This document shows positions 1 to 64,000 of a stretch of DNA of 64,000 nucleotides, piece by piece. Source of the DNA: Synechococcus sp. (lineage in GTDB: Bacteria > Cyanobacteriota > Cyanobacteriia > Thermostichales > PCC-7336). Under the pieces are notes generated by a model. That model was not told the origin of the DNA and searched no databases. It saw only the letters and a list, made by a program, of their open reading frames with translations. Each line of letters begins with the position of its first letter. Position 1 is the stretch's first letter. The DNA is taken from the NCBI GenBank assembly GCA_051439605.1, contig JBFRWN010000013.1, forward strand, positions 1 to 64,000, given 5' to 3'. The position numbers and the translations under genes were made by a program.

Positions 1-224
1 TCTCCCTTTGCTGACTTGAATGGCTTCTACTATCACCACAATTGGTTGCACAACTTGCTGATTTCTTCCTCTATGAATGGCCGTAGCTTGTCTCACACTG
101 GATGACCACAAAATCCGTTAGAACTAGGCGAGGAACAGGTCGCGTTGTCAGACCATCTCAGCTTTGTTCAGAACGTAATCTTCAGCCCAGACGGAATAAA
201 TGCTTTAGATTATGCAACTATCAT

Positions 225-842
225 TCAAAATTCCAACAAACTTCTCAAGCGAAACACAAGCACCTCATGCACGAGCTCCAAACTCAAACGCCTGCGACAT
301 GCGACCTCGATAGGAACAAAATCGAGCCCGACAAACATACCGCCTGAGGCACTGACTAACACCAGTACACCTATGCCCACTCCCCATCTAACGAGTCTAG
401 TAGGGAACTTCGATCGCCTACCAACAACCACAACTTGACCCTCCCTCCGAGGTAGCCGCCGATCGACCTGCCGTGACAACTCCGTTCGAATCTTTCTACG
501 CTCTCTAACAGCCCCTCTAATTTCCGCAGATCGCGCAAACAGCCGCAGCGCTTGCCCCAACTCCCGAAATGCTGCATTTCCCCACCAGTCTTGCAAAAGC
601 GCTTCAAGCTTTGGCTCGACATGCCCCTGTTCCGAGTAGCTACGCAAGAAAACCACTAAAGCTTTCAGCAACAGTTCCATCTGTGGTTCAGCTGAAAGCT
701 CGCGGCTGAATTCTGCTAGAAACTTTTCGGATGCTTGATCCGTCAATCGAGTAGCTTCCGTTTGTGCAAGCGCAGCAGAAAATTGTGCGATTGCTTCGTC
801 AAGCCCCTCTGCCCGATCGTCAGCTGGTGGTAGATTCTCCAT
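225..842 (-). CDS. Hypothetical protein with possible C-terminal membrane segment
   Basis: 205-aa ORF overlapping the stop of the upstream ORF in the parM operon. Confidence 0.55.
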   Translation of the reverse strand: MENLPPADDRAEGLDEAIAQFSAALAQTEATRLTDQASEKFLAEFSRELSAEPQMELLLKALVVFLRSYSEQGHVEPKLEALLQDWWGNAAFRELGQALRLFARSAEIRGAVRERRKIRTELSRQVDRRLPRREGQVVVVGRRSKFPTRLVRWGVGIGVLVLVSASGGMFVGLDFVPIEVACRRRLSLELVHEVLVFRLRSLLEF

Positions 843-1386
843 CGCTCAGTTGCTTCTGGGACTTCGAGCTTCCAAACAGGTGCTCTACGCGAGCTTCGAT
901 TCTTTGGCGGAAATCGCTATTTCCATCGGTCTCCATTTGCGAGTTGGTATGTCGCTGTTGCAGTACCTGCGTGGTCTCCGCCATATACCGCTGCAGGTGG
1001 AATTGGAAAGATGCCAGGAACGACCCCACCACCTGTTCCGCAGCAGTTTGGGCAGCAGTTTCCCAATCGTTCTGTTCTGCGATCGCCTCCAACAATTCGT
1101 CACGGGTGCCCTCAATCTCTGTCATATCCAAAGGACGTTTATTCGATTCCTCAGATCGCTTGCGAGTGTTTCGCTTCTTCTTCGTAGAAACTTTGGGGGC
1201 CGATTTCTGCAGGAGCTGCGTTGCTTCTTCGTAGGACTTGCCCTGCTGAATCAGAGCGCGACAGTCTTTGAAGCGATCGGCTTCCTCATCCGTGTATTTG
1301 TCCTTGTCCTGCAGGCCGCAGGCCTTGAGCGTGGCGGCAACATCCTCCGCACTCAACTGGGCGACTACATCTTTCTTGGTTTGCAC
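820..1386 (-). CDS. Hypothetical protein in parM operon
   Basis: 188-aa ORF, co-oriented with and closely spaced to neighbours. Confidence 0.7.
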   Translation of the reverse strand: MQTKKDVVAQLSAEDVAATLKACGLQDKDKYTDEEADRFKDCRALIQQGKSYEEATQLLQKSAPKVSTKKKRNTRKRSEESNKRPLDMTEIEGTRDELLEAIAEQNDWETAAQTAAEQVVGSFLASFQFHLQRYMAETTQVLQQRHTNSQMETDGNSDFRQRIEARVEHLFGSSKSQKQLSDGESTTS

Positions 1387-1413
1387 TGTCTATCTCCAAA
1401 CGCTGCTTTTGAA

Positions 1414-1797
1414 TTAGGCAAACGGGTCCCACACTGCTTCTCGTTCATCCGCGACATCTGCCCCTACCGACGTTCCTCCTTTAGCCAAAAGCGGTTCCCG
1501 TTCCACAAGAGGTTCGGGCAATTCAGCTAGAGGCTTGGGCAGTAACGCCTGCAAGTATTGCTCCTGCATTTGCAAGCGCAGGACGCAGCTGCGAACCAAC
1601 TGTTCCAGTTCAGGCGGGGGGAGCGAGATTGCTTGGCGATCGCGGTAGGCCAGCGGCAACCAAAAACTCTGGACAGCCAGCATCACCATGTCCCTCAACG
1701 GATAGGGAGTCTCCCGCGCCAGCAAGTAATCGAGCAAAACTCCTTCCCGACTGGTGGGAGACGCCGTGACTTGGAATCGGACTTGGAATTTGGGCAT
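1414..1797 (-). CDS. Small protein downstream of ParM; candidate ParR-like adaptor
   Basis: ATG at 1797 with GGAGGA Shine-Dalgarno; N-terminal alternating strand (KFQVRFQV); immediately after parM. Confidence 0.6.
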   Translation of the reverse strand: MPKFQVRFQVTASPTSREGVLLDYLLARETPYPLRDMVMLAVQSFWLPLAYRDRQAISLPPPELEQLVRSCVLRLQMQEQYLQALLPKPLAELPEPLVEREPLLAKGGTSVGADVADEREAVWDPFA

Positions 1798-1811
1798 TGT
1801 TGTCCTCCATA

Positions 1812-2921
1812 TCAATTGGAACGACCAATCTCTACTGGGCCGGGAAATACCTGCCGGTTAAGACAGCGAAATGCCCCGTAGCTGTCGGCCAGACGCAGGC
1901 AGAGATTGCGATCGCCCAGATTGAAAACCCGCTGCACGTCCTCCTCCACTTCGGCGGCCCAGGACATCGGCACGCGGCCAAAGTAGCCCTTCAGTTCGGA
2001 CTTGAGATACTCGGCAGTTCCCCCCGCCACCATCACCTCGTCCAAATCTGCAGGCACGCCAGATCGCAGCCAGCGAGAGATCGCATCCCAATACTCCTGA
2101 CGCGAAATCCTGACCGCTTCGGCAATCTGTGCCGATTCCTCCACCTGGTTTTCGGGGTCTTCGCTCAACGCCAATCCCGAGAACTTTTCGGGACGGATTT
2201 TCGATCCTGCTTGGTGGACGCTAGCCACGATAGACGAGAGACTTTGACCGGATGTCCGCTGCTGCACCTTCTGCAGCATCCAAGACATACCCAGCGGTAC
2301 CGTTGCCCCCGACGTCACGCCGCGATCGACAAGAGCGATGGAGGCATCTCGATAGCCCAACATCAAAGCTGCCACCTTCCTCTGCCGAAATCGCTGGCCC
2401 TCCTGGCGGCTGCGAGACCAGATCAGGCCGCTGCCTTCGGGACGACAGAGGAAGTGCTCCAAACGAACTGAAAATCGCCTGCCGCAAACCACAAAGTCGG
2501 CCAAGGCTTCTTGCAAGCGCCGACCGAACAGTTCGCGGTTTTCCCATTCCTTGTAAGGGAGGAGGGAGATAGCTGAGAGCGAAAAGCGATCGGAGAGGCC
2601 GGTGACGATCGCGATCGTTCCGACTGCAGCCAAGAGCTTGGGAATGGCCCGCTCGTACTTGTGCCCTTTAAGAGGAGTCGAGGCATCGAATACCTTCCGA
2701 GCCAGGAAGCCGACTGCGTAGAGCTTGTTGCCGAACTGAACCCACGCCTCGTTTTTCGGATCGGGTCGGCCCAGCTGACCGGCGAGGTAGTCGTCCAGCG
2801 ACTCCTGCCGCAGACAAGCGACCTCGGGCTCCATCAGGTGGAGCTGGGGCTCACCACCAGAGAGGCGATAGATATTTTTCGACAGCGACGTACCGCTGTC
2901 GTTCGACAGCATCAAGTCCAT
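1812..2921 (-). CDS. ParM/StbA-family actin-like ATPase
   Basis: Actin-fold motifs DSGTSLSK, RPEGSG, LMLGYRDAS and VAGGTA. Confidence 0.85.
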   Translation of the reverse strand: MDLMLSNDSGTSLSKNIYRLSGGEPQLHLMEPEVACLRQESLDDYLAGQLGRPDPKNEAWVQFGNKLYAVGFLARKVFDASTPLKGHKYERAIPKLLAAVGTIAIVTGLSDRFSLSAISLLPYKEWENRELFGRRLQEALADFVVCGRRFSVRLEHFLCRPEGSGLIWSRSRQEGQRFRQRKVAALMLGYRDASIALVDRGVTSGATVPLGMSWMLQKVQQRTSGQSLSSIVASVHQAGSKIRPEKFSGLALSEDPENQVEESAQIAEAVRISRQEYWDAISRWLRSGVPADLDEVMVAGGTAEYLKSELKGYFGRVPMSWAAEVEEDVQRVFNLGDRNLCLRLADSYGAFRCLNRQVFPGPVEIGRSN

Positions 2922-3310
2922 CGGGCAGCCTCCCGGTTAACCCGTTGTCAATAAGAGCAATAAAAATCTCAAAATTAGGCCGATCTGAGAGGTCGGCAGA
3001 AAGCGATAATCTCTAGCGATTCTGGGCTACTTGCCAATAGAATAGCCAGCAAAACGGGCTTTGAATCTGAAGTCTTCTTATAGGGCATAGATTTCCTTAA
3101 TATCTCGATTCAACTAGAAGCAATTCCAGACGATATCGTCCTATCTATTTCTATCTTTTTAAACTTCTTGATGACTTATTCCAATCAACGATCTATATAA
3201 ATGAGAATCGGTTTCATGAAGGTAGAAGAGTTGTCAATAATTTGCGATCCCAAGCAAGAGAAAGCAATTTAGAGCGACTTGTGGCAACATTGAGGAGAAC
3301 TGATATCTTT

Positions 3311-3370
3311 GGGCTTTACTCGCCCCTAGGGCTGAGAGCTACGCTCGCACAGTACGCCCAGGAAGGGCAC
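3311..3370. promoter_or_regulatory. Candidate oriT
   Basis: Cluster of short GC-rich inverted repeats (GGGC..GCCC, GAGC..GCTC, GCCC..GGGC) ~125 bp upstream of the relaxase, in the divergent parM/relaxase intergenic region. Confidence 0.4.
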
Positions 3371-3493
3371 TTTTGCTACGCATTAATTTGCTAATTCTGC
3401 TTACAATAAAAGCAATTGAGCTAAACCCATTAAGCTTGAAGTTTTGTCAAATAAAAGCTCGAACTTCAGATTCGGCAATAGGTTTTCAAAGTC

Positions 3494-6400
3494 GTGCTGA
3501 CCGCTAAGAATGTCACCCCTGGAATGGGGGCGCATTACTACAAAAAGGAGAACTACTATTCCAGCGAACAATCGCAGGAGCAGTCGCGCTGGTTCGGAAA
3601 AGGTGCGAAGCAGCTGGGACTGCGAGGAAAAATACAGCCGGAAGTCTTCGAGCAGTTGTTGAATGGGGTACTGCCTTCGGGCGATCGCTTCCGCACCCGC
3701 AGGCGATCGCAACAACCTTCTGTACCGGGAAAGAAGCAGCCGCAAGTACGAGCGGGATTGGACCTGACCTTTTCCGCGCCCAAGAGCGTCAGCCTTCTGG
3801 CTCTTGCCTACGGTGATGGAGAATTGGAGAAGGCTCACCGCATTGCTGTGGAGCGAACGCTGAAGGTTGTCGAGCAGCGCTACGCTCAAACGCGAGTTCG
3901 CTTCGGCTCGGCGGAGAAGGACCGTCGCGTCGTCACCACCGGCAACTTGGTAGTGGGACATTTTCACCACGACACCAGCCGCGAACTCGATCCGCACCTG
4001 CACACTCACTGCGTTCTGCTGAACATGACTCGGTTGGAGAACGGCAGGTGGTACAGCCTGCACAACGATCGCATCTACAAGCACCGCAAGTTGCTGGGCC
4101 AGATCTATCAGAACGAGTTGGCTCGGCAGGTGCAGCAGTTGGGCTATCGCATAGAGCCCAGGGACCACGGGCAATTCGAGATTGCGGGCTTTAGTCGAGA
4201 GCAATTGGAGTTCTTCTCGGAGCGGAGACGGCAGATTCTCCAGCACATTGGGGCAGAGTCCACTTGGGCGGAGCGAGAGTCGGTTTGGGATGCGACTCGG
4301 ACCAAGAAAGGGGAACCGGTTGCTCGACAGGAGCTGCAGAATTTCTGGTTTCGGGAAGCGCAGTCGATTAGGATTGAGTTTCCGCAACGGGAGAGGAGAT
4401 CGCAGCTTGAGGATGACAGCGAGGAGCAGCTGAAACAGGCGATCGCGGATGGTATAGAACATTGTTCCGAGCGGGAGGTAGCATTCCCAACTGAAAGCAT
4501 CGAGCAGTTTGTCCTCTCTGAGGTTGGCAAGTTCGGTCTCGGTCAAGTACAGACAGCGATCGCCGAATCTGAGGAGTTGATTTACCTGGACGACAAGGTG
4601 ACCACCGAGAAGGCGGTGCAGCGGGAGCTGTCTACGATTCGCCTGATGCACCGGGGCCAGGGGCAGGTGGAGGCGATTGCCGAGCCAGAAGCCATCGCTC
4701 GGTATTTGGACGGGAGAGAAGCGCCGAGACCGAATGACAAACGGCTGACTGCTGGACAGCGAGAGGGCATCGAGTTGGCTGCGACTACCAGCGATCGCGT
4801 CGTGGCTTGGCAGGGGGTGGCTGGGGCTGGAAAGACTTTTGCCTTGAAGGAATTCAAGGTGATCGCGGAAGGGCAAGGATATGTGCTGAGAGGATTCGCT
4901 CCAAGTGCGGAAGCGGCCAAGGTTTTAGGGGAAGAGGTGGGTATATCCAGCGCAACGGTAGCTAGTCTATTGTTTTCGCCGTTATCCAATCGCCAGAACT
5001 CTCACGAAATTTGGGTAGTGGACGAGGCAGGGTTGCTAAGTGCCAATGACGCTCTGGCGTTGTTGGCGCGGGCGCAACGAGAAGGGGCTCGGACGATTTT
5101 GGTGGGGGATACTCGACAGTTGTCGGCAGTGGAGGCAGGCAATCCATTCAAGAGCTTGCAGCAGGCGGGAATGCGCATGGCTTATTTGGACGAGTCGAGG
5201 CGTCAGCGCACTCCCGAACTGAGACAGGGGGTGAGGCTTATTTCTAGAGGTCGCGTAAGGGAAGGAATCGAGCAGTTTCAGCAGACGGGTTGTATTGCGG
5301 CGATCGCCGACGAATCACAACGGCAAGCTCGATTGGTGGAGGACTACTTGGCTCTCTCGCCCGAGGAACGTGACAGAACGCTCGTGCTGGCGGGCACGAA
5401 TCGGGAGCGATTGGGGATTACCCAACGGATTCGAGCTGGTCTACGGGAGGAAGGGCAGCTGGGAGAAGGAGTGCAGATCGAGCGGCTGGAGGCTCGCGAT
5501 CTGACGGAGGTGCAGATGCGCTACGTCCATCACTTTGCGGAGGGGGATGTGGTGATGCCGCTGTATCGGAACGTGCGACAGGGGTTGGAGAAGGGGGCGT
5601 TTTTCGAGGTAGTGGGCAAGGAGGGCGATCGCCTGGTGTTGCGGGCGGAGGATGGCTCGCAGCGGATTGTGGATGTCCAGTTCAAGAAGGTGGTGTTTGC
5701 GCGCAGGGCGATAGAGATTGCGCCAGGGGATGTTTTGCGATGGACGAAGAACAACAGGGAGTTGGAGCGGCGAAACGGGCAGCAGTTTTGGGTGGAGTCG
5801 ATTGAGGGGAACGAAGCACGGGTGCAGTATGCGGACGGACGGTTCGAAGCGATCGATCTGTCGCGACCCCAGCATCTGGATTACGCTCTGGTGTCTACGA
5901 CCTATGCGGCACAGGGGAAGACTGCCGAGCGGGCGTTAATTGCGGCGGATCGTACGATTGGGAAGGAGAGTTTCTACGTCGCTGTCAGTCGGGTCAAGAC
6001 CGACCTCAAGCTCTACACCGAGAACATCGAAGGGTTAACGAAACTAGCTCAGCGGAGTCGAGCCAACCAGAATCCTATCGAACTGTTGCGGCAACAGTTG
6101 CGAGAGCGACTGGCGCAGGAATCCGCAGTTGGAGGAGAGACTTCTGAGAATGCTTCATCTGAAGTCGGCGATCGCTCCGAACAGCAACCCATCACCAGGA
6201 ATGTGGAGAGGCCATCAAAGCCTGCGAAACCGAAGTGGTGGCCGCGAGTTGTCAGTAACGAGGGAGAGGGCGATCGCCAACCCGAAATCGATCGCAATCC
6301 CGGTCTCGAACCGAAGCACTATGACGAACTACACCGCACCAGCGCGATCGCTGCCGAACTGATTGCCCTCAACTTCCTAAGCCTGCGAGGAGAGGAAACC

Positions 6401-7825
6401 TACCGGCGCGTTTGTTACTCCGATCGCCTATCGCGAAGGAAGGATGGAGAGTTGAGCGATCGCGTTCGGCGTCGGTACTCCCATCTGGAGAAAGGGGGCT
6501 GGTGGTGTAGCGGTCTCGACCCGCTCGATTACTGGAAGCCCATGCAGTGGGGCTGTTTCAAGCCAGACTATCCCCGCATTTCCAAAGACAAGGGGAAGCC
6601 CATCAAGTACGAACACCCCATAAAAACATCGACGCGGGCGTTTTTCCTCGACGTGCCCGATCTCATTTGGGAAAAGGTGGCTCGCAGCTACGGTTTGGAG
6701 ATGCCTGGCTATCGCGGCGAGGGATTTTGGGCTTGGGTGCAGCGAGAGCAGGTGCCGATTGTGTTGGTGGAGGGGGCGAAGAAGGCAGCTTGTTTGTTGA
6801 GTGCGGGGTATGCAGCGATCGCGTTGCCGGGGATTTGGAATGGTCGGCGCAAGGCGGCTGGGGGGAAGCCGGAGCGGGTGATTCCGGAGTTGCTGGTGTT
6901 TGTGCGGGAGGGGCGGGAGGTGTTTTTCTGCTTTGACCGGGATGAGAAACCGAGGACTCGCAAGAACGTGCAGGATGCCATTTGGAAGACAGGGCGGTTG
7001 TTGCAGCGGCAGGGGTGCGAGGTGGGGGTTATCGAGTTGCCGGGACCGGAGAAAGGGGTTGACGATTTTGTTGTGGGGCAAGGGGCTGGAGCATTCGAGG
7101 CAGTGTATGCAGAGGGGCAGTCTTTCCGCGAATGGGATGGTAAGCGGCGTCGCGATCGTCCCGAGCTATTGGTCGAAATCGAGACTGGAGATCGGAAGAA
7201 GGTTGCTATGTTCGAGCCCCCTGATAGGAAGGAAAAGTATTGGCCCCTTGTTCGCGAATACTTGGTAACCGAAAGGAGCCTTCCGGAGGAAATGATCGAT
7301 AGCTTGCACGATGCTGGCCAGCTCTATGCGGCAGGGTTGAAAGAGGGGCAGGAGTTCGGAGTAGTTTTCTTGGAACGGGACTTCTCTGGAAATATCACAG
7401 GTGCCTTCCAAAGTAAGTTATTGCCAGGTCGCCGATCACAGAGGTGCGATCCTGGTGATAAAAAAAATGAGGGCTGGTTCTACTTCTCCATGGGAGAAGG
7501 TCAGAAGCTTAAGCGAGTCGTGCTGGCTGAGTCGCCTATTGATGCCTTATCGGCAGCTGTGCTGACCCAGCGGGATGTGAAAACAATGTTTGTTGCTGTT
7601 GACGATCTTGAGAGAATTCCAGCTCGACTAATTGAGGGGGCGATCACACGGGGTGGAGAGATTTATGTAGCTTCCAATGCGAACGTACAAGGTGAAAGTA
7701 TGGCGGCAATAGTAAAAGAAGTATTTCCGCAAGCCATTCAAATTCGACCACCTCTTGCGAGAGAGTGGAATGATTGCCTACGATCACTCGAACGAAATAA
7801 CATGCACAAATCCATGGCCTTTTAG
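3494..7825 (+). CDS. MOBF (TrwC-type) relaxase fused to SF1 helicase and C-terminal DUF3854- and Toprim-like primase domains
   Basis: N-terminal YY..NYY, DLTFSAPKSVS, HDTSRELDPHLHTH (HUH); helicase GVAGAGKT, DEAG, GDTRQL; VEGAKKA..ALPGIWNG; ESPIDALS. Confidence 0.92.
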   Translation: MLTAKNVTPGMGAHYYKKENYYSSEQSQEQSRWFGKGAKQLGLRGKIQPEVFEQLLNGVLPSGDRFRTRRRSQQPSVPGKKQPQVRAGLDLTFSAPKSVSLLALAYGDGELEKAHRIAVERTLKVVEQRYAQTRVRFGSAEKDRRVVTTGNLVVGHFHHDTSRELDPHLHTHCVLLNMTRLENGRWYSLHNDRIYKHRKLLGQIYQNELARQVQQLGYRIEPRDHGQFEIAGFSREQLEFFSERRRQILQHIGAESTWAERESVWDATRTKKGEPVARQELQNFWFREAQSIRIEFPQRERRSQLEDDSEEQLKQAIADGIEHCSEREVAFPTESIEQFVLSEVGKFGLGQVQTAIAESEELIYLDDKVTTEKAVQRELSTIRLMHRGQGQVEAIAEPEAIARYLDGREAPRPNDKRLTAGQREGIELAATTSDRVVAWQGVAGAGKTFALKEFKVIAEGQGYVLRGFAPSAEAAKVLGEEVGISSATVASLLFSPLSNRQNSHEIWVVDEAGLLSANDALALLARAQREGARTILVGDTRQLSAVEAGNPFKSLQQAGMRMAYLDESRRQRTPELRQGVRLISRGRVREGIEQFQQTGCIAAIADESQRQARLVEDYLALSPEERDRTLVLAGTNRERLGITQRIRAGLREEGQLGEGVQIERLEARDLTEVQMRYVHHFAEGDVVMPLYRNVRQGLEKGAFFEVVGKEGDRLVLRAEDGSQRIVDVQFKKVVFARRAIEIAPGDVLRWTKNNRELERRNGQQFWVESIEGNEARVQYADGRFEAIDLSRPQHLDYALVSTTYAAQGKTAERALIAADRTIGKESFYVAVSRVKTDLKLYTENIEGLTKLAQRSRANQNPIELLRQQLRERLAQESAVGGETSENASSEVGDRSEQQPITRNVERPSKPAKPKWWPRVVSNEGEGDRQPEIDRNPGLEPKHYDELHRTSAIAAELIALNFLSLRGEETYRRVCYSDRLSRRKDGELSDRVRRRYSHLEKGGWWCSGLDPLDYWKPMQWGCFKPDYPRISKDKGKPIKYEHPIKTSTRAFFLDVPDLIWEKVARSYGLEMPGYRGEGFWAWVQREQVPIVLVEGAKKAACLLSAGYAAIALPGIWNGRRKAAGGKPERVIPELLVFVREGREVFFCFDRDEKPRTRKNVQDAIWKTGRLLQRQGCEVGVIELPGPEKGVDDFVVGQGAGAFEAVYAEGQSFREWDGKRRRDRPELLVEIETGDRKKVAMFEPPDRKEKYWPLVREYLVTERSLPEEMIDSLHDAGQLYAAGLKEGQEFGVVFLERDFSGNITGAFQSKLLPGRRSQRCDPGDKKNEGWFYFSMGEGQKLKRVVLAESPIDALSAAVLTQRDVKTMFVAVDDLERIPARLIEGAITRGGEIYVASNANVQGESMAAIVKEVFPQAIQIRPPLAREWNDCLRSLERNNMHKSMAF

Positions 7826-7900
7826 GTGATCGGTTTGCTTGGTCCTCCCTGCCACCAGCATTGGCCCTGCAATTCTCTACTCTGCATAGAAGTTAGTCGG

Positions 7901-10900
7901 TTAATAGCCAGCCAAGCGAGATGAACGTGACCACACATATTGTTCACAAGTCCTTTTGGCCTGAAATGCACTTGTACCGTGAAAAGGATTCTCTAGGATT
8001 GCATGATCGTGCAACCTCCAACATGCAGCGTCAAGCAAAGTTTCCCAGCTAAAGCTCCAAAGTCTGACCGTTCCGTCGTTGCCTCCACTGACAATTGTGG
8101 AGCCATTCTCATTCACTGCTACGGCATTGACAATCCCATTGTGACCACGAAATGGCTCACCTACGGGAGTACCGTCAGGCTGCCATAGCCGCACCGTTCC
8201 ATCGTTACCCCCACTAAGAATAGAAATTGAAGAGCCATACCCGCTCAAGCCTACTGATATGACTATGCCTTGATGGCCTGTAAAAGGCTCTCCGATCGGG
8301 CTGCCATCAGGCTCCCACAACCGCACTGTTCCATCTTCTCCCCCACTTACAATAGTGGCATTGTCATCACTGAGAGCCACGGAGTTAACCCACCCTCGAT
8401 GGCCTGTGAAGGGGGAGCCAATTGGGGTGCCGTCTGGTTTCCACAGTCTCACTGTGCCATCTCTACTGCCACTGACAATAGTGGAGCCATCTTCACTTAT
8501 GGCTACAGACATAACGATGCCCTGGTGGCCTGTGATTGAGTTTCCAATTGGGGTACCGTCAGGCTTCCACAGTTTCACCGTGCCATCTTCACCCCCACTG
8601 ACAATAGTGGAGCCATCCTCACTTATGGTCACGGATCTAACAATTCCCTGGTGACCTGTGAAGGGCTCTCCGATGGGGTTGCCGTCTGGTCGCCACAGCC
8701 TCACCGTCCCGTCTTCACCCCCACTGACAATGGTGGAGCCATCCTCGCTCATAGCAATAGAACGAACGATGCCTTGATTGCTTGCCAAAGGCTGACCAAT
8801 TGGGGTGCCGTCAGGTTGCCACAGTCTCAACGTTCCATCTTCACCTCCACTGGCAATGGTGGAGCCATCCTCACTTATGGCTATGGACCTAACATTGCCC
8901 TGATAGGCTTGAAGACTATGTTCCAGTGGCGCTCCTTCTGGCTGCCATAATCGTATAGTGGCGTCATAGCCTCCACTCAAGATTGTGAAGCTACTCTCAC
9001 TCTCACTGAGAGCCACGGCCCTAACTATGCCTTGATGACCTAGAAAGGGTCTGCCGATGGATGTACCATCTCGCTGCCAAAGACGCACTGTGCTATCTTC
9101 ACCCCCACTGACAATGGTTGAGCCATCCTGGCTAATGGCCACGGCTCTAACAATTCCCTGGTGACCTTGAAAGGGTTGTCCTATTTGTGTGCCGTCTCTT
9201 AACCACAACCTTATGCTGCCGTCTTCTCCCCCACTGACGATGGTGGAGCCATCCTCACTTATGGCTACGGACCTAACAATTCCCTGATGACCTTGGAAGG
9301 GGTCTCCGATGGGGCTGCCGTCTGGTCGCCAGAGTCTCACTGTCCCATCCGCCCCCCCACTGACGACGGTAGAACCATCCTGGCTAATTGCCACAGACCA
9401 TACCCTCTTCTGATGACCTAGAAAGGGGTCTCCCTCTGGCCTGCCATCTGGGTGCCACAGTCTCACTGTGCCATCCTCGCCCCCACTGACAATTACGGAA
9501 CCATCATCGCTGATGGCTACAGACAAAACTCTATCTTCGTGACCTTGGAATGGTTGGCCTATGAGCGTACCGTCCTGCTGCCACAGCCGCACCGTACCAT
9601 CTTCACCTCCACTGACGATAGAGGAACTATTTTCACCTACTGCTACAGACAAGACTCGGCCATCATGACCTCTGAAAGGTTCCCCGAAAGATTTACCATC
9701 TAGATTCCACAATCGAATTGTGCCGTCGCCGCTTCCACTAACAATAATGGAGTCGTCTTGAGTCAAGGCCAAGGACCAAACACCATCATGCTGATGCCCA
9801 CTCAAAATGTCACTTTCTCGGCTGTGTTCCACTGCACTTAACAAACTCCCCGTTACTATGCCTGGCACGTGCCAGTCAGGCAGTCTCAAAAACAGAGACC
9901 GACTCATTCCGATAGCTTCGATCGCTTGAGTAAGACCTCGTGTGGGTGCTGTAGAGAGTAAACTATCAACTCCCTGGGCTTTGGCTATAACAAGTTGACG
10001 TTGCGACTGTTGCCACTGCCATGCTGTTAGAAGCAACAAAGTGCACAGAATGCCAATGCCGCTAATTACTCCAAGCTTCCGAACTTTCTCCGCAGTCCTG
10101 GAAGCTTTAAAAAAGTCTATTTGTGTTTTGGTTAGTTCGCCAGGCGAACTCTTTACATACTCCTCCAACAAATCAAGCCTTGGACGCGCCCAAAGACTGC
10201 TTCTGTGTCTTCCCTCTTCTTCCCAGGCCTTTGCTGCTTCGTCTAATCGCCGTTGAAAGCGAATATCCTCACGATTATTGTCTAGCCACTCGTTGAGCTG
10301 GTCCCAATGTTCGAGCAATGCTTCGTGAGTTACTTCAGCCGTCTCGGATTGTCCTACTTCACCCGAGAGAGTAATCAAACGTGCGCCTCTGCTTGAAAAT
10401 TTTTCGATTACCTGTTTAGCCCATTCTGGTTTATCCCGATGAGACAGTAGACTATCCACCACGGCTCGTCGGCGCGTATCTCGACTACCTTCCCCCAACT
10501 GAACCAAACCGAGGAAGATCCGCTTGGCAATCTCTTGTTCTCTCTCCCCCAAACTGTCATAGATTCGCTGAGCTTCCCCTGCAAGTGCTCCGCCTACACC
10601 ACCAATCTCATTAAGTGTCTGTGATGAGTCGATCCCCTTCGCCATCCCCTCCCAAATTTGTGTGAGGGCAAACTGCAATAGGGGCAATGCCCCTTCTCGT
10701 CCTTTCGTCTCCTCAATCAAACGGTTCACCGTCCCCATATCCAGTGGGTGGCCAGCTCGCTCTGCGGGCATTGAGATGGCTCGCCGCAATTCCCCCTCGC
10801 TCATTGCCGGAACAACAAATAACTGACTGGCAATTAAACGATTGAGTTTGGGATGCCGCTGAGTTTCTCCCAAAAAGTCACTGCGCAGGGTTAAAACCAC

Positions 10901-11647
10901 CGTCACCCGTCCTGCTCGATCACCCGCAGCAAGAAGCAAGTTCTCGATAAATCCAACACGTTCGTTCAAGTCCTTGCACAACGAGTAGACTTCCTCAAAC
11001 TGATCTACAAGCAATATCAGTGGGGATTGGTCGCTATCGGGCAACAAATTCACAATCCGCCGCAACCCGTCATACTCTCCCAACTTACTAGCGAGACCCA
11101 ACTCTGCCTCGAATTCGCGCGCCTTGGCCGCTGGTGTCGGATCGTTCGTTGCGTTCCGAGCTAAAACACCAGCTAGTGCTTCTATAGGATGCGTGCCTGG
11201 AGTGAATAGAGCGACCCGTACCTTTGTCGTGCCCGGAAGCGATCTCCTGGCAAGTTCAGGGATCAAACCCGCTCGCGCCAAAGATGATTTCCCACAACCC
11301 GAAGGCCCTAGGATGGGTAGAAGTCTATAAGTTATCTCCTTTTCTGTTCGAGATTCGTGCAGATTTCGCAGTAACTCCCATAGCTGCTCGATTTGCGTTT
11401 CCCGCCCGAAATATTGATTGGCATCCGCTTCCTGAAAAGCAGACAATCCCACGTAGGGATTGGGACCAATATAGACTGGCTGGTGCGGCAGTTCCTCCTC
11501 ACGCTCGCGACTGAGATAGTAGATCTTGACCTGATTGTTATCGCCAGAAATCAGGGTGCTGCTGACAACATCCCGAGTGACTGAGATGCTACGGTCATCA
11601 GCTAGTTGCTGAACGGAATCTTCGGGACCGTTATCTAAACCAGCCAT
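7901..11647 (-). CDS. nSTAND1-type NTPase with transmembrane helix and 14 WD40 repeats (NLR-like)
   Basis: NPYVGLSAF, GPSGCGKSS, LLVDQFEE, LTLRSDF, LPLLQFAL, EVTHEALL; hydrophobic LGVISGIGILCTLLLLTAW; 14 GH..DGTVRLW-type repeats. Confidence 0.92.
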   Translation of the reverse strand: MAGLDNGPEDSVQQLADDRSISVTRDVVSSTLISGDNNQVKIYYLSREREEELPHQPVYIGPNPYVGLSAFQEADANQYFGRETQIEQLWELLRNLHESRTEKEITYRLLPILGPSGCGKSSLARAGLIPELARRSLPGTTKVRVALFTPGTHPIEALAGVLARNATNDPTPAAKAREFEAELGLASKLGEYDGLRRIVNLLPDSDQSPLILLVDQFEEVYSLCKDLNERVGFIENLLLAAGDRAGRVTVVLTLRSDFLGETQRHPKLNRLIASQLFVVPAMSEGELRRAISMPAERAGHPLDMGTVNRLIEETKGREGALPLLQFALTQIWEGMAKGIDSSQTLNEIGGVGGALAGEAQRIYDSLGEREQEIAKRIFLGLVQLGEGSRDTRRRAVVDSLLSHRDKPEWAKQVIEKFSSRGARLITLSGEVGQSETAEVTHEALLEHWDQLNEWLDNNREDIRFQRRLDEAAKAWEEEGRHRSSLWARPRLDLLEEYVKSSPGELTKTQIDFFKASRTAEKVRKLGVISGIGILCTLLLLTAWQWQQSQRQLVIAKAQGVDSLLSTAPTRGLTQAIEAIGMSRSLFLRLPDWHVPGIVTGSLLSAVEHSRESDILSGHQHDGVWSLALTQDDSIIVSGSGDGTIRLWNLDGKSFGEPFRGHDGRVLSVAVGENSSSIVSGGEDGTVRLWQQDGTLIGQPFQGHEDRVLSVAISDDGSVIVSGGEDGTVRLWHPDGRPEGDPFLGHQKRVWSVAISQDGSTVVSGGADGTVRLWRPDGSPIGDPFQGHQGIVRSVAISEDGSTIVSGGEDGSIRLWLRDGTQIGQPFQGHQGIVRAVAISQDGSTIVSGGEDSTVRLWQRDGTSIGRPFLGHQGIVRAVALSESESSFTILSGGYDATIRLWQPEGAPLEHSLQAYQGNVRSIAISEDGSTIASGGEDGTLRLWQPDGTPIGQPLASNQGIVRSIAMSEDGSTIVSGGEDGTVRLWRPDGNPIGEPFTGHQGIVRSVTISEDGSTIVSGGEDGTVKLWKPDGTPIGNSITGHQGIVMSVAISEDGSTIVSGSRDGTVRLWKPDGTPIGSPFTGHRGWVNSVALSDDNATIVSGGEDGTVRLWEPDGSPIGEPFTGHQGIVISVGLSGYGSSISILSGGNDGTVRLWQPDGTPVGEPFRGHNGIVNAVAVNENGSTIVSGGNDGTVRLWSFSWETLLDAACWRLHDHAILENPFHGTSAFQAKRTCEQYVWSRSSRLAGY
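8050..9815 (-). repeat. Tandem ~126-bp WD40-coding repeats, 14 copies
   Basis: Recurring CCCCCACTGACAATAGTGGAGCCATC-like units on the + strand at ~126-bp spacing. Confidence 0.85.
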
Positions 11648-11678
11648 AGAGCTTCTTCTCAAAGCTGTCGCAATTCAT

Positions 11679-12098
11679 TCAAACCACCATACCGACAATG
11701 CCAAGAAGCTTGTGCCAGTTCTGACCTAACCAAGCAGCTGCCCCCTTCAAATGTCCAGCCAGCTTCTCGGTCACAGACGCCAACTCTTCGGATGTTGTGG
11801 CGTACTTAAGAGCGCGTTCCAGAGCAGAACCTACCTCGTTCTTGTCTGGATCGTCTTTCTCCAACTCATCGGCCACATCTTCCATTGCCCGCTCGATCTT
11901 GCGACTATCTGGAGTCTGTAAGGCAGCCAAAATCTCTTTGATTGCCGCGATCTCCGCTCGGATATCGACGGTTTCTTGCGGTGGGAGTTCGGTCTGTCGA
12001 TACTCCACTGAAACCGTATTACTATCTCCCGTTAAAACCGCACTGCCGATAATGTTTCCAGTCGATACCGAGCGATTGTGAGATGAAGTTTCTCCCAT
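11679..12098 (-). CDS. Small protein: N-terminal beta-motif matching the NLR N-terminus plus helical domain (candidate NLR effector)
   Basis: 139 aa; NRSVSTGNIIGSAVLTGDSNTVSVEY then helical region ending in AAWLGQNWHKLLGIVGMVV; ends 31 bp before the NLR ATG. Confidence 0.8.
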   Translation of the reverse strand: MGETSSHNRSVSTGNIIGSAVLTGDSNTVSVEYRQTELPPQETVDIRAEIAAIKEILAALQTPDSRKIERAMEDVADELEKDDPDKNEVGSALERALKYATTSEELASVTEKLAGHLKGAAAWLGQNWHKLLGIVGMVV

Positions 12099-12192
12099 GG
12101 GAAAACTCCTGCAACAAGTGGTTATGCTGCAATTTTGGTATATGAAAGGCTTTGGGGGAATTCAACCAAGGGAATTTTTAACAACATCACTT

Positions 12193-12513
12193 CTACTTAC
12201 GAGATAGAGTGATCGCGCTTCCCATCAAGCTTTGAAAGCAAAAGACAAAGACTACAACCCGCAACACTTTCCACGCGATTCTCAGAACGTGCCATGAAAG
12301 AATGGCTGTTCCCTTAACCACCAACCAAAGCACCTTCCCCACAACCTGGAAGTGCTTCTCCAACTGCCCCCGACAAAGGGGATCGCGATCCTCTTGGCCA
12401 TCGCCATAATCTACATGTGCAGCCTGCCATTGGTCTTCCATCAAATAGCGCACTGTTCCATCGGGTAATTCTTCCGCAATGGAATAGTCATAAATCCGTT
12501 CGCGAGCTGCCAC
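12193..12513 (-). CDS. Hypothetical protein with C-terminal hydrophobic segment
   Basis: 106-aa ORF, GTG start with AGGAGG Shine-Dalgarno just after the T4CP stop. Confidence 0.65.
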   Translation of the reverse strand: MAARERIYDYSIAEELPDGTVRYLMEDQWQAAHVDYGDGQEDRDPLCRGQLEKHFQVVGKVLWLVVKGTAILSWHVLRIAWKVLRVVVFVFCFQSLMGSAITLSRK

Positions 12514-12528
12514 TTTCTCCTCCTGACA

Positions 12529-14352
12529 TTAATCTTCCAACTCGATATCCTGCAAAAATGTATTCCTAGCCAACAGCGCAGTCACTAAAGGTTCGTCAGG
12601 TGCAGGAACCGCCACCGAACTTCCTTTACCTCCAGCTTTATCCGGTTTCGGCAAAAACCGATTCGTCTCCTCGTACCGCTCCCGCAACTCCGCCTCCGTC
12701 ACACCAGCAGACTTATTCGATTCTCTCAGCTGTGCCAACTCCAACTTAAACTCCGCAGTTGCCCTGTCAACCTTCCGCAACTCCTGACTCGGAATCTTCA
12801 CCTTCACCTGCATCGGTAAACTCGCCCGCCGCCGATTGGCCAAGCCGGGAGTCACCACCACGCAAGTTCCCGTCGGCTGCGTCAGAAACTGATTGGCATC
12901 CACCAACTTGCGCGTCCGGTCCTGGTCCGCAATATTGGAACTTCCCCTACCGCCGCTGTGCCCCCGCGATCGCTGCTTCAGTCGAATATCCTCCTCCCCC
13001 AGATACTTGCTAAACATCTCCGCTGCCTCGTACTCCTGCGGATTGAAAATCATCTTCGTCCCGCATCCCCCAATCGCAATCCGCGCCCCCTCCTTGCCGT
13101 ACATCCGTTCCAACTGAGCCAAATTTTGAAACCCCAACAACCCCACAAACCCATCCTCCCGACTTTCGTTCAACCAATGCCCCAGCCGCGGCAGGTAAAA
13201 CGTCGGCACCTCGTCCAGCGCCACCACCAGCGGAGTCCGTCGCGGTCGGGCCAAATTGCGCTCCACAATCAAGTGCAAGATCGTCGCCACCAGCGGAGCC
13301 ACCACATCCCGTCTCTGCCGGTCCATGCCGAACACCACCATCTGCCTGCGATTCAAATCCAGCGGCAGCGTGGTTTCCCCGTAAAACGACGTCAGCAACC
13401 CCGCTTTCATAAACCGATTGAAGTTGACGAACGCCGTCGAGATGATGCTGGCCACCGTTTCGGGGGATTTTGCCGTCGCCGTCAGCTGGCCGAAACTGGT
13501 GCGAATCCAGTAGTTCAGCTGAGCATGGTTGAGGCGATCGATGAGGGAATCCAGCTGCAGCAAGCAGGTACACATCATAATGTCGGGATACTTGCTGGCC
13601 TTGGCCAACATCAAAATCGCCTCCGTCAGTTGAATGCCCGCAATATCGAAAAACGGATTGTCCCCTCCCCCCGTCGCACTCCCCGTCAGCCGCTTGAAAT
13701 TGGCATTCAGCACTTCGGCAATCTGCCGGGCCGTTTCGGCATCCGCTTCGCCGCGCAAAAAATCTAGCGGGTTGCATACCTGCGATTCGGGATAGCCAGG
13801 GGCAAAGATCGAGACTTCGTAGCCCATCTGCTGTGCATAGCCTGCTAACCGCTCGGTCTGGTTGGGGTACTTGAAGTCGTACAGAACGATGGGAAATCCC
13901 TGGCAAATGGCACTGCGCACCAGCGGGTCGATCGCCGAAAAGGTCTTCCCGGACCCCGGCCCGCCAAACACCGCAAACCCGCGCTGGGCATCGGGAAAGT
14001 AGAGGGTTTTCGCATCGGGGGGACAGTAGTAGATGGAGCGATCTCCTTCTCTGACGAACTCAGCTCCGGACGGTTCGCGAATCCACAGGGCAACGGAATT
14101 GCGCTGGGGAGATTCGATTTGAGAGATGGCCCGTTCGCGAGCGTTGCGCCGTTCCCTATCTCCGGCAAACTTGCCGCGCGCGATCTTGCCTTTTGGCTTG
14201 CGACCGCCGAATAGGGCCAAAACGCAGAGGGCGATGGCACATCCCCCAAACAGGAGAATGCTGGGGGAGGTCAGCGAATCGAGCAAGTGGTCGAGCAACG
14301 CGCTTTGGGGCAGGTCTGGCTGGCTCTGTTGCTGGGTGAAAACGACTCTCAC
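12529..14352 (-). CDS. virD4: Type IV coupling protein (VirD4/TraD-like)
   Basis: N-terminal TM helix, Walker A GGPGSGKT, YDFKYP, CNPLD, Walker B ALDEVP, GFQNLAQL. Confidence 0.9.
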   Translation of the reverse strand: MRVVFTQQQSQPDLPQSALLDHLLDSLTSPSILLFGGCAIALCVLALFGGRKPKGKIARGKFAGDRERRNARERAISQIESPQRNSVALWIREPSGAEFVREGDRSIYYCPPDAKTLYFPDAQRGFAVFGGPGSGKTFSAIDPLVRSAICQGFPIVLYDFKYPNQTERLAGYAQQMGYEVSIFAPGYPESQVCNPLDFLRGEADAETARQIAEVLNANFKRLTGSATGGGDNPFFDIAGIQLTEAILMLAKASKYPDIMMCTCLLQLDSLIDRLNHAQLNYWIRTSFGQLTATAKSPETVASIISTAFVNFNRFMKAGLLTSFYGETTLPLDLNRRQMVVFGMDRQRRDVVAPLVATILHLIVERNLARPRRTPLVVALDEVPTFYLPRLGHWLNESREDGFVGLLGFQNLAQLERMYGKEGARIAIGGCGTKMIFNPQEYEAAEMFSKYLGEEDIRLKQRSRGHSGGRGSSNIADQDRTRKLVDANQFLTQPTGTCVVVTPGLANRRRASLPMQVKVKIPSQELRKVDRATAEFKLELAQLRESNKSAGVTEAELRERYEETNRFLPKPDKAGGKGSSVAVPAPDEPLVTALLARNTFLQDIELED

Positions 14353-14363
14353 GCTCTCGCCCT

Positions 14364-15146
14364 CTAATTAGACTGCGAGGCCCGAACCAGTTCGCTGGCG
14401 ATGTCGAGCGGCACGCCAAAGCGATCGCGCAATTTCTCTGCCATCAGCGCTCCCTCCGCACTGTCAGTAGATCCCAGCGCCCGCCACTCACCGTCAACTC
14501 GCTGTCCCACGTAATGACCGCTGGCATCTCCCCGCTGGAACCAACTGGCGATTGCATAGTCCCCCACAATCTCCACCCGATTAATACTCTTTGGGCCGGG
14601 GGGCTCGTTGAAGTGAAGGAAGGCTTCGACAAGCGAATCGATATCGGGGTTGGCGGATGACAGAGTGTACAGGTCGGGAAACTCAACCCCAAGGTCCTGC
14701 AGCGCTGCCACCTCTGCTTCGCTGCGATAGGTATCGATATCGCTGTCCACCTCTTGCTGGAAGATCCCCTCAAGTTCTTGCTTGCCCCCCGCCAACTCGA
14801 TCGCCAGTTCGTAGTTCTGCCGGTAAAGCTCAAATGCCACCTCGTAAGGCTTCACATCATCCAGCGATTGGGTGATGTCGGAGCCATCCAACAACACTTC
14901 ACACTGGCCGGAGTGATCGACCTGCGAGACAGACACGAACGGAGCGTTTTGCTCGGGATCGATACCGATCAGGTAGTAATAGGTCAGCTCGTCGCGTTCT
15001 GCGGAAGCCCGCAATTGAATGTCGGTGGCTCCTGCCGGGATGCAGGGGATCGCTTCTTCGGGTAGCTGAGCGGTTGCCAGCGGGGCAACACCTGTTGATA
15101 TGGCAGCAGCGATCGCCACCACCCGAACAATTCGACGAATCTCCAT
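14364..15146 (-). CDS. Exported acidic hypothetical protein in conjugation operon
   Basis: Signal peptide MEIRRIVRVVAIAAAISTGVAPLATA; tight spacing within operon. Confidence 0.7.
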   Translation of the reverse strand: MEIRRIVRVVAIAAAISTGVAPLATAQLPEEAIPCIPAGATDIQLRASAERDELTYYYLIGIDPEQNAPFVSVSQVDHSGQCEVLLDGSDITQSLDDVKPYEVAFELYRQNYELAIELAGGKQELEGIFQQEVDSDIDTYRSEAEVAALQDLGVEFPDLYTLSSANPDIDSLVEAFLHFNEPPGPKSINRVEIVGDYAIASWFQRGDASGHYVGQRVDGEWRALGSTDSAEGALMAEKLRDRFGVPLDIASELVRASQSN

Positions 15147-15158
15147 AGCTCGTCCCTC

Positions 15159-16577
15159 CTAAAATTCGACATAATTGCGAGGATTTTGCGGCACCCAATT
15201 CTTGTAGGTTTCGAAATGCAGGTGAGGTCCCGTAGATAGCCCACTATTGCCAGACAACCCCACCACTTCTCCCCTCGTCACAGGCTGGCCCACCGCAACA
15301 TCGATGCGACTCAGGTGGGCGTATCCAGTAGTGAGGCGATTGCCCTCCTCGTTAACGCCGTGGTCGATAACCACGTAGTTTCCGTATCCCCATCTTGGTG
15401 CAGCAACCATCACCACGCCATCGCAAGCTGCTCGAATCGGGGTACCCATCGGCGTGCCCAGATCGATCCCCGAATGCTGTCTCTGGAATTGCCCCGTGAC
15501 CGGATTGACGCGCGGGCCAAACTCGCTGGTGACGGGAGCGCCAGAGGCGGGATGGCTGAGGTCGTGACAGAAGGGTAGATCGAGAGGGGGTGTCGGCGAG
15601 GGTGCGGGCTCCGGCGCTGGAATCTCCCCCGGTAGCAGCGGCGGAGTGGGGATCGGTCTCGGAACAGTTGGCGGAGCCGGAACGGCACTGACTGTCCCTA
15701 GCAAAATCCAATCTTTCTCCCGATGGCCAAACCAAGGAAACGGGCCGATGAAATAGGGGGAGCAGGAATCGACAGCCAGGGTTTTGATGCAAATGCGAAA
15801 GTAGGTTCCGAACTGGGCCGAGCTCTCCACTTCATCCACCTCCAGCAGCACCACCTTGAAGCCATCCGTAATCGGATGCCGTCCCGTTGGTTCCTTGCCT
15901 CCATTCAACTCCCCCAGCGGCCAGCCGTACCCCCCATTAACCTCCTGCTCCCCCCATATCCACCGCTTGCCGTGGGCCACCGGCTGCGTGGAAAACTCGA
16001 TATGAGCGCATCCAAGCCGATCGCAAGGGACGTTAAATCCATCTTTGTCGCTGCCGCTGATGGTGTTGCCGATATACCCCTCTCGCTCGCCCAACGGCAC
16101 GTCGAACTTCCCCCACACCCCAAAATTCAGCAGGCTCAACATCCGCTCTACAATTTTTTCCCCTAGCCCACCGGCATATTCCGGAATCAGTTGTTCGATA
16201 GTCGATCGCCACAGATCGAAGTTTTCTCGCGTCAGGGGATTCGTCCGATAGACAATTTCTCCAATTGCCTGAATCACGGCCACCGAAGCGTAATCCAGCA
16301 GGTATTCCTCCTGAAACTGCTGCCACAAGCGGTTGGTCTCCGCATAGTCCAAAGCCTGTTCTTCCAACTCCTGAAAAATGCCGACGACTTGCTCGATTTC
16401 CTCCGGCGCAAAACCCGCCGACTCCATCAAGTCAATCAATGCCTCGTAATCGAATCCTGCCTCGCAATCCCAAGCCGGGAGGCTGTCTGCACAATCCTGA
16501 GCGACAGCCGGAGCGGACATCGCCAGCTGCACAACTCCCAGCAATGCCAGCGGTGCCAGTGCAGACCAACCCTTCAT
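15159..16577 (-). CDS. M23 metallopeptidase domain protein (conjugation-associated cell wall hydrolase)
   Basis: Signal peptide from ATG 16577 (TGATG overlap with upstream stop); Pro-rich linker; HSGIDLG, GYGNYVVIDH, STGPHLHFE. Confidence 0.88.
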   Translation of the reverse strand: MKGWSALAPLALLGVVQLAMSAPAVAQDCADSLPAWDCEAGFDYEALIDLMESAGFAPEEIEQVVGIFQELEEQALDYAETNRLWQQFQEEYLLDYASVAVIQAIGEIVYRTNPLTRENFDLWRSTIEQLIPEYAGGLGEKIVERMLSLLNFGVWGKFDVPLGEREGYIGNTISGSDKDGFNVPCDRLGCAHIEFSTQPVAHGKRWIWGEQEVNGGYGWPLGELNGGKEPTGRHPITDGFKVVLLEVDEVESSAQFGTYFRICIKTLAVDSCSPYFIGPFPWFGHREKDWILLGTVSAVPAPPTVPRPIPTPPLLPGEIPAPEPAPSPTPPLDLPFCHDLSHPASGAPVTSEFGPRVNPVTGQFQRQHSGIDLGTPMGTPIRAACDGVVMVAAPRWGYGNYVVIDHGVNEEGNRLTTGYAHLSRIDVAVGQPVTRGEVVGLSGNSGLSTGPHLHFETYKNWVPQNPRNYVEF

Positions 16578-17269
16578 CACTGCAATCCGCCCAGCTGACC
16601 GGACTGATAGCTGTCGTACCCCTTCTGAGCCAGCTCCTGAACGACGGTTATCGACACGCCCGCCTGCTGAGTGGCCGGTAACACTCGCTCGCCGTTTTGC
16701 ACCAATCCCAAAAAGGACTGCACCCGCTCCCTCAAGGGATTGTCGTAGGGCATCGACCCATCCCGCACGGCCATCTCCAGACCCATCGTCACGAACCGCA
16801 CCGGCACCCGGCGGCGATCGGTCAGTTCCACCAGCGGCAAGCCCGGCGTGTCGGGATGGACGGACAACACCGCACAGTTTGAATCTGTAGCTTGGTAGAC
16901 CAGCGTAAACGGATAGGTTTGCCGACCCCCTTGGCGATCTTGAGTCAGCACCAGCATTTCCGTTGTCGGCCCCGAAGGCAGGTGGGGGATGTTTACCCCC
17001 GTAATCGGACGCAGGAAGATCGTGCTGGCATAGCCCGAATCCAGATTGGCATCGAAATTGAGGGACACCTTTTCGGGGTTGCTCAGTTCCACGTGGCGAA
17101 TGACGTCTCCGGCAGGGTTGAAGTCGATGGCCGTCACCCCCGACCGGACGTAAACCCGATGGCCGTTGCGCTGGATGGCGCTGGCAAATTTGCTGCAGGT
17201 GGGAGTTTGAGCAACCGCTGCCGCTGCCAGGGATAAGGTGGCAGCGATCACCAGAGTTACAGCTTTCAC
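16577..17269 (-). CDS. Exported T4SS component, VirB9-like by position
   Basis: GTG start overlapping upstream TGA; signal peptide; beta-rich N-terminal domain; follows VirB10-like gene. Confidence 0.6.
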   Translation of the reverse strand: MKAVTLVIAATLSLAAAAVAQTPTCSKFASAIQRNGHRVYVRSGVTAIDFNPAGDVIRHVELSNPEKVSLNFDANLDSGYASTIFLRPITGVNIPHLPSGPTTEMLVLTQDRQGGRQTYPFTLVYQATDSNCAVLSVHPDTPGLPLVELTDRRRVPVRFVTMGLEMAVRDGSMPYDNPLRERVQSFLGLVQNGERVLPATQQAGVSITVVQELAQKGYDSYQSGQLGGLQ

Positions 17270-18612
17270 AATCGAATCTCCCGATTGACAACAATTTGGA
17301 CGGGCTGACCGGCCTCTACCGTCCACAGGGGCTTTCGCTCCAGTGATTCCTCAATCGAGCGTTCGGTGCGGCTTTGAATCCCCGGAATCACGGCATCGGC
17401 ACCGCCCTTGAGAATGCCGCCCAGAATGTTGATGTCTCCGTTCTCGACAGAGCTGGAGAAAGAGCTGCCCCCGAAGGAGGAAATGGAACTGGTGTTCGAA
17501 CTCGATGGCCGGTTTAGCAGTTCCCCCACTTCCCCAAGCGCCCCTAGAACGAACAGTCCCGTTTCCTGGGAGGCAATGTCCGGACCTGGATCCAGACGGC
17601 GATCGCCCCGAGCCAGCAACGCCTCTCCCCCTTCACCGCGCACGGAAATCGATCCCACCGTCAGGGGAATTTCCTGGCGAACGCCATTGAGATGGGTAAC
17701 GACCGCCACCCCGCTCATGCGTGCATAGCCGTTGGGCAGAACCCCATCCACCTGCACCACCAATTCGCTGTGGGTGGGCACGGCAGGCAGGTTTTCGCTA
17801 TCTCGCAGGGGCGAGGTCAGCTGCACTACAAACCGCTCGGCATCGGTCTCCACATCGGGCGACCAAATGACTGGCGCAGCGATCGCCCCCGTTGCCGTCG
17901 AGCCTGCCGGAATGGTTCGAGTGACGGTTCCCCGCAGAAACTCTCGTTCCAAGCTCAAGTCGATTTGAGGAGACGCAGCCGGATCGCTAGCATTCAGATT
18001 TGTGGAGGTTTGTCGATTGCGGATCGAGTCGATTGGATTGGCGATCGCGGCAGACGTAGAAGCGACTTGGAATGGCGGTTCGGAAATCTTGCCGTAGCTG
18101 CCGATTGCGTTAATCTCTGCCCAAAGCTGCAGCGGATCGGGCTCCGGCTCTGGAGGAGGAGGTGGTGGAGCCGCTACGGGAGCCGGTTCGGGTTCTGGCT
18201 CCGGAGTCGATTCCGGCTCGGGCTCCTGTCGCAGTTCGAACTGGTTCAAATCGTTCGCCTGTTCCCCCAACGCCATCCGCGTCTTGATATCGGCAGGGAT
18301 TTCTTCCGGTACCGAGGGAGCCTGCAACTGCACGATCTCCCCCTCGTTCCCCTCCGATTCCCGAGCTATTTGCGTCGGAGCAAATCCGCCCGTCACCAGC
18401 TTGTAGACGAAGAACGCAAAGCCCCCCACCGAAAGCACGATCGCCGCCAGAGCCACAGCTTTGGCAACCGGATTGTTGGCAAGCGTCTTTCGTTCCGGTC
18501 GATAGAGGCTTTCCAGTTCGTGCAGCAAATCGTCCGTCTCATCCAGGACGCGCTGTTTGGGAGTGCGGTCGTCGTACCCCAGCAATTGATTGAAATCGGT
18601 CGGTTCGCTCAC
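17266..18612 (-). CDS. TrbI/VirB10-like T4SS core protein
   Basis: Single TM helix, Pro/Glu-rich linker (PEPEPEPAPVAAPPPPPP), TIPAGS and TVEAGQPVQIVVN VirB10-type motifs. Confidence 0.8.
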   Translation of the reverse strand: MSEPTDFNQLLGYDDRTPKQRVLDETDDLLHELESLYRPERKTLANNPVAKAVALAAIVLSVGGFAFFVYKLVTGGFAPTQIARESEGNEGEIVQLQAPSVPEEIPADIKTRMALGEQANDLNQFELRQEPEPESTPEPEPEPAPVAAPPPPPPEPEPDPLQLWAEINAIGSYGKISEPPFQVASTSAAIANPIDSIRNRQTSTNLNASDPAASPQIDLSLEREFLRGTVTRTIPAGSTATGAIAAPVIWSPDVETDAERFVVQLTSPLRDSENLPAVPTHSELVVQVDGVLPNGYARMSGVAVVTHLNGVRQEIPLTVGSISVRGEGGEALLARGDRRLDPGPDIASQETGLFVLGALGEVGELLNRPSSSNTSSISSFGGSSFSSSVENGDINILGGILKGGADAVIPGIQSRTERSIEESLERKPLWTVEAGQPVQIVVNREIRL

Positions 18613-19409
18613 GGCTCCTCTCCTGATTCGACAATGGGTTCCAAACGCAGGCCGTCAATGGCGTAGATCTCCATGCCTCCGCTGCGGTATTCCTGCATGG
18701 CCAAAGCAGTTGCTGTGGAATTGCCCGTGACGCGATAGGGCTCTACCGCTCTGACAAAGACGGATTTGTTAAACGGGAGCCGGTCGGTCTCCATCCCCCG
18801 CTGGGTGATGACGCGGGTGGCCACCATATCCACCTGCCACTGCCCCTCCCCCACCGGCTTTGGGTTGGAGAGATTGCGAATCTCCAGGTGCATCTCCACC
18901 TGCTCGTTAGGATCGAAGACTTCTGGCGGAGTGATGTCGGCAATGGCTTCCAGCATGGAGGGGCGGGGGAAGTCCGCAGACAGAGCGTGGCTGGCCGCCC
19001 AAGCGGAGGTAGCAATAATCCGATCGCCCAATTGGAACTGGCGATCCTCCACCCACCGGCCCTCTCCATCCGGCACGGTGCCGGTCGCGGTAAACAGCGC
19101 GGTGGCGACGGTGTAGACGTAGCTGCGAATGGCCGCTGGCGAGCGCTCGTTACGGGCGATCGCCTCCACCTGCATCGACGTGCCGTCCTGCAGCTGCACC
19201 AATGCAGGCACCGGGCGCTTGGCGATTTGATAGACGAACAACCACTGCAGCAGCTCCACCAGGAGCAGTGCAGACAGCACGAAGAAATGAACCGATCCGC
19301 CTGACAGAGATGAATTAGAACGACTTTGCAAAACCTCGGGGGATGACGAATCCACCAGTACGGTGCCGAGGTGCGAGTTTTGGGATGCGGATTTTGCAGA
19401 AGCAGACAT
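18609..19409 (-). CDS. VirB8-like T4SS inner membrane protein
   Basis: One TM helix followed by LVQLQDG and a soluble domain (QWQVDMVATR); between VirB6- and VirB10-like genes. Confidence 0.6.
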   Translation of the reverse strand: MSASAKSASQNSHLGTVLVDSSSPEVLQSRSNSSLSGGSVHFFVLSALLLVELLQWLFVYQIAKRPVPALVQLQDGTSMQVEAIARNERSPAAIRSYVYTVATALFTATGTVPDGEGRWVEDRQFQLGDRIIATSAWAASHALSADFPRPSMLEAIADITPPEVFDPNEQVEMHLEIRNLSNPKPVGEGQWQVDMVATRVITQRGMETDRLPFNKSVFVRAVEPYRVTGNSTATALAMQEYRSGGMEIYAIDGLRLEPIVESGEEP

Positions 19410-19413
19410 GGGA

Positions 19414-20520
19414 CTAAATCCTTGCGACGCGAGAACCGAGGAACGTTGCCGTCGCCACCAGACCGGCATAGATGCCCAAGCCCCCTCCGCCAATCAGCGT
19501 CAGGGCCAGGATGGGAGCGGCAATGGAAATGAACAGTGCGCCAATCAGGGGGTTGGAGCCGGGGGTGGTGACGATGATGTATCCGGCCAGACCGGAGACG
19601 ATGTTGAAGCCCACCTTGCCGAGGGCGATGCTGCCTATCGCCGTCACCCACAGGTAGAAGTAGCGAGAGACGGTGGGAATCATGGACAGCCCCAAGAAAA
19701 TCGGGCCGATGATGGCGGTCAGCAGCAGCGACATTTCCATCAGCCACTCGAAGGCCCCGGCCCAGGCGTAGAGAATGCCGACGATGGCCAGCGTGGAAGC
19801 GGGACGGACGATGGCCCCCAGGTCGCGGAAGAGCGCGTGCCAAAAGGCGGCACTGGCGTAGCGCAGGTCCATTGCGTTTTGAATGTTTAGGGCCAGCTGG
19901 TTGTAGAGGTTCTGGGCCCAGTTGAGCGCCCCCCGAAAGCCGTAGTAGGGGGACAGCAGGTCGTCCATCTGAATGCGTGCATCCTCCAGACAGATATTCC
20001 GCTGAGGACCGTCGCCGATAGCCGCGCAGGAGCGCAGTGCATCCGAGACGATCAGCTGCGCTTGCGATTTCAGCTGCGCCTGCACCACCACGTCATCGCC
20101 GTTGGGAAAGGCCAGGTCGATCGACAGGGCATCCAGAATGCGAGTGCTGGCACTGTTGATGGCGGAGCGGGCCTGCAGGGTATACCCGGCTAGGTTGGGC
20201 ACCCCTGTCGGAGAGGCCAGCAGGAGGGTGAGAATGACGGCCCACACCAGATCGGGTAAGTAGCGCTGGCTGTAACCGAAATGGCCTTCGCTAGTCTCCA
20301 GCACCACCACCTTGATGACGTTCCAGCCCACGAACAGCAGGGCCAGGGCGATCGCCATATCCGCCAGGGCATCGTAGAGACTGCCCGAAAGCACGGTTTC
20401 CCACAGAGTATTGAAGGACTCCCGCACGGCCCCGACGGTGTTGCGGGTATTGCTGACCAACTGTTCGGCCCGCTGCGCTTGGGCAAACAGAATGGGTTGC
20501 TGCCAGAGGAGGTCAATCAT
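19414..20520 (-). CDS. VirB6-like polytopic membrane protein
   Basis: Multiple TM helices, IIGPIFLGLSMIP motif, Gly-rich C-terminal segment. Confidence 0.7.
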   Translation of the reverse strand: MIDLLWQQPILFAQAQRAEQLVSNTRNTVGAVRESFNTLWETVLSGSLYDALADMAIALALLFVGWNVIKVVVLETSEGHFGYSQRYLPDLVWAVILTLLLASPTGVPNLAGYTLQARSAINSASTRILDALSIDLAFPNGDDVVVQAQLKSQAQLIVSDALRSCAAIGDGPQRNICLEDARIQMDDLLSPYYGFRGALNWAQNLYNQLALNIQNAMDLRYASAAFWHALFRDLGAIVRPASTLAIVGILYAWAGAFEWLMEMSLLLTAIIGPIFLGLSMIPTVSRYFYLWVTAIGSIALGKVGFNIVSGLAGYIIVTTPGSNPLIGALFISIAAPILALTLIGGGGLGIYAGLVATATFLGSRVARI

Positions 20521-21451
20521 TGTTCGTCTCCCTGGCAAAACCGATATTGGCGCTCAGCTCCACCAACCCCACTGCATCGGCTCGCATCTCCACGTGGGGC
20601 AGCAGGCGCTCGTAATTGTTGGCCCGCTCGTTCGACAGCAACAGGTTCCCCTGAATGGCCCGGTCGAATCGGGCTTCCAGTGCCAGCCGTTCCAAGTTGG
20701 TTTGGGTCTTGAATAGGGTGGCGGTGGTGTAGAACTGCCCTTCGTTGAGCAGGTGCAGCTGGTTGGTCATCAGCTGCAAAATCTCCGTCTCCACTTGGGC
20801 TTGACGACCCAAGACAGGTAGGGCCGAGGCCATGTCCTTGAGCACATCCTGCGTCGCCGTTTGCTGACGGGCGCTGCTGGCCCAGTCCTCTAGTTCCTGC
20901 ACCGGCCCGAGGGTGTCGTAGTTCAAGGCTCTGTCAGAGAGTTCGAATGTGCCGTCAGTCGTCGTCAGCGCCTTTTGCAGGGAGTCCCACAGGTAGTCCA
21001 GGTGTTCCTGCTGCTCGACGGACAGCTGCTCCTGCGCCTCCAGCGACAAGGGTTGGTCGATCGCCTCCTCCAGCACCGCGTGCAGGATGCTCTCGCCACC
21101 TACCGCAGCCATGAGCGCGGGATTGCTGCTCAAGTCTTCGGGGGCGATCTCGTTCCGCACCCCCTCTTGCAGCAGCTCCCGTGTCATCGACACGTCGGGC
21201 AGGCCGTACACTCCGACCGCCTCTTCAACTCCGGCGGATGGGGAATTGTCTCCACCAAAAAAGTCGTCGTAGACATCCCGCGAGGCATCCACCACATCCC
21301 GCACCACTTCGCCCCCCAACTCCTGGATCGCTTCCAAGACAGCAGAGAGAACGGTGCGGGCATCGTCGTTGGATTGGGCGCTAGCCCGCAGGGGAGTCAG
21401 CAGGCAAGCGGCGATCGCCAGCGGCAGTAACGGTTTCCAGGTGAAATTCAC
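20513..21451 (-). CDS. Exported helical T4SS protein (VirB5-like by position)
   Basis: Signal peptide, helical/coiled-coil composition, between VirB4 and VirB6-like genes. Confidence 0.6.
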   Translation of the reverse strand: MNFTWKPLLPLAIAACLLTPLRASAQSNDDARTVLSAVLEAIQELGGEVVRDVVDASRDVYDDFFGGDNSPSAGVEEAVGVYGLPDVSMTRELLQEGVRNEIAPEDLSSNPALMAAVGGESILHAVLEEAIDQPLSLEAQEQLSVEQQEHLDYLWDSLQKALTTTDGTFELSDRALNYDTLGPVQELEDWASSARQQTATQDVLKDMASALPVLGRQAQVETEILQLMTNQLHLLNEGQFYTTATLFKTQTNLERLALEARFDRAIQGNLLLSNERANNYERLLPHVEMRADAVGLVELSANIGFARETNND

Positions 21452-24400
21452 GGTCCAGTTCTCCTTGAGTGGTGCCCTGAATGGAGGCGGTCAGGTAGCG
21501 GGCGAATTCCGCCAAGGCGCGATAGGTGTTATCGGGGTGGCGAGCCAGAAACTCCGCTCGCAATTGCGATTCCTTGGGGTTGTTGGCCAGCAGGGCCAGC
21601 AGTGCGTGGGCAATGTAGAAGCGGCATTGCAGCAATTGGCCGTCGTAGTCCAGCAGCCAGCGGCGATAGAGCTGCCCTTTGGGGTTAAAGCTGGGGTTGG
21701 CGTTGGGGGAGATGGCTTCGGCGGGATAGCGTAAAATCTCTCGGTAGCTGTCGATCGCCTGGGCGGTAATCTTGCCGGTCAGCCGCACGGACAGGTTTTG
21801 GTAAATCTGGGAGCTGACGTCGGTGCTGGCAATGGTGTCGGGATCTTGAGCGGCCAGGATGACGCGGATGCCTGCCTTGCGTCCGTTGGCCGTCAGGCGG
21901 GCGACGGATTTGGGAATGGCGGGGAACTGAAACAGGATGGGGGATTCGTCGATGAACCAGATGGAGTTGGGGTGGGAGAGGGAAGCTCTTAACGCCGAGG
22001 AATAGGCGCTCAAGGCTAGGACGGCGGCATCCACCGAGTCGTCGACGTTTGTCAGGGCGTAGACCGTTAGGCCGGTGTCGGTGCGCAGGGTGCTGGGGCG
22101 GGAAATGGCCCTGCCCAGTGTGGAGCTGAGACAGGAGCGCAGCTTTAGGTCGATCAGGGAGAGAGCCGATCGCGTACCGCCATCGATTTCTGCTAGCTGC
22201 AGTTTGTCGATGGAGAAAAACGGCAGCAAGTCCAGCAGAGTGGGCATGGTCTCCCACTCGGGACTGCCCAAACCGTTCTGGTGAGCTTGGCGAGCCCGAT
22301 CGCGCATCTCCCCGTCCTCGTAATAGGCCGTCAGCCCCAGCTGGAAGATGGCGCGACAGCGAACGGCCAGCAGCGCGTCGGTGGAGCGATCGCACACCAA
22401 TGTCATCAGAATGTTGACAATCAAGTCGTGATAGAGGGTGACTTTCTCCTCGATTGCTGACGGTGCCAGATCGGAAAACTGCTCCAAATCGAGGGGTTCG
22501 CAGAAGTTGATGGCTTCGCGCGCAATATCAAAGTAAGAACCGCCCAAGAAGCGGGCGAAGTCCCCAAACGTGGACTCGCCATCGCTGCGGGGATAGTCCA
22601 TCACGAAGATGGGGAAGCGGTGAGCTCTGGCCAGGGTGAGAATGCTGCCCACCAGCAACGATTTACCGGTGCCGGTGAATCCCAGCACGAGCAGGTGTTT
22701 GTGTTGGTCGAACAGGTCGACGTAAACGGGGGTGCCACCTTCTTCGGCAACCAATTCCAGCCCCTGACGGTCGGGGGTACTCGGTAACGACAACGGCAAT
22801 AGCCCCGGTACTTCTTCGCTGGTGTAGACCAGTCTTCGGTTGAAGGGCTTGAACAGCAGCTTGCTCCAGACGCAGGGCAGCGTTTGCCGCCACACTTCTG
22901 GGAAATAGACTTCTTCGCGAATGGCCTCGGCAGGTTTGGGAAACAGTTGAGTTAGCTTGCGACAGGTGCGATCGAGTTGTGACAGGGTGGGCCGTTCGAC
23001 GATGTAGACCACCGCTACGTGCAGGGGAATCTCCCCCTCGATCAGGCGGCGTTGGGCTTCTTCCGCCTGCTCTGCTTTCACATCAGCTCGGACATCTTTG
23101 CGATCTTTTTTGCGGGCGTAGGTGGCCAATTGGTTGGAATGGCGCAGCTGCTCTTGGGTGGAGGTGACGATCAGTTGGGGGTTGGCGGGGGTGAGCTGGC
23201 AAAACAGCTCGATGTCGTGCAGGTCGTCCCGCAGAATCAGCTGCGACCCTGCCTTGAGTTGGTCCAATCGCTTCCAACCGGCGGGCTTGGCGGTCTGAAT
23301 TACTCCGCCTTTGTAGACATCGCGACCGTCTCGGGTCAGTTTGACGTAGGCCCGATCGGCAAAGGGAATCCCTCGTGCCAGCAGAGCGGTTAGGGGATGG
23401 GTGGGGTCGAGGGGATCGGCGTCCACCAGGCGCAGCCGATCTCCACCGGCCACCTCTTCCAGCACCAACAGTTGCGGCAGCGGGGGCGGATCGCTCAGGC
23501 AAAATTGCTGGCAGAGATGCTGCCACAGCAGGTCTTCGTCCGAGGCAGCAACGTTGAGACCCAGCTTGCTTTTGAGCAAGTTCTCCCACATCTGCAGCCC
23601 TTCTTCGAAGGCTTCCGTCAGGGCTACCGACAGGTGGATTGCCCGCGCCCGATCGATTTGAGAAGAACGTTGCTTCCAGCAACTGTCCAGACCTCGCAAC
23701 AGGTTGTCGGTCCAGTTGTCCGACCGGCGAGCCCCGTCGGGTTGCACGGTGTATGTGGCGTACAGCCGCAAGAACTTGGGTTTGCGCTGTCCGGAGGTGG
23801 CGATCTGCTGGACAGTGGCTTTCTCGGAGGTGAGGAGAAAGGCAATCTGCGGATCGGCTTCGGCAAGGAGTCGATCCAGCTCTTGAATGCGATCTCGATA
23901 TTCCGAGAAGGACCCCAAGTGGAAGGACAGGCTTTCTCCGGCTGGAATGTCCTTCAGGCCAGTAGCGAGTTTTTCTAGATATAGTTCGATTTCGCTGTCT
24001 CTCAGCAGGCTGGGTACCCCCAGACAGTCAAACTCGAAAACAATTTGGTATCCGGCTTTGCCCTTGTTGAGCACGTAGGCCCCCACTCGGCGATCCTGTA
24101 GTCTCAAGCTGGCAACGTAGAGCAGATCGACTGCATCTTGGAAGGCTTTGAGCTGAGTGGTTTGCTTGCTTGATGGATTCTTACGAGCAACCTTCTTTCC
24201 GAGCTTCAGCTTGATGGGCTGTTGCAACGAAGCGGGCAGGTTTCCGGCGTGGGTCCACTTGGGCAGGTGGTAGAACGCGTAGCCCCAGAATTTCCAGGGT
24301 TGCTTCCCCGTGATCAACCAGTGCCAGGCAGCTCCAGTTAGTGAAAAAAGGACAAATAATTCCCAGGAACTGAGCAGCATGCGAAAGAGGAATAAATTAG

Positions 24401-24515
24401 CGGTGCCAATAATTCCCCAAGGCAGAAGCAGGTCTCCCGAAATGGGACCAAGGCTGGGACGATAGCCGAGCAGCGGATTGACTTTGACGTATTTTTGAGT
24501 CTCGGAAGTTGTCAT
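21381..24515 (-). CDS. virB4: VirB4-family ATPase with N-terminal membrane (VirB3-like) segment
   Basis: 1044 aa; two N-terminal hydrophobic helices; Walker A GFTGTGKS; Walker B FIDESP; ANGRKAGIRVILAAQ. Confidence 0.85.
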   Translation of the reverse strand: MTTSETQKYVKVNPLLGYRPSLGPISGDLLLPWGIIGTANLFLFRMLLSSWELFVLFSLTGAAWHWLITGKQPWKFWGYAFYHLPKWTHAGNLPASLQQPIKLKLGKKVARKNPSSKQTTQLKAFQDAVDLLYVASLRLQDRRVGAYVLNKGKAGYQIVFEFDCLGVPSLLRDSEIELYLEKLATGLKDIPAGESLSFHLGSFSEYRDRIQELDRLLAEADPQIAFLLTSEKATVQQIATSGQRKPKFLRLYATYTVQPDGARRSDNWTDNLLRGLDSCWKQRSSQIDRARAIHLSVALTEAFEEGLQMWENLLKSKLGLNVAASDEDLLWQHLCQQFCLSDPPPLPQLLVLEEVAGGDRLRLVDADPLDPTHPLTALLARGIPFADRAYVKLTRDGRDVYKGGVIQTAKPAGWKRLDQLKAGSQLILRDDLHDIELFCQLTPANPQLIVTSTQEQLRHSNQLATYARKKDRKDVRADVKAEQAEEAQRRLIEGEIPLHVAVVYIVERPTLSQLDRTCRKLTQLFPKPAEAIREEVYFPEVWRQTLPCVWSKLLFKPFNRRLVYTSEEVPGLLPLSLPSTPDRQGLELVAEEGGTPVYVDLFDQHKHLLVLGFTGTGKSLLVGSILTLARAHRFPIFVMDYPRSDGESTFGDFARFLGGSYFDIAREAINFCEPLDLEQFSDLAPSAIEEKVTLYHDLIVNILMTLVCDRSTDALLAVRCRAIFQLGLTAYYEDGEMRDRARQAHQNGLGSPEWETMPTLLDLLPFFSIDKLQLAEIDGGTRSALSLIDLKLRSCLSSTLGRAISRPSTLRTDTGLTVYALTNVDDSVDAAVLALSAYSSALRASLSHPNSIWFIDESPILFQFPAIPKSVARLTANGRKAGIRVILAAQDPDTIASTDVSSQIYQNLSVRLTGKITAQAIDSYREILRYPAEAISPNANPSFNPKGQLYRRWLLDYDGQLLQCRFYIAHALLALLANNPKESQLRAEFLARHPDNTYRALAEFARYLTASIQGTTQGELDREFHLETVTAAGDRRLPADSPAG

Positions 24516-24585
24516 TCTCTTCCTTCCAAATCCATCAGAAGAATTTTCATAATTCTTAGATTTTTGAGAGAAATTATCTAGAGAC

Positions 24586-25110
24586 TTAAGTAACGATAAA
24601 CTCTGTCAAAAAGTCAGCGATCGCAATTGCCCCAACAATAAATACTGGGTATCGAACAAAGGTCTGCCAATCTTCATCGCGATTGACCGCAAGAGCAATT
24701 CGGACCACAAAGTATCCCAAGACAATCACAACAATTGCTCGCAGAATGCCGAAGAATATATTGACCAATTCTTCCGAACCGTCGAAGAATTCCAAACCGT
24801 TGACGTAATCCTGAGCGGCAGACAGGAAGAGGGCGTAAGCAGGCTCCGTTAGGTGCAATCCCCAATACAGGGCAATGGTGATGAGGAACCATCCGGCAAA
24901 GCGACCGGGACCGCCAAACATTTTCGACGGGCGGGGAAAGCAGCTCTCTATGAGAGGATTGAGGACCTTTCCCAATCCGTGTTGGTAGGCTTGTCCGAAT
25001 GCTTTGATTTCCGTCAAAATCCAGATCGCCAAAGGGGAAAAATGTCGTTCTTTGGATACGCGATCGTGAGGGTTTGTGCTGGCGACTGCCAGCCGAGAAT
25101 TATTCCGCAT
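24586..25110 (-). CDS. Small membrane protein heading the T4SS operon (VirB2/pilin-like); start uncertain
   Basis: Signal-like segment ending EPAYA followed by two TM helices; first gene before virB4. Confidence 0.55.
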   Translation of the reverse strand: MRNNSRLAVASTNPHDRVSKERHFSPLAIWILTEIKAFGQAYQHGLGKVLNPLIESCFPRPSKMFGGPGRFAGWFLITIALYWGLHLTEPAYALFLSAAQDYVNGLEFFDGSEELVNIFFGILRAIVVIVLGYFVVRIALAVNRDEDWQTFVRYPVFIVGAIAIADFLTEFIVT

Positions 25111-25300
25111 GACTCAATCCTCTTGCGCAATGAATTTGCGTATATTTGTGCAATATCGGTCGCGGTCGCGAATCACAAGACTGTTTTAGCGCGTTTTACA
25201 AATTTCAGAGATTAACAGAATATAAACCGTTAACTTTCACTTCAGATTTATTTGGGATGAATCATTTCAAAATGATGTCGGATGCCTATTTTTTCTTTGA

Positions 25301-26014
25301 TTGGGTATTTCCCCGGAAGGATTCGCTCTCCTTGAAGATCGAGTGCTGGACGAGTCAATCGACCTTCGAGGAGAGCAAGGAGGTGAGCGAATGCGACGGA
25401 CATTGGCCGCGATTCACGAAGCCACGATCTCCTACGTGGCCGTGGGCAGCCGCAAACCTTGGCTCGCTGTTGGTGTGACGACGCTAACCGCTCTGTTTGC
25501 CGCCAGTACGGTGCTGACGCGGAATTTCGATTTCACAACGGTGACGGCGAATGCGTTTGCGGTGTCTTGGTCTTGTGCGGAATGGACGAAGCGCAGGCGG
25601 CTACTGGCATCCGGGACTGACGAACTGATTGGGAGGACATCGATGGTTGCAACCCTGACCGAGACGGACAAGCAGACGTTTCTGCAAATTGCGGCGGCTA
25701 TTGCTGAGGCGGATAGTGTCGAGCCCTATCCCGAAGATTTTGTACCCTCCAGCATCGATTTATATTGCGACGGGTCGATTGAACCGGTGATTTCGGTAGT
25801 GAACGGCGAGGTGGTGCAAACCACTTGGGTGCAGCCGGACTACTTGCCGGTGGCGTTGGAGCTGCATTTGGATAGCGAGATTGCTCTGGCGGTAATTGGC
25901 AAGCGGGTGATTCTCAATCGCTTGGTGAATTTGACGGGGATGAGCGGATGGCCGCTCGATCACAATTTGACGGCGTTAGTGAATTCTTGGATAGGAGACG
26001 GAATCGATGACTGA
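25301..26014 (+). CDS. Hypothetical protein, divergent from T4SS operon
   Basis: 237-aa ORF overlapping next start; start codon uncertain. Confidence 0.6.
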   Translation: MGISPEGFALLEDRVLDESIDLRGEQGGERMRRTLAAIHEATISYVAVGSRKPWLAVGVTTLTALFAASTVLTRNFDFTTVTANAFAVSWSCAEWTKRRRLLASGTDELIGRTSMVATLTETDKQTFLQIAAAIAEADSVEPYPEDFVPSSIDLYCDGSIEPVISVVNGEVVQTTWVQPDYLPVALELHLDSEIALAVIGKRVILNRLVNLTGMSGWPLDHNLTALVNSWIGDGIDD

Positions 26015-27290
26015 GGGAATTGATAAGGCCGGAGCCGATCGCGCGGCTCAGGCTTCGGCGGAAGTTCAGTCGGAGATAGCGCGCGCGATCGCGTTGGCGA
26101 TTGCTACGGCGATCGCTCAACTGAAACGGACTGGGGAGGCACAATCCGTTCAGGACAGTTTGACTGTGGAAGGGGAGGAGCGGCTGCTGACGGTCAAAAT
26201 TAAGGTGGGCGGACGTAATGTATTTGTGGGGCGACCTGGGGAAGATCCTCAGAAAAACCTGGTGTCTGAGGACATCCTCGAAAAGATTCGAATGGCGATT
26301 GATCGTCCTGAAGATTACAAGGGAATTTTCTCCATTCAGGTGGGAGGAGAGGTGATTTATCGGGTGCAGAATGGTGAGGTGAAGCTGCAGGCGGTCGGTC
26401 AGGAAGTGTTGCAGCAAGCTGTGGCTGCTGCGTTCGAAGAGATCGATCGCGGTCGAACGGGTGAGCTGGATGCTGCAGAGAAACTGCAGGTCGAGAAGGA
26501 TGGAGTCAACGAGGTTTCTGTTGAGGGGTCGGAGTTACAGGAAGAGGTCACTCCCTCCCAAACTGCCGAAGAGATTAGCCAGTCTCTCCAGCGGGAATTG
26601 GTGGACTTGCGACAGCGGATGCAGACCTACGAAGAACGGCTGAACGAGCTGGAGGAGTTGGTCGGTAGCGGTCAGTTGGTTCCGGTTTCCGAGGCGGCTT
26701 CTCAAGCTCTGGCCAGAGTTGATAGATCGGAGGATGTTGTTCCGGCTAGCGAGCTAATGAATGGCGTGACGAGAATCGCCAAGGATGCCGTGCGGTTGGC
26801 TGGAACGCAGGTGAAAGTGAAACGAGAGCAGTTGGTCGAACGGTTTGCTCGCAATGTAGTGCAGCCGATGAAGCTTGCCGAGGGGGCTGCAAAGACGAAG
26901 CTGGCTTCGATGGCTCTGAATGCTGTGGGGCATCGGGCTTTTGCGAGAGCGGCTACGGCGGATGTGTTGCAGAAGGCTGCTTTGATCACCCATGTGCAGG
27001 GGGAGAGTCAAAGTGGGGCTAGGGTTTGGACTGGCGAGCAATACGAAGTACGGTATGGCCAATCGAGTTTGGTGGTGAAAGACCGAGAGGGCGATCGGGG
27101 AGAGATTTTGGTAACTGAAGGGCGATCGGTTAAGCGGAACAGCCTGCAATTACGGGATCTTGCCTTGATTGGGGAGGCGGCGATTGGGGCTGCGCAGGTA
27201 TTGGCGGCTGCGCAGAGAGCACATGCGGTTGTTAAAGGCGATCGAGAACAACCCGAACGACAAAATTTGTTGCCAGCAAGCGGTCGATAG
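26007..27290 (+). CDS. Hypothetical coiled-coil protein
   Basis: 427-aa ORF with central heptad-like segment. Confidence 0.75.
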   Translation: MTEGIDKAGADRAAQASAEVQSEIARAIALAIATAIAQLKRTGEAQSVQDSLTVEGEERLLTVKIKVGGRNVFVGRPGEDPQKNLVSEDILEKIRMAIDRPEDYKGIFSIQVGGEVIYRVQNGEVKLQAVGQEVLQQAVAAAFEEIDRGRTGELDAAEKLQVEKDGVNEVSVEGSELQEEVTPSQTAEEISQSLQRELVDLRQRMQTYEERLNELEELVGSGQLVPVSEAASQALARVDRSEDVVPASELMNGVTRIAKDAVRLAGTQVKVKREQLVERFARNVVQPMKLAEGAAKTKLASMALNAVGHRAFARAATADVLQKAALITHVQGESQSGARVWTGEQYEVRYGQSSLVVKDREGDRGEILVTEGRSVKRNSLQLRDLALIGEAAIGAAQVLAAAQRAHAVVKGDREQPERQNLLPASGR

Positions 27291-27322
27291 AAGGAATGTT
27301 GTTGAGAGAAGTGAGTTTTAAA

Positions 27323-27354
27323 GTTTGCTCTGAATTTTGTTTGCTCTGAATTTT
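27323..27354. repeat. 16-bp tandem duplication GTTTGCTCTGAATTTT x2
   Basis: Read directly in the sequence. Confidence 0.8.
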
Positions 27355-27877
27355 GGGTCATGCCTCAGAGAAACGTTGGATTTGTAATAAGATTCTGTCA
27401 AGACCAATTTGTGCAGCACCTTAGGAATTGTCGTAGCATCCGTTTGAAAGAGCCTGTTAGACTTCATGGTTGCTGCGCTCCACTCTGCTCAAAAAAACGC
27501 TGCAAACTTATTCAAATGTGCTTGCAGTGACTTTTTTTGATCGCAGCATCCTAAGTGAAAGACAACACCAATAGCATCTACTGCTAAAGCGTAGACCATG
27601 AACCCCAGAAAAAAATGCACTCTCTGGGCCCACTACAGCAACAGACGAGAAAACAGTGGAAGCCAATGAATCTTGCGACTTAGACCAAAGTTTGAGGCGA
27701 AATGTATGTCTAACAGTATGCTGTTAACCATTGCGAAAGGAACTAAAAATTAGCACTATCGCCAACAAATGATTTACGATAACTCAATTAGTATTACCTG
27801 AGGATTTACAAAGCAATACTGAATGCACACACCTACAGTCATTTTTGACTAAATAAGCAATAAATTAATTGTTATCC

Positions 27878-28747
27878 CTAAAGGGGGTTACATATATTTC
27901 CTCTGGGCAACAAGCGATAGCGTTCATATTTCTGTCTCTCAACTGCGATTTTGTCAATAATTATATTTAGGAGCACACTTGAGCTGTCAACCTCTATCAA
28001 AAATCGATTTCCCCCATCCTCTTCAACTAACCTTGCTGCATGTATAAGCAATGAATAGATAAGATCTCTAGACAAGATCTCGTCATTATTCGTTTCAAAG
28101 ATTGACACCTCATAATCATTATTTTGGCAGTAGACAATAGCAATTCCAATTACCTTTTCCTGTATATAAAGGCCCAGTGTGCTAAGGACATCCGAAGATA
28201 AGAGAAATAGTTCTACATCTGCAGGACTAATTTTCGTCTCTCCCAACCATGAGTGTTTTCTTTCATATGTTTTTATAATAAAGTTCAGTATTTTATCATT
28301 GACACAAGTTATTTTCGAGGCAGAAAATCGATCATTGGAGCTGAAACTCTGTATGACTTCTATAGTTTTTAGCGAAAAATTGGTTACAGTTTGAATCCAT
28401 CTAAAGCATTGTTTCTTTAGAAAAAGAATTGCATCTGTATTACTAGCTAATACTATTGTATCTAAAGCAATTGCAGGGTAGCTATTACGGAGATAACTTA
28501 AAATGGCTTTCCCTACTCCTTTCCTACGCCATTGGCTATGTGTAGCCAAGAAAATTTTTACAACTCCGGGATGCAATGGACTAGTATGTGCTTCCCCATA
28601 ACCAACTAATGAAGAATTTCTTTCATCTGAAACATAAACTACATAGTCGGGCTCCAATCCTGTGAGGCCCGCTTGTCTATGCTCGGATCCTCCCAGAGGT
28701 GGAAGTACTTCTCCTGAGTCCCATTTGGAAGAAAAGTGCAAACGCAT
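27878..28747 (-). CDS. GNAT-family acetyltransferase, probably tandem GNAT
   Basis: Acetyl-CoA motif WRRKGVGKAIL, NTDAILFLKKQCF; AT-rich. Confidence 0.75.
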   Translation of the reverse strand: MRLHFSSKWDSGEVLPPLGGSEHRQAGLTGLEPDYVVYVSDERNSSLVGYGEAHTSPLHPGVVKIFLATHSQWRRKGVGKAILSYLRNSYPAIALDTIVLASNTDAILFLKKQCFRWIQTVTNFSLKTIEVIQSFSSNDRFSASKITCVNDKILNFIIKTYERKHSWLGETKISPADVELFLLSSDVLSTLGLYIQEKVIGIAIVYCQNNDYEVSIFETNNDEILSRDLIYSLLIHAARLVEEDGGNRFLIEVDSSSVLLNIIIDKIAVERQKYERYRLLPRGNICNPL

Positions 28748-28754
28748 TCTAAAC

Positions 28755-29984
28755 CTAATCTATGTACTGGCTTGCTCTAAAGCCCGGAGAAACAGGAACA
28801 CCATGTGAAATTAGATGAAACCTGTCCAATGCTGGAGCTAATGTTTGCGCAACGAAAAAACTAAATTTTTCTGATGAGTAAACAATACGAGAACCGATGC
28901 GAATGTTTTTAGAGGCCAATCGTTCAATCACTCTTGCCAACTGAACAGAGGTTTTTTCATTTGGCTTGCATACTTCCCGAGGAAATTGTACGCACTGCTT
29001 ACCACCCTTGTAGTTGAAATTACCTAGCTCTAGATACGCATTTAAATATCTTGGAAGGATTACACTTCCAAGTTGGATTGTAAGTGGTTTCAATCCTAGG
29101 ATAGACGTTAACCGATCTGAGTGATAAGATTGTATAGATTCTAAAATTGCTCTTTCAACTGCATACGAGCAACTCAATGAAGCGCCTGAGCCAAAGAATC
29201 TTTTTTTGTTGCCATTTAACTTTAATTCTACCAAGAAAACTGGTACTTCCAAGTCAGATGTGATGTCATAGATAGTCAGAACTGCGTCATTTTCAGATTC
29301 TGCTATATCGCTAAGTTGGATTAGAAACCTTGGCATACTGGTCTTGTCGACAATCCTGACAGGTTGTTGTGATCGACAAACTACCGTGCGCATTAATTCA
29401 ATACCTAACGCATCACGCTCAATCTGCTCAAGTATCCCATGAAGCAGAGCCTCATCGAGAGTAATTCCGGCAGCAGCACCTGAATTTGTAGAATATCTCT
29501 GTAAACCCAGCTTTGTTAGCCAGAAATTTTCAACCACTCCTCTTGGCTGATATTCTACGTCTGTCAAGAAGATAGGTAGCCAACTGCTTGAGTTTAATGT
29601 TCCCAAGAGCTTATATTCTGTCGACCAAAATTCGGGAGCAAACGAATTGTTCTTAAATCTCTCTAGCCTTAGTGCACCTTGAGCGAGTGTTAAATCATTA
29701 GAAAGCGAATAACAGACATTTTTCAGTTTTGGGGCATCTTGATAATAGAAGTAGTGCTCAAGTGCTTCACAGAGAGACGAAGTTTTAGATTGGATACCAA
29801 GACCTTTACCCCATCCCGAAGATACAAATCCTTTGGCGTCCTCAATACAACAATAATAAGTTTTTATAGTCTTACCAAAGCTTTCAAAACGAACTTTAGC
29901 CCCATAAGCTAAAATCAGCTCTTGAGCAATCTCTAAAGCTTCTCTCGTAACTACATCTCGTTCGCAATTGTAACTTGTTAACAA
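28755..29984 (-). CDS. YcaO-family protein
   Basis: GWGKG..SSLCEALEH, STNSGAAAG..EALLHGILEQIERDA, GSGASL..AVERAILESIQ, Pro-containing C-terminus. Confidence 0.88.
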   Translation of the reverse strand: MLTSYNCERDVVTREALEIAQELILAYGAKVRFESFGKTIKTYYCCIEDAKGFVSSGWGKGLGIQSKTSSLCEALEHYFYYQDAPKLKNVCYSLSNDLTLAQGALRLERFKNNSFAPEFWSTEYKLLGTLNSSSWLPIFLTDVEYQPRGVVENFWLTKLGLQRYSTNSGAAAGITLDEALLHGILEQIERDALGIELMRTVVCRSQQPVRIVDKTSMPRFLIQLSDIAESENDAVLTIYDITSDLEVPVFLVELKLNGNKKRFFGSGASLSCSYAVERAILESIQSYHSDRLTSILGLKPLTIQLGSVILPRYLNAYLELGNFNYKGGKQCVQFPREVCKPNEKTSVQLARVIERLASKNIRIGSRIVYSSEKFSFFVAQTLAPALDRFHLISHGVPVSPGFRASQYID

Positions 29985-30009
29985 CTCTTCCCTTGCTATG
30001 CCACTACTG

Positions 30010-30234
30010 CTACTCTTCAGAAGAAGAATTTAAACTAAGTATCTCTAGAACTTCTGTCAAATCAGTTACCTCGTATTCCATAGAATCCTCGTGCGCTCCG
30101 GATACAACAATTCTGATATTGGTGGGACTACCATCTGTAGATCTACAATCATTCAACATTGCATAAAGCTCAGTTAACACCTCTGCTGTTATTGCCCTTC
30201 CCTTCGGACTGATTTCGCTGCGTCTACGTCCCAT
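30010..30234 (-). CDS. 74-aa small protein upstream of YcaO (candidate substrate or precursor)
   Basis: ATG-started ORF ending 25 bp before YcaO; Ser/Thr/Glu-rich. Confidence 0.5.
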   Translation of the reverse strand: MGRRRSEISPKGRAITAEVLTELYAMLNDCRSTDGSPTNIRIVVSGAHEDSMEYEVTDLTEVLEILSLNSSSEE

Positions 30235-30321
30235 CTTTTTACTCTTTTAGAAACAAAATCACTTAGGTAATATTGTACCACAATAGCTCTAATATCCAAA
30301 AGTTGACGCTGAGAAAACAGG

Positions 30322-31175
30322 GTCGGGTACTGGAGGCGGATTTAGATATAGCTTCCTCCCTCCCCTCAGAACCGTACGCACAACTTTAAATGTATACGGC
30401 TCAAGCAATCTCTATTGCTTATCAATATACTATTGCTTATCAATATACTTGTGAATGGCAGACCAAACGAATAGCTACCATATTGAGGTTATGGTTTGAC
30501 CCTCCATGACATCGCAGAATTTTATGATGAATGTGGATGTACTCTTCATCAAAAAGAGATTGGCCTCAATCCGGACATTAGACCTGCTGTTTACGTATAA
30601 TCAGTTGAGAGGCTTTGCGATAGAGATCTACCTGACTGAACTATCGATTTAGCTATTCAAAATAATCCTTGAAAGAAGGTTTATCAGAGATGGCATCCAC
30701 TTGGATGAGGACATGCCGTTGAATGCAATTATAGCCAATGCGATAGAATACCATAACAGTGTCTTTATCCACAAAAATCAACTGACTATCGGGATATGAC
30801 GAATGTTTGGCCTGATAGCGATGGTCAAGCCAGAAGAAGGATCTGGTGGAATGGGTCTTGCCAATCCACTGTCTGAGTTTCCAGAAGATGTCATATTCCA
30901 ACTTATGAAAAGTTTCTGAACTGACGATACCCCGATAGTAATTGACCCAGCCTCGAATAATGAGACTAAGCACTTCTTTTATATTAGACAGCGGGAACTT
31001 CTGCTATTCAAGCGCTTGAGACTTTGTATGAGTTTTGCTCGATACGCGTAAACACTTTTCTTAGAAGGCTTAATCAGCAATTTCCATCCTATAAAGGTGA
31101 TGCGACTCCACTTGTGGCGAATATTGAATCCCAGAAAGTCGAATACTTCCGATCAATGAACTGCCCACATCTTTA
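30322..31175 (-). pseudogene. 3' remnant of a group II intron (decayed RT/maturase plus domains V/VI)
   Basis: Minus strand gives GAGCCGTATACATTTAAAGTTGTGCGTACGGTTCTGAGGGG (domain V) ending ..TACCCGAC; peptide fragments FDFLGFNIRH..KLLIKPSKKS and IIRGWVNYYRGIVSSETFHKL. Confidence 0.85.
30412..30447. repeat. 18-bp tandem duplication CTATTGCTTATCAATATA x2
   Basis: Read directly in the sequence, inside the intron remnant. Confidence 0.8.
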
Positions 31176-31179
31176 TTAT

Positions 31180-32416
31180 TATATCCCTCTTCTGTCAGAT
31201 TGGTGCTAGGAATGGGATTTGATCGATAATCTTCATCAGTTTTATCAAACAGATGCTGAGTTGTTTAAGAGATAATAAACCTATCCAACCGATCAACGAG
31301 CAAAACTGTAAATAGGGTTTTAATAGTAGTCTGATATTATTAAGAATGTCAGGCCATCGATGTCCGTCATTCCATTGAGGATGCTGATGCCAGGGAAAAG
31401 ATTTATTATCTGCTTGATTGACTGATAATTTTCTCGCTACAGAATTATTGTTCAACGAAAAGTCTAAGGTTTCCCACCTGCTTCTGTAAATCACCAGACA
31501 AATTACTCATTACAACCAAGTCGTTTCAGACGGTATCTCTTCACAATCTGTAGTGATTTCGTAATAGCGCACATCTCGTCGCCGACCATAAAGATTTCTC
31601 TGATATATCGCTTTTGGCAATCTCCATTACTGAAAACTCGTGAAAACTCTTTCCAGCAGTTGCTTCTGACACGTTGCCCAGGTGCAAGCCATACTCCATG
31701 ATTAGAGCGAATAGCTACTATGAAGTTAACATTATTTTCTCTCAGAGTAGTAATGAAACCACTGCTATCTCCGTATAAGCTATCTACTAAAACGAGATCG
31801 AAGTTAAAACCCCACTCCTTTAATTTGTTAAGAATTTCTACTGCTATTTCTGGCTTAGTCCGATACTGATCGTTCTCTTTTAATCGAGATCTGAGCTTAA
31901 AGATTTTAAATGTTATTGGGAAAACTGTTGTTCCAAAAATTCCATATGCATTAACGGTTACAATCTCATTTTCGGCCTTTCCTAGATTGCCAATATACTG
32001 GCGGGCAACATAATCGGTAGATTTTCCTTTCTTCCGATCTCCAGTCTCATCAATACAGAGTATGAAGCTCTTACCTTGAAGAGCTTTCTTGAGTAACTCC
32101 AAACGGTGATTCTGTAAAGATTTTAAATCCCATGGTGATTCAGTTAAAAAGTGATGCAATCCTTGAGCGTTTCGTAAGCCAACCGCCTGAGAAATAGCAG
32201 GGAGGGTCTTACGTTTGAGCTCTGAGACCAGACCTATATGTAAATATTTAAAATGTTCAAAGCTTCTGACATCTGGAAACACTTCACGGTAAAGATCGCA
32301 ATATTGGTCAATGCAGCCTACTGTCTAGGCTGCAGCTCTTGCTACACCCATTTTGCCTTCCTCTCTGTATGATCATTTTTCCTTAATTATGACTGACTTG
32401 ACAGAAGAGGGATATA
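31180..32416 (-). mobile_element. IS701-family insertion sequence with inactivated transposase
   Basis: 18-bp inverted repeats TATATCCCTCTTCTGTCA at 31180-31197 and 32399-32416; transposase IDETGDRKKGKSTDYVARQYIG, VDSLYG; ATG 32351 hits TAG at codon 9; frameshift near 31590. Confidence 0.85.
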
Positions 32417-32550
32417 GTAATCATTCTTGATTTCAGAGAAGCTTATAGCCTAGAAGCCCTATCCAGTAATCATTTGAGAGGTTTTGTTTCTCTAGCATCA
32501 GTTCCGATTGCTATAGGGCTACCAAGTCACTTAAGTCAAAGAATATTTAA

Positions 32551-33555
32551 TTAGATCCGAGCCAAGTATCTATCCCTAATAGCATTGACACTAATTCCTT
32601 TGAATTGCTCGCCAAACAAATTAGCTTTTGACCAAACTCTATTAGCATTGGCATACTTTATTTCAAGGCTTTTAATAAGTTTTACTGTATCCTTTTTAGA
32701 GTTTTTTCTCTTGAGGTGAGTCCAATATCTCGCAGTATCAACGATGACAGATTTTATGGTTTCTAAATCTATAAATGCATTTATTTTTTCGGATAAACTT
32801 TGGCTTCCAATCTGTTCACCAAATGCCTCCCAATATTTAGTCAGAAATATTTCTTCCTGCCTTTGTATATACCCAATCTTGTAAAGGTGAGAGGCGATAT
32901 CGTACTCTAAGGGGACAAACTTAGCTAATTCCCAGTCAATCAGAATCAATTCCTTTCTCCCGGAAAAAATTGTATTTTTCCGATGAGCATCGCAATGGGC
33001 GAAGACCATGTCTGTATTGACATATTCGCCATGGATGCTATTCGGGATCAAGCTTTCTCGTGGAGGGAATGACAAGTCCCGGAATAGGTCTTCAAACTCA
33101 GCAAAAAAGCGATCGTACAAATCTAAAATGTGTTGCTTGACTGAATCAATAGTTATGGATGGCTGTTTGCTTTTTGCTGACAATTTCACATCCAGTTGGT
33201 GGATAGAAGCCATTTGCCTTGCCATTTTGGCAGGCACCCAATCGGGCAAAGGCTCAGGACGCGTATATGCATCCTCCAAAACGATTCCATCCATAAACTG
33301 ATGAACGGCAAACCCTTTCCCTTCGTAAATAAGACGAGGGGCATTGAAATTCAGTTCTTCAAGACATTTCAAAACTTCGCTTTCATCCAAATGCATCTCG
33401 TCCACAACAACAGCATCTGGATTCGGAACCCTGACTACATATTTCGTTCCGTCGTGTTCAACGATGTAGTTCGTATTGTAATAACCCTGCTTAACGGTGT
33501 GGTCCCAAGAAGCCGGAACCTGCAAAAACTCGTATACCCAATCAAAATTCGACAT
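32551..33555 (-). CDS. Aminoglycoside/choline-kinase-like phosphotransferase
   Basis: GYYNTNY, YVVRVP, HCDAHRKN (catalytic loop), LIDWE. Confidence 0.85.
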   Translation of the reverse strand: MSNFDWVYEFLQVPASWDHTVKQGYYNTNYIVEHDGTKYVVRVPNPDAVVVDEMHLDESEVLKCLEELNFNAPRLIYEGKGFAVHQFMDGIVLEDAYTRPEPLPDWVPAKMARQMASIHQLDVKLSAKSKQPSITIDSVKQHILDLYDRFFAEFEDLFRDLSFPPRESLIPNSIHGEYVNTDMVFAHCDAHRKNTIFSGRKELILIDWELAKFVPLEYDIASHLYKIGYIQRQEEIFLTKYWEAFGEQIGSQSLSEKINAFIDLETIKSVIVDTARYWTHLKRKNSKKDTVKLIKSLEIKYANANRVWSKANLFGEQFKGISVNAIRDRYLARI

Positions 33556-33562
33556 AGGGCAT

Positions 33563-34723
33563 TTACCGAAACTTTTGCTTCGCAACTCTAGCCAGCGGCT
33601 TCCAAAACAGCAGAGTCGTCGCCGAAGCGCACAAAAAAGGCAGCTGACTCAACGCCGGTAACAAAACAGTGGCCGTCACCAGACAAGTCCCGCCCATCTT
33701 AATCGCCACCTCCCTTAATGTAATCCAGCGCCGAAAGTCAGCCGAAGCCTTCGCCCGAGACATAAACCCCGAAAACATCGGCACTTCAAACAATGGACGC
33801 ACCAACCCGGCCCCCGCCGACAGCGAGAAAATCCAAATTGGACTGTAAGTCACCGCCCGCCCCAACCACAGCAGTCCGTAGATCGACAACGCGATCGCCG
33901 CCGGACGCCACCACCGCTTCAAATCCGTCAGCCTGCCAATCGCCAAATTCGAAACCACCACCCCCAACTTGATCGCACTCGCCGCAATTCCCACCTCAAT
34001 CAACCCAAGAGAATTCTGGAAGATATACAACGCCCAAAACACCTCCGCCGTATCCCAAATCCCCGTCAGCCCGTAGGAGTACAAAAACGTCGAGAACGAT
34101 GCCGCTGGCTGCAGTTGCTGCGGTTCTTCCCGAACGGGAACGCTCTCGACCCGTTCTAGCTCTTGGCGATCGCCAAATCCAGGCAAGTACAGCGAGGCGA
34201 TCGAAACCAGATAAATCCCTACCGCAATACTCGCAACCACCCCAATCCCTACGCGAGTCAGCAACACCCCACTCAGCACCGGCGCGATCGTCCCCCCCAC
34301 AATCGCCGCCACCCGAAACCGACTGACCGCCCTGCCAATCTTCGAAGTCGGAGCCTTTACAAACGCAAAATGCAGCGGCACCCAATAAAACGCATTGGCC
34401 GCAGCAGTGGTCAGCGCCAGCCCCGCCATCAACCGCCAATCCTGCCACCCGCTCGTCAGCAACGCCTGCGTCCCCAGCACTGGAATCAACCGCAGCAGCA
34501 AAGCCACAATCGGCCAGCGACAAATGCGCTCGTACAAGCTCAGATTCAGGAGCGATTGCAAGCAGTAATAGCTCAACAAAAAGGCAATACAAGCATTCAA
34601 AGACCCCGTCTGCTGGTAAATCAGCACGGGCACAAACACCTTCAGCAACCCATCGCCCAACGAATTCCAGAAGCGATGCAGGCATAGGTTTTGAATTGCA
34701 ATCTGTCGATCCACAGAACTCAC
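33563..34723 (-). CDS. MFS-type transporter
   Basis: Many hydrophobic helices in two halves, GRLTDLKRW motif; GTG start overlaps upstream TGA. Confidence 0.8.
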   Translation of the reverse strand: MSSVDRQIAIQNLCLHRFWNSLGDGLLKVFVPVLIYQQTGSLNACIAFLLSYYCLQSLLNLSLYERICRWPIVALLLRLIPVLGTQALLTSGWQDWRLMAGLALTTAAANAFYWVPLHFAFVKAPTSKIGRAVSRFRVAAIVGGTIAPVLSGVLLTRVGIGVVASIAVGIYLVSIASLYLPGFGDRQELERVESVPVREEPQQLQPAASFSTFLYSYGLTGIWDTAEVFWALYIFQNSLGLIEVGIAASAIKLGVVVSNLAIGRLTDLKRWWRPAAIALSIYGLLWLGRAVTYSPIWIFSLSAGAGLVRPLFEVPMFSGFMSRAKASADFRRWITLREVAIKMGGTCLVTATVLLPALSQLPFLCASATTLLFWKPLARVAKQKFR

Positions 34724-37700
34724 TCCCCTTCCCCTCGGCTGCGGTCGTGCCGTTCTATCAGTTTTCGCATATTCGGAAAATTCTCCAGGTATGGAATCTG
34801 ACTGATGCGATCGCAACCCGCATAATCCGCTTCCCCCCCCAAAGCCCGAGCTGCCGAGATAGTCAGGTCGTAGGCCCGCAACCGCAACGAGGGATAAATT
34901 CGCTCCGATTTAAAGTACCGACTGGCCGCCAGCGCCGATTCCAGCGCCGTATCGAACAAGCCCAGCTGCAATGCAGCCTCCGAAATCAACATCCGACTGC
35001 GAGCCATCCCCGACCCGTACCCCACCTCGCCCAGCAAGCGTTCAGCCTCTCGCCCCAGCTCCAAAGCCCGCTCCGCACAATCGTTCATCAGACTCAACTT
35101 GGCCTCGATGATGGTACTCTTCCCCAGCTCCAAACTCGCCCCACAGTCGCGGCCTCGCTGGCGAATCTCCCTCAACAGATCGGGAACCACATCTGCGTTC
35201 AGGTAAAGCTCCACCTGAGCCAGACTGTTTAGCGCCTCCACAATCTTCTGCGGTCGCCGCACCTGCCGAAACAACTTCAAACTCCGCTTGAAAGACTGCC
35301 TCGCAGCAGCAAAATCCCCCGTGATGTAATCCACCTGCCCAAACAACCGCAGGATCGTCGCCTGAAATCTCCTGTCTCGCTTCTCCTCCGCGATCGACTG
35401 CAGTTCGGTCAACCGCGATCGCGCCGCCGGAATTTTCCCCACCACGTATTCCAAATCCCCCAACGCACACTGACTCTGCATCCAAGTCTTAAACTCGGAC
35501 TCCTGCGAGAGATGGGCCAGCGCCGATTGATAGCTGCGCATAGCTGGCGCGTGCTTACCGCTTACCCTCAATCCCTCCGCCAGATGGTAGTGGGCCATCC
35601 CCTTCAATTCCGTCGGCAACTGCTTCTCCTTCAACAACTGCCCCGATAGCTCGATCAGGCGATCGGGCTGCGATGCCAGTGAACTCTGCTTCAGTCCCCA
35701 AGCCAACTGAATCGACCGCAGATTGAGATAGCTCCCCGAGCAAAACTCAACCACTCGCTCCGCCACACGATCGACCTTGCATTCCAGCAAGTCAAACCCA
35801 ATCCCCATTAGCGTAGATGTAGCAATCCAATCCTCGTGACTCCCCAAACACCTCAGGAACTGCTCCACCTTTGAAGACAGCGAGTCCCGATCCAAAACCA
35901 AATTCACCACCGTCTCCACCGTCCCCCGCTTAAACAGCTCCGGCCTGCCAACAATCGCCTCTGTCAGCTGCTCCCCAGCTTCAGCCTGAATCAGGTGATA
36001 GGGCATGTACCGCTCTAAGTAGTCGTTCCAAACGTGGCGATCGCTCGGCGAATAATCCTCCCACTCGGCAGCTAGGGTTGCGGCGATCAACTGGTTGCCC
36101 CGTTTCGCAGAAATGTAATAGTCGGACCCCCTCACCTCCTGTCCCGTCAGCCAATCCATCAACGACTTGTGAAAGAAGGTATAGCTGCGCTGCCCATCCG
36201 CTCCCTCCCGCTCGTGCAGGTACGCAGACAGTTCCCGCAACACCGGATACAGTTCGTCCTCTAAATCGAGATGCGTCACTGTGGCCAGTTGTACGTCGGT
36301 CAGCGGTTCCCGAGCCGCCGCGATCGCCTGCAGTACCTTCTTGGCCGTTGCGAAGCGCTGTCGGTCTGGAAATTGCCTCTCGAAGTATTCCAGATAGAGA
36401 CCCGACAATCCGGGGGGCAGCAAATCGAGTCGTTCGAAACTGTATCGCCGGTGCTCGATGCCCTCCAGCACCTGCTGGACGTACAGGATGTTGCCGTTCC
36501 CTTTTTGGCGCAGAGTAGCTTTCACAAACTCAAGGGTCTTTCCGCTCTGTTCCAGCAGGACGGACAATATCGAGCCTTCGATTCGACTCTCGATATACTC
36601 ATCGATATCCCGCAGATTGCGCTCGTCACTAGCCCGAATCTCCGCCATGCCTGAACGACTGAAGCGCAGCATCACATCTGCATCGCAGCGAGTTGTGACC
36701 AACACCCTTAACCAATCGGGAATGCGATTCAACCGAGACGTCAGTATCCCTGCTATCGTCCGATTAACGCTGTCCCTAAACCGAGTCACCGACTCGTCCA
36801 GTCCGTCAATGATGATGTAGCGGATATCCCCTTCACCAGGACACGCGGAAGTCAAGCAATTCAGCAAGCCATTCTCAAACGCCCCCGCCGGATTGGTCTC
36901 GCAATTTTCCTCGCTCAACGCCTCCTCAACCGCCGGATTTGCCAGACATGCAGCATATCCATCCAGTTGCTTGGCGATCGCCCCAGCCAGACTGCGCACA
37001 AATCGTCCCGGCGATAGCGTTTGCTCGTTATCCGCCTGGCAGAAGTGATAGGCCAGAACGCGATCTCCAGCATTTCGATGCACGAACTCAGCCGCCAGAG
37101 CTGTCTTCCCTGATCCGGGATCCCCCGTCAGCAAAAGCACCTGCTCGCCCGATTGAATAAACCGATTTTCGATCTCCTCAAACAGCCACTCCCGCCCGGT
37201 AAAGAACCGCCGCTTTTCCGACAAGAACGCCGAAAAGCTCAACGGCTGTAGGGACTGCTCCCACCAACCACTAGAAGAGGCGCGATCCTCTGCCGTCCTT
37301 TCCCTCAATCTCCGAGGCTTCTGGGAGGTCTGCGGCCACTGCTTTTGAATCTCCTCCAGATTCCTCTGCTTCTCTCGATAGGGATACCAGAGCCTCAACG
37401 TAAAATGCGGAGAATTGTTGGTATGGATGCGATTGTCATCCAACACCTTCAATGTATGTTCCAAATGGAAGAGCGCGTCGTTCACCTGAGTGCGATCGCG
37501 AAACGTCCTCTCCCCCTTCGATCCGCTCTCAACCCTTTCCTCGTATCTCCCCGCCAGCCCAATCAGCGCCGACATGGAGGCATTCACCACCAAACACCGT
37601 TCGTCGGAAGATCGCACATCGACCTTTTTGCCCAAAAAACTCCGCAGCTCCCCAGCCAAATTCTCGTTTGCATACGCCAGCAAAGCACCGACCAGCACTT

Positions 37701-37752
37701 CAACCCGTCGTTTCGGGACATCCCCATAGGTGCGTCTATCCTGGCGTGGCAT
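34720..37752 (-). CDS. NACHT/STAND NTPase with C-terminal TPR repeats
   Basis: FTGREWL, Walker A GDPGSGKT, Walker B IIIDGLDES, LVTTR, FFHKSL; TPR-like helices; ~150-aa N-terminal domain. Confidence 0.85.
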   Translation of the reverse strand: MPRQDRRTYGDVPKRRVEVLVGALLAYANENLAGELRSFLGKKVDVRSSDERCLVVNASMSALIGLAGRYEERVESGSKGERTFRDRTQVNDALFHLEHTLKVLDDNRIHTNNSPHFTLRLWYPYREKQRNLEEIQKQWPQTSQKPRRLRERTAEDRASSSGWWEQSLQPLSFSAFLSEKRRFFTGREWLFEEIENRFIQSGEQVLLLTGDPGSGKTALAAEFVHRNAGDRVLAYHFCQADNEQTLSPGRFVRSLAGAIAKQLDGYAACLANPAVEEALSEENCETNPAGAFENGLLNCLTSACPGEGDIRYIIIDGLDESVTRFRDSVNRTIAGILTSRLNRIPDWLRVLVTTRCDADVMLRFSRSGMAEIRASDERNLRDIDEYIESRIEGSILSVLLEQSGKTLEFVKATLRQKGNGNILYVQQVLEGIEHRRYSFERLDLLPPGLSGLYLEYFERQFPDRQRFATAKKVLQAIAAAREPLTDVQLATVTHLDLEDELYPVLRELSAYLHEREGADGQRSYTFFHKSLMDWLTGQEVRGSDYYISAKRGNQLIAATLAAEWEDYSPSDRHVWNDYLERYMPYHLIQAEAGEQLTEAIVGRPELFKRGTVETVVNLVLDRDSLSSKVEQFLRCLGSHEDWIATSTLMGIGFDLLECKVDRVAERVVEFCSGSYLNLRSIQLAWGLKQSSLASQPDRLIELSGQLLKEKQLPTELKGMAHYHLAEGLRVSGKHAPAMRSYQSALAHLSQESEFKTWMQSQCALGDLEYVVGKIPAARSRLTELQSIAEEKRDRRFQATILRLFGQVDYITGDFAAARQSFKRSLKLFRQVRRPQKIVEALNSLAQVELYLNADVVPDLLREIRQRGRDCGASLELGKSTIIEAKLSLMNDCAERALELGREAERLLGEVGYGSGMARSRMLISEAALQLGLFDTALESALAASRYFKSERIYPSLRLRAYDLTISAARALGGEADYAGCDRISQIPYLENFPNMRKLIERHDRSRGEGE

Positions 37753-38686
37753 GACCGACCTCAGCCTCTCCCCAGATATTCACAATCGAGTCAAAAAAGT
37801 GGTGGGTACCCCCCACTCATTAACTCAACTCAACGACTCCAACCTTTGCCCCGCAAGCCATTCAGCTGCCGCGAACCAGCATTTGACCGGGGGCTCCCCC
37901 CCACGAGTACTGTGCATAGAAATCGCTGTTGATGCCTCAGCTTCGACTGATGCCATCAAACCGTCAATAGGAGCAATACGTAACTACGATGTTTTTTCTG
38001 TACCTAGGACTTCTCTTTCCCCTTCGACCCAGAGGTTTCCTTTTTGTCCACCCACTCCTGAATGAAGTCCACCAACACGGAATTCATACTGATGCTCTCC
38101 AGAGCGCACAGAGATTTAAACCGAGCCCTGAGAGATTCGGGTAGATAGACCTTAATCGAAGTGTTTTTATCTGCAGTCAACAATGCACACGCTGTCTATG
38201 CCTCTTGACCATTGGAGCGCGTTGACCACCATTCGGCAATATCGACAAAGGTACTTATCCCTTTGTCGATATAGAGATATCATTTGACCAGCTTCAAAAC
38301 CCTGTTCGCGCTGGAGCGATCCAGAGGGTTGTCCTACGTTCATTGTTAGAGAGATCCGCAAGCGCTGCGTATTGGAAGGCAACCGACCGGCCTAACTCTC
38401 CGCTCCGATAGCGCAGCCTGCATTTTCTAAAGCTTCAATTGCCCAGACAGCGATTCATTCCTAAGCCTGCACAACAGGCTCTGGCAAATCTGACTGGCAG
38501 AAAAACACACCGGAACGTTTTCCGGCCGCTTTTGCATCCAATTTTTTCCAGCCCCAATTCTTAGAGAGGGTTGCAGATATGAGATCGCAATACTGTAGTA
38601 AGCATCCACCTTCCCCACGTTCCTCCGATCTGGACCGAGGAGTGACGCTAGATGCTCTTCGCTTTTGGTATCTCTCCGCAGAATTC

Positions 38687-39037
38687 ATGGGTCGTGAGCT
38701 GAACTATCTTCTGGAAATCAACTCCATCGTTAGTCACTTTCTCCAAGGCTCCGACCTCAGGCCTGAAGAACGCTCCGACATGAAATCCTTGATTGACGAA
38801 GCCCTAAAGCGATGGCTGCAATGCGCGCGATCGCTAGATCGACCAGAACACCACATTCAAGAAATCCTGCAGCTCAAGCGAGCTAGCGCCAATTCGGATT
38901 TCAGCCGGTTGAACAAGGAGGCATTCATCTCCCTCAAGCGGGATATCTCGGACGAGTTTTCCAAGTACGCGGGCAAGCGACTAAACAGCCGCTCCGCCCA
39001 ACGAAAAGTCTGCAAAAAACGCCATATCAACCTCTAA
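38687..39037 (+). CDS. Hypothetical helical protein upstream of primase
   Basis: ATG at 38687, 116 aa. Confidence 0.5.
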   Translation: MGRELNYLLEINSIVSHFLQGSDLRPEERSDMKSLIDEALKRWLQCARSLDRPEHHIQEILQLKRASANSDFSRLNKEAFISLKRDISDEFSKYAGKRLNSRSAQRKVCKKRHINL

Positions 39038-39151
39038 TCCCCTTCCAATCTCTGACTGAGCCACAGCCCCAGGCGGTTACTGGCTCCAACCTTGCCATCC
39101 AAGCTTTCCAGCTCTTCGAGTCGTTCCACCAGCTTTTGAGGACTCGTCCAA

Positions 39152-41665
39152 ATGAATCACTCCCATCAAAAGTTCGACATCTGCCAACACATTCAGTTCG
39201 ATTCCAAAGGCCGTGCCATCTGCCCCAATTGCGCCCTCGACAAAGGCGATAGCTATCGCAAGAAAAATCTCTCCCTCGTCCCTGGCACGGACGGAGCCTA
39301 CAAGTGCCATCGCGGCTGCACCCCCGAACAAATCCGAGAGGCGCTAGGCATACGAGCAACCTGCACGGTCCCTATCGCCTTCGCTCAACCTTCCACTGCA
39401 TCGAACTCGGTAACCATCTCAGCTCGGCAAGTCGAACTCGCCCACCGAAAGCTACTCAGTCGCAACGGTCCTGCCAGAGCTTGGCTACGCGATCACGGCA
39501 TCCCCGACGAAGCCATCACCCGCTACCAACTGGGCATCGAACCCAAACGAGTTGGCAAACAAAAGCTCTGGGCTATTTCAATCCCCATCCCCACTGGCAA
39601 CGGCCAATACTATCGCAAGCTTCGAATTTCCCCGTGGCTTTCCCCAGAGCAACTTCCCACCAACTACCAACCCTGGAGCCAATACGGAGTCCCCGCCACA
39701 GTTTTCTTCACCCACAACCCACCAACCGCAACCCAAACCTACCTGTGCGAAGGCGAGTGGGATGCCATCGCCCTCGGCTGGCAGTTGCGCCATCAATCAG
39801 ACATAGCCGTCGCGACCTTCACCTGCGGCTGCGGCACAGTGCCTCATAAAGAAGTCTTGGATCGATTACCCGGCCAGGTCACCATCTTCTACGACCGCAA
39901 CGACAAACCCCTCAAAAACGGCACCATCCCAGGCGAAGCAGGAGCCCAGAAAGTCGCAGCAGCTCTGTGGGAACGCGCCCGAATTGCCCAAGTCCCGCAT
40001 CGCCCAGAACATTCCCACATCCACGGTTGGGACGTCTCCGATGCCCTCAACGCTGGCTTCACAAATGATAATTTCGCCAAAGCTGCTGCTCAAGCCGTAT
40101 CGCCCAGCTCTCAGCAGAAAAAGGTTGTACGTGCCTCAAATCCGCTGCGATCGCGCCTGGTCACCAACGATACGCTGCTGGATCGAGCTCCCGACTACAC
40201 GGAATGGCTCGTCCCCAACCTGCTTACGGCCAACGAACTCTTTCTATTAGCAGCCTCCCCCCGTGCAGGAAAATCTCTCCTTGCCATGACCCTGGCCAAC
40301 AGCGTCGCCAGCGGCCAGAAATTCCTCGACCGCCCTGTCACCCAAGGCTCGGTCCTCTACATCCGCTGCGAGGACAGCGAAACCAAAATCAAAGAGCGAG
40401 AAATTGCCCAAGGTTGGAGCAGGGGCCTACCCGTCTACTGGCTCGATCGCTTCAAGCTCTCCGAGCTCGACCAACTCAGAGAAATCGCCGAAGACATCGA
40501 ACCCCGCCTCATCGTTCTCGACACCCTCAGCCGCATTCGCGACGACGGTATCTCAGAATCCTCCGCAGAAATGTCCCGCTGTCTCGAGCCCCTGCAAGAG
40601 ATGGCCGAAGAACTCAATTGCTGCATCCTGCTCGTCCACCACACCGGCAAAGTCAAGCTCGACAATGCCGACAAGATCGATGTGTTCGAGACCATCCGAG
40701 GCAGCTCGGCCATAAGAGCCGTCTGTCGCGGCACTTGGGTGCTAGCAGCCGACGATAACCGCTCTTTTCGCCTCTGTGTCGAGCACGGCTACGGCAGAGA
40801 AGATTTGAAAATTCTTTTGGACTCCTCCACACTGCGATGGCGATCGTTGGGTCACTGGCAGCCAGCCGCAGTCAACGTCACCCAAGCCGAACAAGTCCTC
40901 GCCTACCTCAATCAAGCAGGCGAAGGCACGATAGATGAAATCCATGCAGCCACGGGCTTACCCAAGCGATCGCTCTACGTCGTCCTCTCCCGCCTCCACG
41001 CAGAGGACATGGTCAGCAAAGCAGGCAGCCGTCGCCGCATTGTTTATAAGCGCTTGGTCAAGCAACTTCAGCAGTTAGACGAAAGCCTGAGTAGCTCAAA
41101 CCAAGACTGGGCAAGCGATGTAGGCGAAAGTAGAGTTATCTCCGAGCCGCTAGAAAACCAAACAAACAGTGATTGTTTAATCCAACCCGCCAGGGAGCTG
41201 GAATTTGTTAGTTCAACGGCAAATTGGGCTTCAATCCCATATGGAGAAAGGGATACAGCTATTCAACAAGTATCTAACAACCATCTAACAAGCCCCAATT
41301 TGTTAGATGAAATTGACTCGGGCGATCTAAGTAACACAAAACCTGTACTTCTCCCCCCACCTCGAAGATCGCCAGTGAAACCTCAATTTGATAGAGGCGA
41401 CTCCGTGGAATTTTTCGACGGTGAAAGTTGGCTTTCTGCTATCTATTGCAGACCGCTCGGTAATTTCTACTTCTCTCCCGTCACCAAACAGCTTGAGGAG
41501 GCCCATCTAATTAGAACAAGAGGGGTTATTGATAGTGACGACTTACCTCGCAAGGTTGCAACCAGCGCGCTGCGTCCTCGACGGCAGAGCGTGACGGAAG
41601 CTCCGAATATTGCCAACAAGCCGAAACAGCAAAACCTTGAAATCGATATTCTGCGGAGGAGGTAG
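39152..41665 (+). CDS. Primase-helicase replication protein (Zn finger, Toprim, RecA-like AAA_25 helicase, wHTH)
   Basis: CPNC..CHRGC, LCEGEWDAI, FYDRND, AASPRAGKS, IVLDTLSR, LLVHH, IRGSSAI. Confidence 0.85.
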   Translation: MNHSHQKFDICQHIQFDSKGRAICPNCALDKGDSYRKKNLSLVPGTDGAYKCHRGCTPEQIREALGIRATCTVPIAFAQPSTASNSVTISARQVELAHRKLLSRNGPARAWLRDHGIPDEAITRYQLGIEPKRVGKQKLWAISIPIPTGNGQYYRKLRISPWLSPEQLPTNYQPWSQYGVPATVFFTHNPPTATQTYLCEGEWDAIALGWQLRHQSDIAVATFTCGCGTVPHKEVLDRLPGQVTIFYDRNDKPLKNGTIPGEAGAQKVAAALWERARIAQVPHRPEHSHIHGWDVSDALNAGFTNDNFAKAAAQAVSPSSQQKKVVRASNPLRSRLVTNDTLLDRAPDYTEWLVPNLLTANELFLLAASPRAGKSLLAMTLANSVASGQKFLDRPVTQGSVLYIRCEDSETKIKEREIAQGWSRGLPVYWLDRFKLSELDQLREIAEDIEPRLIVLDTLSRIRDDGISESSAEMSRCLEPLQEMAEELNCCILLVHHTGKVKLDNADKIDVFETIRGSSAIRAVCRGTWVLAADDNRSFRLCVEHGYGREDLKILLDSSTLRWRSLGHWQPAAVNVTQAEQVLAYLNQAGEGTIDEIHAATGLPKRSLYVVLSRLHAEDMVSKAGSRRRIVYKRLVKQLQQLDESLSSSNQDWASDVGESRVISEPLENQTNSDCLIQPARELEFVSSTANWASIPYGERDTAIQQVSNNHLTSPNLLDEIDSGDLSNTKPVLLPPPRRSPVKPQFDRGDSVEFFDGESWLSAIYCRPLGNFYFSPVTKQLEEAHLIRTRGVIDSDDLPRKVATSALRPRRQSVTEAPNIANKPKQQNLEIDILRRR

Positions 41666-41669
41666 AGTG

Positions 41670-41918
41670 ATGGCTCAATCTCTAGAGCAAGAAATCGACA
41701 TCCATAACGATGTAATCCTTCCAGTTAAGGAAGCTGGCGAGTTTCTCAGGGCTAAGTTGGGAGAAGGCTACGGTGAAGAGTCTTTGAAACGCATGGTAAG
41801 GGAGAATGAGCTGACGCCCGGCATCCATTATTCTCAGCGACGCCCAAGAGGACCCATCGCGGTTAATTGCAGCAGAGTAATCCAATGGGCATTCTCTCAG
41901 TGCAGGGGCAACAAATAG
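41670..41918 (+). CDS. Excisionase-like small DNA-binding protein
   Basis: 82 aa, GGAGG Shine-Dalgarno, wHTH-like pattern (VKEAGEFL..SLKRMVRENEL), convergent with integrase. Confidence 0.6.
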   Translation: MAQSLEQEIDIHNDVILPVKEAGEFLRAKLGEGYGEESLKRMVRENELTPGIHYSQRRPRGPIAVNCSRVIQWAFSQCRGNK

Positions 41919-41965
41919 CGAGTGGAATGTGTTCCCTAATTGCAAAACGGGCTTTGTAGAGACGT

Positions 41966-43048
41966 TCAGTCTAGATTCATTGCTCGATCGAGCCAAACTT
42001 TCTCACCAATAAATCGCCGATAGATTTTGTGATGGACCGAAGGAGCATGCCCCATCATTTGAGCTGCCAGGTCCGCGTTAGCGCCACGTTCCGCCCAGCG
42101 CCTAGCAGTACAGTGACGGAGGTCGTAGGGAAGCAAGCGATCTCCATTAGGTTTTTGAAAATCATGTTTTTTAAACCACTTACCTATCCTTTGTCCCAAT
42201 TGCTGCCGATTGGTACTTGTGGGCACCTCCCCCCTTAAATCCCATTCCGCTGCCCAAGTTTTATTGCTAGGAGCCACTCCTCGCGGTTTTCCGTTTTTGG
42301 CAACCAGTACAGTAACAATCGGATAGTCCAGAAATTCCAAAGAGGCGAGTTCGGAATTTCTGAGTCCGTAACACGCCATCAGTCCGAATAAGCGTTGCCA
42401 GAGGGGATCTTCGATACCGGCATAAGTATCCGCAATCCACTCATCAGGGGGGAGACTTCTGGGATTGACCTCCTGCAGCGAGTAATTTCCACGGTACGGT
42501 GCTAAGTCGCAATCAATTCCAGCAAATCGAGATAAGGTAGTCAGTCGCTCCACGGCTTTCTTGCGAGCACATGAATCCTGTTCCTTAGCCATCACCGCTT
42601 GCTCTAGCGCAAGTTCCGTCAAGGGAGTTTCCATCGGTAACTCCTTGAAGTAAGGCCACCAGTCAGCTCCCCAAGCTCGATGCGATCGCTTCCGCTGTCC
42701 CTCCCAGTGGTCGCGGAACAGATCCACCCATTCTTTGCAAGTTTCAGCAGGCTTTTTGGGTTTGGCCTTACGCCCTCGACTCCAATCTTCCCAACAAAAA
42801 GCACCGCTATCTAATTCGCGTCTGAGCCGTTGAGCAATCTTTTCTGCTGCTGCCAGCCCCGCTACTGTGGCCCGCTGTCCGGTCGACACACTCTGTTGGT
42901 GAGGACGCTCTTTGGTCGAGCCTGGCTTGGGAGGCAATGTTGCTTGTATCCATAACCTCTCGCCTCGAACGAATAATCGGGCTGAATGGATTCTCAGGCG
43001 CTCATTTGCTTTGTCCAATTGTACGTAGAAATTGTACTTAATCGCCAT
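41966..43048 (-). CDS. Tyrosine recombinase/integrase
   Basis: YGLRNSE, K(NGKPR), YDLRH, MMGH, IY catalytic pattern; starts 100 bp after the tRNA 3' end. Confidence 0.9.
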   Translation of the reverse strand: MAIKYNFYVQLDKANERLRIHSARLFVRGERLWIQATLPPKPGSTKERPHQQSVSTGQRATVAGLAAAEKIAQRLRRELDSGAFCWEDWSRGRKAKPKKPAETCKEWVDLFRDHWEGQRKRSHRAWGADWWPYFKELPMETPLTELALEQAVMAKEQDSCARKKAVERLTTLSRFAGIDCDLAPYRGNYSLQEVNPRSLPPDEWIADTYAGIEDPLWQRLFGLMACYGLRNSELASLEFLDYPIVTVLVAKNGKPRGVAPSNKTWAAEWDLRGEVPTSTNRQQLGQRIGKWFKKHDFQKPNGDRLLPYDLRHCTARRWAERGANADLAAQMMGHAPSVHHKIYRRFIGEKVWLDRAMNLD

Positions 43049-43148
43049 GCTGCGAAGTATGGGCGCGGTATGGCTTCGATTCTATGCCAATATTGCCAGA
43101 TTGCAGATATAGCAACGGCTTGAGAATATTTGCGATCTCTGAAAGTCA

Positions 43149-43221
43149 AGCTGGTGACAGGACTTGAACCTGCGACCGGCTGATTACAAATCAGCTGCTC
43201 TACCAACTGAGCTACACCAGC
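43149..43221 (-). tRNA. trnT: tRNA-Thr (anticodon UGU)
   Basis: GCTGGTGTAGCTCAGTTGGTAGAGCAGCTGATTTGTAATCAGCCGGTCGCAGGTTCAAGTCCTGTCACCAGCT folds as a cloverleaf. Confidence 0.97.
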
Positions 43222-43322
43222 AAAGCATTCATAACGTTATCACAGTCAGTCTACCGACCCAACACCTTTTCCAATCCACAGTGGCAAATTTGGCAGCAGG
43301 CAAGAATCCGTTGAGTTTACTG

Positions 43323-43859
43323 CTATTGAGTGGAATGGGTTTCTTCCTCTAGCTCCATAAACCGATATTGCACGGCCCCGGTCACCAAATCGTTTTCGAT
43401 GTGAGCGTATCCTCGACGTTCTAACTCTCGGAATGCTTCCTCAATATCGTCGAAATCCGCCTCTTCAATTTCGGCGATCGCCGCTGTTACTGATAACACC
43501 CCTTGACGGCGAGCGGCCATTTGAATCAAGCGCCGCATTAGAGGCTGCCCCTTCAAGGGTTCGGATGGAGCCGGTCGATAAATAGGCCACTGTTGAGCAG
43601 AACCTCGGGCCGCTAGACCTTCTAACCGGAGGTTGTAGTCATTCACCATCTCGGGAATCAAGAATAAGTCGATCAACTGTCCGATGAAAAAGCAGCCAAA
43701 CGTGCATAGCCACACCCCTCCCGTGATGTTTTTGCCTAGATAGAATCTGTGAGCTCCATTAATGCCGAAAAAGGTTAGGAACCACAGGGCGTAGGCGGTC
43801 ACTAAATTGCGCCGCTGTAGAGGTTGAATTGAAGTGGACTTAGAGTCTGGATAAGACAT
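43323..43859 (-). CDS. TM2 (NINE) domain protein
   Basis: AYALWFLTFFGINGAHRFYLG..GQLIDLFLIP. Confidence 0.85.
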   Translation of the reverse strand: MSYPDSKSTSIQPLQRRNLVTAYALWFLTFFGINGAHRFYLGKNITGGVWLCTFGCFFIGQLIDLFLIPEMVNDYNLRLEGLAARGSAQQWPIYRPAPSEPLKGQPLMRRLIQMAARRQGVLSVTAAIAEIEEADFDDIEEAFRELERRGYAHIENDLVTGAVQYRFMELEEETHSTQ

Positions 43860-44150
43860 GCGAACCGAGGCAGTAACAGGGCATGTCGCTTAAGCAGCAT
43901 CTTACCGTTAAGGACATTTCTCAAGCAAAAACTCTCTCAGGAGTTTCGATCGCGCATTAAAACAAAATGGCCGCACTATACGGCACTACTATTCTAGTAA
44001 CCCACTACGTTTCCGGATGCGTAGGAGGAGCGATCGCTACCAAACTGTTATTTGCCGAAATTGTAGGGGTTGAATTCAGTAATTCTTAGGTAACTGGAAA
44101 CCTGCGAATACGACCCATTAAACAGTAATAAGGGTGAATAGAGATGTACT

Positions 44151-45287
44151 CAGGAGTTACGCATTGACAAAAACAGTTAAACATGGGCCAGTTGGAGGTT
44201 TGGCTGAAACTGCTGAACAATGAACTGGCGAACCGTCTGCAAATGTAAAGTCCACTGCAACTGGTAGAGATTGTCGTATTGACCGTTGGAATAAGCCAGC
44301 GATAGTTCACAAAAAGCTCGTAGGCAGCAAAACACATGCGTACCGATCGCCGCTGCGATCCGAACTCGAAAGCGAGTCAGACCACACAGTTGTTTGAGTG
44401 CTCGATGGAAACACTCAATCCCCCAGTGCAATTGTCGGAGTTCCTCAAAAGCTTCGAAACTGAACGCCTCCAGTTCTGCAGCAGTCGGACACCAAACGAG
44501 GTAGTAGCGCAACACTCCGTTTTTGAAGGATTGACTAAAAACCTTGACAGGCCCGATCCCCTTGAGGTGAACCAACAATCCTTGAGCTGGGATGGTCAGA
44601 GTCTGCACTTGGACATAAGGTTTTCCATCCACCGATACGAGTCGGTTTTTGCCAATTCCCATCAGAACCGTCAGGTTCTGGTCTTTCAGAAACCGTAAAT
44701 TCTGGCGACTGGCATACCAAGCATCAGTGGTGATGCTGGCTGGAACTAAGCCCCAAGCGAGCAATTCAGCCACCATTTCGCGAAAATAGTCGTTCTTGCT
44801 TTTCTCCTCCCGTTTGTCATAAAGCCGATAGTTCACTGGCACTTGGACACCGGTCGGGTCAGTGTAGTACAGCGTAATCAAGGGAATGCCTCGTAGCACC
44901 CGGCGCTCTTTGTTGGACCAGTAATAGCCAACTAATTCTGTCGACTCCACCTGAGAATAAGGCTTCTCGATCAAGGTGTCATCGCCACTAAGTACCCCCC
45001 TTTTAGTTCAATCGAAGGTAAGACTGCTTCGAAGAGATCCTTGGGTTCGTAAGTCTCTCGCACCAGAAAACGATTGACACTGTCGTGAGAAACCTCGTGG
45101 TCAAATACCGTGGCGAGGCGGTTGCAGCCACTATGTTTGGGCTCTGCCAATAAGAATGCTGTGTAGATATCAATAGTGCATTTGGCAGTCGATGGCTTCG
45201 TCAGTTCTCTCACTGGCAATTCGTGAAGGAAGGCAGCTTGAATTATCTCACCCACAGAGCTACTCTTCTGTCAATGCGTAACTCCTG
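44151..45287 (-). mobile_element. IS701/ISH3-like insertion sequence, transposase split into two frames
   Basis: 19-bp perfect inverted repeats CAGGAGTTACGCATTGACA; 5-bp target duplication GTACT; ORFs 44971-45255 and 44177-44974 with DDT, DAWY and HWGIECFHR motifs. Confidence 0.9.
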
Positions 45288-45365
45288 GTACTGAGTGGTT
45301 AACCCACGTCTGTTAAATAGCTCGTTGCCTTGATTTCGAAACAGGATTCTATCCCGAATCGCCTA

Positions 45366-46265
45366 CTAACCCACCGCAGTAACTTTGTTGGACTCAGCCT
45401 TCTTCAGCAAGGGGAATCCCAACTCCTCCCGCTGTGCCAGATAGGCGCGGGCTACCCGACGAGCCATCGACCGTACGCGGTCAATATAACGATTGCGCTC
45501 CGTGACCGAGATAGCCCCACGAGCATCCAGCAGATTAAAGGTGTGGGAGCACTTGAGCACGTATTCGTGGCTGGGCAAAACCAGTCCCTGCTCCAATAGC
45601 TTTAACGCCTCTTTCTCATACAGCCCAAATAACTCGAATAGAATCTCGGGGCTCGACGCTTCAAAGTTGTAATGACAATGCTCGATTTCCCCCTGAAGGT
45701 GCACATCCCCATAGGTATAGGAATCGTTCCACTGAATTTTGACAATTGCATCTACGTTTTGCAGGTACATTGCCAACCGCTCTAACCCATAGGTGATCTC
45801 GATCGAGACGGGCTTGCAGTCAATGCCACCGCATTGTTGGAAATAAGTGAACTGGGTGATTTCCATGCCATCCAGCCATACTTCCCACCCTAAACCCCAG
45901 GCTCCTACCGCTGCGTCCTCCCAATTGTCCTCCACGAAGCGGATATCGTGTTCCTCCGGCTGAATTCCCAAGGCCCGCAGAGAATCGAGATATATCTCTT
46001 GAATGTTGTCGGGGGAGGGCTTAATTAGCACTTGAAATTGGTAGTAGTGCTGAAAGCGATTGGGATTTTCGCCGTAGCGGCCATCGGAAGGGCGACGGCA
46101 GGGTTCGACGTAGGCGATGGACCAGGGTTCGGGGCCAATGGCGCGCAAAAACGTATGGGGGCTTTTGGTACCCGCTCCCGTTTCAGTGTCGTAGGGTTGT
46201 GCGATTAGACAGCCGCGATCGCTCCAAAATGTCTGTAACGTCGCAATGGTTTGCTGAAAATTCAC
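45366..46265 (-). CDS. glyQ: Glycine-tRNA ligase alpha subunit
   Basis: [46 protein letters not shown]. Confidence 0.97.
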
Positions 46266-46441
46266 CGTAAGTCTCCCTTCCGACCCACAACTATTCCGGC
46301 CCAGCAATTGGGCCTTCATTAACCTAGCTCAGAACTTCACCTTTACCTGCAGAAACCCGCAAGAAACGGAGTGGCTCTATCTCGAATTCCAGTTAGCGTT
46401 GGTTTGAATCGCACATAATTCGAATTCAGAGCCAAGTGGGC

Positions 46442-47380
46442 TTAGACAATTAGCTTCCTTTCTAGCCACTGCACCACCTTGGTTCCCAAATCCTGTTGAT
46501 TTAGCTGTGCCATTTCCTTCAACATGGTTGGGCTGGTGACATTCACCTCCGTCAACCGCTCCCCAATTACGTCAATACCCACAAAGTAAAGCTTGTGCTC
46601 CTTTAAGACCGGAGCAATCTCCGCACACATCTGCCGTTCTCGCTCGGTGATGCCCACCGCTGCCACGCTACCGCCAGCGGCAACATTACCGCGAAAATCC
46701 CCCAGCCCTGGAAGGCGATTGACTGCCCCCAGAGGCTCTCCTTCCAGCAACAAAATCCGTTTATCGCCCTGTTTGGCCGCAGGCAAGTATTCCTGAACGA
46801 TGACAGGCACCTGCCCAAAACCAGTGCTGACTTCGATCAAGGAGTTGAGGTTGCGATCGCCTGGCTCCAGCACAAACACCCCTTCCCCCCCTTTACCATC
46901 TAGCGGCTTGAGCACTGCGCGATCGCGATCGGCTAAAAACTCCAGCACCGTTTGCTTATCGCGGGTAACCAGCGTCTCGGGGACCCAGTCGGTAAATTGC
47001 AGGGCAAACAACTTTTCATTGGCCACCAGCAAACCGGCGGGGTCGTTCAACACCAAGGTTGAGCCACCGATTAATGTCAACAGCTGTACTGCAGTCACGT
47101 AGGCAGCATCTACAGGAGGGTCCTTACGCATCCAGACGGCATCCATCTGGTTCAAGGACAGTTTTTGTCGGGCTACCACCCGATACCAATCGGGTTGGCT
47201 GGGATTGAGATGTAACTGTTTTACCTCAGCCCAAGTGCCGCCTATTGCTGAATGGAGATCGGAGGATTCCAGTGCAAACACCTCGTGTCCGCGAGCCTGC
47301 AAAGACTCCATCAGAGCAACACTGGTGTCGTGGTGGGGTTGAAGACGGTCGAGAGGATCGACTACAAAGGCTACGCGCAC
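46442..47380 (-). CDS. gshB: Glutathione synthetase
   Basis: MRKDPP, NEKL, KPLDGKGG, FRGNVAAGG, EVNVTSPT. Confidence 0.96.
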   Translation of the reverse strand: MRVAFVVDPLDRLQPHHDTSVALMESLQARGHEVFALESSDLHSAIGGTWAEVKQLHLNPSQPDWYRVVARQKLSLNQMDAVWMRKDPPVDAAYVTAVQLLTLIGGSTLVLNDPAGLLVANEKLFALQFTDWVPETLVTRDKQTVLEFLADRDRAVLKPLDGKGGEGVFVLEPGDRNLNSLIEVSTGFGQVPVIVQEYLPAAKQGDKRILLLEGEPLGAVNRLPGLGDFRGNVAAGGSVAAVGITERERQMCAEIAPVLKEHKLYFVGIDVIGERLTEVNVTSPTMLKEMAQLNQQDLGTKVVQWLERKLIV

Positions 47381-47383
47381 GGG

Positions 47384-47647
47384 CTAGGATAACTGCAACA
47401 TCGAATCGAGTTTACCTTGGCGATCGAGGGCGTGAATATCGTCACAGCCCCCCACGTGCACGTCGTTGATGAAGATTTGAGGAAGCGAGCGGCGACCGTT
47501 GGCCCGTTCGGCCATTTTGGCTCTAGCGACATTGTCGCCATCAATTTTGTATTCGGTGTATGTCACCCCTTTATCATCCAACAGGCGCTTGGCGCGAATG
47601 CAGTACGGACAGGTTTGCCAAGTGTAGATTTCGACGTTAGCTGACAT
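47384..47647 (-). CDS. grxC: Glutaredoxin 3
   Basis: CPYC, SLPQIFI, GGCDD. Confidence 0.95.
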   Translation of the reverse strand: MSANVEIYTWQTCPYCIRAKRLLDDKGVTYTEYKIDGDNVARAKMAERANGRRSLPQIFINDVHVGGCDDIHALDRQGKLDSMLQLS

Positions 47648-47768
47648 ACGAATGGGGGTTGATTTCCATTACAAACTATAACTTATGTAACGGAATTTCT
47701 CTGTGCTGCCTGTAGCAATAGCACCTATCCTCTCAGTTGTTTACATCAACAATTGTTTATCCCTATTA

Positions 47769-49049
47769 ATGCTGGATTGTTTCCTCGTTTCCCCTTATCA
47801 CACGGGTTCCCACGCAGCTTGGGCACAAGGCTACATCGATCGCAGCACATTCCAGATCGACCTGATATCGATGGCAGGTCGCTTTTGGAAATGGCGCATG
47901 CAGGGAGGCGCTCTGGAACTGTCTCAGCAGGTGATCCACCACTGCCAGTTCAGCAAGGTTGAACGCCAAATCAGTCAAGACAAGAGGGCCGAGAGATACA
48001 GACAACCCGACTGTCTTTGGGTAACAGACATGACCAACCTGCCCGCCTTGTTAGCCCTCGCCCGCCCCTATCTGGATGGCGTTCCGATCCTGTACTATGC
48101 GCACGAAAACCAACTCACCTATCCCACTCCCCCTGGCGAGAAACGAGATTTAACCTATGCAGCCATCAACTTACTGAGTATGGTGACTGCCGATGCGATC
48201 GCCTTTAACAGTCACTACCATTTGCAGGAATTTTTTGACGAATTACCTCGCCTGCTGAAGCATTTTCCTGACTACAATCACCTAGATGCAATCCCAAAAC
48301 TGCAAGCCAAGAGTCAAGTCTTGCCGGTGGGGCTCGATCTGCACAAATTTGACCCCTACGAAAAAACACCATTCACCCAAAAGGGATCGTTACGCATTCT
48401 CTGGAATCAACGGTGGGAGTACGACAAAAATCCATCTGAATTTTTTCAAGCCCTATACGAGCTGGACAAAGCAGGTGTCCCGTTTGAAGTGGTGGTGGCG
48501 GGGGAAAATTTTCGCCAACAACCGGCTGAATTTGCCGAAGCCCGACGCAGGCTGGGCGATCGCATCGTTCATTTTGGCTATGCCGACACCTTGACCTCCT
48601 ACGCACAACTTTTATTCAATTGCGATGTGGTGGTATCCACCGCTCACCACGAATTTTTTGGGATTAGCGTGCTGGAGGCCATGTATTGCCACTGCTATCC
48701 CCTGTTGCCAAACCGCCTCAGCTATCCAGAACTTATTCCTCAGTCGCTGCAGCCCGAACATCTGTACGACACATTCGAACAGCTCTGCGATCGCCTCAAG
48801 TGGGCCGCCCATCACTTAAATCGGGTTCGCGAAAGCAGTTTGCGATCGGTGGCATTGGAATACGAGTGGCACACCCTAGCTCCGCGATACGATGCCGTGA
48901 CAGTCGAACTTATCCAGTCCTCCCGCAAGGGGAAGTCGATTCAATCACAGCGGGATACATCGCAGCGGCAATGGAAGAGGACTAGCTGCCGCCCCCAAGG
49001 GGATGCCGAGCTGCAGCACCGGGGGACCGGGGAAATGCTTCAGGGGTAG
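47769..49049 (+). CDS. DUF3524-containing GT-B glycosyltransferase (GTDC1-like)
   Basis: PYHTGSH, WKWRM, YAHENQLTYP, RWEYDKNP, HEFFGISVLEA. Confidence 0.85.
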   Translation: MLDCFLVSPYHTGSHAAWAQGYIDRSTFQIDLISMAGRFWKWRMQGGALELSQQVIHHCQFSKVERQISQDKRAERYRQPDCLWVTDMTNLPALLALARPYLDGVPILYYAHENQLTYPTPPGEKRDLTYAAINLLSMVTADAIAFNSHYHLQEFFDELPRLLKHFPDYNHLDAIPKLQAKSQVLPVGLDLHKFDPYEKTPFTQKGSLRILWNQRWEYDKNPSEFFQALYELDKAGVPFEVVVAGENFRQQPAEFAEARRRLGDRIVHFGYADTLTSYAQLLFNCDVVVSTAHHEFFGISVLEAMYCHCYPLLPNRLSYPELIPQSLQPEHLYDTFEQLCDRLKWAAHHLNRVRESSLRSVALEYEWHTLAPRYDAVTVELIQSSRKGKSIQSQRDTSQRQWKRTSCRPQGDAELQHRGTGEMLQG

Positions 49050-49791
49050 CCTCTGTCTTGAGCAAAACGACGCAATGGCGCACGCTGTCAGAAAGGGGGG
49101 TATGGAACGCGTCCACCTCGGCAATTTCTCCCCCCAGAGTCTCTGCTGCCTCTGCAACCATTGCCTCTTCCTCCAAAGTCCAGTGGCCGCGATAGAGGAT
49201 TGCCCTACCGCCAATTTTCAACAAGGGCAGACTGTATTCGGTGCATACTGCGGCTGGACCAATAGCCCGCAATACTGCCACATCAAACCCCTCCCGCCGG
49301 GGAAATAGTTCCACTCGAGAGGCAAAGCCCACTGCATTAGTCAGCCCCATGCGGGAAATGGCCTGCTCGATAAATGCCACTTTGCGTTTGGTGGAGTCCA
49401 AGAGGGTGACCGACCATTGGGGAAAAACCGTTGCCGCCGGTAAGCCAGGGAAGCCAGCCCCCGAACCAATATCAACCATTTCAAGCGGAATGCCGCATAG
49501 GGCTTCCCAAGGACCCAAACTGAGTAGACCGCGCAAAGAATCCCACAGGTGCTTCTCCCAAAAGTCTTGGGGAGAGGTGAGGCGGGTCAGATTCTGTTGC
49601 TGGTTACCCAAAATCACCGCTTCGTAAAGCTTTTCGAAACGATGAAGGGCTTGTTCGTCCGGCTGGCATCCTAACTCTGCCATCCAATCGCGAGATCGCA
49701 GCAATTCGGCCCAAGCCTGACATTGGGGGACGGCATCTGCAGGCAGGCGATCGGGTAGTGTCAGGGGGGAAGTATGGCGGGATTTAGACAT
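48982..49791 (-). CDS. rsmG: 16S rRNA m7G527 methyltransferase
   Basis: NLTRL, HLWDSL, DIGSGAGFPG, LDSTKRK. Confidence 0.95.
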   Translation of the reverse strand: MSKSRHTSPLTLPDRLPADAVPQCQAWAELLRSRDWMAELGCQPDEQALHRFEKLYEAVILGNQQQNLTRLTSPQDFWEKHLWDSLRGLLSLGPWEALCGIPLEMVDIGSGAGFPGLPAATVFPQWSVTLLDSTKRKVAFIEQAISRMGLTNAVGFASRVELFPRREGFDVAVLRAIGPAAVCTEYSLPLLKIGGRAILYRGHWTLEEEAMVAEAAETLGGEIAEVDAFHTPLSDSVRHCVVLLKTEATPEAFPRSPGAAARHPLGGGS

Positions 49792-49907
49792 GGGCTCGAA
49801 ATTCTTAGACCTCCACTGTAGCCGCATCCACTCGAAATCGCGGCCTCAGATACGATCCCCGAAGGGTACAATATCCCTGCTAAGACAGATTTTATAGAGA
49901 TATTTTT

Positions 49908-50372
49908 ATGGGCATTACTCTTACTGCTGAGGATACGCAATTTGATGTAGAGCTGCTCGGAGATGTCCTGCCAGGTTCATCAGATATCAAAGTAGCTGCC
50001 ACCAACAACCAAACTCTGAAACTGGCAGTGGGTACCGCCGTAACTCTGCGAGCTGACGAACCTGTAGGTGGAGATTACACCGTTACTTTGGCGTTGGCCC
50101 CTGCAGCTCCCCGCGGTTGGAGACTGTACTTGAGCAAGGTCGCTGGCGGAGCTACCCCGGTAGCTGTCAATCCTGCCTCCGCCTCTACAGAAGGTAGCTC
50201 GGCAGATAATACCGGCAAAGTCTTCGAGATCAAATTCGTGTCTGCAGGCACGAGCCCGATGGTGCGTACGAGCGTGCAAACTCTTCGGGTGCCCTTCTCC
50301 CGCATGTCCAGCGAAGTTTCCCGCATTACCCGGTCTGGCAGCAAGATTGTCAGTATCACCGAAATCGTTTAG
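49908..50372 (+). CDS. Protein with C-terminal CpcD/allophycocyanin-linker domain
   Basis: C-terminus VRTSVQTLRVPFSRMSSEVSRITRSGSKIVSI resembles the CpcD domain. Confidence 0.75.
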   Translation: MGITLTAEDTQFDVELLGDVLPGSSDIKVAATNNQTLKLAVGTAVTLRADEPVGGDYTVTLALAPAAPRGWRLYLSKVAGGATPVAVNPASASTEGSSADNTGKVFEIKFVSAGTSPMVRTSVQTLRVPFSRMSSEVSRITRSGSKIVSITEIV

Positions 50373-50570
50373 CTTTCAGTCCTGCTATCGGTTTCTGGGT
50401 CAGTTTGGGTCGAATTCTCAGGTGATGCTCCACTGATACCAGGTGCAAATCATAGTTGATAGTTGCCGTTCATTTCTTTAACCGCTAGGTCTTGGCTGGA
50501 GTTTTCAGGACTTAGCGGTTTTGCAGTTGAAAACTCTAGATATCGCACGTATGGTGGGTTGTAATTGCCG

Positions 50571-51407
50571 ATGAACGCTACCCCTGTTGTGTCCCAGTTA
50601 AGCCTCCAGCGGGTATTGGGGTTTCCGGTACATGTTCCCAGTTCCGCTGTTCCCAATGCACCAGCTCCCCATGCTTCTCCCTCCCGCAATTCAGATTCCC
50701 ATCAAGCGGGTGTATCCGCCGACCCTTTTGCGGCTTATCTGGCTTGGTTGGGCGATCGCGTGCGTAGCGGTGTTGGCACCCACACTATCACCATCAATGC
50801 CGAAATGATTATGCTGGGACGTCAAGATCGGCAGTTTGCCACCGCCTTGCAGGAGGCGGATTTGCTTGCGCCCGATGGAGCGGGAGTCGTCTTAGCCCTC
50901 AAGTTGCAGGGCATCCATATCCAGCGCTGCCCCGGCATTGAGTTGTCAGAACGGCTAGTAGCCATGGCTGCTAGTGAGGGATGGTCCATTTACCTCTTGG
51001 GGGGGGGACCGGAGGTATCCGATGCAGTATTAGCACAGTGGAAGCAGCGTTACCCCGATCTTGCCCTAGAAGGACACAACGGCTATTTTGATGCCGATGA
51101 AGAACGGGTCATTTGCGATCGCATCGCCACCTTAAAACCTCAACTCGTGTTCGTCGGAACGGGGTCCCCGCGGCAGGAACATTGGATTCGCCAGCACCGT
51201 CACTTAGTTCCAGAGGCTACGTGGATTGGTATTGGCGGCAGTTTAGATATTTGGGCCGGAACGAAAGAACGAGCCCCACAATGGTTCCGCGATCGCCATT
51301 TGGAATGGCTGTATCGCCTCTACAAAGAGCCTTGGCGGTGGCGCAGGATGTTGGCCTTGCCTCAGTTTGCTTGGTACGTGTTGGTGAATGGAGTAGTTCG
51401 TCAATGA
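50571..51407 (+). CDS. WecB/TagA/CpsF glycosyltransferase
   Basis: TINAE, PDGAGV, GTGSPRQE, GIGGSLD, RAP, EWLYRL..EPWRWRR. Confidence 0.92.
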   Translation: MNATPVVSQLSLQRVLGFPVHVPSSAVPNAPAPHASPSRNSDSHQAGVSADPFAAYLAWLGDRVRSGVGTHTITINAEMIMLGRQDRQFATALQEADLLAPDGAGVVLALKLQGIHIQRCPGIELSERLVAMAASEGWSIYLLGGGPEVSDAVLAQWKQRYPDLALEGHNGYFDADEERVICDRIATLKPQLVFVGTGSPRQEHWIRQHRHLVPEATWIGIGGSLDIWAGTKERAPQWFRDRHLEWLYRLYKEPWRWRRMLALPQFAWYVLVNGVVRQ

Positions 51408-52201
51408 TTCAAAGTCCTTCCCGTCGGGCGGCATCCAGCCGCTCTGCTGTGTCACTTGCAGCCCCTTCTTCAGGGGTACCCAGGTACACATCTGCAGTGC
51501 CCCAAAAAACTGTTGTGAGCCTGCAACAGGTTACGAAGCTTTACGACCCTGACATTGTGGTGCTGGATAACGTCAATCTGTCTGTAAAGTCTAGAGAATT
51601 TGTATTTGTTACGGGGGCATCGGGGGCTGGCAAATCAACGTTGCTGCGACTGCTTTACGGTGCAGAATCCATTACCAGCGGTCAAGTAACGGTAGCAGAT
51701 GTTAACTTGAGTCGCCTGCGCAGGCGATCGCTGGCCATGATGCGGCGAAGAATTGGCGTCGTATTTCAGGATTACAAACTGCTACCCAGCCGCACCGTTG
51801 CAGAGAACGTCGCGTTTGTTTTGCGGGCGCAGGGACTTTCCCGTCAAGAGGTAAAACGGCGCTTGGCCCCTGCCCTGAAGATGGTCGGACTTTTAGATAA
51901 AGCCGAACGGTTTCCAAACGAGCTGTCGGGGGGGGAACAGCAGCGGGTGAGCTTGGCGCGGGCGATCGTCAATACACCTCCGTTGCTGCTGGCGGATGAA
52001 CCTACGGGGAACCTAGATCCTGAAAATTCACGCTTGGTTTTACAGATTTTGGAGCGCCTCAATTCCTTTGGGGTAACCATCATCATGAGCACTCACGATC
52101 GCGGGTTGATTACCCACTCCCAAAATCGCCGTATCCATCTAGAAAACGGTATCCTTTCCGAGCAAACTGCAGGCCTGTCCCGCTCCACTTCCGCGGCGTA
52201 A
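51404..52201 (+). CDS. ftsE: Cell division ATP-binding protein FtsE
   Basis: GASGAGKST, VFQDYKLL, LSGGEQQR, ADEPTGNLD; adjacent to ftsX. Confidence 0.9.
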   Translation: MIQSPSRRAASSRSAVSLAAPSSGVPRYTSAVPQKTVVSLQQVTKLYDPDIVVLDNVNLSVKSREFVFVTGASGAGKSTLLRLLYGAESITSGQVTVADVNLSRLRRRSLAMMRRRIGVVFQDYKLLPSRTVAENVAFVLRAQGLSRQEVKRRLAPALKMVGLLDKAERFPNELSGGEQQRVSLARAIVNTPPLLLADEPTGNLDPENSRLVLQILERLNSFGVTIIMSTHDRGLITHSQNRRIHLENGILSEQTAGLSRSTSAA

Positions 52202-52407
52202 TGTCTGAGGTCGCGAGGGCTATGCGTAACGCCATACGAGAGAAATGGTCTGCAAGCGTAACGTCCTGTAACTATTGGGATGGCGAATAGACTTACCCTA
52301 CATATACTGGTTCACGTTGAGACTTGTCTCGAACAATGACTAGATGTAGGGAATGGTCCCCTGACAGCCAGTCTAGATAGCGAGCAACCACAAGCGAGGG
52401 TTACACC

Positions 52408-53337
52408 GTGACCGTTCAAACAGGATTCTTTACCGGTATTGCCCGTTTTTTCAACAAGATTGACTATCTGTTGCGGGAAACGCTGTTGGGGTTGCGCAGA
52501 GGGGGATGGCTGAACTGGGCGGCCATCAGCACGCTGATGGTGTTGCTGTTTTTAGTTGGCATCAGCCTGCAACTGTCTTGGGGACTTGAAAACACGTTGG
52601 ACTCTCTGGGCACCCAGGTTGAAATTTCCGTATTTTTAGAGCCAGAGGTCACTGCCGAGTCTCTTCAGCCAACCATCTCTAGTCTGCCTGGAGTGGCCGA
52701 GACGAGCGCAATCCCCAAAGAGGATGCCTTTAACGAGCTTCTGCTAGCAATGGGGGAGGATAACCCCGAGCAAACCGCCGCCGATTTGGGTAACAATCCT
52801 CTGGTAGACAGCTTTCGAGTGCAAGTGAATTCCACCGAGCAACTGGATGAAGTGGCTCAGGTCCTGCAGGGATTGACGGGGGTTGACGAAGTGTATTACG
52901 GCAGCGAAGTGGTTAGCCGTCTGGGGCAACTGCAAGACGGCTTGGGACTGGGCACGATCGCGATTACGGGAGGGCTGACCCTAACGACTATTGCCGTGAT
53001 CACCACTACCATCCGCCTCATCGTGATGGCCCGCCGACGTGAAATAGAGGTGATGGCACTGGTGGGGGCCACCTCCACCTGGATTTACATGCCGTTTATT
53101 TTGCAGGGGGTGTTTTTTGGCATTGTGGGGGCGATTGCCGCTTGGGGGCTGGTGTTGGGGTCCCAGAAGTTAATGGTGGATGTATTGGCTAATATGTTGG
53201 CCATGCCTTTTTTAAGTATCTCAAGCGCGTCCTCGGAATCTGTTGTGGGGATTCTGCCGCTGATTTTGCTGGGAATTGGCACGTTGCTGGGGGCGACAGG
53301 TAGCCTGTTTGCTGTCAGAAAAACAGCAATTCGATAG
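52408..53337 (+). CDS. ftsX: Cell division permease FtsX
   Basis: TTIRLIVMARRREIEVMALVGAT; four-TM topology. Confidence 0.9.
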   Translation: MTVQTGFFTGIARFFNKIDYLLRETLLGLRRGGWLNWAAISTLMVLLFLVGISLQLSWGLENTLDSLGTQVEISVFLEPEVTAESLQPTISSLPGVAETSAIPKEDAFNELLLAMGEDNPEQTAADLGNNPLVDSFRVQVNSTEQLDEVAQVLQGLTGVDEVYYGSEVVSRLGQLQDGLGLGTIAITGGLTLTTIAVITTTIRLIVMARRREIEVMALVGATSTWIYMPFILQGVFFGIVGAIAAWGLVLGSQKLMVDVLANMLAMPFLSISSASSESVVGILPLILLGIGTLLGATGSLFAVRKTAIR

Positions 53338-53381
53338 CGGCTTCTCAAGTGAGTTCTTTCTTCTTGATGGGATTATTAAAA

Positions 53382-53419
53382 GCAAAGCGGAGAGCTAAAT
53401 CCAGTGCTCTCCGCTTTGC
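53382..53419. terminator. Stem-loop between convergent ftsX and pdhB
   Basis: 14-bp perfect inverted repeat GCAAAGCGGAGAGC / GCTCTCCGCTTTGC. Confidence 0.7.
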
Positions 53420-53487
53420 AGCTGCTGATATATTTATGTGCTTGATTCGGGCTTGCGGACACTCAATCGATTGCCCTTGCTAGCGGA

Positions 53488-54471
53488 CTATACCGCTACC
53501 ATCAGCATCTCCTCCACCTTGGCAATCACATCCTCGGGCTGGACGATCGTGGCATTTTCCAAAGTGCCGTTGTAGGGCGTAGGAATGTCTTGAGAAGCCA
53601 AACGCGCCACAGGGGCATCGAGCTCGTCAAACAGTTCTTCCATGATTCGGGAACTGAGCTCGGAGCCAATCGCCCCGGACTTCATCCCCTCTTCCACAAT
53701 CAGCACCCGGTGGGTCTTGCTCACTGATTCAGCAATGGTCTCCATATCCAGCGGCTTGAGGGAAATTAGGTCGATGACTTCGGGGTCAATCTCGTTAGCC
53801 ACCAAGGTTTCCACTGCTTTCATGACGTGGTATCGCATTCGGGAGTAGGTGATGATGGTGATGTCCTGGCCGGGACGGACGATCTCTGCTTTGTCGATGG
53901 GGCAGAGATATTCATCCTCAGGAATATCCTCTTTGAGGTTATAGAGGAGCACGTGCTCGAAGAACAGGACGGGGTTGTCATCCCGAATCGCGGATTTCAG
54001 CAAGCCCTTAGCATTGTATGGGGTGGAGCAAGCCACCATCTTGAGTCCGGGAACCGCTTGGAAATAGGATTCCAAACGCTGAGAGTGCTCGGCCCCTAAG
54101 TTACGGCCGACACCACCAGGTCCGCGAATCACCATCGGCACCTTGAAGTTACCTCCGGAGGTGTAGCGCAGCATGCCAGCGTTGTTGGAAATCTGGTTGA
54201 AGGCCAGCAGCAAAAAGCCCATGTTCATGCCTTCAACAATGGGGCGCAGGCCGGTCATCGCTGCCCCCACAGCCATCCCCATAAAGCTATTTTCGGCAAT
54301 CGGGGTGTCTAGAAGTCTAAGGTCCCCGTATTTCTTATAGAGATCTTTGGTGACCTTGTAAGAACCTCCGTAGTGGCCGACGTCTTCACCCAATACAAAG
54401 ACGCTGTCATCGCGGGCCATCTCTTCGTCAGTGGCCTCGCGGAGGGCATTAAATAAAAACGTTTCTGCCAT
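53488..54471 (-). CDS. pdhB: Pyruvate dehydrogenase E1 beta subunit
   Basis: [27 protein letters not shown]. Confidence 0.97.
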
Positions 54472-54534
54472 GAATTTTGACTCAAATGATGAAGCTATTA
54501 GGGGGGAGAAAAAGGGGTTTGGCCGATGAACAGG

Positions 54535-55563
54535 TTACTCGTCCTCGGCAAAAACGTAGCGGTAGAGCTCGTCGACGGTGGGTTCCGGACTGTCGAGGGC
54601 AAACTCAACCGAGTCTTCTACTTCCTTGCGAATCTGCAGCAAGATTTCGTCAAAGTCCGCCTGGGTCATCAGGTTGTGCTCTAACGCGTGACGCTCGAAC
54701 ATGGCGATCGGGTCCTGCTGACGCCAAAATTCTTTTTCTTCTTCAGTGCGCAGCTCGTCGGGGTCAGCCAGAGAGTGGCCTCTAAATCGGTAGGTCATGC
54801 ACTCCAGCAAGGTGGGGCCTTCGCCCGCTCGCGCCCGCTCCAGCGCATCTTGAGTGGCTTTGCGCACCGCTAATACATCCATACCGTTGATACGATATCC
54901 AGGCATACCAAAGGCAGCAGCTTTCTTATAAATCTCAACATCAGAAGTGGCACGCTCGTGCAGCATGCCGATCGCCCAGTTGTTGTTCTCAATGACATAG
55001 ATAATGGGCAGCTTCCACAACTGGGCCATGTTCAAACATTCAAAAAACTGGCCGTTGTTGGAGGCCCCATCTCCAAAGAAACAGGTGGCTACCTGGTCGG
55101 TACCTCGATATTTGGCGGAGAAGGCAGCTCCGGTTGCGACGGGAATCCCCTCTGCCACAAAGGCATATCCGCCCAAGAAGTTGTGCTCGGCAGAGAACAG
55201 GTGCATCGACCCACCGCGTCCTTTGCTGCAACCGGTGGCTTTTCCGAATAGCTCGGCCATAACCGATCGCGCCGATACCCCCGCACTCAAGGCATGGACG
55301 TGCTCGCGGTAGGTACCTGCAACGTAATCCGTGGATTTCAGCGCCTTAATGACCCCCGTAGTTACCGCCTCTTGACCGTTATAGAGGTGGACAAAACCAA
55401 ACATTTTGCCCTTGTAGTACATCTCTGCGCATTTGTCTTCAAACTGCCGCCCCAACTGCATGTCGCGATAGATCGTCAACGCTTCATCGCGAGTCACAGT
55501 AGCCCGCTGATCGATCTCCGCTGACAGGTTAGTTAACTTAGGAGGGGCAAACTCTTGAACCAT
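54535..55563 (-). CDS. pdhA: Pyruvate dehydrogenase E1 alpha subunit
   Basis: [36 protein letters not shown]. Confidence 0.97.
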
Positions 55564-55897
55564 CTCAAATACGCTGCACGAGGCAGGATGTCTGGACAAA
55601 GTTAAGAACTCAACAGCAACGTTCTGCGAGCACTAGGGTCTGGCTTTCAAATTACCATACAGATATTTCGTTATTTTTGTGGATTTTTCTGCCAGCAATA
55701 AACTCAGTAGTTGCAATCACCTGCTGCAATTGTTTGGAGTTCCAGATGTTTTTTGGAAAATCAATTCTATTCTGGTGCGGCAATACGTATCTAGAGTCAG
55801 CGCAGACCGATCCTCTGGATGGGGCAGCCGCTGCATAGAATATGTCTAGAGCTGCACATGTAAGCCCGATTACTCGGTCCCCAAACAGTAACCCCTG

Positions 55898-58525
55898 ATG
55901 CAACCTACCGATCCCAACAAGTTCACTGAAAAAGCCTGGGCCGCCATTGTCCGCACTCCGGATGTCGCTAAGGCTGCTCAACACCAACAAATTCATTCCG
56001 AGCACCTCTTTCGAGCCCTGCTGGATGACACTAACGGGCTAGCGGCCACAATTTTCCAGAAGGCAGGGGCCAATATTGATAAGCTGCGCGATCGTGCGGA
56101 TGGGTTCATCAGCCGCCAACCCAAAGTCTCCGGTGGCAGCGGTTCGGTTTACCTGGGGCGCAGTCTGGATTCTTTGCTCGACCGAGCCGAGAACTACCGT
56201 AAAGACTACGGCGATGATTTTATCTCCATCGAACACCTAGTGCTGGGGGTCGCTAAAGACGTACGCTTTGGCAGACCGCTGCTGGCGGAGGGGAATCTGG
56301 ACGAAGCCAAGTTGAAGGAGATTGTGGACGGCATTCGAGGGACGCATAAAGTGACTGACCAGAATCCGGAAGGAAAATATGAAGCGCTAGAGAAATTTGG
56401 CCGAGATCTGACACAACTGGCCATAGAAGGCAAGTTGGATCCGGTCATCGGTCGGGACGACGAAATTCGCCGCACCATTCAAATTTTGTCCCGTCGCACG
56501 AAAAATAATCCTGTCCTGATTGGGGAGCCTGGTGTCGGCAAAACGGCGATCGCCGAGGGACTGGCCCAGCGGATTGTCAGTGGAGACATCCCCGATTCGT
56601 TACGCGATCGCGTTCTCATCTGCCTCGATCTAGGGGCGCTGATTGCCGGTGCTAAGTACCGCGGTGAATTTGAGGAACGCCTTAAGGCCGTACTCAAGGA
56701 AGTCACCTCCTCCGACGGTCGGGTGATCTTATTCATCGACGAGATCCACACCATGGTAGGGGCAGGAGCCACTCAGGGGGCTATGGATGCCGGCAACCTG
56801 CTCAAACCCATGCTGGCTCGCGGAGAACTGCGCTGCATTGGTGCTACTACGCTGGACGAGTACCGCCAGCACCTCGAAAAAGACGCTGCCCTCGAGCGAC
56901 GCTTCCAGCAGGTCTATGTCGATCAGCCATCGGTTGAAGATACCATTTCGATTTTGCGCGGATTGAAAGAACGCTACGAGGTGCATCACGGCGTACAAAT
57001 TTCCGACTCGGCGCTAGTGGCCGCCGCAACGCTATCGAATCGCTACATCAGCGATCGCTTCTTGCCCGACAAGGCTATTGACCTGGTGGATGAATCCGCA
57101 GCCCGACTAAAAATGGAAATCACCTCTAAGCCGGAGGAACTGGACGAAATCGATCGCAAGATCCTGCAGTTAGAGATGGAACGCTTGTCCCTCGACAAGG
57201 AGGTGGACCCCGCCTCCCGCGAGCGTCTGGAGCGTTTAGAAAAAGAGCTGGCGGATTTGAAAGAGGATCAGACGGCTTTGAATGCCCAATGGCAATCAGA
57301 GAAGGAAACCTTAGATGGAATTCAGTCAATCAAAGAAGAAATCGACCGGGTCAATATTGAAATTCAGCAAGCAGAACGCAATTACGACTTGAATAAAGCT
57401 GCTGAGCTGAAATATGGCAAACTAGCCGAGCTCCAGCGGCAGTTAGGTGAGATAGAGACAAATCTAGAAGCCTCCCAAACCAGCGGTCGCAGCCTGCTGC
57501 GGGAGGAAGTCATCGAGGCGGATATCGCCGAAATTATTTCTAAATGGACTGGTATTCCCGTCAGCAAGTTGGTGGAATCCGAGAAGGAGAAGCTGCTGCA
57601 CCTGGAAGATGTCTTGCACGAGCGGGTGATAGGCCAAACGGAGGCTGTCACCGCCGTATCCGAGGCAATTCAGCGATCGAGAGCCGGGCTTTCCGACCCC
57701 AATCGCCCCATTGCTAGCTTTATCTTCTTAGGCCCCACAGGTGTGGGTAAAACCGAACTGGCCAAAACCCTGGCTGCGTTCCTGTTCGATTCTGAAGAGG
57801 CGATGGTGCGTATTGACATGTCCGAGTACATGGAAAAGCACGCGGTCTCCCGTCTGATTGGTGCCCCTCCCGGATATGTTGGCTACGACGAAGGGGGGCA
57901 GCTTACCGAGGTTGTGCGTCGTCGACCTTACTCTGTGATTCTGTTTGACGAAATCGAAAAGGCCCACCCGGACGTTTTCAACGTTATGCTCCAGATTTTG
58001 GATGATGGTCGCGTCACAGATTCGCAGGGACGCACGGTGGATTTCAAAAACTCCATCATCATCATGACCAGCAATATTGGTTCCCAATTCATCTTGGATG
58101 TGGCGGGTGACGATAGCCGCTACGAAGAGATGCGCGATCGCGTCATGGTAGCCATGCGGGAAAGCTTTCGTCCCGAGTTCCTAAATCGGATTGACGACAT
58201 CATCATTTTCCACAGTCTCACCAGAGACCAGTTGCGGAAGATTGTGGAACTGCAGGTGGCGGCCTTGGCCAAACGTCTGGAGGATCGCAAGCTGGCCCTC
58301 AAACTCACGGACGCAGCCATCGATGCCGTTGTTACGGCTGGTTACGACCCGGTTTACGGCGCTCGCCCTCTGAAGCGGGCCATTCAGCGGGAACTGGAAA
58401 ATACGATCGCCAAAGGGATTTTAAGGGGGGACTACCTGGATGGAGCGACGGTGTTTGCAGATGCAGATGACGACGGTCACTTAGTGTTGAAATCTCTCTT
58501 CTCAGAGGTTGTGACCACTGCATAA
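55898..58525 (+). CDS. clpB: ATP-dependent chaperone ClpB
   Basis: Two AAA+ modules ([16 protein letters not shown]) with long M-domain coiled coil. Confidence 0.97.
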
Positions 58526-58682
58526 GGGCTGGCTTGCAATTCTGGCGATCGCACCATCACAGTAGGAACATTCCCGGCCTCTACTCAGTCTGTGGCTAGC
58601 AAGTCCGCCCGATCGCTGGTGGATCGGGACACTAGCCGTTACTGTTAACGGCACGAACGTTTCTACTGTCGATCGCCCATCT

Positions 58683-59936
58683 ATGTCATTGTTGTTTACC
58701 CGATATCGCTGGCGCAGGTTATTCCAAGCTTGGGTGGCAGCCTGGGGCATCTGCTTTTGCCTGCTGGGACTTTGGTTTACTGCTCCTTTTTCAGTGGCGC
58801 AGAAATCTGAAGCACAGTTGCTATCCTCAGAAATTCGCGGTGTCTGGATTACAGCCAACGATACAGGGATGGTGAGCGAGCGCGAGCGCATGCAGGCGGC
58901 GGTCGATCGGCTAGCCAGTCTTAACTTCAACACGCTGTATCCCGTTGTCTGGAATTCCGGTTACGCCCTTTACCCCAGCACCGTGGCCCGGCAAGCGGGT
59001 ATCCAACCCTTTGTTCGCCAAGGCAATTACGGTCAAGATATTCTGGCGGATTTGATTGCCACCGCCCATCGGCAACAGCTAGCGGTGATGCCGTGGTTTG
59101 AATTTGGATTTATGGCTCCCCCTACCTCAGAGTTGGCGACGAAACATCCCCAATGGTTGACTCAGCGGCAGGATGGAACGAATACGATTACAAATGCTGC
59201 TGGTGAAGTGGTTTGGATGAATCCTTTTCGACCAGACGTGCAGCAGTTTTTTACAGAACTGGTGCTGGAACTGGTTACCCGATATGACATCGATGGCATC
59301 CAGTTTGACGATCACGCCAGCTTTCCAGCGGAATTTGGCTACGACAGCTACACACTAGAGCTCTATCGTTCAGAAACGCACCGGCAGCCCCCTATTAACC
59401 CCAACGATCCCGCCTGGAAACGGTGGCGGGCAGACAAGCTGACGGAGTTCATCGCCAAGCTACAGCAGGCGGTCAAACAGCAAAAGCCCAATATTGTTTT
59501 CTCCATTGCCCCCACCACCTACAGCACCGCCTACAACTCGTTTTTGCAGGATTGGATGGATTGGGCCGATCGCGGTATCGTCGATGAGGCGATCGTGCAA
59601 ATTTACCGCCACGATCTGAAAAGTTTCCACCACGAAATCCAGAAGCCAGAGATGCAGACCATGCAACAAAAGATTCCGATGGGGGTGGGAATTCTAGCTG
59701 GATTGCGCACCAAACCCGTTGATTCGCGATCGCTGGAACGGCAAGCCCTTGCTGCTAGGGCAAGGGGTTTGGGACTGACGTTTTTTTCCTACGAAAGCTT
59801 GTGGGAAAGCAGTCCAGAATCACCGGAAGCTCGACAGGCAATGTTCCAATCTCTGTTTGGTCGCAATCGCGTACCGCGATCGCATAAGTCTTTTGTCTCT
59901 TCTCCAACCTACACCTACAGTCGCGATGGGTCTTGA
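58683..59936 (+). CDS. Glycoside hydrolase family 10-like (DUF187) protein
   Basis: EIRGVWIT, PWFEFG, DIDGIQFDDH. Confidence 0.88.
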   Translation: MSLLFTRYRWRRLFQAWVAAWGICFCLLGLWFTAPFSVAQKSEAQLLSSEIRGVWITANDTGMVSERERMQAAVDRLASLNFNTLYPVVWNSGYALYPSTVARQAGIQPFVRQGNYGQDILADLIATAHRQQLAVMPWFEFGFMAPPTSELATKHPQWLTQRQDGTNTITNAAGEVVWMNPFRPDVQQFFTELVLELVTRYDIDGIQFDDHASFPAEFGYDSYTLELYRSETHRQPPINPNDPAWKRWRADKLTEFIAKLQQAVKQQKPNIVFSIAPTTYSTAYNSFLQDWMDWADRGIVDEAIVQIYRHDLKSFHHEIQKPEMQTMQQKIPMGVGILAGLRTKPVDSRSLERQALAARARGLGLTFFSYESLWESSPESPEARQAMFQSLFGRNRVPRSHKSFVSSPTYTYSRDGS

Positions 59937-60018
59937 ACGGGCTTACCATTTGCTTAACCATTGTCGCTAGGTACATCCAACGTTAGGGGTCAGCACCACC
60001 ACCAATTTAGGATTGCGA

Positions 60019-60999
60019 ATGAATCGCTTACTAGTTTATCAATTGGGGTTGTGTGCTTTAGGAGCGGTATACCAAGCAATTGGTGACACGTTAGATCGCC
60101 GTCGTTCCCGTCCAGGTCACCGGGTGGATGTGGGTGGATACCGGCTGCATTATTGCGTTCGGGGTCAGGGTTCCCCAACTATCGTACTGGACCACAGCTT
60201 GGGTGGAGTTGAGGGGTATCTGCTGCTCGATCGGCTCTCTCAGCTGTCTCGAACTTTCATTTACGATCGCGCAGGGTACGGTTGGAGCGATCGCAGCCAG
60301 CATCCCCGCACTAGCGATTGGATTGTGACGGAATTAGATAGGTTACTAACGCGAGCGGGCATCGAGCCCCCTTATTTGCTGGTGGGAGACTCGTTTGGCA
60401 GCTACAACATGCGTTTATATGCCCATCGGTTCCCCGAAAAAGTTGCCGGTTTAGTATTGACCGACGGTTTGCACGAACGGGAAATGTTGGCCATGTCGGC
60501 CCCACTGCAAGGGCTACAACTGCTTTTTCTATCGGGATTTATCATGTCGGCATTTGGCTCGTCAATTGGCGTTGTTCGTTTACTGGAGCGCATCGGATTG
60601 TTTGAGTTGCTCAAGCCCAGGTTGCGGTATTTTTCCCCTCAAGCTTTAGCCTGTGTCAAATATTCTTTTATTCGACCCAAACATTGGGTCACCATGACCC
60701 AAGAATTGTGGAATTTAGCCAAAAGCGGTCGCCAATTGCAGGTGACATCTCATTTAAGCCATCTGCCCATCGCCAGCATTCAAGCGAATACTTTTCTCAA
60801 CCCATCTCTCTGGAATGTGCTACTGCCCATCAAAGCCGCCAACCAACTGCACCAACGCATGCACATTCATGTAAATCGGTTAACTCCAGCGCTCTACAAA
60901 ATTGACGCCGAAAATAGCGACCACTTTGTGTGGGTAGAGCGACCGGATACGATCGTAGCGGCGGTCTACATAATTCTCAACCGCATTTCAGCAGCTTAA
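60019..60999 (+). CDS. Alpha/beta-fold hydrolase
   Basis: YDRAGYGWS, GDSFG nucleophile elbow, C-terminal SDHFV. Confidence 0.88.
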   Translation: MNRLLVYQLGLCALGAVYQAIGDTLDRRRSRPGHRVDVGGYRLHYCVRGQGSPTIVLDHSLGGVEGYLLLDRLSQLSRTFIYDRAGYGWSDRSQHPRTSDWIVTELDRLLTRAGIEPPYLLVGDSFGSYNMRLYAHRFPEKVAGLVLTDGLHEREMLAMSAPLQGLQLLFLSGFIMSAFGSSIGVVRLLERIGLFELLKPRLRYFSPQALACVKYSFIRPKHWVTMTQELWNLAKSGRQLQVTSHLSHLPIASIQANTFLNPSLWNVLLPIKAANQLHQRMHIHVNRLTPALYKIDAENSDHFVWVERPDTIVAAVYIILNRISAA

Positions 61000-61081
61000 G
61001 AGCCAGTTATGAGCAGGGAAATTCCTAAAACTAAGCCCCAAAAGAAGATGGACTCAAGCCGGACAAAACCGTCAACGGAAA

Positions 61082-61114
61082 AAGAGTGCTGCAGAACTCT
61101 TCTACCGCACTCTT
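61082..61114. terminator. Stem-loop between convergent ORFs
   Basis: AAGAGTGC / GCACTCTT inverted repeat. Confidence 0.5.
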
Positions 61115-61149
61115 AGGATTATTTAGGGACTAGCAAGCTGCCTTGATGA

Positions 61150-61437
61150 CTATCTAGCTAGAGACTTCTCTTTCCTCTTGCCGGAAGGTTCGGAGGGGGC
61201 TTCTGTCAGAGATTGAATGTTGGACAGATAAGCTTTTAGATCTTGACCGACGCGATTGCGATCGCCTTTTCCAAGTTGAGAGAGATTAATCTTGATTGCT
61301 TTAGGCATGTATACATAGTTAACGTTAGCCCAATAAATATAACCCATGAAGGACCTTATTGCACCGACGGAAAACCGAACCTTAGAAATATTCGGTAATG
61401 GGTCGATGACCTCTTGAGCACCTGTACGATTAAGCAT
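61150..61437 (-). CDS. Hypothetical protein
   Basis: 95-aa ATG-started ORF filling the intergenic gap. Confidence 0.4.
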   Translation of the reverse strand: MLNRTGAQEVIDPLPNISKVRFSVGAIRSFMGYIYWANVNYVYMPKAIKINLSQLGKGDRNRVGQDLKAYLSNIQSLTEAPSEPSGKRKEKSLAR

Positions 61438-61783
61438 TCTCTACCATGCCTTTGCTTTAAAATGTATTAGTTTTGCACGTACATCAATATGATTGACGCT
61501 TCTCCGATGCCCTGAAGTGAAGCCCTAATCCAATGGGATTGACTTCGTTAAATTGAACGAACCTACAGGCTTATCGTTCACTTCTTCGGTCATTACTTTA
61601 ACAACAGACGAGTCTCAGAGAACATCACCCATCCCCGTAAGGTGTAAGGCCGGAAGTCAGCGGAAAACATCCACACGCCGCAAACCTACGTAGAGCGGTT
61701 GAGGGGACTTGCAGAGAGACGATTAGGGGTTGGGCACTCTACTGTCATATTGTTTTCTCTGCCCTTCAAGCTCCCTTGCCATC

Positions 61784-62686
61784 ATGAAATTCATGCAGCA
61801 TTTTGCCAAAGCGACTCTCTGCTCGATGGCAGTGATCGCCCTGCAAGCCGGTCTGTCTCAACCCAGCAGCAGTCAAACTGAGAAGACATTTTTATGGGAA
61901 ATTGAAACCCTCACCAATAGTGTTTATTTATTAGGTTCTATCCATTTTTTACGTCCAACGGATTATCCACTCTCCCCTGCGGTGCAGGCGGCTTTTGACG
62001 ATGCGGAAAATCTGGTATTTGAAGTGCATCCTGCTGAAATGACCGATCCTGGGCTGGCCGTCAAATTTCTACAGGGGGCTGCTCCCGAAGGAAGCGATGA
62101 ATCCCTACAAAATGCCCTGACCTCTGAAGTGTACGCCCAAGCTAGGGATGCAGCCTCAGGAGTTGGTTTATCCATCGAACCCTTTAATCAATTTGAGCCC
62201 TGGTTTTTTGCGGTTACTCTTTCAGCCCAAAAGTTGGTTCAGCTGGGTTTTACTCCAAACAGTGGTGTGGAGATGTATCTATACAACCAGGCATTGAGTA
62301 GCGGAAAAGGGGTGTCCGGTTTAGAAACGGTGACGGAGCAACTGAGTTTTTTAGATAACTTATCCCCCGCTGCCCAGCGGGATTTTGTTACCCAGACAGT
62401 ACAGGAGGTGGAGCTGTTGGGGACAGTCCTAGACCCAATGGTGCAATCTTGGAAGGCTGGAGATGTGGAGCAGTTTGAAGACTTAACCGAGGCGAGTTTT
62501 GGTGGGGCATCCGAAATTCAAGACAGATTGCTAACGCAGCGCAATCACAATTGGATGCCCCAGATCGAATCTCTACTCAATCAAACCGACGATTATTTAG
62601 TGGTGGTAGGTTCAGCTCATATGGTGACCGACAGCGGTCTCATTAATCTGTTAGAAGCGAAAGGCTATTCCGTTCAGCAGCGCTAG
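61784..62686 (+). CDS. TraB/GumN family protein
   Basis: Signal peptide, FLWEI, YLLGSIH, GLET..EQL, RNHNW, VVVGSAH. Confidence 0.9.
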   Translation: MKFMQHFAKATLCSMAVIALQAGLSQPSSSQTEKTFLWEIETLTNSVYLLGSIHFLRPTDYPLSPAVQAAFDDAENLVFEVHPAEMTDPGLAVKFLQGAAPEGSDESLQNALTSEVYAQARDAASGVGLSIEPFNQFEPWFFAVTLSAQKLVQLGFTPNSGVEMYLYNQALSSGKGVSGLETVTEQLSFLDNLSPAAQRDFVTQTVQEVELLGTVLDPMVQSWKAGDVEQFEDLTEASFGGASEIQDRLLTQRNHNWMPQIESLLNQTDDYLVVVGSAHMVTDSGLINLLEAKGYSVQQR

Positions 62687-62718
62687 TCACTTAGGTTGTA
62701 TGCTCCAACAGCTCTTCC

Positions 62719-64000
62719 TCAGCCGACCTGTTCCTCTCGAGGACAGCGCTCTGAACGACTGACCCATAGCCGTTCCCAATTTTTAGCAGCCATCATCAAA
62801 TACAGTACGGCTCCATTTTCCAACCGACTTGCCAACAGTTCATGGCCGTGAATTCGCTTGCCATTCTTTTCTAGATAAAGGGGTGTAAAGCCTTCCGTGG
62901 CTGCAGATTCACTGAGACGTCTGTCGTGGAGGGGATGCCGAGGGGTCACTAAGGTGGCGATCGCAATCCACAAGCCATTGGAGGTGAGGCAATTGCCAAA
63001 GACCCTTCCACCGATTGCAGCAGCAGAAAAAGCTGGTGCTGCCAGTTCGGTCGGGCTCATCACCATATCAAAGTCAAACACTGTTTGAATTTGTCGGGCA
63101 AATTTTGGATCGTGCACCCGAACTAGCACCGGCAGACGAGGGGCCAAGCTTTTGGCAATGATGGCAATTTCAAGATTGACCGTATCGTTGCTGGTGACGG
63201 CCAGTAGCGAAGCAGCTTTATGAATATTCGCAGCCTTGAGCGTATCTGGGACGCTGGCATCCCCAATTAAAAACGGGATCTTTTGATTCCTTGCCGCACC
63301 TAAATAGCGACTATTCGGATCGCACTCAATCGCGACCTGCTCGATACCGATATCTCTGAACTGCTCTAAAATCTTGACCCCCACCCCCCCCAGACCGCAT
63401 AAAATGTGGTGTCCGCTGTTGGGCAACTGGATGGCGGTCCAAAGCTTTTGCAAGTGCATGCCCAAAATAAAATCATTCAGCAACGCGTAACAGATGCCAA
63501 TTACTCCAGCACCCACAAGCATCATCACGGCTGTGAAAACTTTGACGAGTGCCGAGGCTTGCTCTGCCACCTCCTCCTGCCCGCCAGCCCCGGTGATCAT
63601 TCCCATCGAGAAATACAGAGCATCGACCCAGGATATTTCCGAATTGCTGCTGATATAGGTTAGGGTTGCTACACCTATGGTGAGCATGAGTGCTAACAGA
63701 ACCCACAGTACCGCTTGACCTTGGTGACGTACCTGCACAAAGCTGCCCAGCAATCGTCGCATGCGAAACTTCAGGGGCGAGCGTCGCTGCCGTTGGGATG
63801 GACGGTTCGATAGCACCAACCGATCGCCCACCTCCAAGACATGCCCCTCCCGAACACCGGTCATTAAGTCCATATTGGACGTGGCAGAACGGTACGCAAT
63901 CAGCATGCGGGTGGGGTTTTCCCAAAGGGCCTGTAGCGATCGCCCACACCAAGGATGATCGGCTGCGATCGTTTGCTCTTCAATTGGCCAGTTGTAGTTA
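62719..64000 (-). CDS. Potassium channel/TrkA-N (RCK) domain protein, 5' end outside window
   Basis: Channel segment (DALYFS..ITGAGG), GLGGVG Rossmann motif; frame stays open to the window edge. Confidence 0.85.
   Translation of the reverse strand, partial: NYNWPIEEQTIAADHPWCGRSLQALWENPTRMLIAYRSATSNMDLMTGVREGHVLEVGDRLVLSNRPSQRQRRSPLKFRMRRLLGSFVQVRHQGQAVLWVLLALMLTIGVATLTYISSNSEISWVDALYFSMGMITGAGGQEEVAEQASALVKVFTAVMMLVGAGVIGICYALLNDFILGMHLQKLWTAIQLPNSGHHILCGLGGVGVKILEQFRDIGIEQVAIECDPNSRYLGAARNQKIPFLIGDASVPDTLKAANIHKAASLLAVTSNDTVNLEIAIIAKSLAPRLPVLVRVHDPKFARQIQTVFDFDMVMSPTELAAPAFSAAAIGGRVFGNCLTSNGLWIAIATLVTPRHPLHDRRLSESAATEGFTPLYLEKNGKRIHGHELLASRLENGAVLYLMMAAKNWERLWVSRSERCPREEQVG

What the first reader, a model, noticed from the sequence alone, without database searches (positions are those of the whole stretch)
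11516..12098. Matched N-terminal amyloid-like motif shared by an NLR and its upstream small protein: candidate homotypic immune signalling pair
Seen: the nSTAND1-WD40 protein has no N-terminal effector domain, only a short leader containing DRSISVTRDVVSSTLISGDNNQVKIYY (11516-11596). The 139-aa protein 31 bp upstream begins with NRSVSTG-NIIGSAVLTGDSNTVSVEY (12000-12077). They align as RS[IV]S..[DN][VI][VI].S.[LV][IL][ST]GD.N.V.[IV].Y, a beta-arch-like pattern of alternating hydrophobics with G/N/D turns, and the proteins otherwise look unrelated. Known: fungal NLR/HET-s pairs and bacterial NLR/Bell (BASS) pairs signal by amyloid templating through a motif shared by adjacent genes, usually placed at the effector C-terminus. 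Inference: this is such a pair, but with the motif at the effector N-terminus followed by a helical bundle ending in an amphipathic AAWLGQNWHKLLGIVGMVV helix that could damage membranes. It could act as abortive-infection cargo of the ICE.
Basis: partly seen in the sequence, partly recalled or inferred. Interest (0 to 1): 0.9.

Follow-up and report, generated by a model that had tools for sequence, protein, structure and literature searches.

The report
NLR–effector gene pair sharing beta-motif
An immune-type sensor protein and the small protein encoded just before it carry the same short strand-forming tag, a pairing kept in dozens of cyanobacterial genomes, so the sensor probably switches on an undescribed helical death-type protein by tag-to-tag contact.

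Summary
The 139-aa protein (11679-12098, -) and the nSTAND1-WD40 protein after it (7901-11647, -) share a ~27-residue motif. Local alignment scores 65 against 26±5 for shuffles (0 of 5000). The NLR is the best non-self match in the genome.

The pairing is conserved. In 39 of 59 related loci a same-strand neighbour carries the motif in its first 100 residues, and 36 of those neighbours are nSTAND1. Cognate motifs are more alike than non-cognate ones (1 of 20000 permutations, 29 non-redundant pairs), but not significantly so in one subgroup.

The small protein consists of the motif, a linker, and a confident four-helix bundle with a conserved C-terminal helix. No Pfam, NCBIfam, PADLOC or solved-structure relative was found. 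The same unit also ends CHAT, TIR, caspase, trypsin, pentapeptide and Roc-COR proteins. AlphaFold leaves the motif disordered in both forms. Its composition fits published amyloid signalling motifs.

Best reading: a two-gene sensor/effector cassette coupled through the motif. It resembles BASS/Bell and HET-S/NWD2, but the motif lies N-terminal to a different effector domain and the NTPase is nSTAND1.

Amyloid templating and membrane damage are inferred, not shown. The tail is not a classical transmembrane helix. ICE linkage is specific to this window.

The parts
11679..12098 (-). Gene for the 139-aa motif plus four-helix-bundle protein, the putative effector
   Evidence: ORF. 346 relatives at E<=1e-3. 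No Pfam, NCBIfam or PADLOC family.
12000..12077 (-). Effector-side copy of the shared motif (residues 8-33)
   Evidence: pLDDT <50 over residues 6-35.
11697..11966 (-). Four-helix bundle (residues 45-134; helices 46-58, 65-79, 86-100, 106-124, 130-134)
   Evidence: AlphaFold2 with 87 sequences; 10-residue block means of pLDDT are 86-94 over residues 41-130 and 71 for 131-139. The same bundle scores 89-97 in a CHAT-fused relative.
11682..11741 (-). Conserved C-terminal helix (residues 120-139), the most conserved stretch of the family
   Evidence: W123, L124 and G125 are nearly invariant in 87 sequences. Mean Kyte-Doolittle 0.93, so not a classical TM helix. The unit ends at the protein C-terminus in 142 of 150 representatives.
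7901..11647 (-). nSTAND1-WD40 NLR-like gene; ATG at 11647, listed ORF from TTG at 11662
11516..11596 (-). Receptor-side copy of the shared motif, in the leader before the NTPase
10202..11458 (-). nSTAND1 NTPase domain (residues 69-487 of the listed ORF)
   Evidence: PF20703, E 3.7e-112.
8063..9820 (-). WD40 repeat region (approximate bounds), the presumed sensor
   Evidence: PF00400, 14 stretches, E 1.8e-132.
12529..14352 (-). Context: type IV coupling protein gene upstream on the same strand
   Evidence: TraG-D_C, TrwB_AAD_bind and T4SS-DNA_transf.
3494..7825 (+). Context: TrwC relaxase-helicase with DUF3854

Best explanation
This is a two-gene sensor/effector cassette. The nSTAND1-WD40 protein is the sensor. 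It has no effector domain of its own, only a ~27-residue strand-prone motif in front of the NTPase. The gene before it encodes the effector: the same motif, a short proline-containing linker, then a four-helix bundle ending in a conserved C-terminal helix.

Proposed sequence of events (inferred):
1. Ligand binding to the WD40 region drives NTPase oligomerisation.
2. Oligomerisation crowds the N-terminal motifs so that they fold together into a beta-structure.
3. This structure recruits and folds the matching motif of the effector. The most likely form is in-register stacking, as in amyloid signalling motifs.
4. Clustering activates the bundle, most likely by releasing its C-terminal helix towards the membrane, and the cell dies or stops growing.

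In relatives where CHAT, TIR or caspase domains precede the motif, the same clustering would activate those enzymes by proximity.

Shown here: the shared motif, its conservation in pairs, partial co-variation, the domain anatomy and the fusion partners. Inferred: direct binding, amyloid-type templating, membrane action and a role in defence.
For: Motif similarity is far above chance.

Conserved pairing:
- 39 of 59 related loci have a same-strand neighbour with the motif in its first 100 residues. 36 of these are nSTAND1 by tblastn.
- Pfam confirms nSTAND1 starting at residue 60-94 in 29 of the 30 neighbours scanned, out of 41 neighbour ORFs.
- Standalone forms have the NLR downstream (11 of 11). 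Long forms mostly have it upstream (22 of 28).

Co-variation: cognate pairs score 55.7 against 49.5 for non-cognate, and 1 of 20000 permutations reaches this over 29 non-redundant pairs. An earlier set of 16 pairs gave 0 of 20000.

The motif travels with the bundle. It lies just upstream in 117 of 150 representatives and in 116 of 116 new top hits of a motif profile.

The motif occupies the effector slot of the NLR. A paralogous nSTAND1 on contig C93 has a TIR domain there, and two others have no leader. In this genome the motif profiles hit only these two genes below E 0.1; the profiles include both sequences.

The motif is predicted disordered both in the monomer (pLDDT <50) and between the CHAT and bundle domains (pLDDT 27-36), as expected for a conditionally folding element.

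Composition: Q+N+G+V+I is 49% and K+P+L is 3%. This fits the bias reported for BASS motifs, section 9 of preprint 10.1101/2020.01.06.895854, except that Q is rare here.

Fusion partners are classic immune effector or sensor domains.
Against: There is no direct evidence of binding or fibrils.

Co-variation is modest:
- The median rank of the cognate partner is 8 of 29.
- It is not significant within the 13 pairs with the NLR upstream (2098 of 20000).
- Part of the signal is therefore subfamily structure.

9 of 59 loci with at least 2 kb on both sides have no motif-bearing neighbour, and 11 more are uninformative because a flank is short. 5 of 16 standalone loci lack a partner.

26 of 150 representatives have room upstream but no profile hit. 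Many of these show other G/N/D-rich stretches.

The tail is not a predicted transmembrane helix. The bundle matches only generic helical bundles, so its effector role rests on context.

In the CHAT/TIR fusions the bundle could be an accessory rather than the killing part.
Confidence: 0.6

Rival explanations
1. The motif is a docking tag that forms a defined, stoichiometric beta-sheet contact between NLR and effector. This is the adaptor principle of effector-associated domains, with no self-propagating amyloid fold.
For: The same architectural rule is described for EADs: one copy on the NTPase, one on the neighbour's effector, and adjacent copies more alike (passages of PMC7159879). The motif is strongly conserved across the family: R at column 2, G at 18 and N at 21 are nearly invariant. 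That suits a fixed interface as well as a fibril.
Against: EADs are described as small globular domains. This motif is ~27 residues and is predicted disordered. No EAD family of Pfam matches. Its composition resembles beta-solenoid or amyloid signalling motifs.
Confidence: 0.25
2. The bundle protein is not the effector. It is a regulator, anchor or inhibitor that holds or localises the NLR through the motif, and the killing activity lies elsewhere, for example in the CHAT or TIR part of long forms.
For: The unit is fused behind enzymes that could be effectors on their own. The tail is too polar for a constitutive membrane anchor, and no pore-former fold was recognised.
Against: In this window and in 11 standalone loci the pair holds no other effector candidate. 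The NLR itself has only motif, NTPase and repeats. A Roc-COR protein carries the unit at the position where such NTPases carry outputs.
Confidence: 0.1
3. The two motifs do not touch each other. Both are recognised by a third factor, for example a protease, chaperone or localisation machinery.
For: A disordered, conserved short segment is typical of linear recognition motifs.
Against: No third conserved gene accompanies the pair: the neighbours differ between loci and the conjugation genes are absent elsewhere. Cognate copies co-vary, which a common third-party site does not predict.
Confidence: 0.04
4. The similarity is a chance match of low-complexity sequence.
For: BLASTP reports no alignment. 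WD40 repeats give weak partial hits to the motif profile.
Against: 0 of 5000 shuffles reach the score. The pairing recurs in 39 of 59 loci.
Confidence: 0.01

Closest known systems
BASS / Bell-domain-NLR gene pairs (Dyrka et al., preprint 10.1101/2020.01.06.895854; sections 7 and 9 and passages read)
   Same: A ~25-residue motif is shared by the N-terminus of an NLR-like protein and the product of the adjacent collinear gene. Gaps are short, the hosts are mostly filamentous cyanobacteria, and composition is rich in N/G/V/I and poor in K/P/L. CHAT and TIR also occur as motif-linked effectors.
   Different: The motif lies N-terminal to the effector domain (or between two domains), not at the C-terminus. 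The effector domain is a four-helix bundle with a conserved C-terminal helix, not a recognised Bell domain. The NTPase is nSTAND1, whereas that screen used NACHT and NB-ARC only. Q is rare and S/T are common. I could not compare with the BASS1-11 logos, which are in figures and supplements that I could not see.
Bab/Agp (BASS11) antiphage system of E. coli (preprint 10.1101/2024.11.07.622273; abstract, section 4 and passages read)
   Same: A small helical death-type protein and a large neighbour share an amyloid motif. That motif is described as having four glycine breakers and a key D-N pair, and is also linked to TIR, CHAT and NTPases. The motif here likewise has four conserved glycine positions and a G-D-x-N turn.
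   Different: Bab has its hydrophobic helix at the N-terminus and the motif at the C-terminus; here the order is reversed. [quoted passage not shown] Identity of the motif families is untested.
HET-S / NWD2 of Podospora (recalled; also summarised in the two preprints above)
   Same: An NLR with a WD40 sensor and a single N-terminal motif copy, and an effector with a helical domain that exposes a terminal helix to the membrane after the motif folds.
   Different: The layout here is a mirror image: motif first, helix last. The effector carries one motif copy, not two pseudo-repeats. No sequence or fold match to HeLo was found.
Effector-associated domains, EAD1-11 (Kaur et al. 2020, PMC7159879; passages read)
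   Same: Homotypic coupling of a core NTPase to effectors encoded next door, with adjacent copies most alike. One relative here carries EAD1 plus trypsin in front of the unit.
   Different: EADs are small folded domains with Pfam models. This is a short, disordered motif with no match to those models.

Membership tests
NLR-associated amyloid signalling pairs (BASS/FASS type) | Short (~25 aa) motif shared by the NLR N-terminus and the product of an adjacent collinear gene | tested here: met
   39 of 59 loci. The gap is 31 bp in the window.
NLR-associated amyloid signalling pairs (BASS/FASS type) | Effector-side motif at the C-terminus of the effector protein | tested here: not met
   The motif is N-terminal (standalone forms) or internal (fusions), always upstream of the bundle: 117 of 150 and 116 of 116.
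NLR-associated amyloid signalling pairs (BASS/FASS type) | Composition enriched in N, G, V, I (and Q), depleted in K, P, L; beta propensity | tested here: met
   Q+N+G+V+I is 49% and K+P+L is 3%, though Q alone is 2.6%. The CHAT-fusion model shows short strands at residues 226-228 and 234-236. Criterion from section 9 of the preprint.
NLR-associated amyloid signalling pairs (BASS/FASS type) | Forms amyloid fibrils, seeds its partner, behaves as a prion-forming domain | not testable with these tools
   Needs ThT/EM, ssNMR or foci assays.
NLR-associated amyloid signalling pairs (BASS/FASS type) | Sequence match to a described family (BASS1-11, HRAM, sigma, PP/RHIM) | tested here: inconclusive
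   No Pfam family of any kind reaches significance on either motif stretch up to E 10. The BASS profiles and logos were not available to me.
Bell / Babybell / HeLo-type death domains | Helical domain with a conserved terminal pore-lining helix; recognisable sequence or fold relation | tested here: inconclusive
   The domain is a four-helix bundle with a conserved terminal helix, but at the C-terminal end. Fold searches list only generic bundles: Foldseek found nothing at E<=1e-3, and the VIA best Z is 8.2. The PDB sequence search gave nothing relevant.
Effector-associated domains (EAD1-11) | Match to an EAD model; small folded domain | tested here: not met
   No EAD hit on either protein. The motif is predicted disordered.
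Effector-associated domains (EAD1-11) | One copy on the core NTPase and one on an adjacent effector, with adjacent copies most alike | tested here: met
   Co-variation is modest and is not significant in one subgroup.
nSTAND1 STAND NTPases (PF20703) | Match to the family model above the curated cut-off | tested here: met
   E 3.7e-112, 376 bits against a cut-off of 27.1.
TCAD2 (PF19971) / DUF4404 (PF14357), leads from the protein atlas | Match to the Pfam model | tested here: not met
   The atlas feature score is 0.91/0.90 only. Neither family matches any of 87 members at E<=0.01. One long relative has a sub-threshold DUF4404 row.

The most novel reading that the evidence does not exclude
This is a new family of prokaryotic amyloid-type immune signalling with inverted topology. 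A single beta-arch-like rung sits N-terminal to a previously undescribed four-helix-bundle death domain, and the membrane-seeking helix is at the C-terminus, a mirror image of HET-S and Bell/Bab. The rung is templated by nSTAND1 receptors. In many cyanobacteria the same rung sits between a CHAT or TIR enzyme and the bundle, so one templating event would fire two warheads.
Probability: 0.33. Interest if true: 0.78.

Novelty: new variant of a known kind. Interest (0 to 1): 0.62.

Why it matters
[quoted passage not shown] Later tools still assume effector-side motifs are C-terminal. This cassette falls outside both filters, yet it is widespread. The unit has 346 cluster representatives at 50% identity and appears in 59 species-level genomes. 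Every member that carries a name is called 'hypothetical' or 'CHAT domain-containing'.

If the reading holds, it would add three things:
- a new effector domain;
- a new receptor clade for motif-based signalling;
- evidence that the motif can work from either side of the effector.

It also gives a compact two-gene system, 139 aa plus one NLR, for testing how STAND oligomerisation is passed to a separate death protein.

Tried and rejected
- BLASTP of the two N-termini found no alignment, so I used Smith-Waterman with shuffles instead.
- Complex prediction with the NLR leader alignment A3 and the small-protein alignment A2 scored 0.00 in two runs, no verdict. This is not evidence either way.
- Foldseek against PDB found nothing at E<=1e-3. 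VIA-align wide gave only generic helical bundles, best Z 8.2. The PDB sequence profile search returned designed helical proteins only.
- Pfam, PADLOC and NCBIfam on the small protein and both motif stretches gave nothing above noise.
- The protein atlas gave unnamed clusters plus weak leads to TCAD2 and DUF4404. Pfam scans did not bear these out.
- No RNA holder was listed among the sequencing runs, and no reads were laid.
- The promoter/terminator scan gave counts equal to shuffles.
- Relatives of this window's coupling protein, relaxase and two flanking ORFs were sought in the 59 loci and none was found. The ICE-cargo idea was therefore dropped as a general rule.
- The search of earlier findings by sequence gave nothing. 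By words it gave one note on a different motif pair in another genome.
Its listed hits were all the effector-side family, so it did not show the motif on other effector types.
The extraction was redone from stored files with hmmalign.
- I could not compare the motif with the BASS1-11 logos. They are in figures, and bioRxiv supplements are closed.
Full report
**Observation.** The minus strand carries, in order:
- a type IV coupling protein gene (12529-14352);
- a 106-aa ORF (12193-12513);
- a 139-aa ORF (11679-12098);

The large protein is nSTAND1 (residues 69-487, E 3.7e-112) followed by 14 WD40 stretches. Nothing is assigned to its first 68 residues. The small protein has no Pfam, PADLOC or NCBIfam family. 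Both motif stretches lie exactly at the coordinates given.

**Is it more than chance?** BLASTP sees nothing. A Smith-Waterman alignment of the NLR leader with the small protein scores 65, against 26.3 +/- 4.9 for shuffles (0 of 5000 either way). Among 10165 long frames of the genome, the NLR is the best non-self match to the small protein's first 40 residues. Profiles of the motif find only these two genes in the 4.9-Mb assembly below E 0.1; both sequences are part of those profiles.

**The small protein is a widespread, unnamed unit.** An exhaustive HMMER search found 346 cluster representatives at E<=1e-3, 218 of them at E<=1e-10.
- Of the 150 listed, 95 are 120-175 aa and 53 are longer than 175 aa.
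- Pfam on 25 of the 53 longer ones showed the unit at the C-terminal end of proteins with CHAT (5), TIR (3, one also with CHAT), caspase C14 (2), pentapeptide repeats (7), LRR-Roc-COR (1) and EAD1 plus trypsin (1). One protein has it N-terminal to CHASE2, one has only a sub-threshold DUF222 row, and 5 have no family.
- The unit ends within 15 residues of the protein's C-terminus in 142 of 150.

**Structure.** AlphaFold2 with 87 sequences gives a confident four-helix bundle over residues 45-134. Residues 6-35, which hold the motif, stay below pLDDT 50. A CHAT-fused relative (L018, 41 sequences) folds into a confident CHAT domain and a very confident bundle (pLDDT 89-97). These are joined by a low-confidence stretch (pLDDT 27-36) that holds the motif and shows only two three-residue strands. 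Fold and sequence searches of solved structures return only generic helical bundles.

The last 20 residues are the most conserved part: W, L and G are nearly invariant in 87 sequences. They are only moderately hydrophobic. The best 19-residue Kyte-Doolittle mean is 0.89, and 2 of 87 members reach 1.6. This is not a standing membrane anchor. At most it is a latent membrane-seeking helix.

**The pairing is conserved.** A scan of one genome per species gave 59 loci, nearly all cyanobacterial and mostly filamentous.
- Motif profiles and tblastn show a same-strand neighbour with the motif in its first 100 residues in 39 of 59 loci. 36 of these neighbours are nSTAND1. The other three are a TPR protein, one ORF cut by the contig end and one broken frame.
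- 11 loci have less than 2 kb on one side.
- 9 loci have both flanks and no partner.
- Pfam confirmed nSTAND1 starting at residue 60-94 of the open frame in 29 of the 30 neighbours scanned, out of 41 neighbour ORFs.
- Gene order depends on the form. All 11 standalone units with a partner have the NLR downstream, as in the window. 22 of 28 long forms have it upstream.
- Some loci carry two motif-bearing NLRs beside one unit (L009, L018).

**The motif.** Over 27 aligned columns both sides keep an R at column 2, S at 3, hydrophobic residues at 4, 6, 10, 15-16, 23 and 25, four glycine-rich positions (7, 8, 12, 18) and a G-D-x-N turn at 18-21. The effector-side and receptor-side copies form two recognisable subtypes. 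A receptor subtype found with long forms continues into a tyrosine-rich run. Composition is 49% Q+N+G+V+I and 3% K+P+L. This fits the bias reported for BASS motifs and beta-helical proteins, except that Q is rare.

**Co-variation.** Cognate pairs are more similar than non-cognate ones:
- 16 pairs: 53.4 against 47.5, with 0 of 20000 permutations reaching the observed value.
- 42 pairs re-extracted by hmmalign, reduced to 29 by dropping pairs at least 80% identical to a kept one: 55.7 against 49.5, 1 of 20000.
- The 16 NLR-downstream pairs alone: 7 of 20000.
- The 13 NLR-upstream pairs alone: 2098 of 20000, not significant.
- The median rank of the true partner is only 8 of 29.

So there is co-evolution, but the motif is a family-wide tag more than a private key.

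**The motif belongs to the unit.** It lies just upstream of the bundle in 117 of 150 representatives. 7 have no room for it, and 26 have room but no profile hit; many of those show other G/N/D-rich stretches before the same linker. A motif profile searched against 5.8 billion proteins gave 276 hits at E<=0.1. All 116 new proteins among the 120 listed have the bundle downstream of the motif. I therefore saw no case of this motif on a Bell-like or other effector.

**The motif sits in the NLR's effector slot.** Of the three other nSTAND1 genes in this assembly, one has an N-terminal TIR domain (E 2.4e-21) and two have no leader.

**Mechanism.** The anatomy is that of a receptor/effector pair coupled by a shared conditionally folding element. 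This is the logic shown for HET-S/NWD2 (recalled), proposed for Bell/NLR pairs and shown for Bab/Agp in E. coli. The element here lies on the other side of a different effector domain, and the receptor belongs to another STAND clade. I put 0.6 on motif-mediated coupling of sensor to effector. Within that, I put about 0.35 on true amyloid templating and about 0.35 on membrane attack by the bundle. The main rival is a defined, non-propagating beta-sheet contact in the manner of effector-associated domains.

**Context.** In the window the pair lies inside a conjugation cluster: TrwC relaxase-helicase, coupling protein, TrbI-like protein, M23 peptidase and a DUF87 ATPase. None of the 59 related loci has relatives of the coupling protein or relaxase. 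Three copies of one 39-kb mobilisable Tolypothrix/Microchaete plasmid carry a CHAT-fused form followed by an 'AAA family ATPase'. The cassette is mobile, but it is not tied to ICEs.

**What is in print.**
- The 2020 BASS screen used Bell C-termini and NACHT/NB-ARC N-termini within 5 kb.
- A 2025 paper still places these motifs at NLR N-termini or effector C-termini.
- nSTAND1 was named in PMC8195603.
- Searches for nSTAND1 or effector-associated domains, for amyloid signalling with BASS, and for amyloid with CHAT, cyanobacteria and STAND turned up no description of this unit or layout.
- I could not see the BASS logos or supplements, so the motif itself may belong to a described family. BASS11 is described with four glycine breakers and a D-N pair, which is suggestive.

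It is a parallel case that I did not test.

Noticed in passing
window 3494-7825 (+), 12529-24515 (-): The cassette sits inside a conjugative-transfer cluster. The cluster holds a TrwC relaxase-helicase with DUF3854, a coupling protein, an M23 peptidase protein, a TrbI-like protein and a 1044-aa DUF87 (VirB4-like) ATPase.
   Followed up: partly
window 12193-12513 (-): A 106-aa ORF lies between the coupling-protein gene and the small gene. It has a hydrophobic C-terminal half and no family in Pfam or NCBIfam. Whether it belongs to the transfer genes or to the cassette is open.
   Followed up: partly
L003, L004, L005, L009, L012, L014, L016, L022, L025, L029, L031, L049 (N-termini of the upstream nSTAND1 genes): The receptor-side motif of the NLRs paired with CHAT-fused units runs on into a threonine/isoleucine strand and a run of three or more tyrosines. 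The window's NLR lacks this.
   Followed up: no
L018 7398-11144 and 11187-13472; L009 2542-4326 and 4442-6085: Two motif-bearing nSTAND1 genes stand in tandem beside a single effector unit. This suggests several sensors sharing one effector.
   Followed up: no
protein P0110 (900 aa): An LRR-Roc-COR GTPase carries the unit at its C-terminus, with no motif-profile hit in front of the bundle. The unit therefore also occurs in cis, on a different signalling NTPase.
   Followed up: partly
G000 contig C93 793-2466 (-), locus L061: A paralogous nSTAND1 has an N-terminal TIR domain (E 2.4e-21). Two further paralogues, on C50 and C68, have no leader.
   Followed up: yes
window 27878-29984 (-): A YcaO cyclodehydratase gene lies next to a GNAT acetyltransferase gene. 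This may be a peptide-modification locus.
   Followed up: no
L024 7488-9812; L035 7553-8353: Standalone units without an NLR neighbour. One is followed by a frame whose start looked like a type I restriction subunit (recalled likeness, not tested). The other is followed by a hydrophobic 267-aa frame.
   Followed up: no
L060 (NZ_CP063794.1 14317-17031): On a 39-kb mobilisable Tolypothrix plasmid, the CHAT-fused unit is followed by a 523-aa 'AAA family ATPase' and then an ISKra4 transposase. The NLR may be cut short there.
   Followed up: no
window 7901-9820 (-): The WD40 repeats of the NLR give weak partial hits (7-15 residues) to the motif profile. This is a likeness in the strand-turn pattern only.
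   Followed up: no
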